Below are positions 1 through 64,000 of a stretch of 64,000 nt of DNA, one piece after another. Numbering within the stretch: the stretch's first letter is position 1; every line of letters begins with the position of its first letter. The notes beneath the pieces were generated by a model. The model was not told the DNA's origin. It ran no database searches and saw nothing but the letters and a program-made list of their open reading frames with translations. Source of the DNA: Paramecium tetraurelia (taxonomy: Eukaryota); the NCBI GenBank assembly GCA_000165425.1, contig CT868018.1:13204-77203 (forward strand). Direction: 5' to 3'. The translations under genes and the position numbers were made by a program.

Positions 1-872
1 AAACGAAGAATCCTAATAAATTTAATAACATCAATAATTATAAGGATATATCGATATTGATGGTCATTTTGTATCAAACTAAGCTGATAATACTTAAAAT
101 ACTAAATCTGAGCCTGCTGTCTAAACCAATTAGGAAGAAACTCAAAATAGCTAAGTGACTATAAGTGATGATTCTAACAATTTGTAAGCTACTACCTAGG
201 AAGGAGCACAATAATTAGTTTCAACCGATGCAGAAATTGATCCAATGTTCGATATGGAGAACTCAATGCCTTATGAATTCCCAGAAGATACATAAGTTTA
301 AGAAGAGTCAAAAGATTAAGACGGTGATAATCATTATTTGTCAGCCAGTTTAGAATTGTAAGTATTTACTATTTAAACTTAAGACCTATTCGAAATGAAA
401 ACTAAGTTTATGATTCATTAGGAAATTAAATCGATTCTTACGATGGAATGAGAACATACTTGTAAATCATTTTATAAATTTAGAGCGCTTGATATTGCAG
501 AATAGGATGACAATTAAGCCAACATCAGTGTGTAAGAAAAATAAGAAGATTGTATTGTGATCTATTCAAAATGCGATTTCTAAGGAGAAAGCTTACCAAT
601 TTGTGAGTCTTTGAAGGAAGTTGAGTAAAATTAAGCGAAATTTTAGGGATTTCTAATATGATATCAAGTCCATCTATTTACCTGAAGGATACTAAATGAC
701 AATATATTCTGAAGAGAACTATCAAGGATAATAAGTTACGTATTAAGAGAGTCAGAAGTGTTTAACATAAGCCATTTCACTTGCCTAATTAAGAGGAAGA
801 TAGACCCAGTAAATTTAGAATTAAGATCCAAATCAAAGTATTTTAACATCAAATCTAAGAATCAGATAATGA
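1..872 (+). CDS. 5'-truncated acidic/Q-rich protein with C-terminal beta/gamma-crystallin-like domain (candidate trichocyst/dense-core granule protein)
   Basis: Code-6 translation gives CIVIYSKCDFQGESLPIC...DIKSIYLPEGYQMTIYSEENYQGQQV, two Greek-key YxxxxF/YxG motifs. Probable tiny introns near 358-383, 463-484 and 620-646. TGA at 870-872. Confidence 0.65.
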
Positions 873-1059
873 TGATTAATTACAAAAAAATAAAATATTT
901 ATTAATTATTCGCAAATCTTAATTATACATTCAGCATATCAAGATGAATATGAATTGAAATCTCAATTTGATTTAACCATATTGAAGTAAGAATTATATA
1001 TAATATTCAATTGCTATGTTTTTTAAAATATTAAACAAACAATAGATTACTAAACCTAA

Positions 1060-2234
1060 TCATTTTTGAATAGCCTGAAAATCCTATTAAGTTCTTATGT
1101 GTTTCTTATTTTGTAGAATTGGTCGGTCTATAATATATTATTCAAATGGCTTCTCTTAATCTGATTTTTAAGCGATCTTCATTGGAGGAGGAGCTCCGAA
1201 TCCAAAGACTTACATACCTTTTGCTCTCTCTTTTACAGACTTTATATAAAATAAACTTTACTTGAGGTTAATTCGTATTTTAATTGGCCTAAGGAATTTG
1301 TAAATTACCTTAAGGTTTCTATTCATTTTAAGTTTAGGGTTTTATGGGTTATTCATTTTCAGTTTTGGGCTTAACAGGTTATTCATTCTAAGTTTATGGC
1401 TTAACAATCTATTCATTTTAGGGTTAGGGATTTGTAATCTATTCATCTTAACCTTACGACTAGTTTTATGATTAATTTATTGTTTATTATTATTCTTTTT
1501 AATCCTTAATTAATTATACTTAAGGTTTAATTTAAAATGGTTGGGAAATATTAGATTTTGATTCCAATTTTTGAGGAGAATTTTAATTTTATTAAATGAA
1601 AGGATTTGATTGTAGTTTATTTGGCTTTTATTCTTAGGGTTCACTTGGTTTGGTTTCATTTTAATTCTATATTTATTCCTACTTCTAAGAAGAATTTGAA
1701 TCTTCTTAAACAGAAGGATTTAATGCTTATACATTTGAATTCTAGTCTTTATTTGATTCATTAGCATTATTTATTTTTTCCTAGTCCTATGGATTTGAAT
1801 TTGTTGAGGCTTTATCTGAATTATAGATCTATAAATTTTATCTTTCCATTTTTATTGAATTATTAAGTTGTGGATCTGATTCATCTTTTTAACTTTATTA
1901 TTAATTTAAACTTGTAGTTTTCTTGAAGTCACCTTATTCATTAGTTTTTGTAGTTGCAATATCTTTTTTTTAATGCAAAGATCCATACATACCCACCTAG
2001 TTTTTAGGATTTTAAAAAGCATTCTCAACTACATTTACAAGTTATTTAGTATTTGCTGATGTAGTATTGTCACTTGTAGTTTATGGAATAGGCTTAGCAT
2101 TTGTATCTAAAATGGAATAAGGAAATACTTTGAATGTGCTGTTTTCTTGTAAATTAGCAATTTTTGCATTTTATTTAGAATCCAAAACTGGTATCGGTGG
2201 GATCTGCAAGAAAGTTATTGCAAACTTATTACAT
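1060..2234 (-). CDS. Q/N-rich protein with N-terminal CxxF...CKNCxxxxxxH putative zinc-binding motif and 10-aa tandem repeats
   Basis: ATG 2234 gives MQQVCNNFLADPTDTSFGFQIKCKNCQFTRKQH. One tiny intron (gtatttccttattccattttag). Frame is open to TGA at 1060-1062. Confidence 0.7.
1318..1450 (-). repeat. 30-bp coding tandem repeat, about 4.5 copies (PVKPKTENEQ-like)
   Basis: attcat recurs at 1321, 1351, 1381, 1411 and 1441. Encodes ITNPQPQNEQ/IVKPQTQNEQ/PVKPKTENEQ/PIKPQTQNEQ. Confidence 0.9.
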
Positions 2235-2242
2235 TAATTTTA

Positions 2243-3595
2243 ATGAATAAATAATTAGATTTTAATCTAAATTTTCCAAAGCATGACCAATCTAAGTTTC
2301 AATGCTATAATGAAGTTAAAAATGGGTTCTATTTAAACAATCCGAACGACGTTTATTACTTCGATGAGAATGAGGGATGGGCAGATTATAATGGATGTTA
2401 TTATGATAAAAATGGATGCCCTGCTGGATGGGTATTTGTGAGTTAGGGTAAATATACGAGATATAACATGAATTATGAGGAGATTAATAATGAAAATAAT
2501 AAGTATTATCATGAAACCATCTCTGAGGAGGAGATGTAAAAAAGATAATTTTAAGACTAAAATTCCTAGTAAAAAAGTTCCTGTCAAATGGATGAAAATT
2601 CTTAGTCAAATTAAAACGTAGATGAGTAATCTTAATCTATGAAACAACCTTTCGGAAGTTTGAAAGAACATCAATAAAATTTTTAAAGATATGTTCAGGA
2701 TAATAATATGCAGTTACATTAGACTTAGTTCTAATAAAGAAATTACTAAAAAGGATATTAAGCGGAATAATAAACTCAACTATAGAGTCACGATTATCAT
2801 AGAGACTAAAATTATAATTAAAACTAACATTGGAATAAGCCCTAAAATAAATTTAATTCTTATTAAAAAGACCAACACAATGATTATTAGAACAGGTAGC
2901 ATCATAATAATAATAAAAATTTTAATAATTAGGACAATAGAAATAGTCATGAATACTAATCTGAATCTAATTAAAATAGAAATTATTAGATAGATAATAG
3001 AAGTTATAATAATCATAATAATAACAGAAACCAAAACAATCAAAATCGTGATGATCCAAAATGCTTTGAATTGTATAACAATCAAAAATATGATTATAAA
3101 TTGAAAAATCCTTTCACAGAGTAAACATAATAATAGTAATTAATCTATAAAGATAAAAGAAGAAATGATGATTAAGATGTATATCCTAAAGTAGAAAATA
3201 GAAAAGAATAATCAATAAATTATAAATATAACTACTCTTTTTAGAAAAATGAAAAAGGCCAATAAAATAGGCATCCAGATTATAACAATTATCAAAATAA
3301 TTATAATCAATCTAAGAATGATAGATAAAAATTTCATAAAAATAATAATTATAAGTAGAATGGCAATTTTGGATCAATGAGAGAAAGAAATTAATACGAT
3401 GGCGACACCCAATAATAATTTCAATATGTTTTATGTAAAAACAATTCATAAGAATAATATGAATTTCATTAGCCGCACACTCAACCAATATAGTAATTTG
3501 AATAGAGTAGCAATTAAGTCCAAGATAAATAAGGAGCACCTGAGAAAAGAGAAAGAAAATCAAGATTAAATGATCCAATCGAATATTAATAGTGA
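2243..3595 (+). CDS. Hypothetical 450-aa protein with aromatic/Gly/Asp N-terminal domain and long Q/N/Y/H-rich low-complexity region
   Basis: Uninterrupted code-6 ORF of 1353 nt, ATG 2243 to TGA 3593-3595. N-terminus contains GFYLNNPNDVYYFDENEGWADYNGCYYDKNGCPAGW. Confidence 0.8.
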
Positions 3596-3738
3596 AAGAG
3601 TTGAACAATATTTCTTATTTTAATTCGAAAAAATATCTATTTACGATTAAAAAATATATATCAGGAAAATTAGAGATTATATATAAATGAAAGGGTGTTA
3701 TAATGAATAAAAACATATTTCTAAATAATTGTAATATT

Positions 3739-4692
3739 TCATTGCTTTTACACAATATTATATATTATTAATATTATGCCCATAAATTTTGAAGCTCTTT
3801 CAAATGAATTTTGTTACATTAACTTTTCATGATTTTCTGTTAAAATCTTTAAGGTTTTGATTCTTACATTCATTAACTCTACATTTTTATTTAAGGTTTT
3901 TCCCACCTATTCCTCAAATTTGTTAATTTCTTCAGAAATAAATGTTAGATTGCAAAAGTTGATATCACTAACTGATAATTACAATTTTTCATAATATAAT
4001 TTCAACTGAGATGAAACTAACAGCTAAGCATCTTCTTTATATTGTTCTGATTCATCTTTGAAGATCTTAATTCTCTATTCTAATTATGGTTGAATTGGAA
4101 GTTCAGTTATTTATTTTTCTTATTAAACCTAAACATTTTGTTATTAGACTTATTAAACAGCCAATTTAGGTACCTCTTTTTCTTACTACACTTAAGGTTT
4201 TGATTCTGATGCTTTTGATTAATTTGGCTTTTCTTCTCGGTTGCATTAGACGCACAATTTAACACCTTGTTTACTTTTCATGATTGGTTATAAACATTCA
4301 ATACAAGACTCACTCAACATAGCCCAGCCCTATAAAAGTAATTAACCTATTTTTTTTGATGCTTCATCAGCTGCAGCCTTGTTTACAAAAAATCTTGAAT
4401 TAAAATCTTCTACCTAATCATCAAATTAGAAATCATCTGAATCATAATCTTTATTGTTCTTCACATGAATAATCTCTGGTTTTGATTCTGAACCACTTTG
4501 ATTAGTTTTATTTTGAACATCTTAAGGATCTTAATCTAGAATCACTTAATCTTGAGAAATGATGTCACACTTGGGACAATATAAATTTCTGTTTTCAAGA
4601 AATATAAGCAATGTGCCTTTACATTCACAGACCATAGTAGTCAATTTCCAACCTTCATCAAGCTTTCTATTCATTCTTTGAAACTGGCTCAT
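3739..4692 (-). CDS. SSSCA1/ZNRD2 (Auto_anti-p27/UPF0148)-like protein with two zinc-ribbon repeats
   Basis: MNRKLDEGWKLTTMVCECKGTLL...YCPKC and DEASKKIGQLLLQGWAMLSESCIECLQPIMKSKQGVKLCVQC. 954-nt ORF. Confidence 0.8.
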
Positions 4693-4772
4693 TGTTAAAC
4701 TTAAATTTATTTAATAAAAGAATATATTTTTCCTTATCATCAAATATCAATAATCAATAAATACTCCTATAA

Positions 4773-5708
4773 TCAATATCTTAGCTTTTATGGGGTTAAT
4801 TTAGAAATGACGGCATTGTTCTACCTAATGACTTTGTCCATCTCATTTTTCCAATACTAAAGAATCATTAATTAATAAAAATTTTTACCTTTATTTCCTG
4901 TTGCAAATCGGTTATTTACTTACTAAATTGTTCTTTTAAAGTCTTTTCTTTTTCATTTTTTTTTATCAACTATTACTCATATTACCCTATTTTCATGTAC
5001 AAATTGGAGTTCTCACTCTATAATATTTTCAATTGCTCATTATTTTTATTGGCTTAATTAAGTTTTAATTCCATATCATTCAATTATTATTAAAAATTCT
5101 AGCAAACAATATATCAATCAATTTACCCTGTCTCTGGGTGTTTAAGTATTTTTTGTTGTTTTCTTTAACAGCTCAATTTCCTCCTAGTAAATCTATTCTT
5201 TTACAGCAAAGTCTTTAAACTTCTTTTAATAATCCGACAACGTTATATTGGATTATTGCATCAATCCTTCATATTTCTATATTACTTCCTATTCTTTTGT
5301 TTTATAATAATCTATTAAATTAACGGTTGAATTACCATCGTAATATTTTCTCAGCTTTTCTCTCTCGACATTATTCTCCTATTAATAGTAATACAGTTTA
5401 TTGAGTGCTTCCCTTGCAATATCCCCTTATCTTTTCAATTCTTCCAATAAATTTTTCTCATTCTATTTCAGATCCTTGATTTTACCTTCTTGATTTAAAA
5501 TTATCTTTTCAAGATCCTCTCTAATTTTAGTAAATTATTACTTGTTTTTAATCAAGGTCTCAAAACTCTACCTTAAATTCAAGACCTGCTCTTGATCCAC
5601 TATTGACTTAGATTTGACTTTTTTTTTGGAAGTTTTATCACTATTTTTATGTTTATCCTTCGGTTTCTTCTTTGAATCATTTGGATGAGTATTCTATCGT
5701 GTAGCCAT
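4773..5708 (-). CDS. Hypothetical coiled-coil protein
   Basis: ATG 5708 (MATRQNTHPNDSKKKPK), E/K/Q-rich heptads, probable intron near 4858-4888, TGA at 4773-4775. Confidence 0.65.
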
Positions 5709-6490
5709 CTATTTCTGATAAAGATATAATTAAATGATAAATGTTTATAAAACAATATTCTCTCTTATTCTATTTTTTATCAATTAAGTAATTTAATATT
5801 ATTTATTATCATTTTAAGACCAACACATTGTGGATCTTTTTGAGAAAATAAACTACTTGTTTTTAAGTTAGATATTAATTCAGGAATAATATACAAAAAA
5901 CAAAAGTCTCTATGTTATTGGATAATCAAAAAAATTGATTTATTGAAATAAATAATTTTTGTAATTGAGAATCTTAGCTAGGTTCTTCGGAAATAGAAAA
6001 TCAGTTGATATTGGTATGCTATTTAACATTTTATTATTATTAATTTTATTATAAAAAGCAATAAGTTTAAATATGATAGAGTAATCATTCCTTTAGAATT
6101 ATTATTAATGCCAAAATAATTAAAATTTTTGTAGTCAGGTTTCAATTCATATTTTATTATTCGTTTATTTATGCTCTTAATTCTCTAACTGGATCAATTA
6201 CTTTTAGTTATTGTTTGTAAGTATCTAAAAATTAAGTTGATTAAGGTAATGAATAATTAGAAAATCTAGTGAATAAAAAATATGATTCAAACTTTTATAA
6301 TAAGTCAAGTTTATGAGAAAATTTAAATTAAATTCTATATTTCCATAATGTGATAAAAATTATTATGAAATGAGTATCATTCACATTATTTTTGTAAAGA
6401 ATTCTAGCACTTGAAATAAATCTAAATTCATGTTTATAAATCAACATTTTTTTTTGATTTGATTATAATAATAATAATAAGATTAGTTTT

Positions 6491-7456
6491 ATGAAATAAT
6501 TTGAAGAATAAAGGAATAATTAGCACTTGAATTAATAAAACAATAAAATAACCTTAAAGAGAAGCGTTAGCCCTATTTGCAAATTAGTACTTTTTAACAA
6601 TCTTGGTTCAAATGCAAAAGTCTAAAAATCAATGAGAGCAAAGGATGATACTATAATTTTGGATGTTCAATTGTATTTAGAATAATAACATGAAAATAAA
6701 TGCGTGGTCACATTATATCTTTACAATGAACCAATTAAGGTTGATAAAAATACATATTTATTGCCTTTCTTATAAAAGCATAAGATTTAACAATTAGATT
6801 ATAAAACAGATTAGAAAACAGATTTAAATAGGTTATATTAAAGTGATATTGGAATCGAAGATGAAGGCCCTGGATTAGATTTAAAGTTAAATGAAAGAGA
6901 TTCATCATCTTGGGGATTAAATTTATCTAGATTGAAAAAAAGCTATTTATCGGGAGAAACTAATGACACATTGATTTAATAAATTAGTCCACGCAATCAA
7001 TAAGAATAATTACCTTGTTGGAAAGCGTCTCAGAATAATTCTTCAACTTAGTCATCAGTAAATATGGGATTATAACAAGAAGGCAAAAGTGATAATGATT
7101 CTTAATTTACTATTAAATCAATTGAGTGTCGTTATTGTAAATAAAGTTACAATAGTTAAGAGTTGAAAACGATACTTGTAAATGCCATTAAAAAAAATGT
7201 AATAGCTCTATGTCAGATGTGTTACTAAAAAATACCCAGATCTATGTACTCAAAGATAAAGGTAGCAGATAAAGAATATCATTATATAAAATTATCATTA
7301 GAACTAGAAATTCTTAAAAAGGATTTAATTCAAAAAATGGATATTTAGAAATGTTAATTTTGTAATTTTTTTTGTATTTGGGATAAGAGAAAGCAATCAA
7401 TTAACAGATTTTGTCCAAATTGCCTTTAAAATAGCATGATTTCTAAAAATTATTGA
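6491..7456 (+). CDS. Ubiquitin-like domain plus degenerate RING1/IBR-like zinc fingers (paralog A)
   Basis: 966-nt ORF. Ubl-like segment LVLFNNLGSNAKVQKSMRAKDDTIILDVQLYLE. C-terminal CRYC..CQMC..KCQFCNFFCIW..FCPNCL. Confidence 0.7.
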
Positions 7457-7541
7457 CTTTCCATTTGCACAAAGATTAATTAATAAAATGGATTTTGTTT
7501 TTCTATTAATTTATATTAAAAATTTAATATATTATCAACTT

Positions 7542-8843
7542 ATGGGAGGAATATCATCTTCAGGTACAAGCACTATTATAGGAAAAAAAGGATCAATATT
7601 AGTTACTTTTTATGACATGGATAAACCAGAAAATTAATCACATTAAGCAATGCGAATTACAGAAGAGACCACAATAAATAATATAATTTAATATATTAAA
7701 GAGAAACAAGATTGCTAAAATGTATCATTGTATTATGATTAAATTCCGATAGATGATCTGTCATTTTAATTATATGAATACCTTGATTTATTACCAAGTA
7801 GAAAATTTGGTTATAGAATTAATTAGATGTAATAATAAAATACAAAACAATCATAAGGCGACAAGCAATAAACTTCAATAAACAATCAGCAGTAACAATC
7901 TAAAATAACAATGACAAATCAAAAACTGCATCATGGTGAAGTAAATGGTCAAGATATACCTCCATATAAGACATAATTCAAAACACCTATCAATAATAAT
8001 AGTGATTTTAATCAACCAAAATAAGGGACATTAAAAGTAATTTCCTCCCAAACAGATAAAGGGCATATTATTGAGGATCAAAATATAAATTAAGGGAACA
8101 ATTATAAATCAGAGAAAACTAATGTTCTAAATATTTTTTTAAAATATACTCTATAAAAATATTAAGAAGCTAAATAATAAAGTATTTAATAGTAACGAGA
8201 TATGGAAAATAATTTTTAGCAGTTGCGGAGTATAAATAATAAATTGGAAAGTGAAAAATAAAATATGAGCAATTATATTGAAGATCTGAAGTGTAAGATT
8301 GAATCAATGTAAAATGGTTACAATAAAATAAAATAAGAAAATGAAGAATTGCAGCATAGAAATAAAATTTTATAATCTGAATTATAAAATTTCTCAAAAA
8401 AGAATGATTTACCAAATACTACTATTCAAAGTAATTTATCTACAGACCGATCTGCTATTATTAATGAATCCTAAATTATTGAAACGCAGTAAGTATTTAA
8501 AAATAAATGTGGACATCATTTAGAAGAATAAAAAATTTAAAATATATTAAAACAATCTTTATCAAATAAAACAATCGCTCATTGTTATTAATGCAAACCA
8601 TCAAAAATTTCAGGTCAAATTTTAATCAAGATGGAGCCTCTAGGTCAAGCATATAAAGAGTTTTAGGCTAATGAGGAGCTGAATTAATTATTGATAAATC
8701 TTAAATCGTAAAAAAAAACAATTTATAAATGCTCAAGAAATACTTGTAACTTCTTTTGTATTTTTAATAAGTCAAGTTAAATATCATCTGAAAATTCTTT
8801 TTGTCCCTCATGTTTGCTTAAAGGCATGAAGATAAGTGATTGA
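7542..8843 (+). CDS. Ubiquitin-like domain plus degenerate RING1/IBR-like zinc fingers (paralog B), MG N-terminus
   Basis: 1302-nt ORF. Ubl-like segment MRITEETTINNIIQYIKEKQDCQNVSLYY. C-terminal KCGH..HCYQC..KCSRNTCNFFCIF..FCPSCL. Confidence 0.7.
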
Positions 8844-9002
8844 ATATTATGAAATTTATGAGAAGTTTGCAAAATTAATTAATTTTTTATTTAAATTTAA
8901 TAATAAAATTAAATTAGATACTCTTTCTATGAAGATTAGAGTTAGATAATCAAAATAAGAAATAAAACAGATTTTGAAATAAATAATCTAATTTAATTAT
9001 AA

Positions 9003-11246
9003 TCATTTTGAAACTAAAGCAGCTGAATGGAAGTAACCAAGCGAAATTTATTTGATATTATTAATTTTTAATAAAACTGGTTCCTAATCTAAATCATCTT
9101 ATCCAAGACCAAGTTAATTATGAAAATTAAATCCCCACATATATGCTTATCCGTTCTTTGTTACTGTACAAGCATGTCTACATCCAGCAACTATCATATC
9201 ACCTTATATGGGCAAAGGAGTAGGCTCATAAATGTTGTCAGTTGTTGGCAACCCTAATCGCTTAAAGGAACCCTTTCCAAAGGCATAGATAATTCCTTTA
9301 GTATTTAAAACTAAGGTAAAAGAATCTCCACATTGAATTTGAGAAGCCCTATTGGAACTATTAAATTTATCTAATTAAGTAAACCAAGTCGCCACTTCAT
9401 CATCTGTACTAAAGGTTCCTAATTAGCCATCAATAGAAGTTCCAGCCATATAAACACATCCGTCATTCGTAACGACTCCCATGTGAGACACTCCTAAGCT
9501 TACCGATTTGATATCGTTTAAAGGCACTTATTCTGGTTCTGTAAGAATTCCTAAGGAATCTATCATGCATCTTCCATCTTAATTATTTCCAAAGGTGTAT
9601 AACATTCCTTCTTTCATAAATCCACTTTATGAATGGCCAGCATAAATGGATTCAACATCTTCTTAAATGGCTATTGGTTAATTGATTGATTGACAGTCTC
9701 CATTTCCTAATTGTCCATCATCTCCACAACCCCAAGAGTACAAATTGCCATCACAAATAGCCAAACTATGTTACCATCCACATGCAATTTAAGTAGCATT
9801 TCTCAAGTTTTCTATTTTTTTAGGTGTTAAAATAGTTTCATAATTTCCTAATCCTAACTATCCTTTTTGTCCTCTACCCCACGCATAAATAAAACCATTA
9901 CAAATAGCCAAAGTGTGGTGGAATCCACAACTTACCTATGAAAATTTATAGTTGCTAATTTCTTAAGGAATTTTACAGGTTTTTTCATCGCCAAATCCCA
10001 ATCTTCCATCTTATCCTGATCCCCAAATTAATAGTTTGTATTATGAATCTTCATTATTTGTATCCGATATACTTTGTTTCATCTCTTCCAATTAAATTGC
10101 AATGTTTCTTTCCAAAGTTGATATGGTATCTTACAAATCTTATTCATTTATTGTGAATTTGCTTAATTCCTTGTAATATTATTAAAGAAGTTCTGAGTAT
10201 TTATTTTAATACTTTTGTTCTAATTTGAGTAGAGCTTGAAACGAAGACTTACTTGATTATTACAAAGACTAAACATAAGTAAAAATGTTGAAATTTTATT
10301 AACAAGAACTTTAAAACTGCTAGTCCTACAATTCTTAGGTCTGTTTCTCTCCATTCACAATAGGAGTGTTTTTCACAATCTTTGCTCTTTGTGCAAATTA
10401 CAAAGTTGACAAGGTCTATGTATTATTTCCCGGAGAGATACAGCATATAAGAACAGTAATAGAATTCCCTCCCAATGAATTCTAAAGTAGTCTTGTCAAT
10501 TTTGAATCTCTATATGAAATATGCTATTATTTTTAATCTGTTAATTAATTGATAACGTTGGTTAAAGCTAACAAACTCTTATTGATATAACCTGTCTCAT
10601 GATTTATGTCATTTTCTGATGACACTCTCTCACTCCCAGCTAAATCAACTATATTTAAGCATGAATATCGAGAGCCATTTTCTATAAAAATCCGAAATAT
10701 TGTGTGTGATCTTGAACTTTTATCATGAATCTGAGTCTCTCTGTATATTCTTCTTTCTTCTCCTTCATTTAGTAATTGTATTGCTTAATCAAAACTATTG
10801 ACTGGGATTTACTTCAATTGTAAAGTTGTACCCCATTTTTAATCATTCACTATTTACAAAGTTGTGCATTTTGGATCCAAAAGATCATCAATAACTTCAT
10901 TGTATATTTGAACGTACTAAATTGAACATTTAACATTGTCATCTAAAAAAACATCTCTTAAGGCGCAAGGTAATATTCCAGGATTATCATGAGTGCCTAA
11001 GGTTGTGAATGTTTTCCCGGATGTAGTTTGTCCATAACACATTATTGTTGTATGATAGCCATTGAGCGCCTTCTTGACATTCTATTTGGCTATTTTATTA
11101 TAAAGAGTTTAAGTCCTTGTTTCACATTCTACCTAGTCAAATGTAAAAGATTTATTCTAAGAGTTTATATTATTCTTATTGACGAACCATTATGCATTTT
11201 TTTCATGTTTTAAAAGAGGACGAACTCTTATGCAAACTTATAACAT
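9003..11246 (-). CDS. Kinesin motor (kinesin-7/CENP-E-like) fused to C-terminal RCC1 repeats
   Basis: Intronless 2244-nt ORF. Motor motifs VCIRVRP, YGQTTSGKT, SSRSH, DLAGSE, YRDSKLTRLLQNSLGGN. RCC1 repeats such as WGSGQDGRLG, QVSCGFHHTLA, WGRGQKGQLG, IACGWQHSLA. Confidence 0.92.
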
Positions 11247-11694
11247 CCTTAAATTCAAATTTAAACTTTTATATATATAAATGAAAAGTTGTAATTTAAT
11301 ATATTTTGCATTTAATAAATTGAAAAGAACTTGTTAATTCTACTTACTCTCATTCAATGTAGGCGTACCATGAGTAGAAATATTTAACTTTTATATTAGG
11401 TTTTATTTTCAGCAAACCCTCAATTGCAATTTTGATTAAATAATTTAAAATAAATATAAATTTATTTCAAATATTTTATAATATCCAAACAAAATATAAA
11501 ATGTAAAATGTTTAAACACATATTTGATATATCAATTTATATCGTATTACATCTGAATTATTTCAATTTACTTCTAAAACTAAAATAGCTTTGTCAATCT
11601 ATCATTATTTTATATTAATTACTTGAATGCTTTAGTATATATATCGATCAATATTAATATGTTAGCCTTAATATTTAATACTTATTATTAAACA

Positions 11695-12114
11695 ATGAAA
11701 AACACCCATAAAATGAAAGGTTACCGTCTTGACACAAGAATTAATAAATCCGCTTACCTTGATTTTAAAAAATAGATGCTTCCATAAAAATTTGAAATTC
11801 CTCATGAAAGTCAGAAGCCCTTGGGAATACAATTCCTTCAAGCTAATTTGGATGATGAAAACTAGAAAAATAATCTTTTTGTAAGTCTTTTATCTAGCTC
11901 TTCTTAGAATGTGACATAATCACCATAATTGAAAAAATATCTAATCCAATCATGTATCACAGAATTTCCATTGTTATCATCATTAAATAAGATAGAATTG
12001 TATCTGAATAGATAAAAAAATGAATTAAAAGGATAATCCAAAGCCGAAGAAATGAAATCTTAGAAAAATCATAGCCAAAGCACTGAAGTGTACTCTGTAA
12101 ATAAAGTAGCTTGA
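11695..12114 (+). CDS. Small hypothetical protein
   Basis: ATG 11695, GT-AG intron 11881-11907, TGA 12112-12114. No recognisable motif. Confidence 0.55.
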
Positions 12115-12817
12115 TATTATTTATTTGTTAATCATGATTACATTATTTTTACGAAATCCTGAATGATAACCAAAGTTGACATGAAATAGTTTTAAGAATC
12201 TTTTTATTCATTCATTCTTTTTTTTCTATGAATTTCTTATCTAAATTCTCGAAAATGATTTATCCACTAATACAAGTTACATTTTAGAGTAATCACAATT
12301 TTATAGTGATAATATGAAAACCTTTAAAAAATGATATCATAATTCAAATTCCTTAAATTAGATTACTTAACAAGTCTTTTTACTGATTTTTTTTCTTCAT
12401 TCTTTTATTTCTAATACAAATGACTTTTCTTTCGTTGATTAAAACCATAACCAAAGACTTAACTCCTTATCACTTTTTAATAAATCTCAGTTCATTTTAG
12501 AATTAAAATTATTTTTTATAGTATAAACAATTTAATTGGAATTTTTAGTATTTAACTATTTTTTTGTAAAGTTCATTGCTAATTTCTAGACTAATTCGAA
12601 TTTAAGATAGTATTTTCTCACCCCTAAGGAATAATCTCAAATTATGAAAAGTCTATTATCGAAACTCTAAACATTACTTTTTTAACGAACTCCATCTCGA
12701 TTACTTAGTTATAATGTTTTTATCATTAGAGTGCTTTTAGAAATCCCTCATACTTTGTATAATCTTATAGTAGAATACATAATAACTTCAATAATCAATT
12801 ATTAAAATAAAATTGTT

Positions 12818-13235
12818 ATGGATGATCTTTATTAAGCAGAAATCAGAACGAGATATCACTCTTCAATGACTTATTAAGAATATTTGGATACCCACGATTA
12901 GCCACCTCCTAAACCTACGTTAAAGTATAATTTATATATTGAATAGGGCTAAATAATCTCCACAAATAGTTGAACCTTTAACCCTTGAACCCCCCAAAGG
13001 ACCTAAAATTCAACAACAAAAATTGGCTATCTACACGCCCGATGAAGTCATATTAGAGGAATCTGAAACTGATGAAAAGCAACGATCAAATTAAAATCCC
13101 AGAGTACCATGTTAAAAGGCCTTAATTGAACATGTATAATAGGTTATATATTTATAGGATGTGAGAATACGTAGTCAAAGTGAAAATCTAGGTTTTTCTG
13201 TATTTAGATTCCTGTAATAAAAGAAAAAAGTATGA
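12818..13235 (+). CDS. Small hypothetical Pro-rich protein
   Basis: ATG 12818 (MDDLYQAEIRTRYHSSM), two tiny GT-AG introns (~12925-12946, ~13134-13157), TGA 13233-13235. Confidence 0.65.
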
Positions 13236-13821
13236 TTAATTATAAATTGTTTTATTCATGTTTTTTCACTTCCACAATGGATTTCCTTGAACCCTTCATA
13301 TGTAAATGCCATAATCAATCTAATATATTAACTTAATTTGCAAAACGAATTAAATTTTTTGAAAAGGAATTTTAAAGAGAATCCTCTGAAAATCAATCAT
13401 TAATAAATTTCAATTTAAATGCCGCTAAATTGGTTAGAAAATAATGATTCCATTTTTCTCTTAATCTTTAGCAAGATCTTTCAATCCTGTTAAATTTCAT
13501 AGGGTATTAAAATCACTGATTTCAAAATAAGTCATAATATTACTTGATATTTTCTTTGATTTTATGTTAGAATTTGTAGGAAGAATAATATGAAATAAAA
13601 TAATTCTTAATTCTAATTTAGATATTTCAAAATGAAACATTGGAATAACAATAATCTATATTATGAATTCATTTTTATATAGTAAACTTTACCAGAATTC
13701 ATTAGGCTTTCGGATGCCAATGAGACAAATAAAATCAATATTGAAATAATTATATTTTATTAAGTACTCTTTGAACCTACTATATTAAGAGGGAATTATA
13801 ATACAATAGATATTTTACACA

Positions 13822-15195
13822 TCATAAATCATCAGAAACTTACTTTTTTCCTTATTTATCGATAAATTCACTAATTGCTTCTAATGTTAATGGACCATCA
13901 AATGTAACAACTTGTCTTGTTTAAGAATTGTACCATCTAATCATTGGAACTTCTTTAATGAATTAATCTTTAACCTAAACAAAAAAATAAATTGATAGTT
14001 TACTTCGTTTTCACTTGCATCAAACATGCCAAAAGCTTTTTATCCTCTATATTTTTAAAATAGTTGCTCAAAAATAGGAGTAAATTATTGGCAAACTTTA
14101 CACCAACCAGAATAAAAATAGATAAAAATATTATCATGTTTAGGTAAATCTTCTCCAACAATTGTTAATATTTATTTTTCCCAATTTTCATTTTTAACTG
14201 GTGTCTAACTCTTATAATAAGGTTCTAACTTTTTGTTAAGGAAATTATTCACAAATTTTCTAAGTTCACTTAATTCAGAAAATTATGTTCTATATTTCTT
14301 TTAGGAATGGGTTTAATCATAAATAACAGCTAAGGGACGTTAAATGCCTTTAACTCCTAAGTAATTTAATAATCGATCTGTCACTTAATCCTACTTGACT
14401 AATATTGTATTAATTCTAGAATTAATATTATTATTATTACTCTTTTTAATGTGTTTTGGCTAAGTCTCTATAATCTTTTTCATCAAAAATGAATAAGACT
14501 GGCTTTTTGGGTTCATAAAAAGCAGTTTCAACAGACTCTTGTGTAAATTCTTAATAATATTTTTCTTCGTGATCCTCAACAAATTTGAAGACTTTTTCAT
14601 AGGTAATTTCTCCATCGTAGTCGTATCTATTAAGACCTTTTTCTGTAAACATTACAAGTGTAGTTTCTTCTCCGACATTGAGTAATGATCGAGCATTTGG
14701 TAGGGTGGTATAAGTGAAATGGACGTGATGTTTGAGAGTTTTGAGCCATTTCAATTCCTACTTGAATTAGTCGTTGAAAACTAAAACACTAATATTATGG
14801 GACTCATGGATCCATCTTATTGTTGGTTCTGAATCAGAATCTGATATATATGATAATGCTCTTATATCTGTCCATGCTTCTAATTTTTTCTATTCCCATT
14901 CACCAGAATGTTCTGTGTAAAGTCCTTTCACGTATAGTCTTAGGACAGGATATCTATTAAGCTCATAATTTTTGATTCTAGCCACTGGAATTCCAATACT
15001 TCCAGGAGTACCAACATTGATCATTTCAGATGCTTTTTCTAATTCTTCTTCCAATCTTTGGCAGTGATTACAATCATCACGAGTAAAAAAGATCAAGGTG
15101 TAGTTTTATTTTTGGACCCATTTCTCTAAATTTGTAATGTTGGTCATTTTGCAAGAAGCTAGAACAACTAGAAGAATAAAATACACGTAATGCAT
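13822..15195 (-). CDS. Protein disulfide isomerase-like ER protein (thioredoxin domains)
   Basis: Signal peptide MHYVYFILLVVLASC, active sites CNHC and WCKVC, C-terminal SDDL (KDEL-type ER retrieval signal), two tiny introns. Confidence 0.88.
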
Positions 15196-15206
15196 TAATT
15201 TTATTA

Positions 15207-15678
15207 ATGGGAAACCAAAGCGAAAAAAAAATAGCTTAATTTAAATAAAAAGTCATTGGTTATTACTTTTACCCTACGACTGCTATTTGCATATTATTTC
15301 TGCTTGCCAATTTATATTATGGTTATGCTTTGACAATATGGGGTGGCATAGTAATTTCAATAATCACATTAATACAATACTTTTGCTATAATTAGATTAG
15401 CAAGTCATTAGAATTGGGTTTGAATGCAGATTCCTATTCCATTTATTTGGATGTTTTAGCATTAAATGGAGCCATTCAAGTATATTTTATATCTAAATTA
15501 GTTTGGTAGCATATTGTTTGACTTCTTCTGGTATGGCTATTGGATTATCCCATTAATATTGTTGTACAAAGGATCCCTAATCATTTGGGGCTGGTTGTAG
15601 AAGCCTTAATATGCCGAAGATGATAAAAAAGACAAAAAGAAAAAAGATAATAAACCCAAAGTAAAATATGTTAAATGA
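15207..15678 (+). CDS. SND2: SRP-independent targeting protein SND2/TMEM208 (DUF788) family
   Basis: MGNQSEKKIAQ...SIYLDVLALNGAIQ|FGSILFDFFWYGYWIIPLILLYK...KKKKDNKPKVKYVK. 22-nt intron 15480-15501, 149 aa. Confidence 0.8.
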
Positions 15679-15714
15679 ATATTAATAAATATATAAATAA
15701 TTGTTAAATACCAA

Positions 15715-16740
15715 TCATTCTATTTCCACAGCTGATTCCACTACCAAACTTTATTTTAATCTCTGTTAATTCGGATAAAATATCAATATCAGTATTGAAG
15801 TAGGTATGTAATCACTCAGCAAATATAATCCAAATGATATGAAAGACCTTGTCATACACAATAAATCCATACCACAATAGAGTATCCTTTGTATTTTCAC
15901 TGTTAAATCCATATTTAAAATCTATTAAAAAACTCGTACACCAAATTCTTAGCTAAAAGAATACTAGTCTCACTGCTTGTCCCAATATCAGCAAAACAAT
16001 TGAATAATTAAGCTAAATTTATTATTATTTACTATACGTATTTTTTGTACTTTTAGCTTATGGTATCGATTTATTTAATGTGATTCTTGAACAATGCACA
16101 CCCTGAAACAAATATTATTAAAGTTAAAACTGAGTATACGAAATAAAGAATTGAATAACTAACCATCATATTTATTATACATTTTGTCTATTTCTGTATT
16201 CCATGTTGAGTAGTGATAAGATTCAGCCACAAGCAAAAATATTTGGCATGCAAACCAAAAACTAAATAGGAATACATTAATAATCATTTCAATATTAGAA
16301 ATACTCTTAAAATATTGGAAGAACTTCTGCATTATTGAAATCCTTAAATAAATCAATTCTCTTACCATTTTGCTCCTATGACTCCCAAAACTAGATCGTA
16401 AAAAATGAAGCTTGAAGATTGTAATGTTCTGAATACAGAGGGCTAAAATAACTATTATCCAGGATCCTTTAGGAAACATCCTAAAACTGCGTAAGAATAG
16501 GCTTGAATCCTTACTTAAATCAAATCTATTAATACTTAAGCATAGAATGAACAACAAAGTATTTATTTTTAAAAGGGTTGGATCCATGATTTTGATATAG
16601 AATCTAATTAGTTTATGAAAATTTGAAGCCTGCCATAAAATCATAACTGTATTCATCATCAAAATTATAATTGCAAATGCCTTTTCTAAATCATTTGTAA
16701 TGAAATCACTCAAGTTTTATTTATATTTCTCGTTAATCAT
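15715..16740 (-). CDS. Multi-pass membrane protein, GPR137/TOM1(THH1)-like
   Basis: Several hydrophobic helices. Last helix LYLLSDYIPTSILILIF resembles the family's E/DxxP helix 7. Tiny introns near 15848-15872 and 16013-16037. Confidence 0.55.
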
Positions 16741-17464
16741 AAAATAATTTGCAATTATTCTAAATCTCTATTAATTTTAAAAATAAGAATAACTTTTATT
16801 AATTTCTTTATTTCCGTAATTTCATCATCAAAATAAAACAATTATTTACAAAGATCATCCAATAAATCAAATAAAATCCTTAACAAAAAACTCATATATT
16901 CAAAAACTTATTATAACAGTGTAAAACTTATAATCCCTCTATTTCAAAAGAATTTTATATATAGAGAGTATCAATTTCATTAATATTAAAAACAACTCAT
17001 ATTTCCTTAATAAAAATAGTATTGATATATTTAATATGGTATATAAATACTTAATGACTGTCATTTTTAGTTAGGGTAAAGATAGAAATTTACGATTTGA
17101 TTTACATTGTTCATCGGTCTCTTTTTTCTTAATTTGGTAGAGTTAATATATAGAAATATAAAGAATTTAATGAAATTTCTAATTTAAATACTTTTGTCAA
17201 AATTTGTTTCAAAGCGATCATCATTTAGAAGAGAGTTTTCAAAATTATAATATTCTTAACATTTTGAATTATTTATTCTACTAGAAATTAAGATCTTATA
17301 TTAAGACTATTTAATTTAAAACAACTAATTCATGATTAAAAATCAAGATTACAAGAATCAAAGAAAAGATATGGAAATACTAAAATACTCTAGATATCTT
17401 GCTTCACTTACCTATATTTAAAATATGCTACTAAAACTAAAAGTTAAATATAATATAATAATTT

Positions 17465-20400
17465 TCATTTATTTTTGTTTGGTTTCTTCATATTTTCTAT
17501 TAAAAAGTTCTTGTCATGATTATGAGCAGGAATCTTGGCCAACTCATTATTTATGCCATGACCCTTAACGTTGGTTGGTGGGATGTATTTTGGTAAATGG
17601 CCTTTGAGTATGTAAGACCTTAAGGTTATATACAATTCTTACCAATACATGGATTCTGTTTCAATGATCAATTTGGCTTCCTTACGAATTCCGTATTCTT
17701 TAGGCTTAAAGCCCAATTTGAATTCAGTTCCTTTTTTACCATGTGGTTCTAATAGACCAGTTGTCGGTTCAACAGTGAATTCAGAATTCGAGTCAGGTGT
17801 AAAGTAGGCCTTAAAATTAGCAATTTCTTCAATTCTGTTGGTCAACCTAAAACTAACCTTTGTTAATTGATTAATTTCAGAGGTTATTACAATAACATCA
17901 TCGATTTGTGGTTCTAGAGCATTAACTTATAATTTAAATCTATAAATTAAATAGTAAGAAATACCTCCATAATCCACCAGATTCTACTTTGACTTGTAAT
18001 TCAGTTTGTAATTTGAAAGGCTTGTAAGGAATAAATCTAATATCAAAACTGAGAGGCTGTGTGACATCTTTAATGTGATGATCAGGCAAATTAATCTTTA
18101 GATGTTTCTTTAGAATTTCCATATCTGTAATTTTGTACATAACTTTCTCATTGCTTTTTAATCCATCTAACACAACATTCAATTTAGTAACTAAAGGTAT
18201 CCTGCATTTCGTTTATATGAAATGAACATTATTCATCTCTTCATTCTCAATCAAACCCAAAAGAGGATAAGTCCACTTGACTTGATGATTCATTACAAGC
18301 ACTAGATTACATCTATAGGATTTGATATCAACAGCGCTGAATTAGTAAGGTATTAGTAAACTGGATTAAGGGGCAATGGTAATTCTTTATCGTTTCATCA
18401 ATAAAGTAAATACTCCTTCATTTTGCTGTTGCATCTCCATTTGGACAGTCAAAGAGTCTTTCAAAGGATTTTTGAATTCAATTTATTAAGTGACAGATTG
18501 TCCTGCTTTACATACCACAGTAGTCTCTTGGAAAGGAGTTGGGGATTCACCAGTTCCGAAACATAAAAAGATCCACTTGCCAATTTCCTTAGTCTTAATT
18601 TAAATTTCACCGGAGTGAGCAGTAAGAGCTGAGGGCACAAATACAACGTAGACCGGTTTTAAAGTGTAAGGTTCCAAAACTAATTATTGGCCTCCCTCAA
18701 ATTCTAATGAGAAATTAGTAGGATTGCTATTTTCTATTTCTGCTACGATTGTATTGCAAGTTGGATTCTCAAGTAACATCTCACATTTATCTAATTTCCC
18801 AAGTTCAGTTTTAAATTAGGGGACCTTGATGCCTCCTCGATCCTCTCCAATAAGATTCAGTGTATACCAGATTTCACCCATTTTTGGATGACAGAATGAG
18901 ATACTACCTTTCCATCTTCCTTCTTATACTGGTTAGAATATTAACTAATATGTTGATGTTCCTCCTGGCAAGACTGAAAACCAAGGGTCCCCTGATAAGG
19001 CTTCACCTATAATTTGGACTTCATATGTAACATTTTCTGGCAAAGGATTGGCGATTTCGATATCAAATGCAATAGCCTTTCTAATTGGAGAAACCAAATC
19101 GACTGTGCCTAATGGTTTAGGATTAGCAGTATCCAACATAATGGTCCACCATCTATAATGACCATTTCCAGTGAAGGTGATAGATCCAGTGAATTGACCA
19201 CTAATTAAGGGATTGATGTTTAATTTGTATTCATAGGTTGTTTATGGTTAAATGGTAATCTCCTATTCCCCTGCAGCATTTAAAACATCTGTTTCCACAG
19301 AATATCTGAGTTCTTCATTGGTGTTATTAGCAACTGGAATAATTTGTGTGATTGGTTGTCTTGCCACTGCTTTTATCGTAAAATGTCCTTCTGATAAGGG
19401 TTCTTCTCCTTTTCCAATTAGTTAATACTCATAGAAGTCATTGGTTAAAGGATTGATAATAGATAGTTTGGCTTTAACCTCACAGATCCATTCAGGAGCG
19501 AATTACACCACTACTGCACCATTTGTTGGTTAATTGTTAAGTTTCTTCTTTATCAATTGTTCTTTTTAGACATTCTATTGATGGGAATCTTGATCCTTGT
19601 TATTCTTTTGGGTATTTTCTTTTGTGTCTTTGTGATCTGCAGCTTTCTCTTGTTTTCGTCTTTTGCTTTAGCCATCTCCTAATATTGAAAACCGATCATC
19701 TCCAACCAAATTGATCTTAAGATTAAAGTCTCGATCAGTATTATTGACAATGGGAATTTCTTATGTTACTACTTCCCTTGCTGGAATTGTCATCTCCAAT
19801 ATGACAGTTATTGGCTTTGGAAGTGAGGTTAATTAAATTCTAAATCTTCTTACATCAGTCTTAGTTTCATTGACTAACATAAAGTGACTCAGATAGTCTT
19901 TAACAGCAGTTTTGAAATTCATGAAAAAATGGATTAAATTTTGTTTATCATCTGATTTTTGAAGTTGTTACTAGGGATCCTCCTCATCATCTGAATTTTT
20001 GGTGTGATTAAGCAACAATTATTGGTAGTTGACCAATTGAAACACTTTGTCACAACTAATATAAGATTGCTGTTCCTCCAACTAGACAGAGAACATCACA
20101 TCTTCCATCGGTAAGTTAGGTTTAGTTTACAATGTAACTGAATTGGAATTTTGTCGATTTATTATTTTCTTCTTCTCAATTGTGAGTTGATCTACCTATT
20201 TCAATGCTGCCTTTAATTATGGATTGAAAAAGGGGACATGATGATAGAAGGAGGCTAGTTGATCTATGTACACTTAAAGATCAGGTTTAAGATCATATAA
20301 AACTTCAGGAGGTTCTACATTACCATGAATTTCATATTGGAATTCACCTACTTGGAGATCCTAAAACACAACCATGCATTTTTATTAATGCAATTAAGTG

Positions 20401-23400
20401 GGTAAGAATTGCATTGGCAAATTATACTAAGCTCCTCTTTTCAATCTGATACTCTCCTATTTACAAAAGAAAGCCGGGGGGAATTCGACTGAGGTTAATC
20501 TTTCCAGTCTTTGTTTTTCTTTCAATTCATTATCTGCTTCCTTTTTCTTTTCAGCCATTGACATAGCCTTCTTCTTTTTCTTAGGAGTCTCTATAACTAA
20601 TGGTACTTTAATTGGGACTATTTAAATAGTAAAATGACCGAATTCTGCATTTGTAAAAGTGTTTTAAACAGTTATACTAAATTCTTTCATCTCATACATA
20701 ATGGAACTAACAGTCCATATCTTTTAACTCATTCTTTCTGAAATCACTCCTTTTAATTCGTATACGATTGCAGCAGCTATGTTCTTATTACCTTTCTTAT
20801 TACAAAAGGTAATCAGAGCTGTTTATTCATCACTGATCCTTGAAGTGAATTTAATATTGTAATTGTATTTGCCTCCTGGTTCTATCTTAACTTGATCTTC
20901 TTCAATCGAAAAATCTGAGGACCCTTCCAATTTCACAAAATATACAATGGGATCTCTTGTAGTATTTGTTAACGTGATAGTCTTCATTACAATGGATCCA
21001 AGAACACATTTAAAAATTAGAGGTTCTCTTTTGGGCATGAAATTAGGCACCTAGGTGTATAATAGCATAAGCATCAATAGAGTCTCAGGATTGCTCATAT
21101 TAACACAATCATTGAGCACTAAATGAGACTCAATACCTATATCTTGGAGGCCTTTTAAGAAAATAGACATATTGCGACTGCAATCTTATTCTTATTTTGT
21201 TATTTAACCCAGAGGCTAAAAGTATTTCAATCCTCCTGGACCCAAGTAACTCAATAACATTGCTGTTAGGATGTGAGCATCTTTTAACATTCCAAAATTG
21301 ACAATCCTCACACTCTTTGATTCTTTCCAATATTATGTGGCTTAAAGTTCAATCCATCTTAAAATAAGCATTTCTTGGGTGGAGTAAACATTTGATTAAG
21401 GATATTCGTTGATGCTTCCATTTATCTATCTCATTGCCTTCAAAGTGACTCTTGGTAAATAGTAAATACGAAGGATTTGAGTAAATAGTATCAAATAAGA
21501 AGATTTGGAAACTTGATCAAATTGTTACTATGAATATTTTTGAAAATCCGGATGAGTGAATTTCATTTCAATTGTCTTTAAATACAATTAGTAATCATCA
21601 TAACTAAGTAAGTAACAAGGTCTAATTTAATTTAATAATGCTCCATCTACCTTTAATTGAAGCAACAACTCTTTGTATTGTTAATAAAGCAATTAGGAAA
21701 TCTAAGATTTCTGCTTAATGCCTTATAATTGAGCTCGAAAGGGGAACTAAGTTTTACCAGTCAGAAATGAAATGAGCTCGAAAATGTGATGACCTTACAT
21801 TAAGACAATAGATGATGGGAATATATCCAATTGGCCTACAAATTAATTGTACCATCTCTACACATGTTCACATTTACTTTCAATAGCCTTCTCTGATATC
21901 TATTGAGTTGATGTTAATTTTCTATGAATAGACTCCTTGCTGTCCTCTGATTCATCAGTCTAATTAATCTCCGTTAAATGAGGCACTCCCTTGATGAGAC
22001 TGATTTCTGATTGATTATCATACATCCATGTAGTAAATGAGCAATTATCACTAGTTGCTGAAACACTGATACTGTAACTATGCTGAGTTTCATCAATGAT
22101 TTCTAGAGTTTAAGAAATCGAAATTGGATTCTAAGCTGTATATTTAATCATCATGTCCAAATATTACTTTGTAATTCCGACAGTCTGGCCATCTAGAAAC
22201 TCTACAGTAAATCCTTCTAATGGTTTAACTGATAATTTTTATGTCTCAAATCCATCATTAAAAACTTTGAACTACAATTTGGATTCTATTCCCAAAGGGA
22301 CTGGACACAGTATTAACTCTCTTCTATCAAATTGGATACTCGGTTTTGCTGCTATTCCATGAAGTTAGACAATTAAATATGGTTGTCCTGGTTTGCTATC
22401 TTCTAGATAAATTTAAGCTTGTTTTTAATAGGTTCCTTCGTATCTTGGATTGAACATTACTTTAACTCTTAAAGTTTAGCCAGCATCAACTCTTCCAGCA
22501 AGAGGAATCACTTGAAAAACTGATGGAATATTTCCAGTATCAGCATCGATTTATATTTTAAATTACATTCCTTTGTATTCAGGATTGGACAGCAAGATTT
22601 CCTAAATATTGGGTTTGTTCTTTTCAGGAGGAGACAAAATGATCTTTCTTGGGAAATCTACAGTTTTTGGTTCCACTATGAACTTAGGAGAACATCCATA
22701 CACTTAAACCATTCTTTTTATAGAATCAATAGCTCCAAATTTATAGATTTCAATAGGCAATTAAAATGAGTATCTTTTTAACTCTTTAGGATAAAAATGC
22801 AATTGAAATTACACAGTCTGTTGAGGTGTCATATTCAATATGTATTTCTTATTTTGACAAATCATCTTCTTCTTCATTCTTGCAGATGAGAGTAAATCAT
22901 CGTCTGATTCTTCCTACTGCTCTTCTTCTGTATAGTTCTTTAGGAATTCTTATTATTGTTTCAATATCAGACATCCAACTCCTTCATTGGCCTCTGGATT
23001 TATGTCTTCATTTCTTAGATCAAAAATTAGTTTGACTTCAACATTGCTTTTGTTGGCAATTGTTAAGGGTAAGGCAGTCTAATTACCTAATGTAGTAACA
23101 TCTCCAAAATCAAATAGTTGCTATGTTATGATAACATTAGGAACAATACATTAGGCTGTCAATGGTATCCTGATTACTCTTCCAGATCTGAGCATCATCA
23201 ATATTTATGTATTAATGTTGTTGGGTTTGTCACAATTGATCTTAACAGTAAATTCCTTATTCTCATCAGGCAATATTTTACCAGAAGATGGAGACACAGT
23301 GCAACCCATAGGTAGATACTCAGTCAAAATCTTAAATATTGCATTGTTTCTGCTTGTATTTTTGACTTAAAATGGCAACTACTTTTCTTGTGCAACACAA

Positions 23401-26383
23401 ATCTCTGAGAATTCAACAGTACTTTTACAAACACATTTAACATCACTTACTAATCCAATGCATTTCAATTAGATTTCAGAACCATCCTTCACTTTTAAAA
23501 TGATTTTCTCTTCATCTTGTCTTGTAGGATTCTAATTTTTAAATACTGCATCACTCTCAGAATCTTGCGGATCCTTCATTATTTTACTGGGAGTATAGGT
23601 AATTTAAATAATTTAATTAGATTGTCCCTAAATAATTCCATTCAAACAATCAAGGGTGAATTTGGATCCTTCAGCCTAAATGAAATTGAATTATGCTGGT
23701 CCTACACCATTATTACTTAATTTGATGGAATCATTCACACTCATGCCTCCATCTTCATTAAATTACATTTTAACTGTTGTTTTAGAAACCTCTAATTTAA
23801 CTGATTCGACATTGGCCACAACCATGATTTCAAACGAATGTCTCTCATTCAAAATATATCTCAATGTTTATTTCAATTAACCTAATGATTGAGCCTAAAC
23901 GATTATTTCAAATTATCCTTCTTCGCCACTATCTATCACTTAAGGTTCTTGGAATGTCTTTTTCAATTCTTCCTTTTTGTCAATACAAAGTCTGGCTATG
24001 ATGGCATATCTCAAATTGTTATGTATAAAAAACGTTCTTGACATTGGAGTGTTAATGTAAATTGTACCATAATCAATTTTTATGGGTCCTGCTTAAACTC
24101 TCTTCAAATCATCTGCTGTCAATTCCCTGTTTACATCTCTCACTTGTTTATGAGATTATGGTCTCCCTGATAGTATTCTCTTGACTGGTTATTTTGGATC
24201 AGGTTTGAAATCTACCAATTCATCATCTTATCTTTTTAAAGGTTCATACTATTGGAAGGGTTTGACAACATAAAGACCCTCCTTATGATATGGAATATCA
24301 ATATCATTATCCATGTTATCCACTTGCAATCCCAATTCAAATTCGTAATCCTTAGGAGGTTTTGATCCCTCATCTTTCTACTTTTCTTATGCTTTTGTAA
24401 TTGTTTCAACTCTCTATTGAATTATTTATTATCTCTATTTTTCTAATCGATTATTCCTTGAATCCTATAGGAAATTGTTTGTCTACATAGCAGCTTTGGG
24501 TTTTTTCTAAGTATCCTCAAAGTATCCTTCTACAATATTGCCAGGCTGATGATTTTATTCAATAAGTTCATTATTTCTCTTTTTAACATATTCTATTTCT
24601 TTAGTATCGATGAATTTGGGATCTATTTAGAAATCTTCTGCTCTAGCCTCAGGTCCTCTAGTTTAAGGTCTCTTTTTGGCTATTTTCATGGCTTCTCCAT
24701 TGACTTTAACTGGAATAGTCAAGTAATCATTGAGTATCATGTCTATACTTTGAGAGTATTTTCCAACATTTTTTGGAGTAAATTTAACTTGGATAGTAGT
24801 TTAAGATAAACCATTAATTGTGACACTTTCAGGTTTAAAAAAGAAACAAGAAACCTTTTGAAATGAAATGTCCACTGGATAGGTTTACAAATTAGAAATG
24901 GTGAATAGAATGTCTTTATTGTCATTGACATCGCAATCTCCAAATTGCAATGCTTATTTTGATATTCTTACTAAAGGGAGCAATGCCTTGACATTAGTGT
25001 AAGCAATCAAGTCTTCATCAGGTTATTGAACAATAATTGAGTATTTGATTTCTCTAGTCATTTGCTCCTTCTCTACATCAACTCCAAAACAGATTTTCTT
25101 GGCTAATTGCTGTTCTTTGGGAGTTATTTGAATCATGCAAGTTAAGGATAACTCAACACTGGAATATGCTTAGACATAGCCTGTAGATGGTTGGATAACT
25201 AATAGTTTCTCACTCTATTCTATTCCTAATTCATTGGGTGTTTGTAGGTTTACAATATCATCATTTGGATTTATGATGCCTCTTCTTGCAATGATTTTGA
25301 ATTGATGACCTTTGGGAGCGTTGTTCACATATTTCAATTTGATGACTTTAGATTTGCCCATGTAAAGTTCTCCGAAATCCAAGGATGTCACTTGGGAGCC
25401 TTTAGAATCCATTAGGAATCTGGTGTAATCGACTGAACATGCAGCAATATCCAATTTTTGGGTTCCACCTTCACTGACAATATCCATGGTCTATCGAAAG
25501 TTGCCCATCTCATTAGCCTTGTAGATGATGCTGATCTATTGATATTCTCCAGGGGCAATAGTGATGAGATTAGGCAAGGCCCTTAGATTTAAGACATCGC
25601 TTTTTACTTGAACTTTAGCATCTGCGAAACCCACATTTTAAATCATTAATGATTTGGTATTTTCTGTACCTTATTATACAAATCCAAAATCGATGAATTC
25701 ACTAAATTTTAATTTGGAACATGCTCTATATGCAGCTAAATGTACTTCAGCTCTAAATTCATCAGATTCTATAACAATTACATCTTTATAAAAGGGAGGA
25801 GGTTTCTGATGTTGATTCAATGCAGCAATATCTCGTTCCGATTCCTTAAATAAAACAAGAACCTTCAGACCTAATCCAGCAGCTATGCCTTGTTGCATGT
25901 CATAATCAGCTCGGAATTTGGAAGCTTCCTTAAATACGAATAATTACTTTTGGGTTGTTACACTCTGATTCTGACAGGATATTTGGCCAAATTCTGCACA
26001 TTCAAGATTTGCTCATAAAGGATTCCAGGTTTGATGTCTTCGAATATTATTTCTTTGGGGTCAATGTGAAACATTTCCTTCACAATGCTTCTAGTCGATT
26101 TTGCTGCACTCTATATTCGTGTACCACCAACCCTCGTTTAGCCACTTTGAATTCGTGTGTAACCACTCTGTATGCGTTGACTATTATTCGTTGGCTGGGC
26201 AAAGCTCCCTATGCCAGACGGGACTCTTTGGGCAGATGGAAGGCCTGGACTTCTTTGCATTGCCGATTACACTGTTCTTTGATTTTATAAAGTCATCAAC
26301 GAAGGTTTTGCAGATTGGCTTCTTTGATTCGATAAAATTGGTTAGAGCGAACCTCCTGTAGTTGTGGGGACAGGTTGTTACAT
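17465..26383 (-). CDS. CFAP47: Cilia- and flagella-associated protein 47 (ASH/PapD-like Ig domains plus calponin-homology domains)
   Basis: About 2900-aa frame. Diagnostic segments SNVYSTQEMLILRW, FMPKREPLIFKCVLGSIVMKTITLTN..IVYFVKLEGSSDF and EFTVEPTTGLLEPHGKKGTEFKLGFKPKEYG..KLIIETESMYW. Few tiny introns. Confidence 0.85.
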
Positions 26384-26580
26384 TATTTTTTAAAATTATA
26401 TATATATATAAAATAAACAAATTAGAAACACAGTTCAATTGTGATATTTCAAATGTTAAATTATCTTACGATTAATTCTTCTAGTCTGCTCATCAGTTGG
26501 CTTGATTTCTTTACTATTTTTAGTTTTTCTTCGCGTAAACTAAGCTTTAATAATTTATATACAAAATTTTAAAGGGATTA

Positions 26581-27330
26581 ATGAACAAGCAATAGAAGAA
26601 AACCCAAAAGCAAAATGAGAAGTTAAAGATATAAAGCCAAGAAAATGATAGCCCCCAGAACATAGAAGATATAATACATGACAAGAATGATTTCATTTGT
26701 CCCATCTGTTTAAATTACATTGTGGCAGCTGTCTCCTTAAAATGCGGACACACCTTCTGTGAAATATGTTTGCATGAATATTTGCTGTATTTCAAAGGCT
26801 GTCATATTTGCAATGATAACATGAGAAAATCTAAATTCGCCTATTGTTATTTATTAGATCAGATGATTCATGAATTCATCAAATCACATCACCCTGAAGA
26901 ACTAAAAACCTATGAGATGGCTAAAATCAGCAACAAGGAGTGGCGAAAAAAGAAACAGTACTATCCATTTATAATCCTTAGAGTCCAATCCATAGATGTT
27001 GGTTAGTAGATCGATGTAAGAGATCCCAATTTCGTCTGGAATGTTGGAACTATCAAGAGACTCAAGATATCCTAGGAGGTAGGCAAAATCAAATACCTTG
27101 TCATTCACTACGAAGGCAAATCAGACAAACACGACGAAGAAATAGCCGAAAACTCTCCAAGGTTTGCTGCCTTAGGGTTCTACACAAGCAGAAATGACAT
27201 TCCTAAATATTACAAACAGACCAAGAATCCCTTTTTAAAAAACCTATTGTACATAGAGTGCATGGATCCAAATGACAACCAATTCAATTAATAGTTTTTT
27301 ATAGAAGACAATTCTAGCGAAAGTGAATGA
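26581..27330 (+). CDS. RING-HC finger plus Tudor/MBT (Royal-family)-like domain protein
   Basis: CPICLNYIVAAVSLKCGHTFCEICL...CHIC, followed by VGQQIDVRDPNFVWNVGTI...LVIHYEGKSDKHDEEIAENSPRFAALGFYT. Confidence 0.85.
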
Positions 27331-27444
27331 AAATATATATTATAAATTAAAATTTTATCAATTAAATCTCAAAGATACATCTTCATTTGACACTAGCCTC
27401 TCAATCACACTTCGACAGTATCATCTTCTTTAAAAATACTTGCA

Positions 27445-28213
27445 ATGCAAATGCGAATCATAAAAAAGTCCTCATTTATTTATAACGTTGATTAATTTTA
27501 TTTGTAAATTTTAACAGACTGTTTATGTAGCAACTTAAATTAAGCAATAGCAAAGAGAATTAAGATTGGGATTTTAGTAAGGTGGAATCAAGAATCTAGC
27601 TTTTAATAGAAGAGAATTAGAGATTGAATTAATCGCTCACAACAAAGATGGAAGAAATCTAATAATTAAAAACCGAAAACAATCATTAATTAATGGAGTT
27701 GAATAAATTTAGAGGCTAAGATTGTGAGCAAAAGATTTTAACTGAAATTATTCTACAAAAAACTACTGATTGTGATAAAAACAAGAGATAATTATTGAAA
27801 GCTGAAAAATCTATTGATGATTTGGAATAAGAACTTAGTATACTTAAATCTGAAAAGGATCAGTATTCTAAATAAATGCTTTAAGCATAAACTTAAAATA
27901 TTTTATTAGAATAAGAAAGATTGAAATAAATAGACGAGTTAAAAACCTAAGTAAGAAAAAGTAATTAAGGTTCCAACAATTAAATTGATTAATTGAAATT
28001 TGAAGTCAATAAATCTTAACTAGAAAACGATTCTTTGAAAGTCTAATTAAAGCAATTATAGGATGAAAATGTATTAATCTATATAAATATTCATAGTCCT
28101 CAATTAAAAGACATTTAGGTTGTTTAAGTGGGTATATACTCGAAAATGAGCAATTAAGAAAAGAAAATGAAAGTTTGAATTAAAATTATTAAGCTTTATT
28201 AGCAAAATAATGA
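27445..28213 (+). CDS. Hypothetical coiled-coil protein
   Basis: E/Q/K/L heptads (IQLLIEENQRLNQSL), probable introns ~27487-27517 and ~28071-28096, TGA 28211-28213. Start uncertain. Confidence 0.6.
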
Positions 28214-28404
28214 AATAATGAAATCTTGATTATCACTATCTTTTTATTATAATCATTATTAAATTTGAATTATGACCATCATTTAAATATTGAATCATTT
28301 TTCATTATTTTAGAATCTATGATAATATATATCATCATTTAACTACTTCAAAATGAGAACTATCTTGTAAAAATGAAAGATTATGAAACAACAATAAAGA
28401 AAAA

Positions 28405-30093
28405 TCAATAGACATATACATAGCCATTTTCACATCCAACTAAAATCCATCCTTCTTCAACTATCATCTCATAGATTCCTGATTTAGCTTAAAGTACTCT
28501 GTAATTGTGCATTTATCTTACATCAAAGGTGACAATCTTTCCATCTAAACTAGATATATGGAATTGTTGATTATAAAATAATATTTTAGTGATTGAACTC
28601 TAAAGAATATAATTTAATGGAATACCTTGCATAAGCATAATTTTTCAATTAATTTCATTGAATTCCAATTGTAGATGTAGATAGATCCCAAAATATCTCC
28701 TGCTACAATAATCTACTAACCAGTTCCAATGAGACATAACTCAACAATGCTGTCTCCTAATGGATCACTTTTGCCGATAACCTAAAAGTTGGTATTATAA
28801 TAAAATTACTTTTCCATCTTCAAAATTGATGAATGCAATAGTGGAATCACTACTTCCAGTTGCAATGATTGGTTATTTGTGATGTTAGACAAAACAGACG
28901 ACATCATCCTTATGATAATTGTGTTTATGTGCAACTGAACTTATTTTAACAACTTATTCAGAAGTATTGGGTTTCCAAACTCTAAATGATTGATCAGCAG
29001 AACCACTTACAACTAGTTTACCATCTAAAGTGAAACCACCACAGGTAATTTCTGCTTCATGTCCAGCAAATACACTCATTACTTCACCTGTGACTCCATT
29101 CCACATCCATAAAGTAGAATCTTAGAATCCTGCCAAAATAACATTTCCTTTTGGATGCCATTTCAACACACTTGGTTCTGTTTGACTTCCATCAAGTATT
29201 TTTTCACTCATATCATTTAATAAATAGATATATATCTTTCCTGTTAATATACCAGCAGCAACGTATTTGCCATCAAAACTAAAATCAACCAATCCTACAG
29301 TTTCATCGTATTTCTTTTCAAAAATTACTTTTTGAGTGCTGAGTTTAATAAGTTTTAGATGATCATCTTCAGAACCACTGGCAATAATATCTTTTGAAAC
29401 AGGATTTTAAGCAAAAGTGCATATAACTTTATTATGTATTTTCAATTAAGCTTTAGATTCATCAATTTTCCAACTTGGATCAATGTGATTGTCATCAATT
29501 TATTCTAACAATTCAGGCTATTATTTAATCATTTATTCTTCTTCTTCCATTATCTTCTCCTCCTATTAGTCAACTTCTTTTTCTAGGGCTTCTAATTCTT
29601 GATTATCCACCTCAACAACTTCACCTAAATCATCTTCCCACGCATCACTCCTTTAACTAGCTGCATCATCGAATTTCATTATCAAATATCCTTTAACCTA
29701 CTCCTCTGTGATGGTATTAAGATTCTTTAATTATGAATATCAAAATCATTACAATTTTTTCGAACTCTTCAGAGACATCAATTATATTATACTATTTGTA
29801 TTCTTCGATGATGTCTTGATTTTGTAGGAGACTCATGGCATATTTCATTGGGAATGCAAAGTTTAAGGTCTTGTCTTGATTCCTCAATCTAAAGTCATCA
29901 ATTAACTGATTTACTTTATGGTTTAGTCAATCAATTGAATGTGTCTTTCTTGCATCATCAATTCTTTGGCTAGTGCAATTTCTTGTTCTGCAGAATGGCC
30001 TTCATCGTTGCTCAAATCCCAGAATGATTTCTCAGTGAGTGCTAGCTTCTATTTGAGGAGATGCAGAAACTATGTCAAAGGATCGTGCTCCAT
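28405..30093 (-). CDS. SQT1: SQT1/AAMP-like WD40 ribosome-assembly chaperone, with ~120-aa N-terminal extension (or a separate upstream gene)
   Basis: Acidic leader then ASGSEDD, FSFDGKYVAAG, WHPKGNVILAG..DSTLWMW, VFAGH..ITCGGFTLDGK. Alternative ATG at 29679. Confidence 0.8.
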
Positions 30094-30131
30094 AAATTAA
30101 AAATAATTAAAAATAGTTAACGATTATAAAC

Positions 30132-30824
30132 ATGAGCTCTATTACGTAATTAGATTAGGAATATAGAATGTTATTTGAGCAAATTATGGGAATGCTCGAT
30201 CAATTGTCATCAATTAGTTTGGAATTTGTAAGCTCCAAATTAACATTTCTAGAAAAATACTCTTAAACTTTAAAATCTTCATAAGTGGATGCTCGACAAC
30301 ATAGAAATAATTAAATAAAAAATCTCATCGAATATGTTAAAATGCATCGCAAATCCAAAGTTCGATCTGTGATTCATTCCCCATCCAATAGGACATTCCA
30401 TCATCACCATCACAACTCTTTGGATATGCAGGATGTCCAATTAAAAGATAACATCTCTGTGATTCCCAACTCTAGTACTGCTCCTTAAAAAAGTTTAAGT
30501 GACACCAAGCTTGTGCATACAAAAACTATTAAAAACATGCTATAAAAGATGGTTTCTAAAAAGAACAGCTCGCCTTAGAAAAGTGCAACAGAACCCTTAA
30601 TTAAAATACTTGAAAGTGCAATGGCTTTATTGGAAACACACTAGTAATTCTATTAAGACGACTATGATTAATTAAAGAAAGAATACGATGAAGTATTATT
30701 AAATAATCCATAAATTATGGCCAAAGTAAGTTTGCAGAATAAATCAAGCAAAATTAAGGAAAACTTGAACTCTCTAATTGAAACTTAAAAATCGTTCAAA
30801 TCCTATTTGAATTCTATAATGTGA
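30132..30824 (+). CDS. Hypothetical 230-aa protein
   Basis: Uninterrupted 693-nt code-6 ORF with a His run (FHHHHHN) and C-terminal coiled coil. Confidence 0.7.
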
Positions 30825-31038
30825 ATGATGACAAGTTTTATATATATAACTAGTTCTTAAGATTATAGTATTGATAAACAAATCAATGACCTAGATCTCT
30901 TATATTAATGTGGTTTCCATGATATTTTTAATGAATCAATAATTCTATTTTTTAGTTTGATTTCCATAACATTTTGGTTATCTTATACATTATTATTATA
31001 TAACACATCAGTATTAATTATTTTTAAATATACACATA

Positions 31039-31819
31039 ATGATTTTCAATTCTGAGTTCTCAGGTCAATAACAACATACAACATAACCTATAGTAACTGG
31101 AGGCAGTGTAATAGCACTAGCTTACAAGGGTGGTGTAGTTGTAGGAGCAGATACACTTTGTAGTTATGGAAGTATGGCAGATTTCAAGTACAAATGCATA
31201 ATTTACATCTAGAAATGTTGAGAAGATTGCTCAGGTGTCTAAGAACACAATTTATGTTTCAAGTGGCGAATTTTCTGATTTTCAATAAGTAGTGAGGGAA
31301 TTAGCAAAAATCGACAGATCAGCCTTATAATATGACGATGGAGTCCATCCATCCCCTAGAGACTATGGCAATTACTTAGCGAGATTGTCATACAAGAGGA
31401 GATGCAAAATTAATCCATTATATTTATAGAATGTGATCGCAGTATTAATATCTCCTTATCTAGGGATTTCATAATGGAGAACGATATCTAGGTCTTGTTG
31501 ATATTTATGGTACTTACTTGGAATCAAATTTCGTGACCACTGGTTTTGCAAGCTACTTCTGTAAAGCCATCATTAGTAATTATTGGAATGAAAATTGCAC
31601 TCTTGATTAAGCCAAATAAGTGATTAGGGAATGCTTCAAAGTAATTCAAAAATTGTATTGTAGGTGTTATTCTGCAGAGATTGCAGAGCTCACGATGTGA
31701 TCCAATTGGCTTATGTTGATGAGCAAGGAACACACATTGAGTAGCCAGAGAGAGTGGAAACCAAGTGGGATTTCAGTGGATTCAAGAACAGAGCAAATGA
31801 GAAATTACACACATAATGA
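31039..31819 (+). CDS. PSMB4: 20S proteasome subunit beta-7 (PSMB4/PRE4)
   Basis: HTTQPIVTGGSVIALAYKGGVVVGADTLCSYGSMADF, SGEFSDFQ, YKRRCKINPLY, TGFASYFCKP. Three tiny introns. Confidence 0.93.
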
Positions 31820-31856
31820 ACATAATAATTATTTGATTTATATATTTTCATATTCC

Positions 31857-32147
31857 TCAAGGATCAGATACTTGTGGTCTAGTCGAAATAAAGCTCTCTC
31901 TGCCAGTGGGCTGCCATTCCATTGCTTCGTACCAGAATGTACGCAATTTCATGTCTCTGCATCTGATGAATCTTTCAAATCGGCTTGATCTCCAAAAGAA
32001 TTTATCGATTCTCTCATGAGAATGGTACAGGATATCATATAGACACACTGGTAACAATGTGCCCAAAGTTGTGAGTACCATGCACACAGGTGCTATTTTC
32101 AACACTGTTCTCAAAGGGATCGGATATGAACTATTTGGTACAGGCAT
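31857..32147 (-). CDS. 96-aa single-TM protein, possibly a ciliate-specific mitochondrial respiratory-complex subunit
   Basis: Clean ATG-TGA ORF with higher GC, no TAA/TAG codons, one hydrophobic helix and an R/W/F-rich C-terminus. Function is inferred only. Confidence 0.6.
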   Translation of the reverse strand: MPVPNSSYPIPLRTVLKIAPVCMVLTTLGTLLPVCLYDILYHSHERIDKFFWRSSRFERFIRCRDMKLRTFWYEAMEWQPTGRESFISTRPQVSDP

Positions 32148-32172
32148 AATTATTTATTAATATTATTGTTTA

Positions 32173-32215
32173 ATCAATTATTATCTTCTCCATCCATCAA
32201 TTATTATCTTCTCCA
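32173..32215. repeat. 20-bp direct duplication covering a stop codon
   Basis: atcaattattatcttctcca at 32173-32192 and 32196-32215. Confidence 0.9.
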
Positions 32216-33267
32216 AAAGCTACCTCATACAATTCCTGCATTCTTTTCCTCTTCAATTCCCGCTTCAATTGAGCTTCCTTATCAACTGTCATTACATCCT
32301 CATCTGGCTAAAATACAACTGTCTTCCACCCTCGAAATAATTAATCTCCTGGCTAATGGATCTTGCCTCTCACCGTTTTTAGATTCTCATTCTGTTTCCT
32401 TATCTAAAGAGCCTGTCTCTTCTTCAATTGATTCTCATTCATGTACATCTTAAAGAATTGATCATCATTGTTATTGTAAGTACAATACATATTGTACTTC
32501 TCTTCTCGATCACATAAATTAACAACTTTCTGATAAAATGGTAATTTCTTATTTAACTCAATTGTCTTCTGCAACAATGGATGATTTTTCAAATCGTTAT
32601 CATCTTAGATCTATTTTAAAGAGATCGACTTCAATTCATCGATAAAGAATAGATAAAATAATCCTCTTCGGAATTACTGTCTGTTCATCAATGGTTTCAA
32701 TAGTTCGAATAAATCTGATTGACTCTTAAAATGATTCTCAGCGTAAATCAGGTAGGCCTATTCAAAGAGTTTGGCATATTGTTGTATTTCTTAGATTAAC
32801 ACATCCTTATCCTTACAATCAGCAGCTCTAAACATTATTTGAATTGAAGTATATGAAAACCTGCTTAAGACTGATTAAAGGGATTTCTTCTTAGTTCCTA
32901 ATATCTTGACTAAAACCTTCAAAGTGTTTCTTATGCCCAAAACTGCATGCTCTTTAAATCTACATTAAGACATTCTGACACCAGTTTAATTAAAAAAATC
33001 TTTGGTTGCTGTGATATGATTCCCTCTGCATTTGATGTCTATTTCCAATAATTTTGAAAATTAAAAATTGGACAATTCTTATTTAGGAACTTTAAAAGAC
33101 TCATAAATCCGTTTAAGTTTTTGAGGAGACTTCACTTGAAATTAGCAAGCATTAAAGAGAATTCGAGCCACATGTGCCCAATTCCTACAATCTTCTCCTC
33201 CAAAACTATCAACTATTTTGATAAATTCTTCCACCAAACCAGGCTGGCTCATCATTTTCTTCGCCAT
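32197..33267 (-). CDS. Hypothetical 356-aa protein with charged C-terminal coiled coil
   Basis: Uninterrupted 1071-nt code-6 ORF, MAKKMMSQPG...EVAFGEDNN*. Confidence 0.75.
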
Positions 33268-33361
33268 TATAAATTTTTAATCTGTTTTCTGCCAAAAAAA
33301 TTAGTTCTTCAATATCCTTAAAAAAATTGTATTTATAAATATACACAATTTAGATATAAAT

Positions 33362-35261
33362 TCATTTAATTTCAATTATTTATTTTTTCCCATTCTCATT
33401 ATGAATTCTACTTCCATCCAACAATTAATCGTCCTCACTCAACACTGAATTAAACCACTCATACCAAACCCCTTCCTCATTGTTCACTCTCTTAATTGTG
33501 AATTTCAACTTCTGCTTCTTTGCTATGTTTACAGGTTTCTAATGAATTATTGAGTTTCAAATACCTCAAATGGAAAATAAATAGGGAACCAAGAATACAT
33601 ATCTGGAGTACTATTATTTGGATGTGTACTGAGTTCAATATCCTCATACAATTTGGATGTGAAATACCCAGCCATTCCATGAATCAACAAATCCTGTTTA
33701 CACTCAAAAACCAAGTTCTATTTATTTAATTAAATCTTCATACTTGTTCCTATGCTAATTGATTTTCGTTGTTGAAATCTGGATGTTTAAATTGCATGCA
33801 TTTTTAAATGTCATGTATTGTGTAATACTTCTAATAATGAACGACATAGCTAGAATCATATCCATAGCTCTTTTTAACCTTTGCATGCAATTGGGGACAA
33901 CTTACAGGAACACAGTATGAGACAGAATCACAAGGAATACTTACAGCATCTGGTTATAAAAACCTTTAAGCCCACATCAAACATTCGGGTGACAATTCAT
34001 TATCTCCAAAACTACCCAATAATTCAGAAACAATTAGATCAAACTTTAGTTCAGTTTACCAAGATTTTAAATCATCCAAAACTATTTCCACATCCTTCCA
34101 TTACTTTTATCTCTTCTTTTAAAACACTAATGTCATATAAGCATATGGATTTTTCTCTAATGCCACTATCTTTGTTTTGCATTTTGCACCTTAAGCTGCG
34201 AAAATCACCCTCTCCAAAATACCTCCTCTTCCTGCACCTGCCATTAAAATATTGATCTCAGCCTTTTTGACATTCTTCAAGTATTTTCTGCAAGCATCCT
34301 CATACAAATCATATTTTATTTTGTCCTATTCAAAGACCTCATAGGTTCCTGAATTCAAATTATCTTTGTATGGTTAAAGAGGTATTTATAATTCATCGAA
34401 AAATTCAGATGCTAAATGGGCTTGCTCTGATAAGGGCTATTAATTTTTGAATAGATGAATCAAGTATTATCTATGATCAGCCAAATCTATCTAAGGGGAT
34501 TTGGCAGATATTGAAATGTAGTTTTCAAATTGGAAATATGAAGTCAAAAATTAGTTTTAGATATCATCCAATTTTGGAGCTCCTTGATCATTCATTGAAA
34601 AGAGATCTTGATTCAAATGCACAAATCGTATGTTTTCAGATAACCATTTTCTTTGCTCATTCTAGGTTATTTATTATTACAAGTATTACCTTTGTTGTCA
34701 TCTCCTTCTTTAATCTAAGGAGTATTGGGATATTGAATTATAATTCCTATCTAATTTGGTTATACTTAATCCAGTCCTTTGTGATTTCTACGTCCAACAC
34801 AAATGTGTTCAAATCAATGAAATATTTGGTAGCCATCTAAGGTTATAAAGACATTATACTTTTCTTATGAATTTGGCTAGTTTAACTGGATCACTATTTG
34901 AACTTAAAATAATTGATGGTACACCCAAATATGCTGCAAATTGTATTTCCTATTTCAATATCTCTCTATTCCTTTTTCTCACCTCTTTGTTCTCATCGCT
35001 TAGACTGAGGTTGGAGATTAGAAAGTGCAACTTCTAGATGTCATCGGATTTAACTTCTAATTCTGATTTTAAATAAGAATGCTTGATGAAATCATTAATA
35101 TTTCCTTCTCTTTCAAAATTGGCTGGGAAAATGGGCATAATGATGGCATCGAATTTCTTCTTGTTTACAATAGTAAGAATTTAGGGCACCGAATCTTTGA
35201 GTTCTTAAAAATACCATACGGTTTTTAATCCCCAAGGCACAGCCTCAAATTTGTAAACCAT
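33362..35261 (-). CDS. PRMT5: Protein arginine N-methyltransferase 5 (Skb1/Hsl7)
   Basis: LQPYKDNLNSGTYEVFEQDKIKYDLY, GAGRGG, VSELLGSFGDNELSPECL, HGMAGYF, MYSWFPIYFP, VWYEW. Confidence 0.95.
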
Positions 35262-35288
35262 AAATTAAAATATTTATTATATAATATT

Positions 35289-36583
35289 TCACTTCTTGTT
35301 TTTCTAAACCTTCCAGATCAACTCCTAACTAGTCTCATATTGTTTATCCAATAAATCTATATCTAAGCAACGCTTGCTTAACTATTTTTTACCGTTTTAT
35401 TCACTATAGCTTTTGGCTCTTTAGCTTGGAATCTTGATATACTCAAAAGTCTTACTTAATTAGGCACTTCGATTGGCTATTTGATAGGGACATTATTATT
35501 CAACGAGTGTTGTTATTTTACATTTTTAGTACTTGAACTAATCAAATTGTTTTAAGATTGATTCTGGTTTGGTTATTGTTGCATCAATTGTAAATTCTAA
35601 GGAGAATTCATAATATTGATGTTGTTTGTAAGAACCTATTGTTAGAGATTGCAATTAGCTCCATAACAAGATTTTGATGAGGATCTAGTGTTTTCCGATT
35701 ATAGTTATTATTATTAAAAATAATTTGGGGGTCTTTAACTATTTTATGAAGCCTTGGAAGTGCTGCATTAATCGTATTACCTATATGATTAAGCGATGGA
35801 ACCTAAGAAGTATTACACAGATCTTACATTTATAATTGTTGTCATTAGGAGTTATCAATGGGGATTGCTTCTCTTCAAGTACAGTCGACAATTGAGGGTA
35901 ATCCAAATTGCGTTTAGATTCTGGCCTATTGATAGATGACTAGTTTTAGTTGTTTTCTTTATTGGATTTAACATCTTATTGGGAGGGTTTATTAAAAGCA
36001 AATTGCTTGTTCTCATATGTGTTTTTAGCACTCTGAGGATGGAGATCTATTTACTTACTCTTTTTTTTCTTATTCTTGTCATTGGATAATTGCATAGACT
36101 TAGGAACAGATAGATATTAGTCATCTCTAGTTGGTTCTTCTAGTTCCTTATTGATGCTTTCATACGCTGAATCGAATGGTGTCCCTTACAACTACATGAT
36201 CGAAATCTTTATACTTCCCAGTTTGATATACCTTCTTAGGATTACTAAAGATCTTAGAAAAATTTTCAAGTTTTAGGATTTCATCTGGTTCACTCTTGAT
36301 TGGCCGAATAGGCGATAGCTTAATCTAGTCTTTCTGTTGAGAATGTTTGGATCTTCGATGCTTTTAAGCCATCAGTTGCTAAAGTAATGCAGTCTGTATT
36401 TAAATAATTTTACATTACGTTGGACTGATTTTGTTTATGTGTTTCAATACTAATCTCCATAAGTTGACTGAAAATAGAGGTCCATCCATGGAGTGTTTGT
36501 TATATAAGATGCACATCATTAGAAAGAGAATCCAAGTTAGGCAAATGGTTATCAAACAACCCTACTTACGGGAAGCTAGACAT
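35289..36583 (-). CDS. Hypothetical low-complexity protein
   Basis: ATG 36583, at least two tiny introns, TGA 35289-35291. No recognisable domain. Confidence 0.6.
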
Positions 36584-36763
36584 TTGATTGTTAAAAATAA
36601 AATTAATTGTTTTACATATTTTTAAACTCTAAAGCAAAAATAATTCAAAATTACTTACATTTTAAAAATAAAACCTCAAGAAATCTTTGTCTTTAAATTT
36701 CAAATAAAAACAATGAGAGAGCCACTTAAAAAATGAAATTCAATGTACAATAAAAATTTAAAA

Positions 36764-38439
36764 TCAATCCTTCTTCTCTTTACCATCTGTGACTTCTTAT
36801 TTTGTGTCTATATCTTATGAGTACCCAGCATCCTAAATATATTTAAATAATAAGTACTAATCTATTAGGATCTACTTTGTAGATTCTTCTTTGATATATA
36901 TATATTAAAAATATGACATCGTCTCTAAAGCAACTCAATCTCTTCAACCACGGCATTGTAATTATAAAAGCAAACAAATCATCGATTATAGTATTCAAAA
37001 ACTTGTATATCATTGTTCTCCATGGCAAATGAGCCACTGATTTTAGTTTATAATTAATAAAGAGCTAAGGAGTCATGTTTATAAACCCGAATAAATAAAT
37101 GAATTCAACCAAACTCTCTATAATGAACGAGTAAATTCCTTTGTGCTCTTAGTAAATTAGAGCATAAACAAGGTAAGCAGCAAACAATGGGACTGATAAC
37201 TTATATAAGAAATTAGCAGCTTTTTAATCGTATTGTTAGGTTTTTGATTCATATGATTTTTGATGCAAAAATTCCACATATGGAAATACTTTAATTATTT
37301 TGAATTTTGTTGTTTTGGTGATCTTCCACATCATCAATCCCAATTCAACAAATTATTAAACAATGATCAGATATGAAGTCTCATTATCCAGCAAATACAA
37401 GGTGATGATAATATCGAAGACAAAATTTGTATACAAAGCTCTAATGGAGATCCCCTCTTGTGAACCCAAATTCTTCCAATATTAAAAGTCATTCTTTATT
37501 GCCAATGTTGAAAATATCGTATGCAATACACTAACAACCATTGTTAATGCAACCAAATAGAAATTTGTCTCGAAAAGCATCTCCTTTGTATTATCTTCTG
37601 CTATTTCGTCGTATATTTCCATGCCCAAATTTTCATAGAACTTACCTGCATTCTTCAATGAATCTATCATGTAATACTTCCAAGAATAATAACAATTAAA
37701 CTCTATTGGAATCTCATATGTCTCATTTGCTTATATCAATATGTGATCTTTCTTTCTCAAAAAATAGTTATCTACGTCTAGATTTGGAGTGTAAATGAAA
37801 CCTTCTTCAGTCCTTTGGAATCGATCTTAATTTATATTTCAATTAATTATACATTTAATTTATGGTGGAATTTAATTTTTTGGGTAAGAATTTGAGTCAT
37901 GCACAAATAATAGATACTATTTATTTTTGACATGCCATTCATATTTTGAACTCGTTTAATTCTCGTCTTGTTTCTTAATCATATATTCATCGTGTTTATC
38001 AAACAACAAATTCTTTTTTTCATTCTATTCCACTTTCATAAGCTTTGTTAATGAGAAACCAGAATGAATATTAAAATTACTGTTGCCCAATTATATGCTG
38101 AAATAAGGATTTTCAAGTAACTTAGATAATCTATATTTATACTTCTATTCCAGTCAAAGTAATGTTCTTCACAATTGTGGTGTCCTTACTATACATTAAA
38201 TCTAATTCGTTTAAAGTCCAATCAGTTACGTTGTTTGTGATGGTTAAGTTGAACAGACTATTCGAGTTTAGGATGTTGAAATAAGTGTCTACGCGAGAGT
38301 TTGATTATGAGAAAAATGACATCAAATAGTTAACTCCTATCAAGGTTAGAATTATTCTGAAAAACCCAAATCCTCCTTGTTGCTAACCCTGATTCGCCTG
38401 TGGTGCCTAATTGTTATTCCCTTGCACTTAGTTATTCAT
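36764..38439 (-). CDS. CLPTM1: CLPTM1/CLPTM1L family multi-pass ER membrane protein
   Basis: MTPQLFINYKLKSVAHLPWRTMIYKFLNTIIDDLFAFIITMPWLKRLSCFRDDVIFLIYIYQRRIYKVD, plus ETNFYL and LAIKNDFQYW. Confidence 0.93.
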
Positions 38440-38621
38440 TAAAACTTGTAATGAATTTAGATTAATAATTAAAAATTATTTATACTTCATTAAGGAATAG
38501 TTTGAGAATAATATGAGAATAATATGTATTTTGGAAAACTTCAATATCTGAAATTTTTGATTATAAATTTTCAATTAAAATTTCTAATTCCTTGATAAGA
38601 TATTTTCTTATTAAAAATTTA

Positions 38622-38864
38622 ATGGGATGCACATGTAGCAGTAAAAGAGAGTAATCTCCTTAGAAGACAATCAAATCAACTCAATCTACTTCAAATCAAC
38701 TACATCTTCTCATAGAAACCAAAATGTTTAAAATCTATAGACCTCATCAAAAATTATAAAATGTAAGTAATTTCTTAAAAATATAGATCTCTAACAGTAC
38801 AATATTAACAAGAAGAAGAATAAAAATGGAAATCAAAGATCTCGAATACTAAGAAACTAAATGA
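38622..38864 (+). CDS. 72-aa microprotein with N-terminal MGCxC dual-acylation motif (paralog 1)
   Basis: MGCTCSSK...KLQN|ISNSTILTRRR. 24-nt intron 38763-38786, TGA 38862-38864. Confidence 0.75.
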
Positions 38865-39711
38865 AAGTTATTGTTTTTTTCTTGATTATTTTTACAAAAA
38901 TAACATATGCTTTCGTAATATCGTTGAGTATATCTGTCAATACTCCCGATCTAAAGGCTGTGCTACACAACTATTGTGGTTTGTTTATTTGGCAGAAGCC
39001 CTAGATTTTAGGAAGGTGAAATAAATCCTAATTTTTGATCAAAATACTGCTTTTAGGCTAAAATTGTCAAGAGAATACAATTGAATCTTAATTATTCGAT
39101 AATGACAAATACGCCTAGCCTATTTTTTACAGATATTAAAACTATATTACATCAAAATAAGTTTAATATAAAATATTCTGATAATTATTTTTAAAGCTAA
39201 TATGTACATCTTTCCTTTTCGATATTATACACTTCATCTAATACTCTCAATATTAATAAATATATAAAAAAAAATTAAATTAACCTCTTTTATTTGTTTA
39301 CACCAAAGAGATATGACCATTTAAATCTTTTATGATAAATTATTTAATAATTAAAATTATATTGCATAATATATATTAAAAGTTGTAATAAAGTATTAAA
39401 TAGATAATAACACTTATTTGTGTCTAAATGGATTCAAATGCACTTGGATTTCTAATAATTTCTCTAATATTTATAAAATTAGACAGTGTATTCTTCTAAT
39501 TAACTATCAATAATTTCGCATTCAATAAGATATATTAAACTAAAATTATTAAGAATTAATTGAATTCCGTATTACAAACTAAAATTGATCCCTTCATAAA
39601 TAATATGAATTAGAATTAGTTCTAATTAGAATTCTATGATTTTCTTCAAATTTTCATAATTTCGAAAATTGAATAAGAATGTTAAGTTAATATAATTGTA
39701 ATATTTAATTT

Positions 39712-42700
39712 TCATAATTAACGAAGAATATTAATAGCTTATTAATCAATTAATTCTACCGGAATAATCGTCAAGGATAATCTGATTAAGTTGATTTAGT
39801 TTTGTTGAACTTTACTAAAATAGATTAATGCTAATCCAATTGCTAACAAAGTGAAACATCCAGTTATCATAAAATACACAAGAGCTTCATTAAAATTACT
39901 TTCAATTTATTCATATGCTAATTTTAAATTCTCTTGAGCAAATTAATCAAAAGCTTATTTAGCATTCGTAAAGTGTCTTCCAAACATCTAATTGAAATCA
40001 GCTGAATTCAGCAAAGATAGTGTATTTTGAAAATCTACATCAAGCATTTTATTTTCCAATTCATAGTAATAAGATCCCATTAAGTAATTAATAATTTTTG
40101 TATAGATGCCTATTATTCCTTTATTATAAAGATATGTGCAATTATCTTTGATATCTGGAGAAATAGGACAAAAGATTGAGCAAATATCTTAAAAAAATAG
40201 CTGATTTAAAATGTCAGCATTTTTTGAATTGATATTTGGATTCTTGATTAAATCTTATATTATTTGAATTTGGCTATGCTTAAAGGAATCGAACTAAATA
40301 TAAAAATAGGTTAAATTTTGATAACGATCTTATATGAAGTAATTAGCAGATTATTACAACGTCTTTAGTGATATAGATTCTGTTAATGAATTTTGACTCA
40401 ATAGAATATTCTAACTCTTAATTCTAATTGCATTGCTCACAATAGAATCAACTTGAATGGTGAAATGAAGAAATTCAGCCCCTAGTTGATACGAGGGTTT
40501 GAGTTGCTTTTATTTTTAAGAATTAAATAGGAAGCCTCCAATATTAACAATTAGAATAATTAAGAGTAGAGCAAATAAGAATGCCGATATTGAACACATG
40601 TTAAATGTTGACTATTAAATTCTTGATGAAAGCAGTGTTGTTTTTTTTTATTTAGTATTTGTTGTGTTGATTTACTATTGTTTATTTAGTGGCTAATAGA
40701 TAATGTGCACATAATCAGCCTTCTTCCAGTTGATTGAGTACTTGTCATTTAATATTTCTCTCACACTTTATAATTTTTGGATTGTCACATAAACATCTTT
40801 TTCATACAATCTGCAGTTGAGATGCAGAATCTTCATGTGTAACTTCAACAAATCAAAAAAGAACCAAAACTGTAAGAAAAACATGCAAAATTATAGAATA
40901 GTTTAGATGACGAATAGATTCAAAATCAATTCATCATTTAAGTCTAATTCCACATAGAATTTATCAATTAAGGATCTAATTAATAATCTAAACAAATTTG
41001 TACTATTTTCTAAATTTAAAACTTCAAAAAGAGATTGCTGAAAAAAGTAATCGTTAAAATTACTAAAGTTATTATCCTAATAGTATTTTATTAGAAGTCT
41101 GAAATAAATAGTGAGTTTGGAATAGTAATAAGTGTAAGAAGTATTAAATTCATCCGCTTAATCAATATAGTAAAGTGTAATGTTGGAATTTAACAAATCC
41201 TATTCAATTTGATGAAAGACTGGTTGATGTAGAGACATGTTTTATAAGTAATTAAGATTTTTGAATCTTGATTGAATGGTATTCAATAAGTTTTAACTTA
41301 TTTGAATCCCTTCTACTTTGGACAATTTTTAGAGAATATCATGAGATGTTAATTCACAATAAATGCCATTAAATACATACGGTGCTTAGATCTCAAGAAG
41401 TTATTTATTTCCATTATCTCTTTATTCACTTATAAATATGACATTCAGAATATTAAACAAGACAACACTTAAAACAATACAAATATCCAAGAAAATGATA
41501 AAACTTAATTAGATGGGTCTGGCTTGAGATCGTGATTTCATTTTTAACAATTCATAATGATGATTCCTCGATCTTCTTGCAATAGACCCACCAGAATGTA
41601 TAGCCTGCATTTCATTTTTTTAATCTATTTATTAGTCATTGTTATTATTTGATGACTATTGATCCTGCAGTTTGTCTAGTACTGTCTTATTTTTCGAGTA
41701 TTATTATTGAAAGTTATGATTTTCATATCCTAATTCTTATTGTAATTTGATTATCTTGAATTCATCCTCTAAGTATTTAGAATCATCATTCATACTTTTG
41801 TGTTTGATTAAATTAAAAGTAGCCCTTTGTGAAAAAGGAGCCAAGATTTATCTTGAAGATTCTTATAATTGATCAAAGAAGGATTGATCATATTTACCTC
41901 TCATTAAAGATATTTCTGGGTGTTATTGTAATTTATCATTATCTTCCACCTTCCCTTTTGTAAAGCTTTCATCCTAAATGGAACTTAGCATTAAATGACT
42001 TGATTTATTTAGATCGGACAACTCAACGTTTTACAAACTATTTTATGAGAATGTCTCTCCATTCTCAATGTCTTAAGCAGATATAATGTCATTTATTTCT
42101 AAAGTGAATAACGGAATAGATTTTGAGTAACCAAGTATGAGATACTCTAAGTAACATTTAATCTAGAAATTTGTGGTTTGAAGATTTTGATCAATAAATT
42201 ACTACATCTTTTGCTAATAGGTTTCATCAAACAAATCGCAATTGGGTTTTTGAGAATCAAATAAATTCAGATTTAACATAGATTTTTAATTTTTTTGTTA
42301 ATTTTCTGGAGTATCAAATGTTGTCCACAAACCTGCATAATATAATTAATGTTTATTTTTGCCTTTTGAACTTTACATCAATTTTGAAAACTATTACTTG
42401 ATGGGATTTCCAATTTTTAAAATAATCTTATCGTCTTAGTTATTTTCTTCTTCTGAATTTCGATATGCATTAATTAAATTGAATATTTTTGGGATTAATT
42501 AAAATACATACCCTGAAGACAGATGTTCTTAAGTAATTGTTTTATCTATTGTTTAAAGTAATTTGAACATTAAACTATTGACACCTAAGATTCTACCCTT
42601 GTGATCAAAAAGCATGAATAGACATTTTTCTTTTGTTTTGGAAAATGCAGCCGTTATAACATAATCATCATAACTGATAAAGAAATTATCAATAGTAATA

Positions 42701-44568
42701 TCTGCAGGAATGTAGAAATTATTTTTGCCTTTCAGAAACACTGTTCTACTCTTACCAAATAAAATGCTATGGCCTAACTTCTTAAATCTCTCAAGATATT
42801 GATCATGAACAGATGCTAGAAAGTCTGGCATTAATTGATTTATGTGTTTGATATCTCTAAAATCCATTTCGTTTTCGTATCCCCAAAATTAAGCTATTTA
42901 TTAAGCATTTAATTTTATGATTGATCCTTATGATTTAACAATACTGGTGTACAATAAACAAATTTTATTTTCCATTATGTTACCGTTAAGTAGTTTTCCT
43001 TCAACCAAACTTTCAGATCGCAAAATGTCATTCATTACTTTCTACATCTTAATAGCTTATTCATAATCGTTTATAATTATTGCATAATAAATTATCAACA
43101 CCAAGACTTCTAGGACTGTTCTTGGCTCCTCAACCTATTCGATATTGGTACAATTATATAACTTTTACAATACTAATCGACATTCCAATAATTTTTGACT
43201 CAATAAACATGTAGTCTAAAATAGTTTCTTTACATTTGAGATCAATGATATCAATTATTTCCAGTAATTTATTTTGTGATCAAGAGTACTCAGAATCAAA
43301 GGAATGGATATTTCTCGTATTTTAACTGCCTCATATATATCCTTTGTAGATAGAATGCGATCATCCTAATATTATCCTGCCTTTAAAAGTTGATTTATTC
43401 CATCCTAGACCTTTGTAACTGAATTCCACAATTATTTATGTTGACTTGGAAATGTTATTCTAAAAAACAAGGAATGATCATGTGGGATATTATAATACTA
43501 TTTTAGTCGGCATAGTGCAGTCAAGGGAGCTTTATGAACACATAGAAAGTGGATTAAGGCTAATTCTAAGATCTCATAATCGATTTTCTACTTTTTATTT
43601 ATTGTTATGTTATTTTCTAAATAGCAAATTAATACTTCATTCTTTTTTTGGTCTTCATGCTAAGATACACATTTGTTTTTGTGCTGTCTTAGTTTTAAAT
43701 GCTATTGAATGTCCTATGATTAATAGAACTCTTGGCATTAAACTAGAATGATATATTAGTTTTAAGAATCCATGTCTGCGTATCTGTCATATAATTGAAA
43801 TGAGAGTGCATAGGCAAGAGTGCCTATTAGAATTGTAAAATAAAAGATATTCTCCTCTGATTTATTGAATAACATTAGGGTATGAATTACAACCAGAGTG
43901 TAAAATAAAAAGTTATACTGAAACACTATTTTATTAAACTAGAACTTGTAGGGTTTAAAGATTATAATATCTAAGCAAAGGGCTATTCCCTAAATGTGTA
44001 GTAAAATTATTTGCAAAATGTGAAATTCAAAATCAATGTAGCAAATAGTGTCCAATGCTGCACTAATTACTGTCAATTAAGTGAATTTCCGTATGAATGG
44101 ATTACTATGAATAAATTTAGTTGAACGATTAAAATAGAGATTAAATACTAGAATAAAAAATAAGAGCAGGATTCCAAAAATTGATATTCCAATATTCCCT
44201 GATGAACTTGAAAGCATTGCTACTTAAGGTATATAAAATACATTCCATAAAAGGTTATTGTAATAGAAAACGAATTAAACTTTGAAAAAGCTGAGAATGA
44301 AGATTATAACATTGAATAATATGAGAAGTATTTTAAGTATGTCCGATATCTCTTGATATAAAAAGGACAATATGACATAAGGAACATGCAATTTATAATC
44401 TGTGTATTTCCAAACATCCCATCCATCCTATGGGAATATGAAATGGAGTCTCAAAATAAATTACAATAAAATGGCACTTTAAAATAGTGATTCTCCTAAC
44501 TGAATTTTAGGAGATGAAGTCATTAAATCCAAATAATGCTCGATAAGCCTTTAAGTTAATTCCATCAT
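39712..44568 (-). CDS. TmcB-like PAS-domain multi-pass membrane protein (~1618 aa)
   Basis: N-terminal TM cluster, helical region, PAS motif FWGY..INQLMPDFLASVHDQYLERF..VFLKGKNNFYIP, C-terminal TMs ending LTIIPVELI. Span of 4857 nt is divisible by 3. Confidence 0.8.
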
Positions 44569-45035
44569 AAGCCAAAAGATTAAATTATTAAAGCTAAATT
44601 AGCTATAAACTTAATAATAAAATTAATATCAATTTATAAACAAGGAACCACACAAACAAGGTTTACCACCTCAAATATCCTTAAATCCATGAAAGACAAT
44701 CAGTTCTTCGTTTATTATTATCAAAAAAACTCTACAAGATTTAAAATTTGTTTTAAACAAGTATTTACATTCTCATTCATTTATTTTTAATGAATTGCAA
44801 TTCAAACCAGAAAAATTAATTAATTTTCTCAAGCCTAAAAACAACAACTAAGAATTTGAAACCTTTTGATTGGAATAACTGAGACTACTTTTGTTTAAAG
44901 GGTATTTCTGTAATATCAGAAGGCCAATCGAGTAAATAACACCAGGTAAATAATTTTAAAGAAGAATTATTGTAAATATTTACATATTTTACTAGTATAA
45001 TCAGATAAAATATATAATTAATATATCTCTCTTCC

Positions 45036-45244
45036 TCATACTGAATATTTGCCAAAATTTTTCCTTCTCTATATTATAGTGCTAACTGAAATCTAAATGT
45101 TTATAAGAATTTTACATTCTATAATTAGGGTATTCCATTTTTGTATTTATTTGAGAATGCCAAATATTTTAAGTTTTTTGGTTCACTATCGAAAGATGAC
45201 CTGCTACTTTTCTCGCTTCTGCTCTTTGTGTTTGCACAACCCAT
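45036..45244 (-). CDS. 61-aa microprotein with N-terminal MGC acylation motif (paralog 2)
   Basis: MGCANTKSRS...PQLQN|ISVSTIIQRRK. The 23-nt intron 45093-45115 restores the frame to TGA 45036-45038. Confidence 0.75.
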
Positions 45245-45345
45245 AAATAATAATATATAACTTAAAAAACGAAAACACTTGATTAATTAAACCAACTAAT
45301 AAACGTAGACTAATAATAACCTGAACAAATATATTTTTTATAATT

Positions 45346-48249
45346 TCAAGGTAATATTAAAATGGATTTCATTCCTGAAGAATCGAAAACTAACTGACTA
45401 GGATTATTGGGCTGTCTGATTTCTATTAAAATTCCAGGAAGATTGCACTTTCCAAATTCAATTGGAAATAATAAATAAGAAAAAGTTGCTTCATCCTCTA
45501 CAAATTTCATCTATTTTATCTTGCCCATAATGAAGAATTGCTTTTTATCTTGGTCCTTCAATTGAATGAAATAATTTTATGGTTCTCTAGTCTTTAATTT
45601 TACAACAATTTCAAAAGTCTATTATGCGTTGGATGTAGGGGGAGATATTATTTCCACATTCTGCAAATATGATATCACATTGACATTCTCAACATCAACT
45701 ATAGCTTCATAATTCATCTAATTTCTTGTATATTTGATTTTATATTGTCCAAAATTGGAGTAAGTAGTTTAATCCCTGGTCATAAAAATAACATTCAATT
45801 TATTTTTATTATAAAAATCAAGATCAACAGATGGTACAAATTCAGTTTCAATCAAATCAATATTTTATACTTCCAATTAAACTGCGCATTTACTAAAAAC
45901 ACTCAAAGTATTTCGATTTCTATTTTGAGCATTCTAAAACACACTGCTTAATTATTTTATTTTTATAAAGTAAATGAATGGGAAAACAAACTTAATCTTC
46001 TTAAAATATTCTTCACCCTATATTTTGAATCCAACAATTCTATCATGAATAATGCTATCTGTTATTTGTAAAGTAAATTATCTGCTATTTATTGTATTAT
46101 TGTTATTTTCCTTTAACTTTAGAAGGCAATTCTTGTTTAAATTAAAATTCAATAACTCAACCTCCGTTTGATAACTCAATTCCACCTCAATTTCATTTAA
46201 TTCGTTGATATAGGCAAAGTCCTATTTAAATGTAATGATAGGAGGATCTCTTTTATAAGTGGATAGCAACCCAACTTTATATTTGTTCGAGTAAAGTTCT
46301 ACATCTTTGGCAATAATTTTAATTGATAATTTATCCCTATTTATAGCAACAATTAAATTACAAATATTTTCCAAAAAGTTGAATTTGAACTGGTTTTTCT
46401 ATATTTTTATCTGTTTTTATAATTGTATGATTTGTTGCAATAAATTCTATTTGTTGGTTCTTACTGATAATTAATCCGGTCTCAATCATGTCTAAAATGT
46501 GTTGAGTTATATTCATATCTATTTTTAACTGAATACTTTGTTCATCTGATTCAAGTTTAGAAATAGAAATGAATGTGTTAGCAGGAACAACAATATCTAA
46601 ATTTTCACTTAATTGCTATGCCAACTTCTTGATGTCCTAAATTTTATCCTGCTCATATATTAAAATATCGCTGTAGATTTGTATTTATTTTGTCAATTGT
46701 GCTGATTAAGCTTCTAAATATAGGATATTTTTGTATTCGTCAATTAATCCATAAGAAATTAATTGATCAGCAATTTAGGATTTCAATTCAAAGTTTTAAG
46801 TGATTAATATTTACAAGTATTTAAAATAAACATTAGCATAATTGTTTTGATTCTAACTATTTTCATTATACTGTTTCCAAAAATCAAAAATGAATTACAC
46901 ATTAGGGGCTAAGTTAATTTCATTTCTTCTATAATTGATTACGTGCTTAAAATAGAATAGCTTTTAATCTGATTTTATATCAATAGGCTACTCATTCTCT
47001 TTTTCTCGAATTTAATAATTTGGTCTTCCTAAATATTCAGGTTCTTATTTCGAAATTAAAAAGCCAAATTATTGAATCGATTAATCGGGGAACATATCAT
47101 TAAGTTGTATCAATTTGATGTAACTCAGCAAAGTCGCCTATAATTATTTGATACATATGTACTTGGAAATAGTTATACACAATAGTATAATTGGTTACCA
47201 TTAATTTAGATTCAATAAATTTAATAATAGCCACAAAGATTTTGACTCTCCATAAATATTCTTGTATTTCAAACAATTTGTGGAATATTAAATTTTTAAA
47301 GGTTTTGAAGTGAACCTCAAAGTGTTAAATTACATCTTGAATTTCTAAATTTCTGAATAATTTGAATCTTAATTGATCAGCAATCTATAATTTTGAAACA
47401 TTATAATACTTCTCTATATTCTTCTGCTTGTTAAATCAATTCATAGGAAGTGTAAAATGAATTATCATCTGTAAAGTTTAAGTAATCCTTCCTTTTTGTT
47501 GCCAATTAAGTCACAATTTCATAAGATGTTTACATATGCTTATTTGCCTTTTTTGCATTGTTTTCAATTTCACTAATTAGAGTTTTCTTGATTTCAAAAA
47601 TTAACTTCTAGTCACTCAATTCTGACTTTTACAATTTGCTGGTTTCAGACTTATACTTATTAAATAGTTCTTAATAGAAAGTGTTTGAGTCATCCACAAT
47701 CGTTTTCTTGATTCTAAATTAAAATTTAGTGGCTTTAAGTTTACCTTTTCAATTGTTGACCAATGTTTTCAAATTCGACTGCAAAGACCTTTCTTAAATC
47801 AATTTCCTTCTTTAGGTAATTAAAATCAAATCCACCTACATTTTTACCTGTAAGTACTATAGTGATTTTAGGTTAGAAGGATTTAGCTAAAGAAATGGTT
47901 TACTTTAGGATATTGTAATTGTCTAATAGTTTATCCAATTTCTCAGCTATAATAATTCAAATCTATACGTTCAGAGATGTCATATATCCATATAACAACA
48001 GAGGGAAACTAAAATAATAATAATGTAAAAATACAGTTTTTAATTTGTGAAGCCACGACAATTTAAAAATTCCCCCACCTTGATGAGATTTCTTTTTATA
48101 ATCCAATTCAAGCAAAATAATGAATCTAAATAGATTTTAATTCCTTACTATTGCATACCACCTTCAAAATTAGTTAATTGACTTTTTAATTTATCCTTGT
48201 AATCCCCTAGAATGCAAATGATTGATTTGTTGGTGGTTATTAAATCCAT
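45346..48249 (-). CDS. TRAPPC11: TRAPP III subunit TRAPPC11 (Foie gras/Gryzun)-like
   Basis: GIFKLSWLHKLKTFPSVVIWIYD, FEIKKTLISEIENNAKKANKHMQTSY, and C-terminal FSYLLFPIEFGKCNLPGILI...SILILP*. Multiple tiny introns. Confidence 0.7.
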
Positions 48250-48933
48250 AAAATATTCAATATATTATTTATATCAATATAATTAATTTATATGTAAAAA
48301 TCAACCAAATTCAATATATAATGAACTTTCATTTTTTTATAAATTTATGTGTTAATTGATCTCAAATCTCTCGTTTTTGTTAGAATTTAAAGTAAATGAA
48401 TATTTCTGAATAATTCTTGAGATCCAATAACTTAATACTCTTCCTATGATAATTTTCATAATATGCAAACTCAGAAAATTATTAAATATATATTTATAAT
48501 TTCTTTAATGGATAAACTTTTAAAAGTGTAATGAGTTTCTTAATTAGAAACAATATTAAGAATTCAAATAAGTAGTATAGTAATACATTAATGTGCGGTT
48601 TTCATGAACTACTGCTACTGTCAAAAATAAAAGTAGTAATAGTTTAATTATAAATCCTGATAAAGATAAAAACACATTATTCTTTTAATTTTATAATAGG
48701 AATTTTACAATTACATTTTTCCGACTAAGTTCTATTAATAGTAAGTTTATAATCTACAATAACCATTGAAATAACTATAGTAATAGATATTTAGAGGTAA
48801 TCTTTAATTTAAGTTTATGATTATTAATCAAATATATAAAATATACACTGCTTGCAAATAAAGAAGAATTTACAAGCAAATAAATTTTAATTAATAAATA
48901 GTCTTTTAATAAAAAATTGGAATTTCTAAAAGG

Positions 48934-51900
48934 ATGGATTAATTTTAAATTGCTGAAAACTCATCTTAAGTTTATAGTTACTACATGACTAGAGAATCAT
49001 TATTAAACAGTAGATAAGAATACTTCAAGTCTATTCTATAGCGGTTATAATTTAATAATGAAGACTAAAATCAATTAAAAATCATAATGGTCCAAACAAA
49101 CCAAAAATTGGAGTTACCAAACAGTTTGGATCTCTCATTTGCTACATCCATCCCAGATAAAATAGATGACTAGATATAATACTTAATTATTAATGAAACA
49201 ATTGAGACTGATTCCTAAAACGTTGAGGAATTGCAATACTAATGCATTCCTGGGTGTAATTTGGTACATTCCTTCCTGTGGAAAGAGAATATGGATAGAG
49301 TTGATTAAATATACGAATATTTACTCAAATACATACAAGAAGAACAGGATGTATTGATTTACTGTAAAAATGTTAATGAAATATAATTAATGGCAAAAGC
49401 ATTATCCTAATTGGGTGAGATTTAGGTTAGATTGTCACCAGAATTTAATGAGGTGTATTAAAAACTCGATTAAAGAAAGAGTATATAAGCAAATCATATT
49501 ATTTACTTGCTTATTGATCCCTAATATTTGGAATCTGAATGTATTACTCTAATTATTCACACTCAATACAAAGAAGTCATAAAACCCTTCATAAAGAGTA
49601 GTGTCCTATATAGTGATCAATTACTGTCTAGATAAGAGCTGATAATTCGAGAAATTCCAAAATCTAATTCAATGGGGGTCTAGATAATATACAACTTTCC
49701 CAAAGAAACATATGTAACTCTTCCTCCAAAAGCAGTCAAACTAGATTCTCATCAATTGGATAACCACATTGAATAGTTTGATAAATCCAAAAACAGTGCA
49801 ATTATTAAAGGAGCTTTGAATACCACAGGCATGCTTTTATAATATTAAAAACAATCCAATTTAACAATCAGAATCAGTCAGCTTTGGTCAAATAAGGGTG
49901 ATGCTTATTCATGGATCGAAATAATTGAATAGCTCGGAATCTTTATTAATTCAATCCTGCTAAATGCAGATTTTGATAAAAATTAAAGCATTTTTGAATT
50001 AACTTAATTAGAAAAATGGTGTGAAGATAATATGGTAAATCTATACAAAGGAATATTAATTTTGCTTTATGTTTAGTAATTCTCTCAAGAATATGTAAAA
50101 TAAATAAATATTATAGAATTGCCCTTCAATTAATATACTTAATGTCGGTGGTTTAACTGCTCCAATTAGAAGGTCGTCCAGTATGTAAATAGTTCAAGAA
50201 GATAAACCATTAGTTGATGAACAATTAAAACTAAATTTCCCTATAGCCGAGTTAAGAGAAGATCAATTCTATCATGTTTAGGAGCATAATTTTAAATTAA
50301 ACTAGTGTTGCATATAATCTTAAAAAGGAAGACTCTAATAGCACATTCATATTTTGGCTTTGAAAGAGAACTCAATTATCTATCTCCATAATAAGAATAG
50401 AAAAACGTCTGTAGTTCAAAAAGAACTAATCATCAGTAATGTTGGCAATGCAATTCTGGAGGAACTATGGAAAAATCAAGGCATTGAGATAGCTGAATTA
50501 GAAAATAAATATAATTGTTCAATTGAACCAAATGTCTACTTAAATTTGATATCCGTTTATTCTGACGATGCAGTTGACATGAGTGAATTATATGCTAGAA
50601 TTGAAAAAATTAAAGAGAATCTTAAAACATAAATTTTGGAAATCAAACATGTTAGTGGAAAAAAATTAATTTTCTAGAGTGGAGCTCTGATTAGTGAATG
50701 GATAAGAGAACATGAATCTAAAGAGTTTAAACTAGTGGGACTACCGCCCAAGGTAACAGAGGATGAGATCAAAGAATTATTTGAAGACTTTACTGTTATA
50801 ACTCATCTTAAATTAAACTATTTAGAAAATGAGACCTAAGCTCAAATTGTTATTGAAGATAAAGATGATATGCCTTACATTATTTAAGGATATGATTAAT
50901 CAGAGTACTAAGATAGAATTATTAATGTTATCACAGAATAGAAAACTTTAAAATAACAAAATGTTAATCAATCAAAATATATCTTGAATGTCATATGGTA
51001 TTCCAAATTATGCACAGGTGTATGTGTTGTAATATTTAATGAAGCTGAACAAGCATTAAAATGTGTAAATCAATTTAATAATCAGCTATTGGATGGAAAA
51101 GAGATTAAAATCAGTTAAGTAGATGATGTTACTTTAAAATTCTAAAATTTAAGTTCTTTCACAACTGAAATCGATATTTTAATGTTATGTGGAGGGAAAA
51201 AGAACATCAAATACCTTGATTTGCAATCAAAGACCCTTTAAGAAAGTAAGGAAGATTATTCACAGAGAATAATACATTTAATCAATAGGAATATTGAAAG
51301 AAATGAAAAAAAGGATGTTGATTTCAATCATACTCACTTGATAAGAAAACCAGGAGGTAAAAGAATAGCTAAAATATCAATTTCAAGTGTTCCTACTATG
51401 CAAAAATTATTAGAGATTTTAAACGGAGAAAAAATATAATTCGGAACAAATCTGGTTAAAGTTCATTGTCAAGGATAATATTATTAATATCATTAAATTC
51501 CTAATCAACTCAAACCCCATATTTAAAAAATTCTGAAGGAACATGAAAAGTTTAATTTTAAAGTTAATTTTGAATAAGGAAATCAATCCAAACAAATAGT
51601 ACAACAAGTTACTATTCGTTCTTAGAATATATTAGTACATTAATAATTAGATCAAATTTTGACTAATTTCTTGTAGGGCTACAAAGTGGAAATAAATAAT
51701 AATGGGGATTTTCTGTTTACAACTTTTGGGTAAAATAAATTAAAAGACTTTGAGATGTTGGATGGAAGCATACATTTTATGGTTGATCAATACAAAAAAG
51801 TGATTCGTGTTTGTTGTTCTTAAGAAAAATTAAATGAGATTACTGAATATGTTAATCAGATTACATAGGCAGTGGTTTCTCATAAATTAGCAATACCTCC

Positions 51901-52772
51901 AGGAGCATTAAAAGAATTAGTAGGATTAAAAGGTTAAGGTCTAGATAGTCTTAAGAAGTAATTCAATTTGACCTAAATTAAATACAAATAACAGAGTAAA
52001 GAATTGTTTTTAGAGGGATCTGGCTAAAATATTTAAGATGCTGTTGCTTGCATAGAGTCTGCTGTTTCTTAAATAAACTTAGAAGGAGAAGCAGATATAA
52101 ATGAAGTCAAATAGGCAGAATGCCCAATCTGTTTTGATAATATTAAACACAGTTATTTATTATAAGGTTGTGGCCATAAATGTTGTTTAGAATGCATTTC
52201 ATTGCATTGCAGTAGCGTTTTACAAGATGTAAAGTTATTTCCTGTGAGATGTCCAGTATGCAATGAAAAGATGATTTTAAATGATATATTGTAAATAATT
52301 GGGAAGGAAAATAAGGACAGCTTGATAAATTTGGCACTTAATAAGTTTGTTTAGGATAATAATTAGAATGTGACATTTTGTTATACTCCTGGATGCAATA
52401 ATTTTGAACAAATCTAATAGTAAGATAAAGCAATATATTGTTAAATGTGTTTAAAATAATATTGTTGTTTATGCAAAGTAAGTATTTAATCTAAGTTAGG
52501 CTTTAAGACATCCTGGATTGACATGTGAGGAAAATAAGATTGGTGATATATTGTTACTATAAAAATTAATGAAAGAGTAAGACATTAGAAAATGCCCAAG
52601 TTGTTAAGCATTAATTCAGAGAATTGATGGATGTTATAGAGTGACTTGTTCTGTATGTAAACAGAGTATTTGTTGGAAAAATAACAATAAAGGAGTTCCT
52701 TGTATGCAGGTGTTTAAGACATCTTCAGAATGCTATGAGCATTTATCCAAAGAACACGGTGGTTATTGGTGA
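48934..52772 (+). CDS. RBR E3 ubiquitin ligase with RRM and KH domains and a degenerate N-terminal DEAH-helicase-like region (DEAH11/12-like)
   Basis: RRMs (LVGLPPKVTEDEIKELF; GVCVVIFNEAEQALKC), KH (IPPGALKELVGLKGQGL), RING1 (CPICF..GCGHKCCLEC..RCPVC), IBR (FCYTPGC..CQMCLKQYCCLC..HPGLTC), RING2 (KCPSCQALIQRIDGCYRVTC). Two 22-nt introns give 1264 aa. Confidence 0.88.
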
Positions 52773-53120
52773 TTTCATTAGATATTATATTAAATTTTGA
52801 ATTCCTTTTATATTAAGAATTATACTATATAATTTCAAATTCTCTTTTATATTCTTCATCTATAGTTGAAAATCAATAAAGAGCATTAAATTTACTAACC
52901 AACCCAATAGTTGATTTTCAATGCATCAATAATACTAAATCAAGATTAGCAATCCTGATTTAGTTCTATAATATGATTTATTTAAAATTATGGCGAATGG
53001 CATTATATTATTAATGAATGATCATCTTATTAAGAATGGGAAACTGAAAAAGCAATTAAAGATAATCTAATTTAGAGAAAATAGTTGATTAATTACTTTA
53101 CTTATTATTTATTATAATAA

Positions 53121-55513
53121 ATGTTTTGCTGTGGAAGGAATGGGAATTAGCAGGCTTAGAGGAATAGAATGACAAGATTCCGTTTTTCAGCCGAAGAGGT
53201 TCAAGAATTGCATCGAAGGTAATATGCATACTTAAACAAAGATTTTAAAGAATGACTAATGGATCTAATTTTTTAACAAAAAATCAATTTAGAGACAACA
53301 TGGGACTACTTGGTCTTGAAACAGTTCAAGTGTTGAGTGATTGTTTATTTTAAATTATTGATGAAGATCAGGATGGTAAAATTTAGTTTAATGAATTTCT
53401 TGCTTATTTCGATAAAATCACATATGGTTCTCAGGATGAAAAGGCTGAGATATCATACAAATTAATCGATTAAAATAGAAAAGGATATTTCACATTAAGA
53501 GATTTCTAATAGACAATGCAAGCTTTGATTGATTCTTGGGTCGTTATGACGGGAACTGCGATAACAAATGAGATAAGAGATCACTTAGAAAAAAGAGTTG
53601 CCTACATATTCACCTAAATGGACAAGAATAATGATGAGAAAGTCTCATTTAATGAATACAAAGGAATTTTGGCTAGCGATCCATCCCTACTCGACATATT
53701 CGAATTCTTAAGGAAAGGGATAACTATATCTATTAAAGAAGCAACATTAAAATAAGATTAGATAGTTCTGAGTGAGTTTTATTTAATCAAGGATTAAGCA
53801 GTAGACTTATTTGAATTGATGATAGGATTGAAGCCAAATAGATATTCGACAACTTTATAAGCAAAGCCAAATTTAATTTCCAGTTTAATGTTTTGTTAGA
53901 AGAAAATGTACAATTTAATAATTGATTTTCAAGGAGACAAAATACAACTAGTTAGTTTGGAATCCAGTATTTGATGGGGGAAGAGATCGATGCCTTATCA
54001 TTGAGGATGTCAAGCACTTTAAATGTGAATAAGAACCGTCAACAAGGAGCAATTTAGACCAGTCAAATTATATGTGCCACTAGTTAGATTGGTCCATTCA
54101 TACATAGAGGAGATCAGGAAATTCCTATCAAAATAGATTATAATTTGTAATCAAAAGAAAGTGAGGAAACCTTGGATCCAGAATTGACTGATGGATTAGA
54201 GAAGATTAATTATATGGCAGAAGACTAAATAAGAGATAATTATAAAGAAGCATTAATTAAGATTCACGAATTAAAATAGCAAACTTAACAATCTTTGGAT
54301 AGATTAGAAAAAATGTATTAGAAGAAATTGGAAGAATTCAATGTCAAAAAGAAGAAAGATTTAGAAATAGCTGAAAAAAGAAGAGCTACAATAGCTAACA
54401 TAAATAAAAAGAGAAAAACAGCTTTGTCTGTATAATTTGGACATTAGAATTGGAATCTAGTATTAAATATGATGATTGGAATTTAAATGGCAGTGAAGTC
54501 AGTAAATGCCTTAAGTGATTACGAAGTTACATTAAAAGACTTTAAATTAAAGTACTATTTTGAACTCATGCCAAAGAGAACTGGTAATGAAAAGGCAACT
54601 TTTAAAGTTTGTAAATTCTTTGATTACGCTCCTTAAGTGTTTAATCACATTAGAAAAATGTTCTTTATAGATAATGACAATTATTTGAGTAGCATAGGGC
54701 CTGAAACACTATTATCAAGTATCTTAAAAGGAGATCTAAGTACACTATCTGAATTAACATCTACTGGTAAAAGTGGGAGCTTCTTCTATTATTCTTAAGA
54801 TGGCATATATACATTGAAAACAATTTCAAAAACAGAGTTCACTTTTATGAGACATATCTTATATAATTATTTCAAACATCTTAAAGATTATAGGCAATCC
54901 TTGATAATTAAGTTGTTTGGAATGCATAAAATCATTTTGGATGATAAAAAAATACATTTTATCATTATGAGTAATGTATTCAAAACATCCCACGAAATTA
55001 ATTTGAGGTATGACATTAAGGGGAGTCTTCACTAAAGGAAAACTCCTAGCAATGCTGATTATACTGTGGCAAGGAAGGATTTAAATTTTTTGGAATCTCA
55101 TGAAAAAATTAATATTAGGGTTGACAAATAAAGTGAATTACTCACTTAATTATGCAGAGATGCTGATTTTTTTGCCTAAAATAATATTATAGATTATAGT
55201 TTACTCTTGGGGATTCATGAAATTAATGTTCTTCAAAATTCTTCCAGGACTGACTTACTCCAAGATTAAGAATCAGAAGACATTTCCATAATACAATCAA
55301 AAACTGGCGATAAAATTTATTTCTTTGGAATTATTGATATATTGACAAATTTTAAGTATTAATAGACATTTAATTTATCGTAGCACTAAAAAGAAGATAG
55401 AGTACTGTTGTAAAAGATGTTTTCAAGGCCCTGACATTTCTGCGATACCTCCTCATCAATATGCTGAAAGATTTAAGAGATTTATCACGAATATGTTTAG
55501 AAATAATGTCTGA
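53121..55513 (+). CDS. EF-hand (NCS-like) phosphatidylinositol-4-phosphate 5-kinase
   Basis: EF loops DEDQDGKIQFNE and DKNNDEKVSFNE. PIPK motifs FFDYAPQVF, GKSGSFFYY, IMSNVF, YDIKGS, KDLNF, IIDYSLLLG, GIIDIL, PPHQYAERF. Confidence 0.93.
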
Positions 55514-55648
55514 CTAATTTAATTTCTCATTGATTATCTTAATATTATTAATTGTAACAACAAAAAGTTTAGATATGAATTTATTTCTGTTTATAAATTA
55601 ATTTGAAATAGGTGTGTAATTCTGTATTAATAAAATTAACAACTTTAA

Positions 55649-58600
55649 ATGTTATTAAGAGGAGGAGGTTGTGGAAGTTCAACACCAAAAGATTAATCTA
55701 ATGTCATTACACCTAAACTGTTTGAATAGAAGATACCACCAGATTTGGTTAATTAAATAAAACTGCACTCCACTAAAATTGCTTAAAATGCTGTTCTAGT
55801 TTTGGATTAGCAATCAAATTTAATGAATAGTTTTTCTTTTTTTTAATTGAATGCCAGAGCAATATGGTTATTGGTGAAAAATTAAAAATACACAAAATAA
55901 GTTATAGATTTAGTTTTAGAGAGTTTAGAGTAACTTTTTCCGGCTTTCAAGAGTTTTCTCTAATCTAATCTATTATTTGCACTATACACTTCATAAATTG
56001 TAACCTAGTTGACTTGGGTAATGTTTACATTCTTTTCAACAAATAAAGACAGGTTTTTGGAGTTATCTAAACAATAATAATATTTAAATGAAATGGATCA
56101 AATAAGTGAGAGATTGGAAATAGAGAGTGACTCTTCCCGTTACTAAAATCACATTGAATATGAAATATTCGTAATTTAAGCGATTATTTTTATTACGCCG
56201 ACAAATTCAACTGAAGGTAAAGAAATTCTTGTTAAATTTTTGGGAGGTGCATTCAAAGCCATTGCAACATTTTCATTAAATGATGATTTGATAGATAGTT
56301 TAAAAGATGGTGTAGCATATCTATATCAACAAGGGATTAAATATTGTCGATTGAAAAAGTTGGAATTGATTTATTCTTTACTGACTTTAAAGTACGATTC
56401 TATGGATTAGATGGAAAGAAAAGGAGAAACTAAATAGGTTGTTGAATAGTTAGGAAAGATTTATAGTGAAATTATCAGAGAATCTAATGATTGGGAAATA
56501 TGGTTTACATGGATATAAATCCTATCTTAATTGTATTGTTTCAAACCTATATTGGAGAACATGTAAATTGATTAGCAACTCTATGAACAAATTACATTCA
56601 AAGAATACTCTATCCCCATTATAAACAATAAACATGTCCTTGCAATAAAAAATCAACATATACAGAGTGATTAGACTACTAAAAAGTTATTTGACAATTC
56701 TTTAATATTGCAAGGACAAGCTCTTTTATAAAATATGATTTTGTAAGGCCAAGGTTTATTGCATAATATGGAGTAACAATACTTTGCCAGATTATAAATT
56801 CAAAGAGATTCCTAATAGGAGTAAGAAAATCTTATGCCTATCTCTTCAGCCAAAATCTCATCTATCCTCAATGTAGCCAAGCAAGCATAGGAGGAACTAG
56901 TAGAATTTTATTAACTAATAAATTAAGATGATTTAACTGATGAATCGAAGTTAAAATAGGCTGAAAAAATATTGAAGAATCAATAAAGAGCTTTGTTGAC
57001 TTTATTATCAGAAATAGAAAATGTACAGCGTTTACAAAAACTAGTGCAAGTACTCATTTAGAATTCAGAAAATGGCAATGATATTATAGAAGAATACTAC
57101 TAAATTTAATAATTAAACATCTAATAATATTTAAATGGCCTTATTAAAAGTTAAAACAATAAATTTTAGGAGACATTTTAAAAAGATCATTTTGTAGTAG
57201 TTATTGATAACTTGTTCTTAAAGTCTTCCAATTCATAAGACTTTCAAGTATAATTACAAGGATTTAAATAAAAATAAGATGATTAAAGTGTAGTGAGAAG
57301 TCTTATAGAAGCAATAAAAAAATTGCAATATGATTCGAGCAAATCTAGAATATTGAGTTTGGACTCTTTAATAGGATTGAATAGTGCAATATCATTAATG
57401 TTATAAGAGAAAGTAGCTTTAAACTGGAATCTTGAATTGAATTTGGTTTTATAAGCAAGGATAAAAACAATAAGTAATGAAAAAAAATAAGAAGGGAATT
57501 CTTAAACTTATTAACAAATAGTATAAAATGGTAATTAAATGATCCCATTTGAATCTCTCTATTAGTCAATAAAATTCTTATATACACAATACACCTAGTG
57601 CGAAAGCAATTAGAAATTTAAAACCGCAGAACTTTAGTTAACTAATAACCTTGAAAAACTATTAAAGACTCTATTGATTGAAAATTTTGGATCCATTAAT
57701 CATATTAGTTAGCTTTTGATGAAGAATTTATTCAAGGAAATCAAAAGGCCAGAGGATGTTAATTTCGATATAGAAATTCTGAAAATGATAGAAACTAGAG
57801 TTCAAGATACTATAAATTATGTCAATTAAATATAAAGTTCAATCAAAATGATCTCAGACTTTCTAATGTATGAAAAAGAATCGAATGCTGATAATAGAAC
57901 TGATGTTTAGATATTAATAGATTAAAAACCGTTAGCAGAAATATAGAAGATATTTCAATAAAATCAAATAAATAATTTCTAATTGTCAGTGTGCGTTTAA
58001 AAATTGAATTCCTATTTTGACTCTTTTTTTATAGTGTTCTTAAATTTTGAAAATGCTTTGAAGGAGAATGATAAATAGTTCTATCATTAAGTACTAGAGA
58101 AGAAGCAATTCCTTGAATCGTTGTTATTCTTTTTTTAGTCCTTAGTATCATTGAATATTCTGAATAAGAATGATTAAGAAGTGGCTAGCAGGCTTAAAGT
58201 GGATATAGATAAGAAATTCTAATAGTTACTTGATTTGGAAATAGTAAAGCCCGCAAGCTTTAATATTGATACTAATAATAAATTAACAGATGATTTCTAA
58301 TTTTATTAGGACATTTTTAGTTAATTAGATGATATAAGATAAAATTAAGAAGTTTCTTTAAATAAAGTTAAGTAATTTATAACCACTTGCAAAGAAATCT
58401 TATTGCAAGTTGAGAATCTAAAGACTGTGGAGAAACTAAGTTAACAATTGCCAGAATATGAGACTATGTTGTTGGAAACCAAAAAGTTCATCGATTAACT
58501 TATGGCAATGCTGGATATTAATTCTTTAAATTTAAAAGTAGAATATGGGACAATTCAAAATCTATTAGAAAAAAGTTAGAATTATCAGTATCAAAGGGAT

Positions 58601-61600
58601 CTATAATCATAAATCATATTTATCTTGAGTTAAATTGATACTGAAGAAGTGGAGTCTAATTTTTTGGAGGAGTAAATAGATATTATCAAAGAACAACTTA
58701 TGGATATATTGAGTTAGAATAAATGGAGGATCAGACAAGTCATAATATTCGAATTATAATAAATGAGAACTTTCAGTTTGTCACAATAAGCAATAAACTT
58801 TAGTTCAGGCTTGCTAGTGAAATTCTAGGTTTTTGAGACTGATAAGAGAATCAAAGTGTTGTTTGAGAGTTAAAAGGGGGATGGTTCTATTTTGATCAGT
58901 AAGTTTTGGCCAAGTTAAGAGTAATAGATTTAGAATAAAATAAAAGAGAAACTAAAGGAATTAAATAATGTAGCGTAACAATTAGCCATTGAAGACGAGC
59001 CTATCAAAAAGAACTAAATGAAAAAGGAGTATGCCAGATTGGAAAAGGAAGTTTAAGGTATTTTGGAGAATGTTTAGAACATTGGAAACTCATTAGGAAT
59101 AACAGTGCTGTTTATGCAAGACCTTAAATAGGATTTATTGAGGATAGAGAGCTAAATACAATAATTGTAAGAATTGATGGAGAATATCAACTAAGATATT
59201 AAGTATCTGAAGGGACGGTCAGTGAAGGAACTTTTAGAAATGAGAATGCAGCGAGTCTTGTAATAAAGATTAATTCATAATTCTGATAATGTTTACATTT
59301 AGATCTAAACTAAAGAAAAGAATTTAGAGGAGGGCGTTGAAGATTCAGAATCAATTTTATTTACAGAAGATCTGTTTGGGAATGGGGAGATAAATGAATT
59401 TATATGGAAATAATAAAAAGATTCCTTATTGATACATGGATAAGCCGGATCAGGTAAAAGTACTGCTGCTAGAAAAATTGAGGAATTCCTTTGGGTTACT
59501 TATTAGAAAAATAAAAATTAACAAGATTATGTTCCGCTTATACCTATATTTGTTTCTTTGCCTTAGTTGAAAGATCCAATTTATTGTGCTATTGAAGAGA
59601 CTTTGAGGTCGGATAATTATAGGTTCAGTGAGAGATAGGTTGAAGAATTAAAGGAAGCAGTAGAGACAAAACAATATAGATTAATAATAATTCTAGATAG
59701 TTATGATGAATTAAAATAATAATATATTGGATTAAATCTAAATGCTTCCAATAAAGTAAGTAAATGGAGATGCACTTCAGACAAAAACAAATATCCCAAA
59801 GTGATAACGACATCAAGATCTGAAATATTCACTGTAAATGGTTATTGTACTTGGTTCTTTTCTGAATCAAATTAGATCAAATTTTACAAGGAAGTGAGAC
59901 TATTGAAATTCACTGAGGGTCAGATCCAATAGTACATAGATGAGTATACTCAATTGTGTGTGAAGAGAGTCATCAAAGACTTCTATTTTGGGGCATATTA
60001 AGAATAGAATTATCAAGAATTCGAAAATTTCTACAATGAATTGGTAAAATAAGTCGGTATAGTGAATTTTCGATAAAATAAACAATAGATGTTGAGTAAT
60101 GAAATGATAAGTGCTCTTTTGCAAAAGTGCAAGTAGTTTGTGCCAAATGAGCATCTAAAAACCGTTCAATAGATGTTGACTGAAATATGGTCAAGTTGGC
60201 ATTATCAAAACTTTATTAAATTGATGAAGTTATAATCTCTAATGGAAACTCCCTTTATGGTGGAGATAGTTATGGCCGTATTACCTTATATAGTAAAGTA
60301 AAGATAGGAAATAAATAATATAAAGGACAATTTTATTAGGAAATACATATATTTGAGCAAGAAAGGGGATGCAATTTAGAAATAAGCCTTGGATGAGTGG
60401 TAAAGAATTCTAGGTAATCAATAATTCATCACTGAATTTGTTTAAGAATTTTAGATCAGTGAATAGGAGAAGAAAATTCAATAATATTTTGAGCATCACT
60501 CAAATATAGACATAATTAAGTAGGCTTTAGTTTAGGAACCCTTATCCACATATGATTTTTACGTTGAGTTTTTTGAACATTATTTTAAACGACAAATTAA
60601 TAAGTTGAGAGAAGCTGGAGAATAAATAGAGTATGATGCTATGGGTAATGAATTATGGGAATTTGCTCATAAATTAGCAAATAAAATGACATTTAATAAT
60701 TTGAGTTAGGTTCAATTTCAACCTAGTGGTTTGATATTTAAAAAAAAATAAACTGATTGGAAAGATAAGTTTTTTAATGATGATGAGAAAGAGGGTGTTT
60801 ACAAAAGATTATTCAGGAAGTGCATTCCTATTAAATAAAAGAGTGGCATCTATTCATTTAATCATAAATCGCTTTAGGAATTCTTAGTAGCAAAATGGTT
60901 TATTGAACAAATTACTAGGATGACTCTTGAAGTCTAAGGTAAGTATGCTAATCTCAAGTAGGAAGAAAAAACTGCAATATTAAAATATAATTTCTTTAAA
61001 TAATCCTGGGATTTGGATTATATGCAAGGGCCAATTAAGTTTATCATTGATAAAATCAAATTTAATGAAGAAATCAAATAGAAATTGATGAATCTAATTA
61101 ATTGTTCTAAAATGAGTAAGGAACTCGAAATGGGAAGTTCAAATAGTTTATATATTCTCAACTAGATGGGACAATCATTTATAGGATAAGATTTTTCAGA
61201 AATTAGAATTAAGGAAATTAGTTTAAATAATGCTAATTTCTTTAATTGCAATTTTACTTCTTCAGTATTTACCTAAGTTAAGTTATCAAGAGTGAATTTA
61301 AATCAATCCAAAATTAACGACGTTTTTTGGTAAGAGATTTAAGTAGATGAATTACCAAGAATAGAATCGAAACTAAACTCAATAGATTAAATCACTTACA
61401 TAAAGAGTAGAGAACTCTTCATTACAATAGATGACTTATCAGTTAAGCAATATAATTTATATAAATTATAGGAAGAAAATCAATTAAAATTTGAATTTAA
61501 ACCAAAATTAGCAGTATTATCAAACAATGAATAGATTTTAGCACTAATGAATAATAATGAAATATTGCTATTTGACATTATCAGAAATAATCCAATATAA

Positions 61601-64000
61601 AAATTTATATATGGGGAGTGTTTCTCATGTTATAAATCATGCATTACATTTAGCCCAGATGATAAATCTATAATTTTGGGAGGATCAGATGGGGCTGATC
61701 AACTTTAGATAACAATAGAATATTAAGAAATTGAAAACCAATTGAAATAATAGGTTGATAATAAATCAAAGGTAAATGTTAGTGCAACTAATTCAAAAGT
61801 AAATCCTAAGCGTTAGAATGCAAAAGGAGATGAGAAGGAAGTTCAATAAAGTTAAATAGGTTAATAAAGTTAAATAGGTTCAAATATATAGAGAAGAGAA
61901 TCATAAAAGGTGACCATTAAATTGTTACCTGATGTTATTGTTTCTCCTGATTAATTTACTTCTTTGATTGATGAACATGTAGTTAGTGTAAAATGTGCAA
62001 AAATTGTAGTTTTTTAGCATTATACTAACACCTTCTCTATCTGCAATCCGACTGATAAAAAAGTTGAGACTCACGAATCAAGATTGTAGAGAATGACTTG
62101 CTTAGATATCAATAAGGATAACACATTGATTGCCATAGGAGGTTATTAAGGTGAAATTCATATATTTTAAGTGAATTCAATAGATTCATTTTTTGGTTTA
62201 GAAGGTCATAAAGATTATGTATCACAATTATAGTTTTCAAGAGATGGAAAAAAATTGGTTACTTGTTCTTGGGATAGAACTATAAGATTGTGGAATACAC
62301 AATAGTAATCATAGATCAGCCAAACTTCATTTTATTTGAAGCCAAAAGTTCTCTCTTTAAGTTAAATAAGTGATACATCATTAGCATTGACAGGATTTTC
62401 TGATGGTTTAATTTAAATGTGGGACTTGGAAAGTTCTGATTCTAAATTGGATTAAGAAAAGGGACATAGTTTGAAAATAACCTGTGCCATATTTTCACCA
62501 GATGGCAAATTCATCATCTCTGGATCGTTTGACAAAACAATCAAAGTTTGGAATATTTAGACTGGCCAATAAGATCAAAATCTAGTTAAACATACATAGG
62601 CCATTACTGCTTTATCTATATCGAACGATTCACAATTATTATGTTCAGGTAGCTTAGATGGATACATATACCTTTGGGATTTCTAAAAATTCAAGTTCTT
62701 ATAGGAGATTAAACATTATGGATCTGAAATTCTAGACATAAAAATTATTCTGTTTAATAATGAATATAGAATCTTGAGTCAAACTAATGAAGAGACTGCT
62801 CAATTATGGTTTAATAATGATTACCAAGAGTATTATTTACTTTATGATTACGATGAATAATAGAAGGAGAAAAGAAAGATGCTTGGATATGAATGTAAGG
62901 AAATACTGAATCTGTCTAAGGGTCTATAAGTGGATGTGGGAAGGAGTTACAATATACTATATTATTTTTTGAGAGATTAGAAGATAAGTGCATTAGAATC
63001 TAGTTTTGATAACTAGAACAAGTTGATTGGAACTGACAAGGGAATCCTCTTGATTATTCAATGGAATGGGTAATCTTAGTAGAGGATTGTTTCTTAGAAT
63101 AAACCATTAGAAATCATCAAAACTATTAATCACAAATATTTTCTCACCATCACTGAGTAGAAAATACAGATATGGAAATTTTCGGATTACCTAATCAGAG
63201 ATACAGTAATAAGTGGGGATTGGAAAATCGTTGATCTTTTTGTTTGCAATGATAATATCTATTGTGGAGGTAACATCATTGAGATTTGGAATGTCCATCA
63301 GAAGACTAAATTGATAAAGAAAATTACTCCGACTGATTCCTTATCAGCTATTGGATACGATCAGAATAAAAATATTGTATATGCTGGACTAAATAATGGG
63401 TCAGTAATAATTTTCGATGTTTCCTACAATAATCAATCGGTATTCAGTGCTCATGATGGATAAGTCAAAAAGATTCAGTGGTTGAATTCTAAGAATATGT
63501 TATTTACTGGAGGGGATGATTGGAAACTTAAATTATGGGATTCATAGAACAATCTATTGAAAGAAGTGTCTGTTGACAATCCTATCTAATCGTTTTTTGT
63601 GTCCCTAGATGAGACTTATTATATTTTATAGTAACTTAATTCAGTGTCTTTATGGGACTTAGATAATTTAGAACGTGTAGAATACATGGTTAATATTTAG
63701 AAAACTTCCAAGGTTTTAGCAGTTTTTCCAAATTAGTAGGTGTTTTGGACAGAAGATACTCAGGTATCAGTGTTGCCCATCATGAATAAAAAGATTAAAT
63801 TTTCATTACTATAGTCCAACAGATCCCATTTTTCTTCGACCATTGCAACAACTGATAAAATGATATTGACAGCTGACCACAAAGGAAGTATATTCTTTTG
63901 GAATTTTGATGGAGAGAAGATTAAGTAACCCATAGTTTTGGACAAAAATGAATTGAGATCTATGGCTATATCTCAGGATTATACTAAAGTCATTCTAGGA
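55649..64000 (+). CDS. NACHT (STAND) NTPase plus pentapeptide repeats plus WD40 repeats, NLR-like; 3'-truncated by window edge
   Basis: Frame is conserved from ATG 55649 to the window end (>2780 codons). Walker A HGQAGSGKST at 59438, Walker B LIIILDSYDE, ITTSR, FNHKSLQEFLVA, pentapeptides (LNNANFFNCNFTSSVF), WD40s (GHKDYVSQLQFSRDGKKLVTCSWDRTIRLWN). Confidence 0.92.

What the first reader, a model, noticed from the sequence alone, without database searches (positions are those of the whole stretch)
55649..55690. NLR-like protein starts with a ubiquitin C-terminal mimic masking an acylation signal: MLLRGG|GCGSS
The first residues are M-L-L-R-G-G-G-C-G-S-S-T-P-K. LRGG is the ubiquitin/NEDD8 tail cut by deubiquitinase-type proteases. 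Cleavage would expose GCGSS, a typical N-myristoylation (G1, S5) plus palmitoylation (C2) motif like the MGC starts elsewhere in this window. Inference: protease-gated lipidation and membrane targeting of a STAND receptor, either as constitutive maturation or as a tripwire for host or endosymbiont DUB effectors.
Basis: inference. Interest (0 to 1): 0.78.

Follow-up and report, generated by a model that had tools for sequence, protein, structure and literature searches.

The report
Conserved ubiquitin-tail motif on ciliate NLR
A family of giant immune-receptor-like proteins in Paramecium starts with a short, variable leader followed by a nearly unchanging LRGGGC signature, which looks like the cutting site at the end of ubiquitin placed directly in front of a fat-anchor signal, so cutting may decide when the protein attaches to membranes.

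Summary
ATG 55649 opens an 8.35-kb ciliate-code ORF (NACHT, pentapeptide, WD40) that starts MLLRGGGCGSS. All 8 close homologs keep LRGGG. So do all 14 distant phmmer hits (23-33% identity) whose alignment reaches the N-terminus, written L[R/L]GGG. In a 28-sequence alignment G5, G6 and G7 are invariant, and L3, R4 and C8 are among the least variable columns. The motif follows leaders of 2 to 138 unrelated residues. It lies in a tail that AlphaFold2 leaves disordered, ahead of a generic ARM/HEAT-like helical domain. Counting from G7, S/T sits at +5 in 21 of 28 sequences, matching G-C-x-x-S/T. No protease domain was found in the same protein. A colinear chlamydial homolog keeps LLGGGCGVS. Best reading (about 0.42): a trans LxGG-type protease removes the leader and exposes Gly for myristoylation plus Cys palmitoylation. 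Cleavage and lipidation are inferred, not shown. Rivals are an uncleaved palmitoylation or docking motif, a pathogen-protease tripwire, and cleavage at another bond. I rate it a new variant of a known kind.

The parts
55604..55606 (+). Nearest upstream in-frame TGA stop. It bounds the ORF on the 5' side.
   Evidence: Read. The ORF listing starts the ORF at the first ATG after it.
55649..55654 (+). Start codon plus one residue (M-L): the 2-residue leader (P6-P5 of the proposed cleavage site).
   Evidence: Position 2 varies among close homologs (L/Y/I/Q/K/N). Leaders are 2-138 aa in paralogs.
55655..55666 (+). L-R-G-G: ubiquitin-tail-like P4-P1 of the proposed cleavage site.
   Evidence: In alignment A2, L is kept in 27/28, R in 26/28, G5 in 28/28 and G6 in 28/28. 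pLDDT is below 50.
55667..55681 (+). G-C-G-S-S: proposed new N-terminus. Gly would take myristate, Cys palmitate, and Ser at +5 fits the NMT preference.
   Evidence: In A2, G7 is kept in 28/28, C8 in 26/28, and S/T at +5 in 21/28. This is the same G-C-x-x-S layout as the AvrPphB-family embedded sites (PMC2708883 passages).
55682..55744 (+). Variable, gappy linker (residues 12-32), predicted disordered.
   Evidence: The alignment has indels directly after the motif. Residues 1-26 have pLDDT below 50 and the first helix starts at 33.
55745..56746 (+). All-alpha N-terminal domain (residues 33-366), a generic ARM/HEAT-like solenoid with no Pfam family.
   Evidence: AF2 pLDDT is about 80-96 and pTM 0.72. 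Foldseek found nothing at E<=1e-3. The best VIA Z was 9.7, to importin-beta, WapL and other helical repeats, which is non-specific. Pfam gave 0 families for residues 1-1100.
56747..59425 (+). Long Q/E/K/L-rich region, poor in Gly and Pro (residues 367-1259), probably coiled coil. No family and no conserved Cys-His pair.
   Evidence: Pfam found 0 families in residues 1-1100. For composition, and for only H42, C653 and H1265 being invariant among 8 close homologs before residue 1300.
59426..59722 (+). NACHT NTPase core (residues about 1260-1358; Walker A GQAGSGKST).
   Evidence: PF05729 E=1.4e-9, 38.4 bits against a cutoff of 26.7.
61193..61375 (+). Pentapeptide repeats (residues about 1849-1909).
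   Evidence: PF13599 E=5.5e-7; PF00805 E=1.2e-4.
62051..64000 (+). WD40 beta-propeller region (from residue about 2135). The ORF runs off the window end.
   Evidence: PF00400 E=1.1e-40, plus many beta-propeller families. Homologs are 2892-2946 aa.

Best explanation
The gene encodes a roughly 2,900-residue STAND (NACHT, pentapeptide, WD40) protein of a Paramecium aurelia-complex species. Its disordered N-terminal tail carries a composite linear motif, leader-L-x-G-G|G-C-x-x-S/T. The proposed mechanism is all inference. A trans-acting endopeptidase with peptide-level LxGG specificity (ubiquitin-tail type, like Ulp/adenain- or PLP-like cysteine proteases) removes the leader after Gly6. The exposed Gly7 is N-myristoylated post-translationally by NMT, and the adjacent Cys8 is S-palmitoylated. 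Together these give a dual lipid anchor that brings the ARM-like N-domain, and with it the whole STAND protein, to a membrane. A direct MGC start would give constitutive lipidation, and such starts exist in the same window. Retention of leader plus LRGG throughout the family therefore suggests that exposure of the Gly is conditional (gated). What is shown: the motif, its position, its conservation, the variable leaders, the predicted disorder, and the lack of a detectable protease domain in the same protein.
For: (1) All 8 homologs found with the N-terminal 330 aa start M-x(1,3)-LRGGG. Seven have Cys next and one has GGGVGC. (2) phmmer against 1.84 billion representatives gave 33 hits. All 14 whose alignment reaches query residue 3 or earlier carry L[R/L]GGG at 23-33% identity (80% for P0004), and 18 of 33 carry the motif overall. 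(3) In alignment A2 (28 sequences; 8 clusters at 40% identity) G5, G6 and G7 are invariant, and L3 (27/28), R4 (26/28) and C8 (26/28) are among the lowest-entropy columns. Mean column identity is 22%. (4) Leaders before the motif are 2, 4, 5, 7, 11, 20, 21, 46, 58, 61, 75, 90, 117 or 138 aa and unrelated between clades. The stretch after the motif is gappy. (5) The conservation pattern fits known specificity determinants. P4 Leu and P2/P1 Gly-Gly are strict. P3 is the position that varies (R to A or L in the two variants). P1' Gly is invariant, P2' is Cys, and P5' is S/T in 21/28. This is the G-C-x-x-S layout shown experimentally to be myristoylated and palmitoylated after leader removal in AvrPphB, ORF4 and NopT (PMC2708883 passages). 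(6) Two independent AF2 models put the motif in a tail with pLDDT below 50 (residues 1-26 of the window protein; 1-34 of paralog P0013), ahead of a confident helical domain. (7) Linear LxGG|G sites outside ubiquitin are cleavable by a papain-like protease; the example is IRF3 LGGG cut by PLpro (PMC7850364 passages). (8) A chlamydial colinear homolog keeps LLGGGCGVS behind a 117-aa leader.
Against: No cleavage, lipid or localisation data exist for any member. All homolog N-termini are automated gene models, and the long leaders (46-138 aa) may be mispredicted. A2 was assembled from sequences in which the motif or a variant had already been seen, so its 28/28 is not an unbiased count. One hit with 144 residues upstream of the domain (P0039) has no motif. 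Seven of 28 lack S/T at +5: the GCGSF clade of 4, plus GCVSP, GVGCM and GCVLV. The PROSITE-like pattern (typed from recall) is permissive and passes other registers as well: 24/28 for a cut after R4 and 23/28 for a cut after G5. Cellular DUBs/ULPs normally need the folded ubiquitin body (recalled), which a 2-residue leader cannot supply, and no candidate protease was identified. NMT acts mainly co-translationally. A 40-aa word search found no other protein of 71-2000 aa sharing the motif words (1 candidate, none scored), so there is no sign of a general cellular pathway, though this is weak evidence.
Confidence: 0.42

Rival explanations
1. The tail motif is not cleaved. Cys8 alone is S-palmitoylated, as in N-terminally palmitoylated proteins without myristate (recalled examples: GAP-43, PSD-95). 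Alternatively, LRGGGC is a docking motif bound by a partner or by the protein's own ARM-like or WD40 domain (autoinhibition). The leader is then just a tolerated N-terminal extension.
For: Cys is kept in 26/28 and lies within 1-3 residues of GGG in the other two. The tail is predicted disordered, as short linear motifs usually are. No protease domain was found in the same protein. This reading needs no unknown protease.
Against: It does not explain why L, G, G, G are more strictly kept than the Cys. It does not explain the 21/28 S/T exactly five residues after the third Gly, nor why the residues before L are free in both length and sequence.
Confidence: 0.28
2. Tripwire. LRGG|G is a bait that copies the invariant ubiquitin tail. 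A deubiquitinase-like or LxGG-specific protease of a virus or an intracellular bacterium cuts it. The new Gly N-terminus then switches the STAND protein on, either by myristoylation-driven membrane recruitment or by a Gly/N-degron.
For: The bait sits on an NLR-like protein in a disordered N-terminal tail, as in NLRP1 (PMC7857732; only the listing and abstract start were seen). Keeping a leader instead of a plain MGC start argues for conditional exposure. A bait that copies ubiquitin's tail would be expected to stay constant. A chlamydial genome holds a homolog of this very family, which shows gene traffic between these proteins and intracellular bacteria.
Against: No pathogen protease is known for Paramecium in this context. 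No FIIND-type release module or death-fold effector was found. Known tripwires evolve fast, whereas this one is frozen. Nothing here separates this reading from endogenous processing.
Confidence: 0.12
3. Processing occurs at another bond. One option is after Arg4 by an Arg-specific protease such as a metacaspase, giving GGGC. The other is between Gly7 and Cys8, giving an N-terminal Cys, as in Hedgehog/intein-type or Ntn-type G|C processing.
For: The PROSITE-like NMT pattern also passes with Gly5 as N-terminus (24/28) or Gly6 (23/28). Gly-Cys junctions are classic self-cleavage sites (recalled).
Against: S/T at +5 is 0/28 for Gly5, 18/28 for Gly6 and 21/28 for Gly7. The downstream domain is all-helical, not a Hint or Ntn fold. 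A cut after Arg leaves the invariance of all three Gly unexplained.
Confidence: 0.08
4. Artefact. The true start lies downstream (for example Met59), or the conserved stretch is kept for a nucleic-acid reason such as a translation-start context.
For: The homolog models are automated. RNA coverage of the 5' end is very thin. Met59 is well conserved.
Against: The motif is kept as amino acids at 23-33% identity, at varying distances from the annotated Met. Residues between the motif and Met59 include columns invariant among 9 sequences: P22, P31, L33, I37, H40, I44 and D53. Sparse RNA reads cover 55653-55776 without joints, and none lie in 55529-55621. The chlamydial protein keeps the motif in a bacterial coding context.
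Confidence: 0.03

Closest known systems
AvrPphB-family type III effectors (AvrPphB, ORF4, NopT): embedded acylation sites exposed by leader removal
   Same: An N-terminal leader is removed. The new N-terminus has Gly at P1', Cys at P2' and Ser at P5' (generalised as G-X-X-X-S) and is myristoylated and palmitoylated by eukaryotic enzymes, which directs the protein to the plasma membrane (PMC2708883 passages).
   Different: There the protein's own papain-like protease domain makes the cut, and the P side is not LRGG. Here no protease domain was found, the P side copies the ubiquitin tail, and the carrier is a eukaryotic NACHT-WD40 protein.
Caspase-dependent post-translational N-myristoylation (BID, huntingtin and others)
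   Same: Endoproteolysis exposes an internal Gly that NMT then modifies (PMC4200515 and PMC9880554, listing and abstract starts only; BID is mentioned in PMC2708883).
   Different: Those cuts follow Asp, occur in animals during apoptosis, and the sites are not family-wide invariant N-terminal motifs.
Ubiquitin / NEDD8 / ISG15 precursor tails and LxGG-specific papain-like proteases
   Same: P4-P1 is L-R-G-G and is followed by Gly. This matches the precursor extensions of NEDD8 and ISG15 (recalled) and LxGG|X cleavage by coronavirus PLpro, including IRF3 LGGG (PMC7850364 passages).
   Different: There is no beta-grasp fold upstream. The leader is 2 residues here and 2-21 in the credible models. 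The product of interest lies downstream of the cut, not upstream.
NLRP1 / CARD8 protease 'tripwire' inflammasome sensors
   Same: A STAND/NLR-type protein carries a protease site in a disordered N-terminal region (PMC7857732, listing and abstract start only).
   Different: No FIIND or CARD was found. The site is frozen rather than fast-evolving. The proposed output is lipidation, not release of a C-terminal fragment.
Co-translationally acylated plant NLRs and MGC-start proteins
   Same: NLR-type receptors can be anchored by N-terminal myristate/palmitate (RPS5, recalled). MGC-type starts exist in this window at +38622 and -45244.
   Different: Those start directly with Met-Gly. This family never does in the sequences seen: 0 of the 28 in A2.

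Membership tests
STAND NTPase of NACHT type (NLR-like) | NACHT domain with a Walker A P-loop | tested here: met
   PF05729 38.4 bits (cutoff 26.7), E=1.4e-9. GQAGSGKST is in the translation.
STAND NTPase of NACHT type (NLR-like) | C-terminal repeat (sensor) region | tested here: met
   WD40 PF00400 E=1.1e-40 plus beta-propeller families from residue about 2135. Pentapeptide repeats at about 1849-1909.
STAND NTPase of NACHT type (NLR-like) | N-terminal effector domain of a known class (CARD, PYD, TIR, CC/HeLo, enzymatic) | tested here: inconclusive
   Pfam found 0 families in residues 1-1100. The fold is a generic helical solenoid, best Z 9.7, which is non-specific.
Ubiquitin-like modifier precursor | Beta-grasp fold directly upstream of the LRGG tail | tested here: not met
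   Only M-L precedes LRGG. Leaders are 2-21 aa in most models. The tail has pLDDT below 50.
Ubiquitin-like modifier precursor | L-R-G-G followed by a removable extension | tested here: met
   LRGG|G is present in 26 of the 28 A2 sequences. This is a sequence-level match only.
N-myristoylated, palmitoylated protein (NMT substrate) | Gly at position 2 of the primary translation product | tested here: not met
   The product starts M-L-L-R. None of the 28 sequences in A2 starts MG. Gly can become N-terminal only by endoproteolysis.
N-myristoylated, palmitoylated protein (NMT substrate) | G-x-x-x-S/T with a permissive residue 2 and an adjacent Cys | tested here: met
   Counting from G7, S/T sits at +5 in 21/28, the PROSITE-like pattern (typed from recall) passes 21/28, and Cys is next to Gly in 26/28.
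N-myristoylated, palmitoylated protein (NMT substrate) | Lipid actually attached | not testable with these tools
   This needs click-chemistry labelling or mass spectrometry.
Embedded acylation site exposed by proteolysis (AvrPphB / BID type) | Dispensable leader upstream of G-C-x-x-S | tested here: met
   Leaders are 2-138 aa and unrelated between clades. The layout is compared with PMC2708883.
Embedded acylation site exposed by proteolysis (AvrPphB / BID type) | A defined protease that makes the cut (in cis for AvrPphB) | tested here: not met
   There is no Pfam protease family in residues 1-2000. Only H42, C653 and H1265 are invariant Cys/His residues before residue 1300 in 8 homologs. The fold is helical. 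A trans protease remains untested.
NLRP1/CARD8-type tripwire | FIIND (ZU5-UPA) autoprocessing module with a death-fold effector | tested here: not met
   The Pfam scans of residues 1-1100 and 1100-2000 list only NACHT, AAA and pentapeptide families. The best 25 of the 40 families found for the whole translated protein are all WD40/beta-propeller families. The last 140 or so residues lie outside the window.
NLRP1/CARD8-type tripwire | Protease site in a disordered, rapidly evolving N-terminal region | tested here: inconclusive
   Disorder is met. Rapid evolution is not, because the site is the most conserved element.
Double-glycine leader peptides (C39 peptidase substrates) | Conserved helical leader of about 15 or more residues ending in GG | tested here: not met
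   Leaders are as short as 2 residues, with no conserved positions upstream of Leu. The leader consensus itself is recalled.

The most novel reading that the evidence does not exclude
LRGG|G is a host-encoded copy of the ubiquitin tail used as bait that a pathogen cannot easily evade. Any deubiquitinase-like or LxGG-specific protease brought in by a virus or an intracellular bacterium trims the leader. The freed Gly-Cys end is then lipidated, and the NACHT-WD40 receptor moves to a membrane and switches on. This would be a protease-triggered lipid switch in a protist NLR. The chlamydial homolog that keeps LLGGGC would be a captured copy used against it.
Probability: 0.12. Interest if true: 0.9.

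Novelty: new variant of a known kind. Interest (0 to 1): 0.66.

Why it matters
If leader removal at LRGG|G gates myristoylation, this would be a proteolysis-licensed lipid anchor outside animal apoptosis and bacterial effectors, and it would sit on an NLR-like receptor family of a protist. It would also imply a cytosolic endopeptidase that reads the ubiquitin tail as a bare peptide. The hypothesis is directly testable with short reporters in a tractable ciliate. It also gives a handle on what the large, unstudied NACHT-WD40 families of ciliates do and where they act. My searches found no paper joining LRGG to myristoylation in a relevant way (3 papers, listing only). LRGGG gave 2 papers that look irrelevant by title and abstract start. 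Of the 32 papers holding both Paramecium and NACHT, none of the 15 listed treats this by its title.

Tried and rejected
- Whole-genome search: no genome is held for this window.
- Word search with the first 40 residues against proteins of 71-2000 aa: 1 candidate, none scored at E<=10 (after an out-of-range E-value). This is weak evidence that the motif is not widespread.
- Profile search with alignment A3: only lengths 1433-4090 were searched. It gave 10 hits, of which 2 were new. P0045 has LRGGGCGTFR. P0046 begins inside the domain, so its model is N-truncated.
- Genome-contig scan with the chlamydial protein: 23 pattern matches, none confirmed. I therefore could not see the bacterial locus or its neighbours.
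- Fold searches: Foldseek against PDB found nothing at E<=1e-3. VIA wide gave only generic HEAT/ARM solenoids with Z of 9.7 or less. No protease, death-fold or pore-forming fold stood out, but their absence from these lists excludes nothing.
- RNA holders: no listed holder is on record as RNA. The three raw-read RNA runs gave only a handful of reads on the 5' end, so no precise transcription start could be set.
I did not pursue it.
- Earlier-findings look-ups returned nothing relevant.
- Ideas considered and dropped. A cryptic tiny intron turning the start into MGC: the only GT..AG option there is 17 nt and shifts the frame (read), and no joints appear in the RNA. Sequential dipeptidyl trimming: leader plus LRGG is even in some members and odd in others. 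A remnant ubiquitin fusion: the long leaders look unrelated to ubiquitin by eye.
Full report
OBSERVATION. Window 55649-55690 encodes M-L-L-R-G-G-G-C-G-S-S-T-P-K. The window is AT-rich (GC 0.23-0.34). It reads as long genes only under the ciliate code, with TAA/TAG as Gln. Under that code ATG 55649 is the first ATG after the in-frame TGA at 55604-55606 (read). The frame then stays open for 2784 codons to the window end, 210 of them TAA/TAG. LRGG occurs once among the six-frame ORFs of 100 aa or more in the window. On its own that could be chance. Two genuine-looking MGC starts exist elsewhere in the window: +38622 MGCTCSSK and -45244 MGCANTK.

RNA check. In three oligo-dT RNA runs of the same species label, reads of the upstream gene stop by about 55528. 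None lie in 55529-55621. Sparse reads resume in bin 55622-55652 in X23 and from 55653 in X21, without joints; X22 has none before about 56087. Only 20, 23 and 20 reads were laid per run, so this is weak support for a short 5' UTR and this start codon.

THE GENE.
- Pfam finds a NACHT domain at residues about 1260-1358 (38.4 bits, cutoff 26.7).
- Pentapeptide repeats lie at about 1849-1909.
- WD40 propellers start at about residue 2135.
- Residues 1-1100 match no family.
- The closest database proteins are 2892-2946-residue 'NACHT domain-containing' proteins of Paramecium primaurelia (86% identity over the first 330 residues), P. sonneborni, P. octaurelia, P. pentaurelia and P. tetraurelia.
- The window is therefore macronuclear DNA of a Paramecium aurelia-complex species.
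- The neighbouring genes are ordinary: EF-hand, PIP5K, an RRM-KH-IBR protein, a kinesin-RCC1 protein and a CFAP47/HYDIN-like protein.

CONSERVATION, the decisive result. All 8 homologs start M-x(1,3)-LRGGG, as MYLRGGGCGSS, MILRGGGCGSS, MQLRGGGCVSP, MFLQLRGGGCGNS, MQLRGGGVGCMK, MKLRGGGCGSS (twice) and MNLRGGGCGSS. Position 2 and the residues after GSS differ between them.

A phmmer search of residues 1-440 against 1.84 billion representatives gave 33 hits.
- Every one of the 14 hits whose alignment reaches query residue 3 or earlier carries L[R/L]GGG, at 23-33% identity (P0004 at 80%). Overall 18 of 33 carry the motif.
- Of the 15 hits without it, 12 are fragments of 61-121 aa that begin inside the domain.
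- P0019 is N-truncated, and P0038 sits on a 671-bp contig.
- P0039 (318 aa) has 144 upstream residues without the motif. It is the one possible true exception.

I aligned the window peptide with 27 proteins that cover the N-terminus, giving alignment A2. These were chosen after I had seen the motif or a variant in them, so the counts below describe them and are not an unbiased sample.
- G5, G6 and G7 are 28/28. L3 is 27/28, R4 26/28 and C8 26/28.
- Together with W282, F65, W288 and L96 these are the least variable columns of the region. Mean column identity is 22%.
- The 28 sequences fall into 8 clusters at 40% identity and 4 clusters at 30%.
- The two variants are FAGGGC and LLGGGC.

ANATOMY AROUND THE MOTIF. 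The stretch before Leu is 2, 4, 5, 7, 11, 20, 21, 46, 58, 61, 75, 90, 117 or 138 residues long. It is similar only within a clade. The long leaders may be gene-model errors. The stretch after the motif is gappy.

AlphaFold2 with A2 gives pLDDT below 50 for residues 1-26. A confident all-helical domain follows at residues 33-366 (pTM 0.72). A second model, of the distant paralog P0013, gives the same picture: residues 1-34 below 50, including its 11-residue leader and LRGGGCGTS (pTM 0.78).

The helical domain has no specific structural relative. Foldseek found nothing at E<=1e-3. VIA gave at best Z 9.7, to importin-beta, WapL and other HEAT/ARM solenoids, which the tool itself rates as non-specific for helical repeats. 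So LRGGGC is an island of conservation in a disordered tail. That is how a short linear motif behaves, not a structural element.

WHAT THE PATTERN FITS. Each conserved position maps onto a known determinant of two consecutive reactions.
- L-x-G-G is the P4-P1 signature of the ubiquitin, NEDD8 and ISG15 tails (recalled) and of LxGG-specific papain-like proteases. [quoted passage not shown]
- P3 is the tolerant position, and it is the position changed in the two variants (R to A, R to L).
- The next residue, Gly, is absolutely required by N-myristoyltransferase. Cys next to it is the usual palmitoylation partner.
- S/T five residues after that Gly is the hallmark NMT preference. It is present in 21/28 counting from G7, against 18/28 from G6 and 0/28 from G5.
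- The same layout (P1' Gly, P2' Cys, P5' Ser, generalised as G-X-X-X-S) was shown by radiolabelling to be myristoylated and palmitoylated after leader removal in AvrPphB, ORF4 and NopT (PMC2708883 passages).

The window itself shows that this organism uses plain MGC starts. Yet this family never uses one: 0 of the 28 sequences in A2. This is my argument, by inference, that exposure of the Gly is meant to depend on a cut.

WHO CUTS? It is not the protein itself, as far as can be seen. No protease family appears in residues 1-2000. Only H42, C653 and H1265 are invariant Cys/His residues before residue 1300 among the 8 close homologs. The region is poor in Gly and Pro and looks helical. A trans protease is therefore needed, and this is the weakest link. 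Ordinary DUBs and ULPs rely on the folded ubiquitin body (recalled), which a two-residue leader cannot imitate. Peptide-level LxGG specificity is known from viral papain-like and adenain/Ulp-like enzymes (recalled; PLpro). Whether the enzyme is the cell's own (maturation or regulated switch) or a pathogen's (tripwire, by analogy with NLRP1; PMC7857732, listing and abstract start only) cannot be decided here.

EVIDENCE AGAINST.
- Seven of 28 lack S/T at +5: the GCGSF clade of 4, plus GCVSP, GVGCM and GCVLV.
It also passes registers starting at G5 (24/28) and G6 (23/28).
- All homolog N-termini are automated models.
- There are no proteomic, lipid or localisation data.
- A word search with the first 40 residues found no other protein of 71-2000 aa sharing the motif words, so there is no sign of a general pathway. 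This is weak evidence.
- A simpler reading explains the Cys and the disorder: uncleaved palmitoylation of Cys8, or a docking motif. It does not explain the stricter conservation of L-G-G-G, the +5 S/T, or the free leader.

A SIDE RESULT THAT BEARS ON IT. One hit, P0029, is a 1450-residue 'NACHT domain-containing protein' of Candidatus Neptunichlamydia sp. REUL1, on a 1.97-Mb contig. It is colinear with the window protein. Its residues 116-335 align to window residues 1-225, and residues 908-1435 align to 1016-1556 (25% identity, E=3e-45). By eye it does not have ciliate-like composition. It keeps LLGGGCGVSQ behind a 117-residue leader. Bacteria lack NMT (recalled), so a retained G-C-x-x-S would make sense only if the protein acts inside a eukaryotic host. 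This is inference. I could not fetch the locus.

COMPARISON AND NOVELTY. The pieces are known: embedded acylation sites exposed by proteolysis (AvrPphB family, BID), acylated NLRs, LxGG proteases and NLR tripwires. The combination was not found in print. That combination is a ubiquitin-tail-type site fused directly to a G-C-x-x-S acylation site, as the most conserved element of a eukaryotic NACHT-WD40 family, behind throw-away leaders.
- LRGG plus myristoylation gave 3 papers, none relevant by title or abstract start.
- LRGGG gave 2 papers that look irrelevant by title and abstract start.
- Paramecium plus NACHT gave 32 papers, and none of the 15 listed treats this by its title.
Subscription journals and supplements were not searched. 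I rate it a new variant of a known kind.

VERDICT.
- Processing plus dual lipidation: 0.42.
- Uncleaved palmitoylation or docking motif: 0.28.
- Pathogen-protease tripwire: 0.12.
- Cut at another bond: 0.08.
- Artefact: 0.03.
Interest 0.66.

Noticed in passing
P0029 (database protein, Candidatus Neptunichlamydia sp. REUL1; no window coordinates): A chlamydial genome (1.97-Mb contig) encodes a 1450-aa protein colinear with this Paramecium NACHT family: N-domain, pre-NACHT region and NACHT (25% identity, E=3e-45). It includes an LLGGGCGVSQ motif at residue 118 and ends just after the NACHT domain, with no WD40 part. This suggests gene transfer between a ciliate-type host and a chlamydial symbiont.
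   Followed up: partly
window 38622 (+) and 45244 (-): There are two first-ATG ORFs with classic dual-acylation starts: MGCTCSSKREQ (80-aa ORF, perhaps a first exon) and MGCANTKSRSEK (155-aa ORF directly upstream of the 1618-aa family-less ORF 39712-44568 on the same strand).
   Followed up: partly
window 9003-11246 (-): A single ORF joins a kinesin motor domain (E=9e-83) to RCC1 repeats (E=3e-68). This is an unusual-looking kinesin-RCC1 fusion.
   Followed up: no
window 53252-55434 (+): An EF-hand ORF (53252-53974) abuts a PIP5K ORF (53974-55434) on the same strand. They may be one gene, a calcium-sensor-PIP5K fusion, interrupted by a small intron or frame change.
   Followed up: no
window 48817-52528 (+): An ORF with RRM, DEAH11-like KH and IBR (half-RING) domains follows an overlapping family-less ORF. 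It may be one RBR-type ubiquitin-ligase gene with introns. It lies about 3 kb upstream of the NACHT gene, and no link between them was tested.
   Followed up: no
window 17898-25898 (-): A 2666-aa ORF with CFAP47, HYDIN/CFAP65-like Ig and ASH domains (ciliary protein). Its region has higher GC (0.32-0.34) than the rest of the window.
   Followed up: no
window 55649-64000 (+): The 8.35-kb NACHT ORF has no TGA at all, and the few RNA reads show no joints at its 5' end. Whether it holds in-frame tiny introns, which are typical of Paramecium, was not assessed.
   Followed up: no
P0039 (database protein, P. primaurelia, 318 aa): This is the only hit with a long stretch (144 aa) upstream of the homologous domain that lacks the LRGGGC motif. 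It is annotated 'Transmembrane protein'. It may be a mis-joined gene model or a true motif-less member.
   Followed up: no
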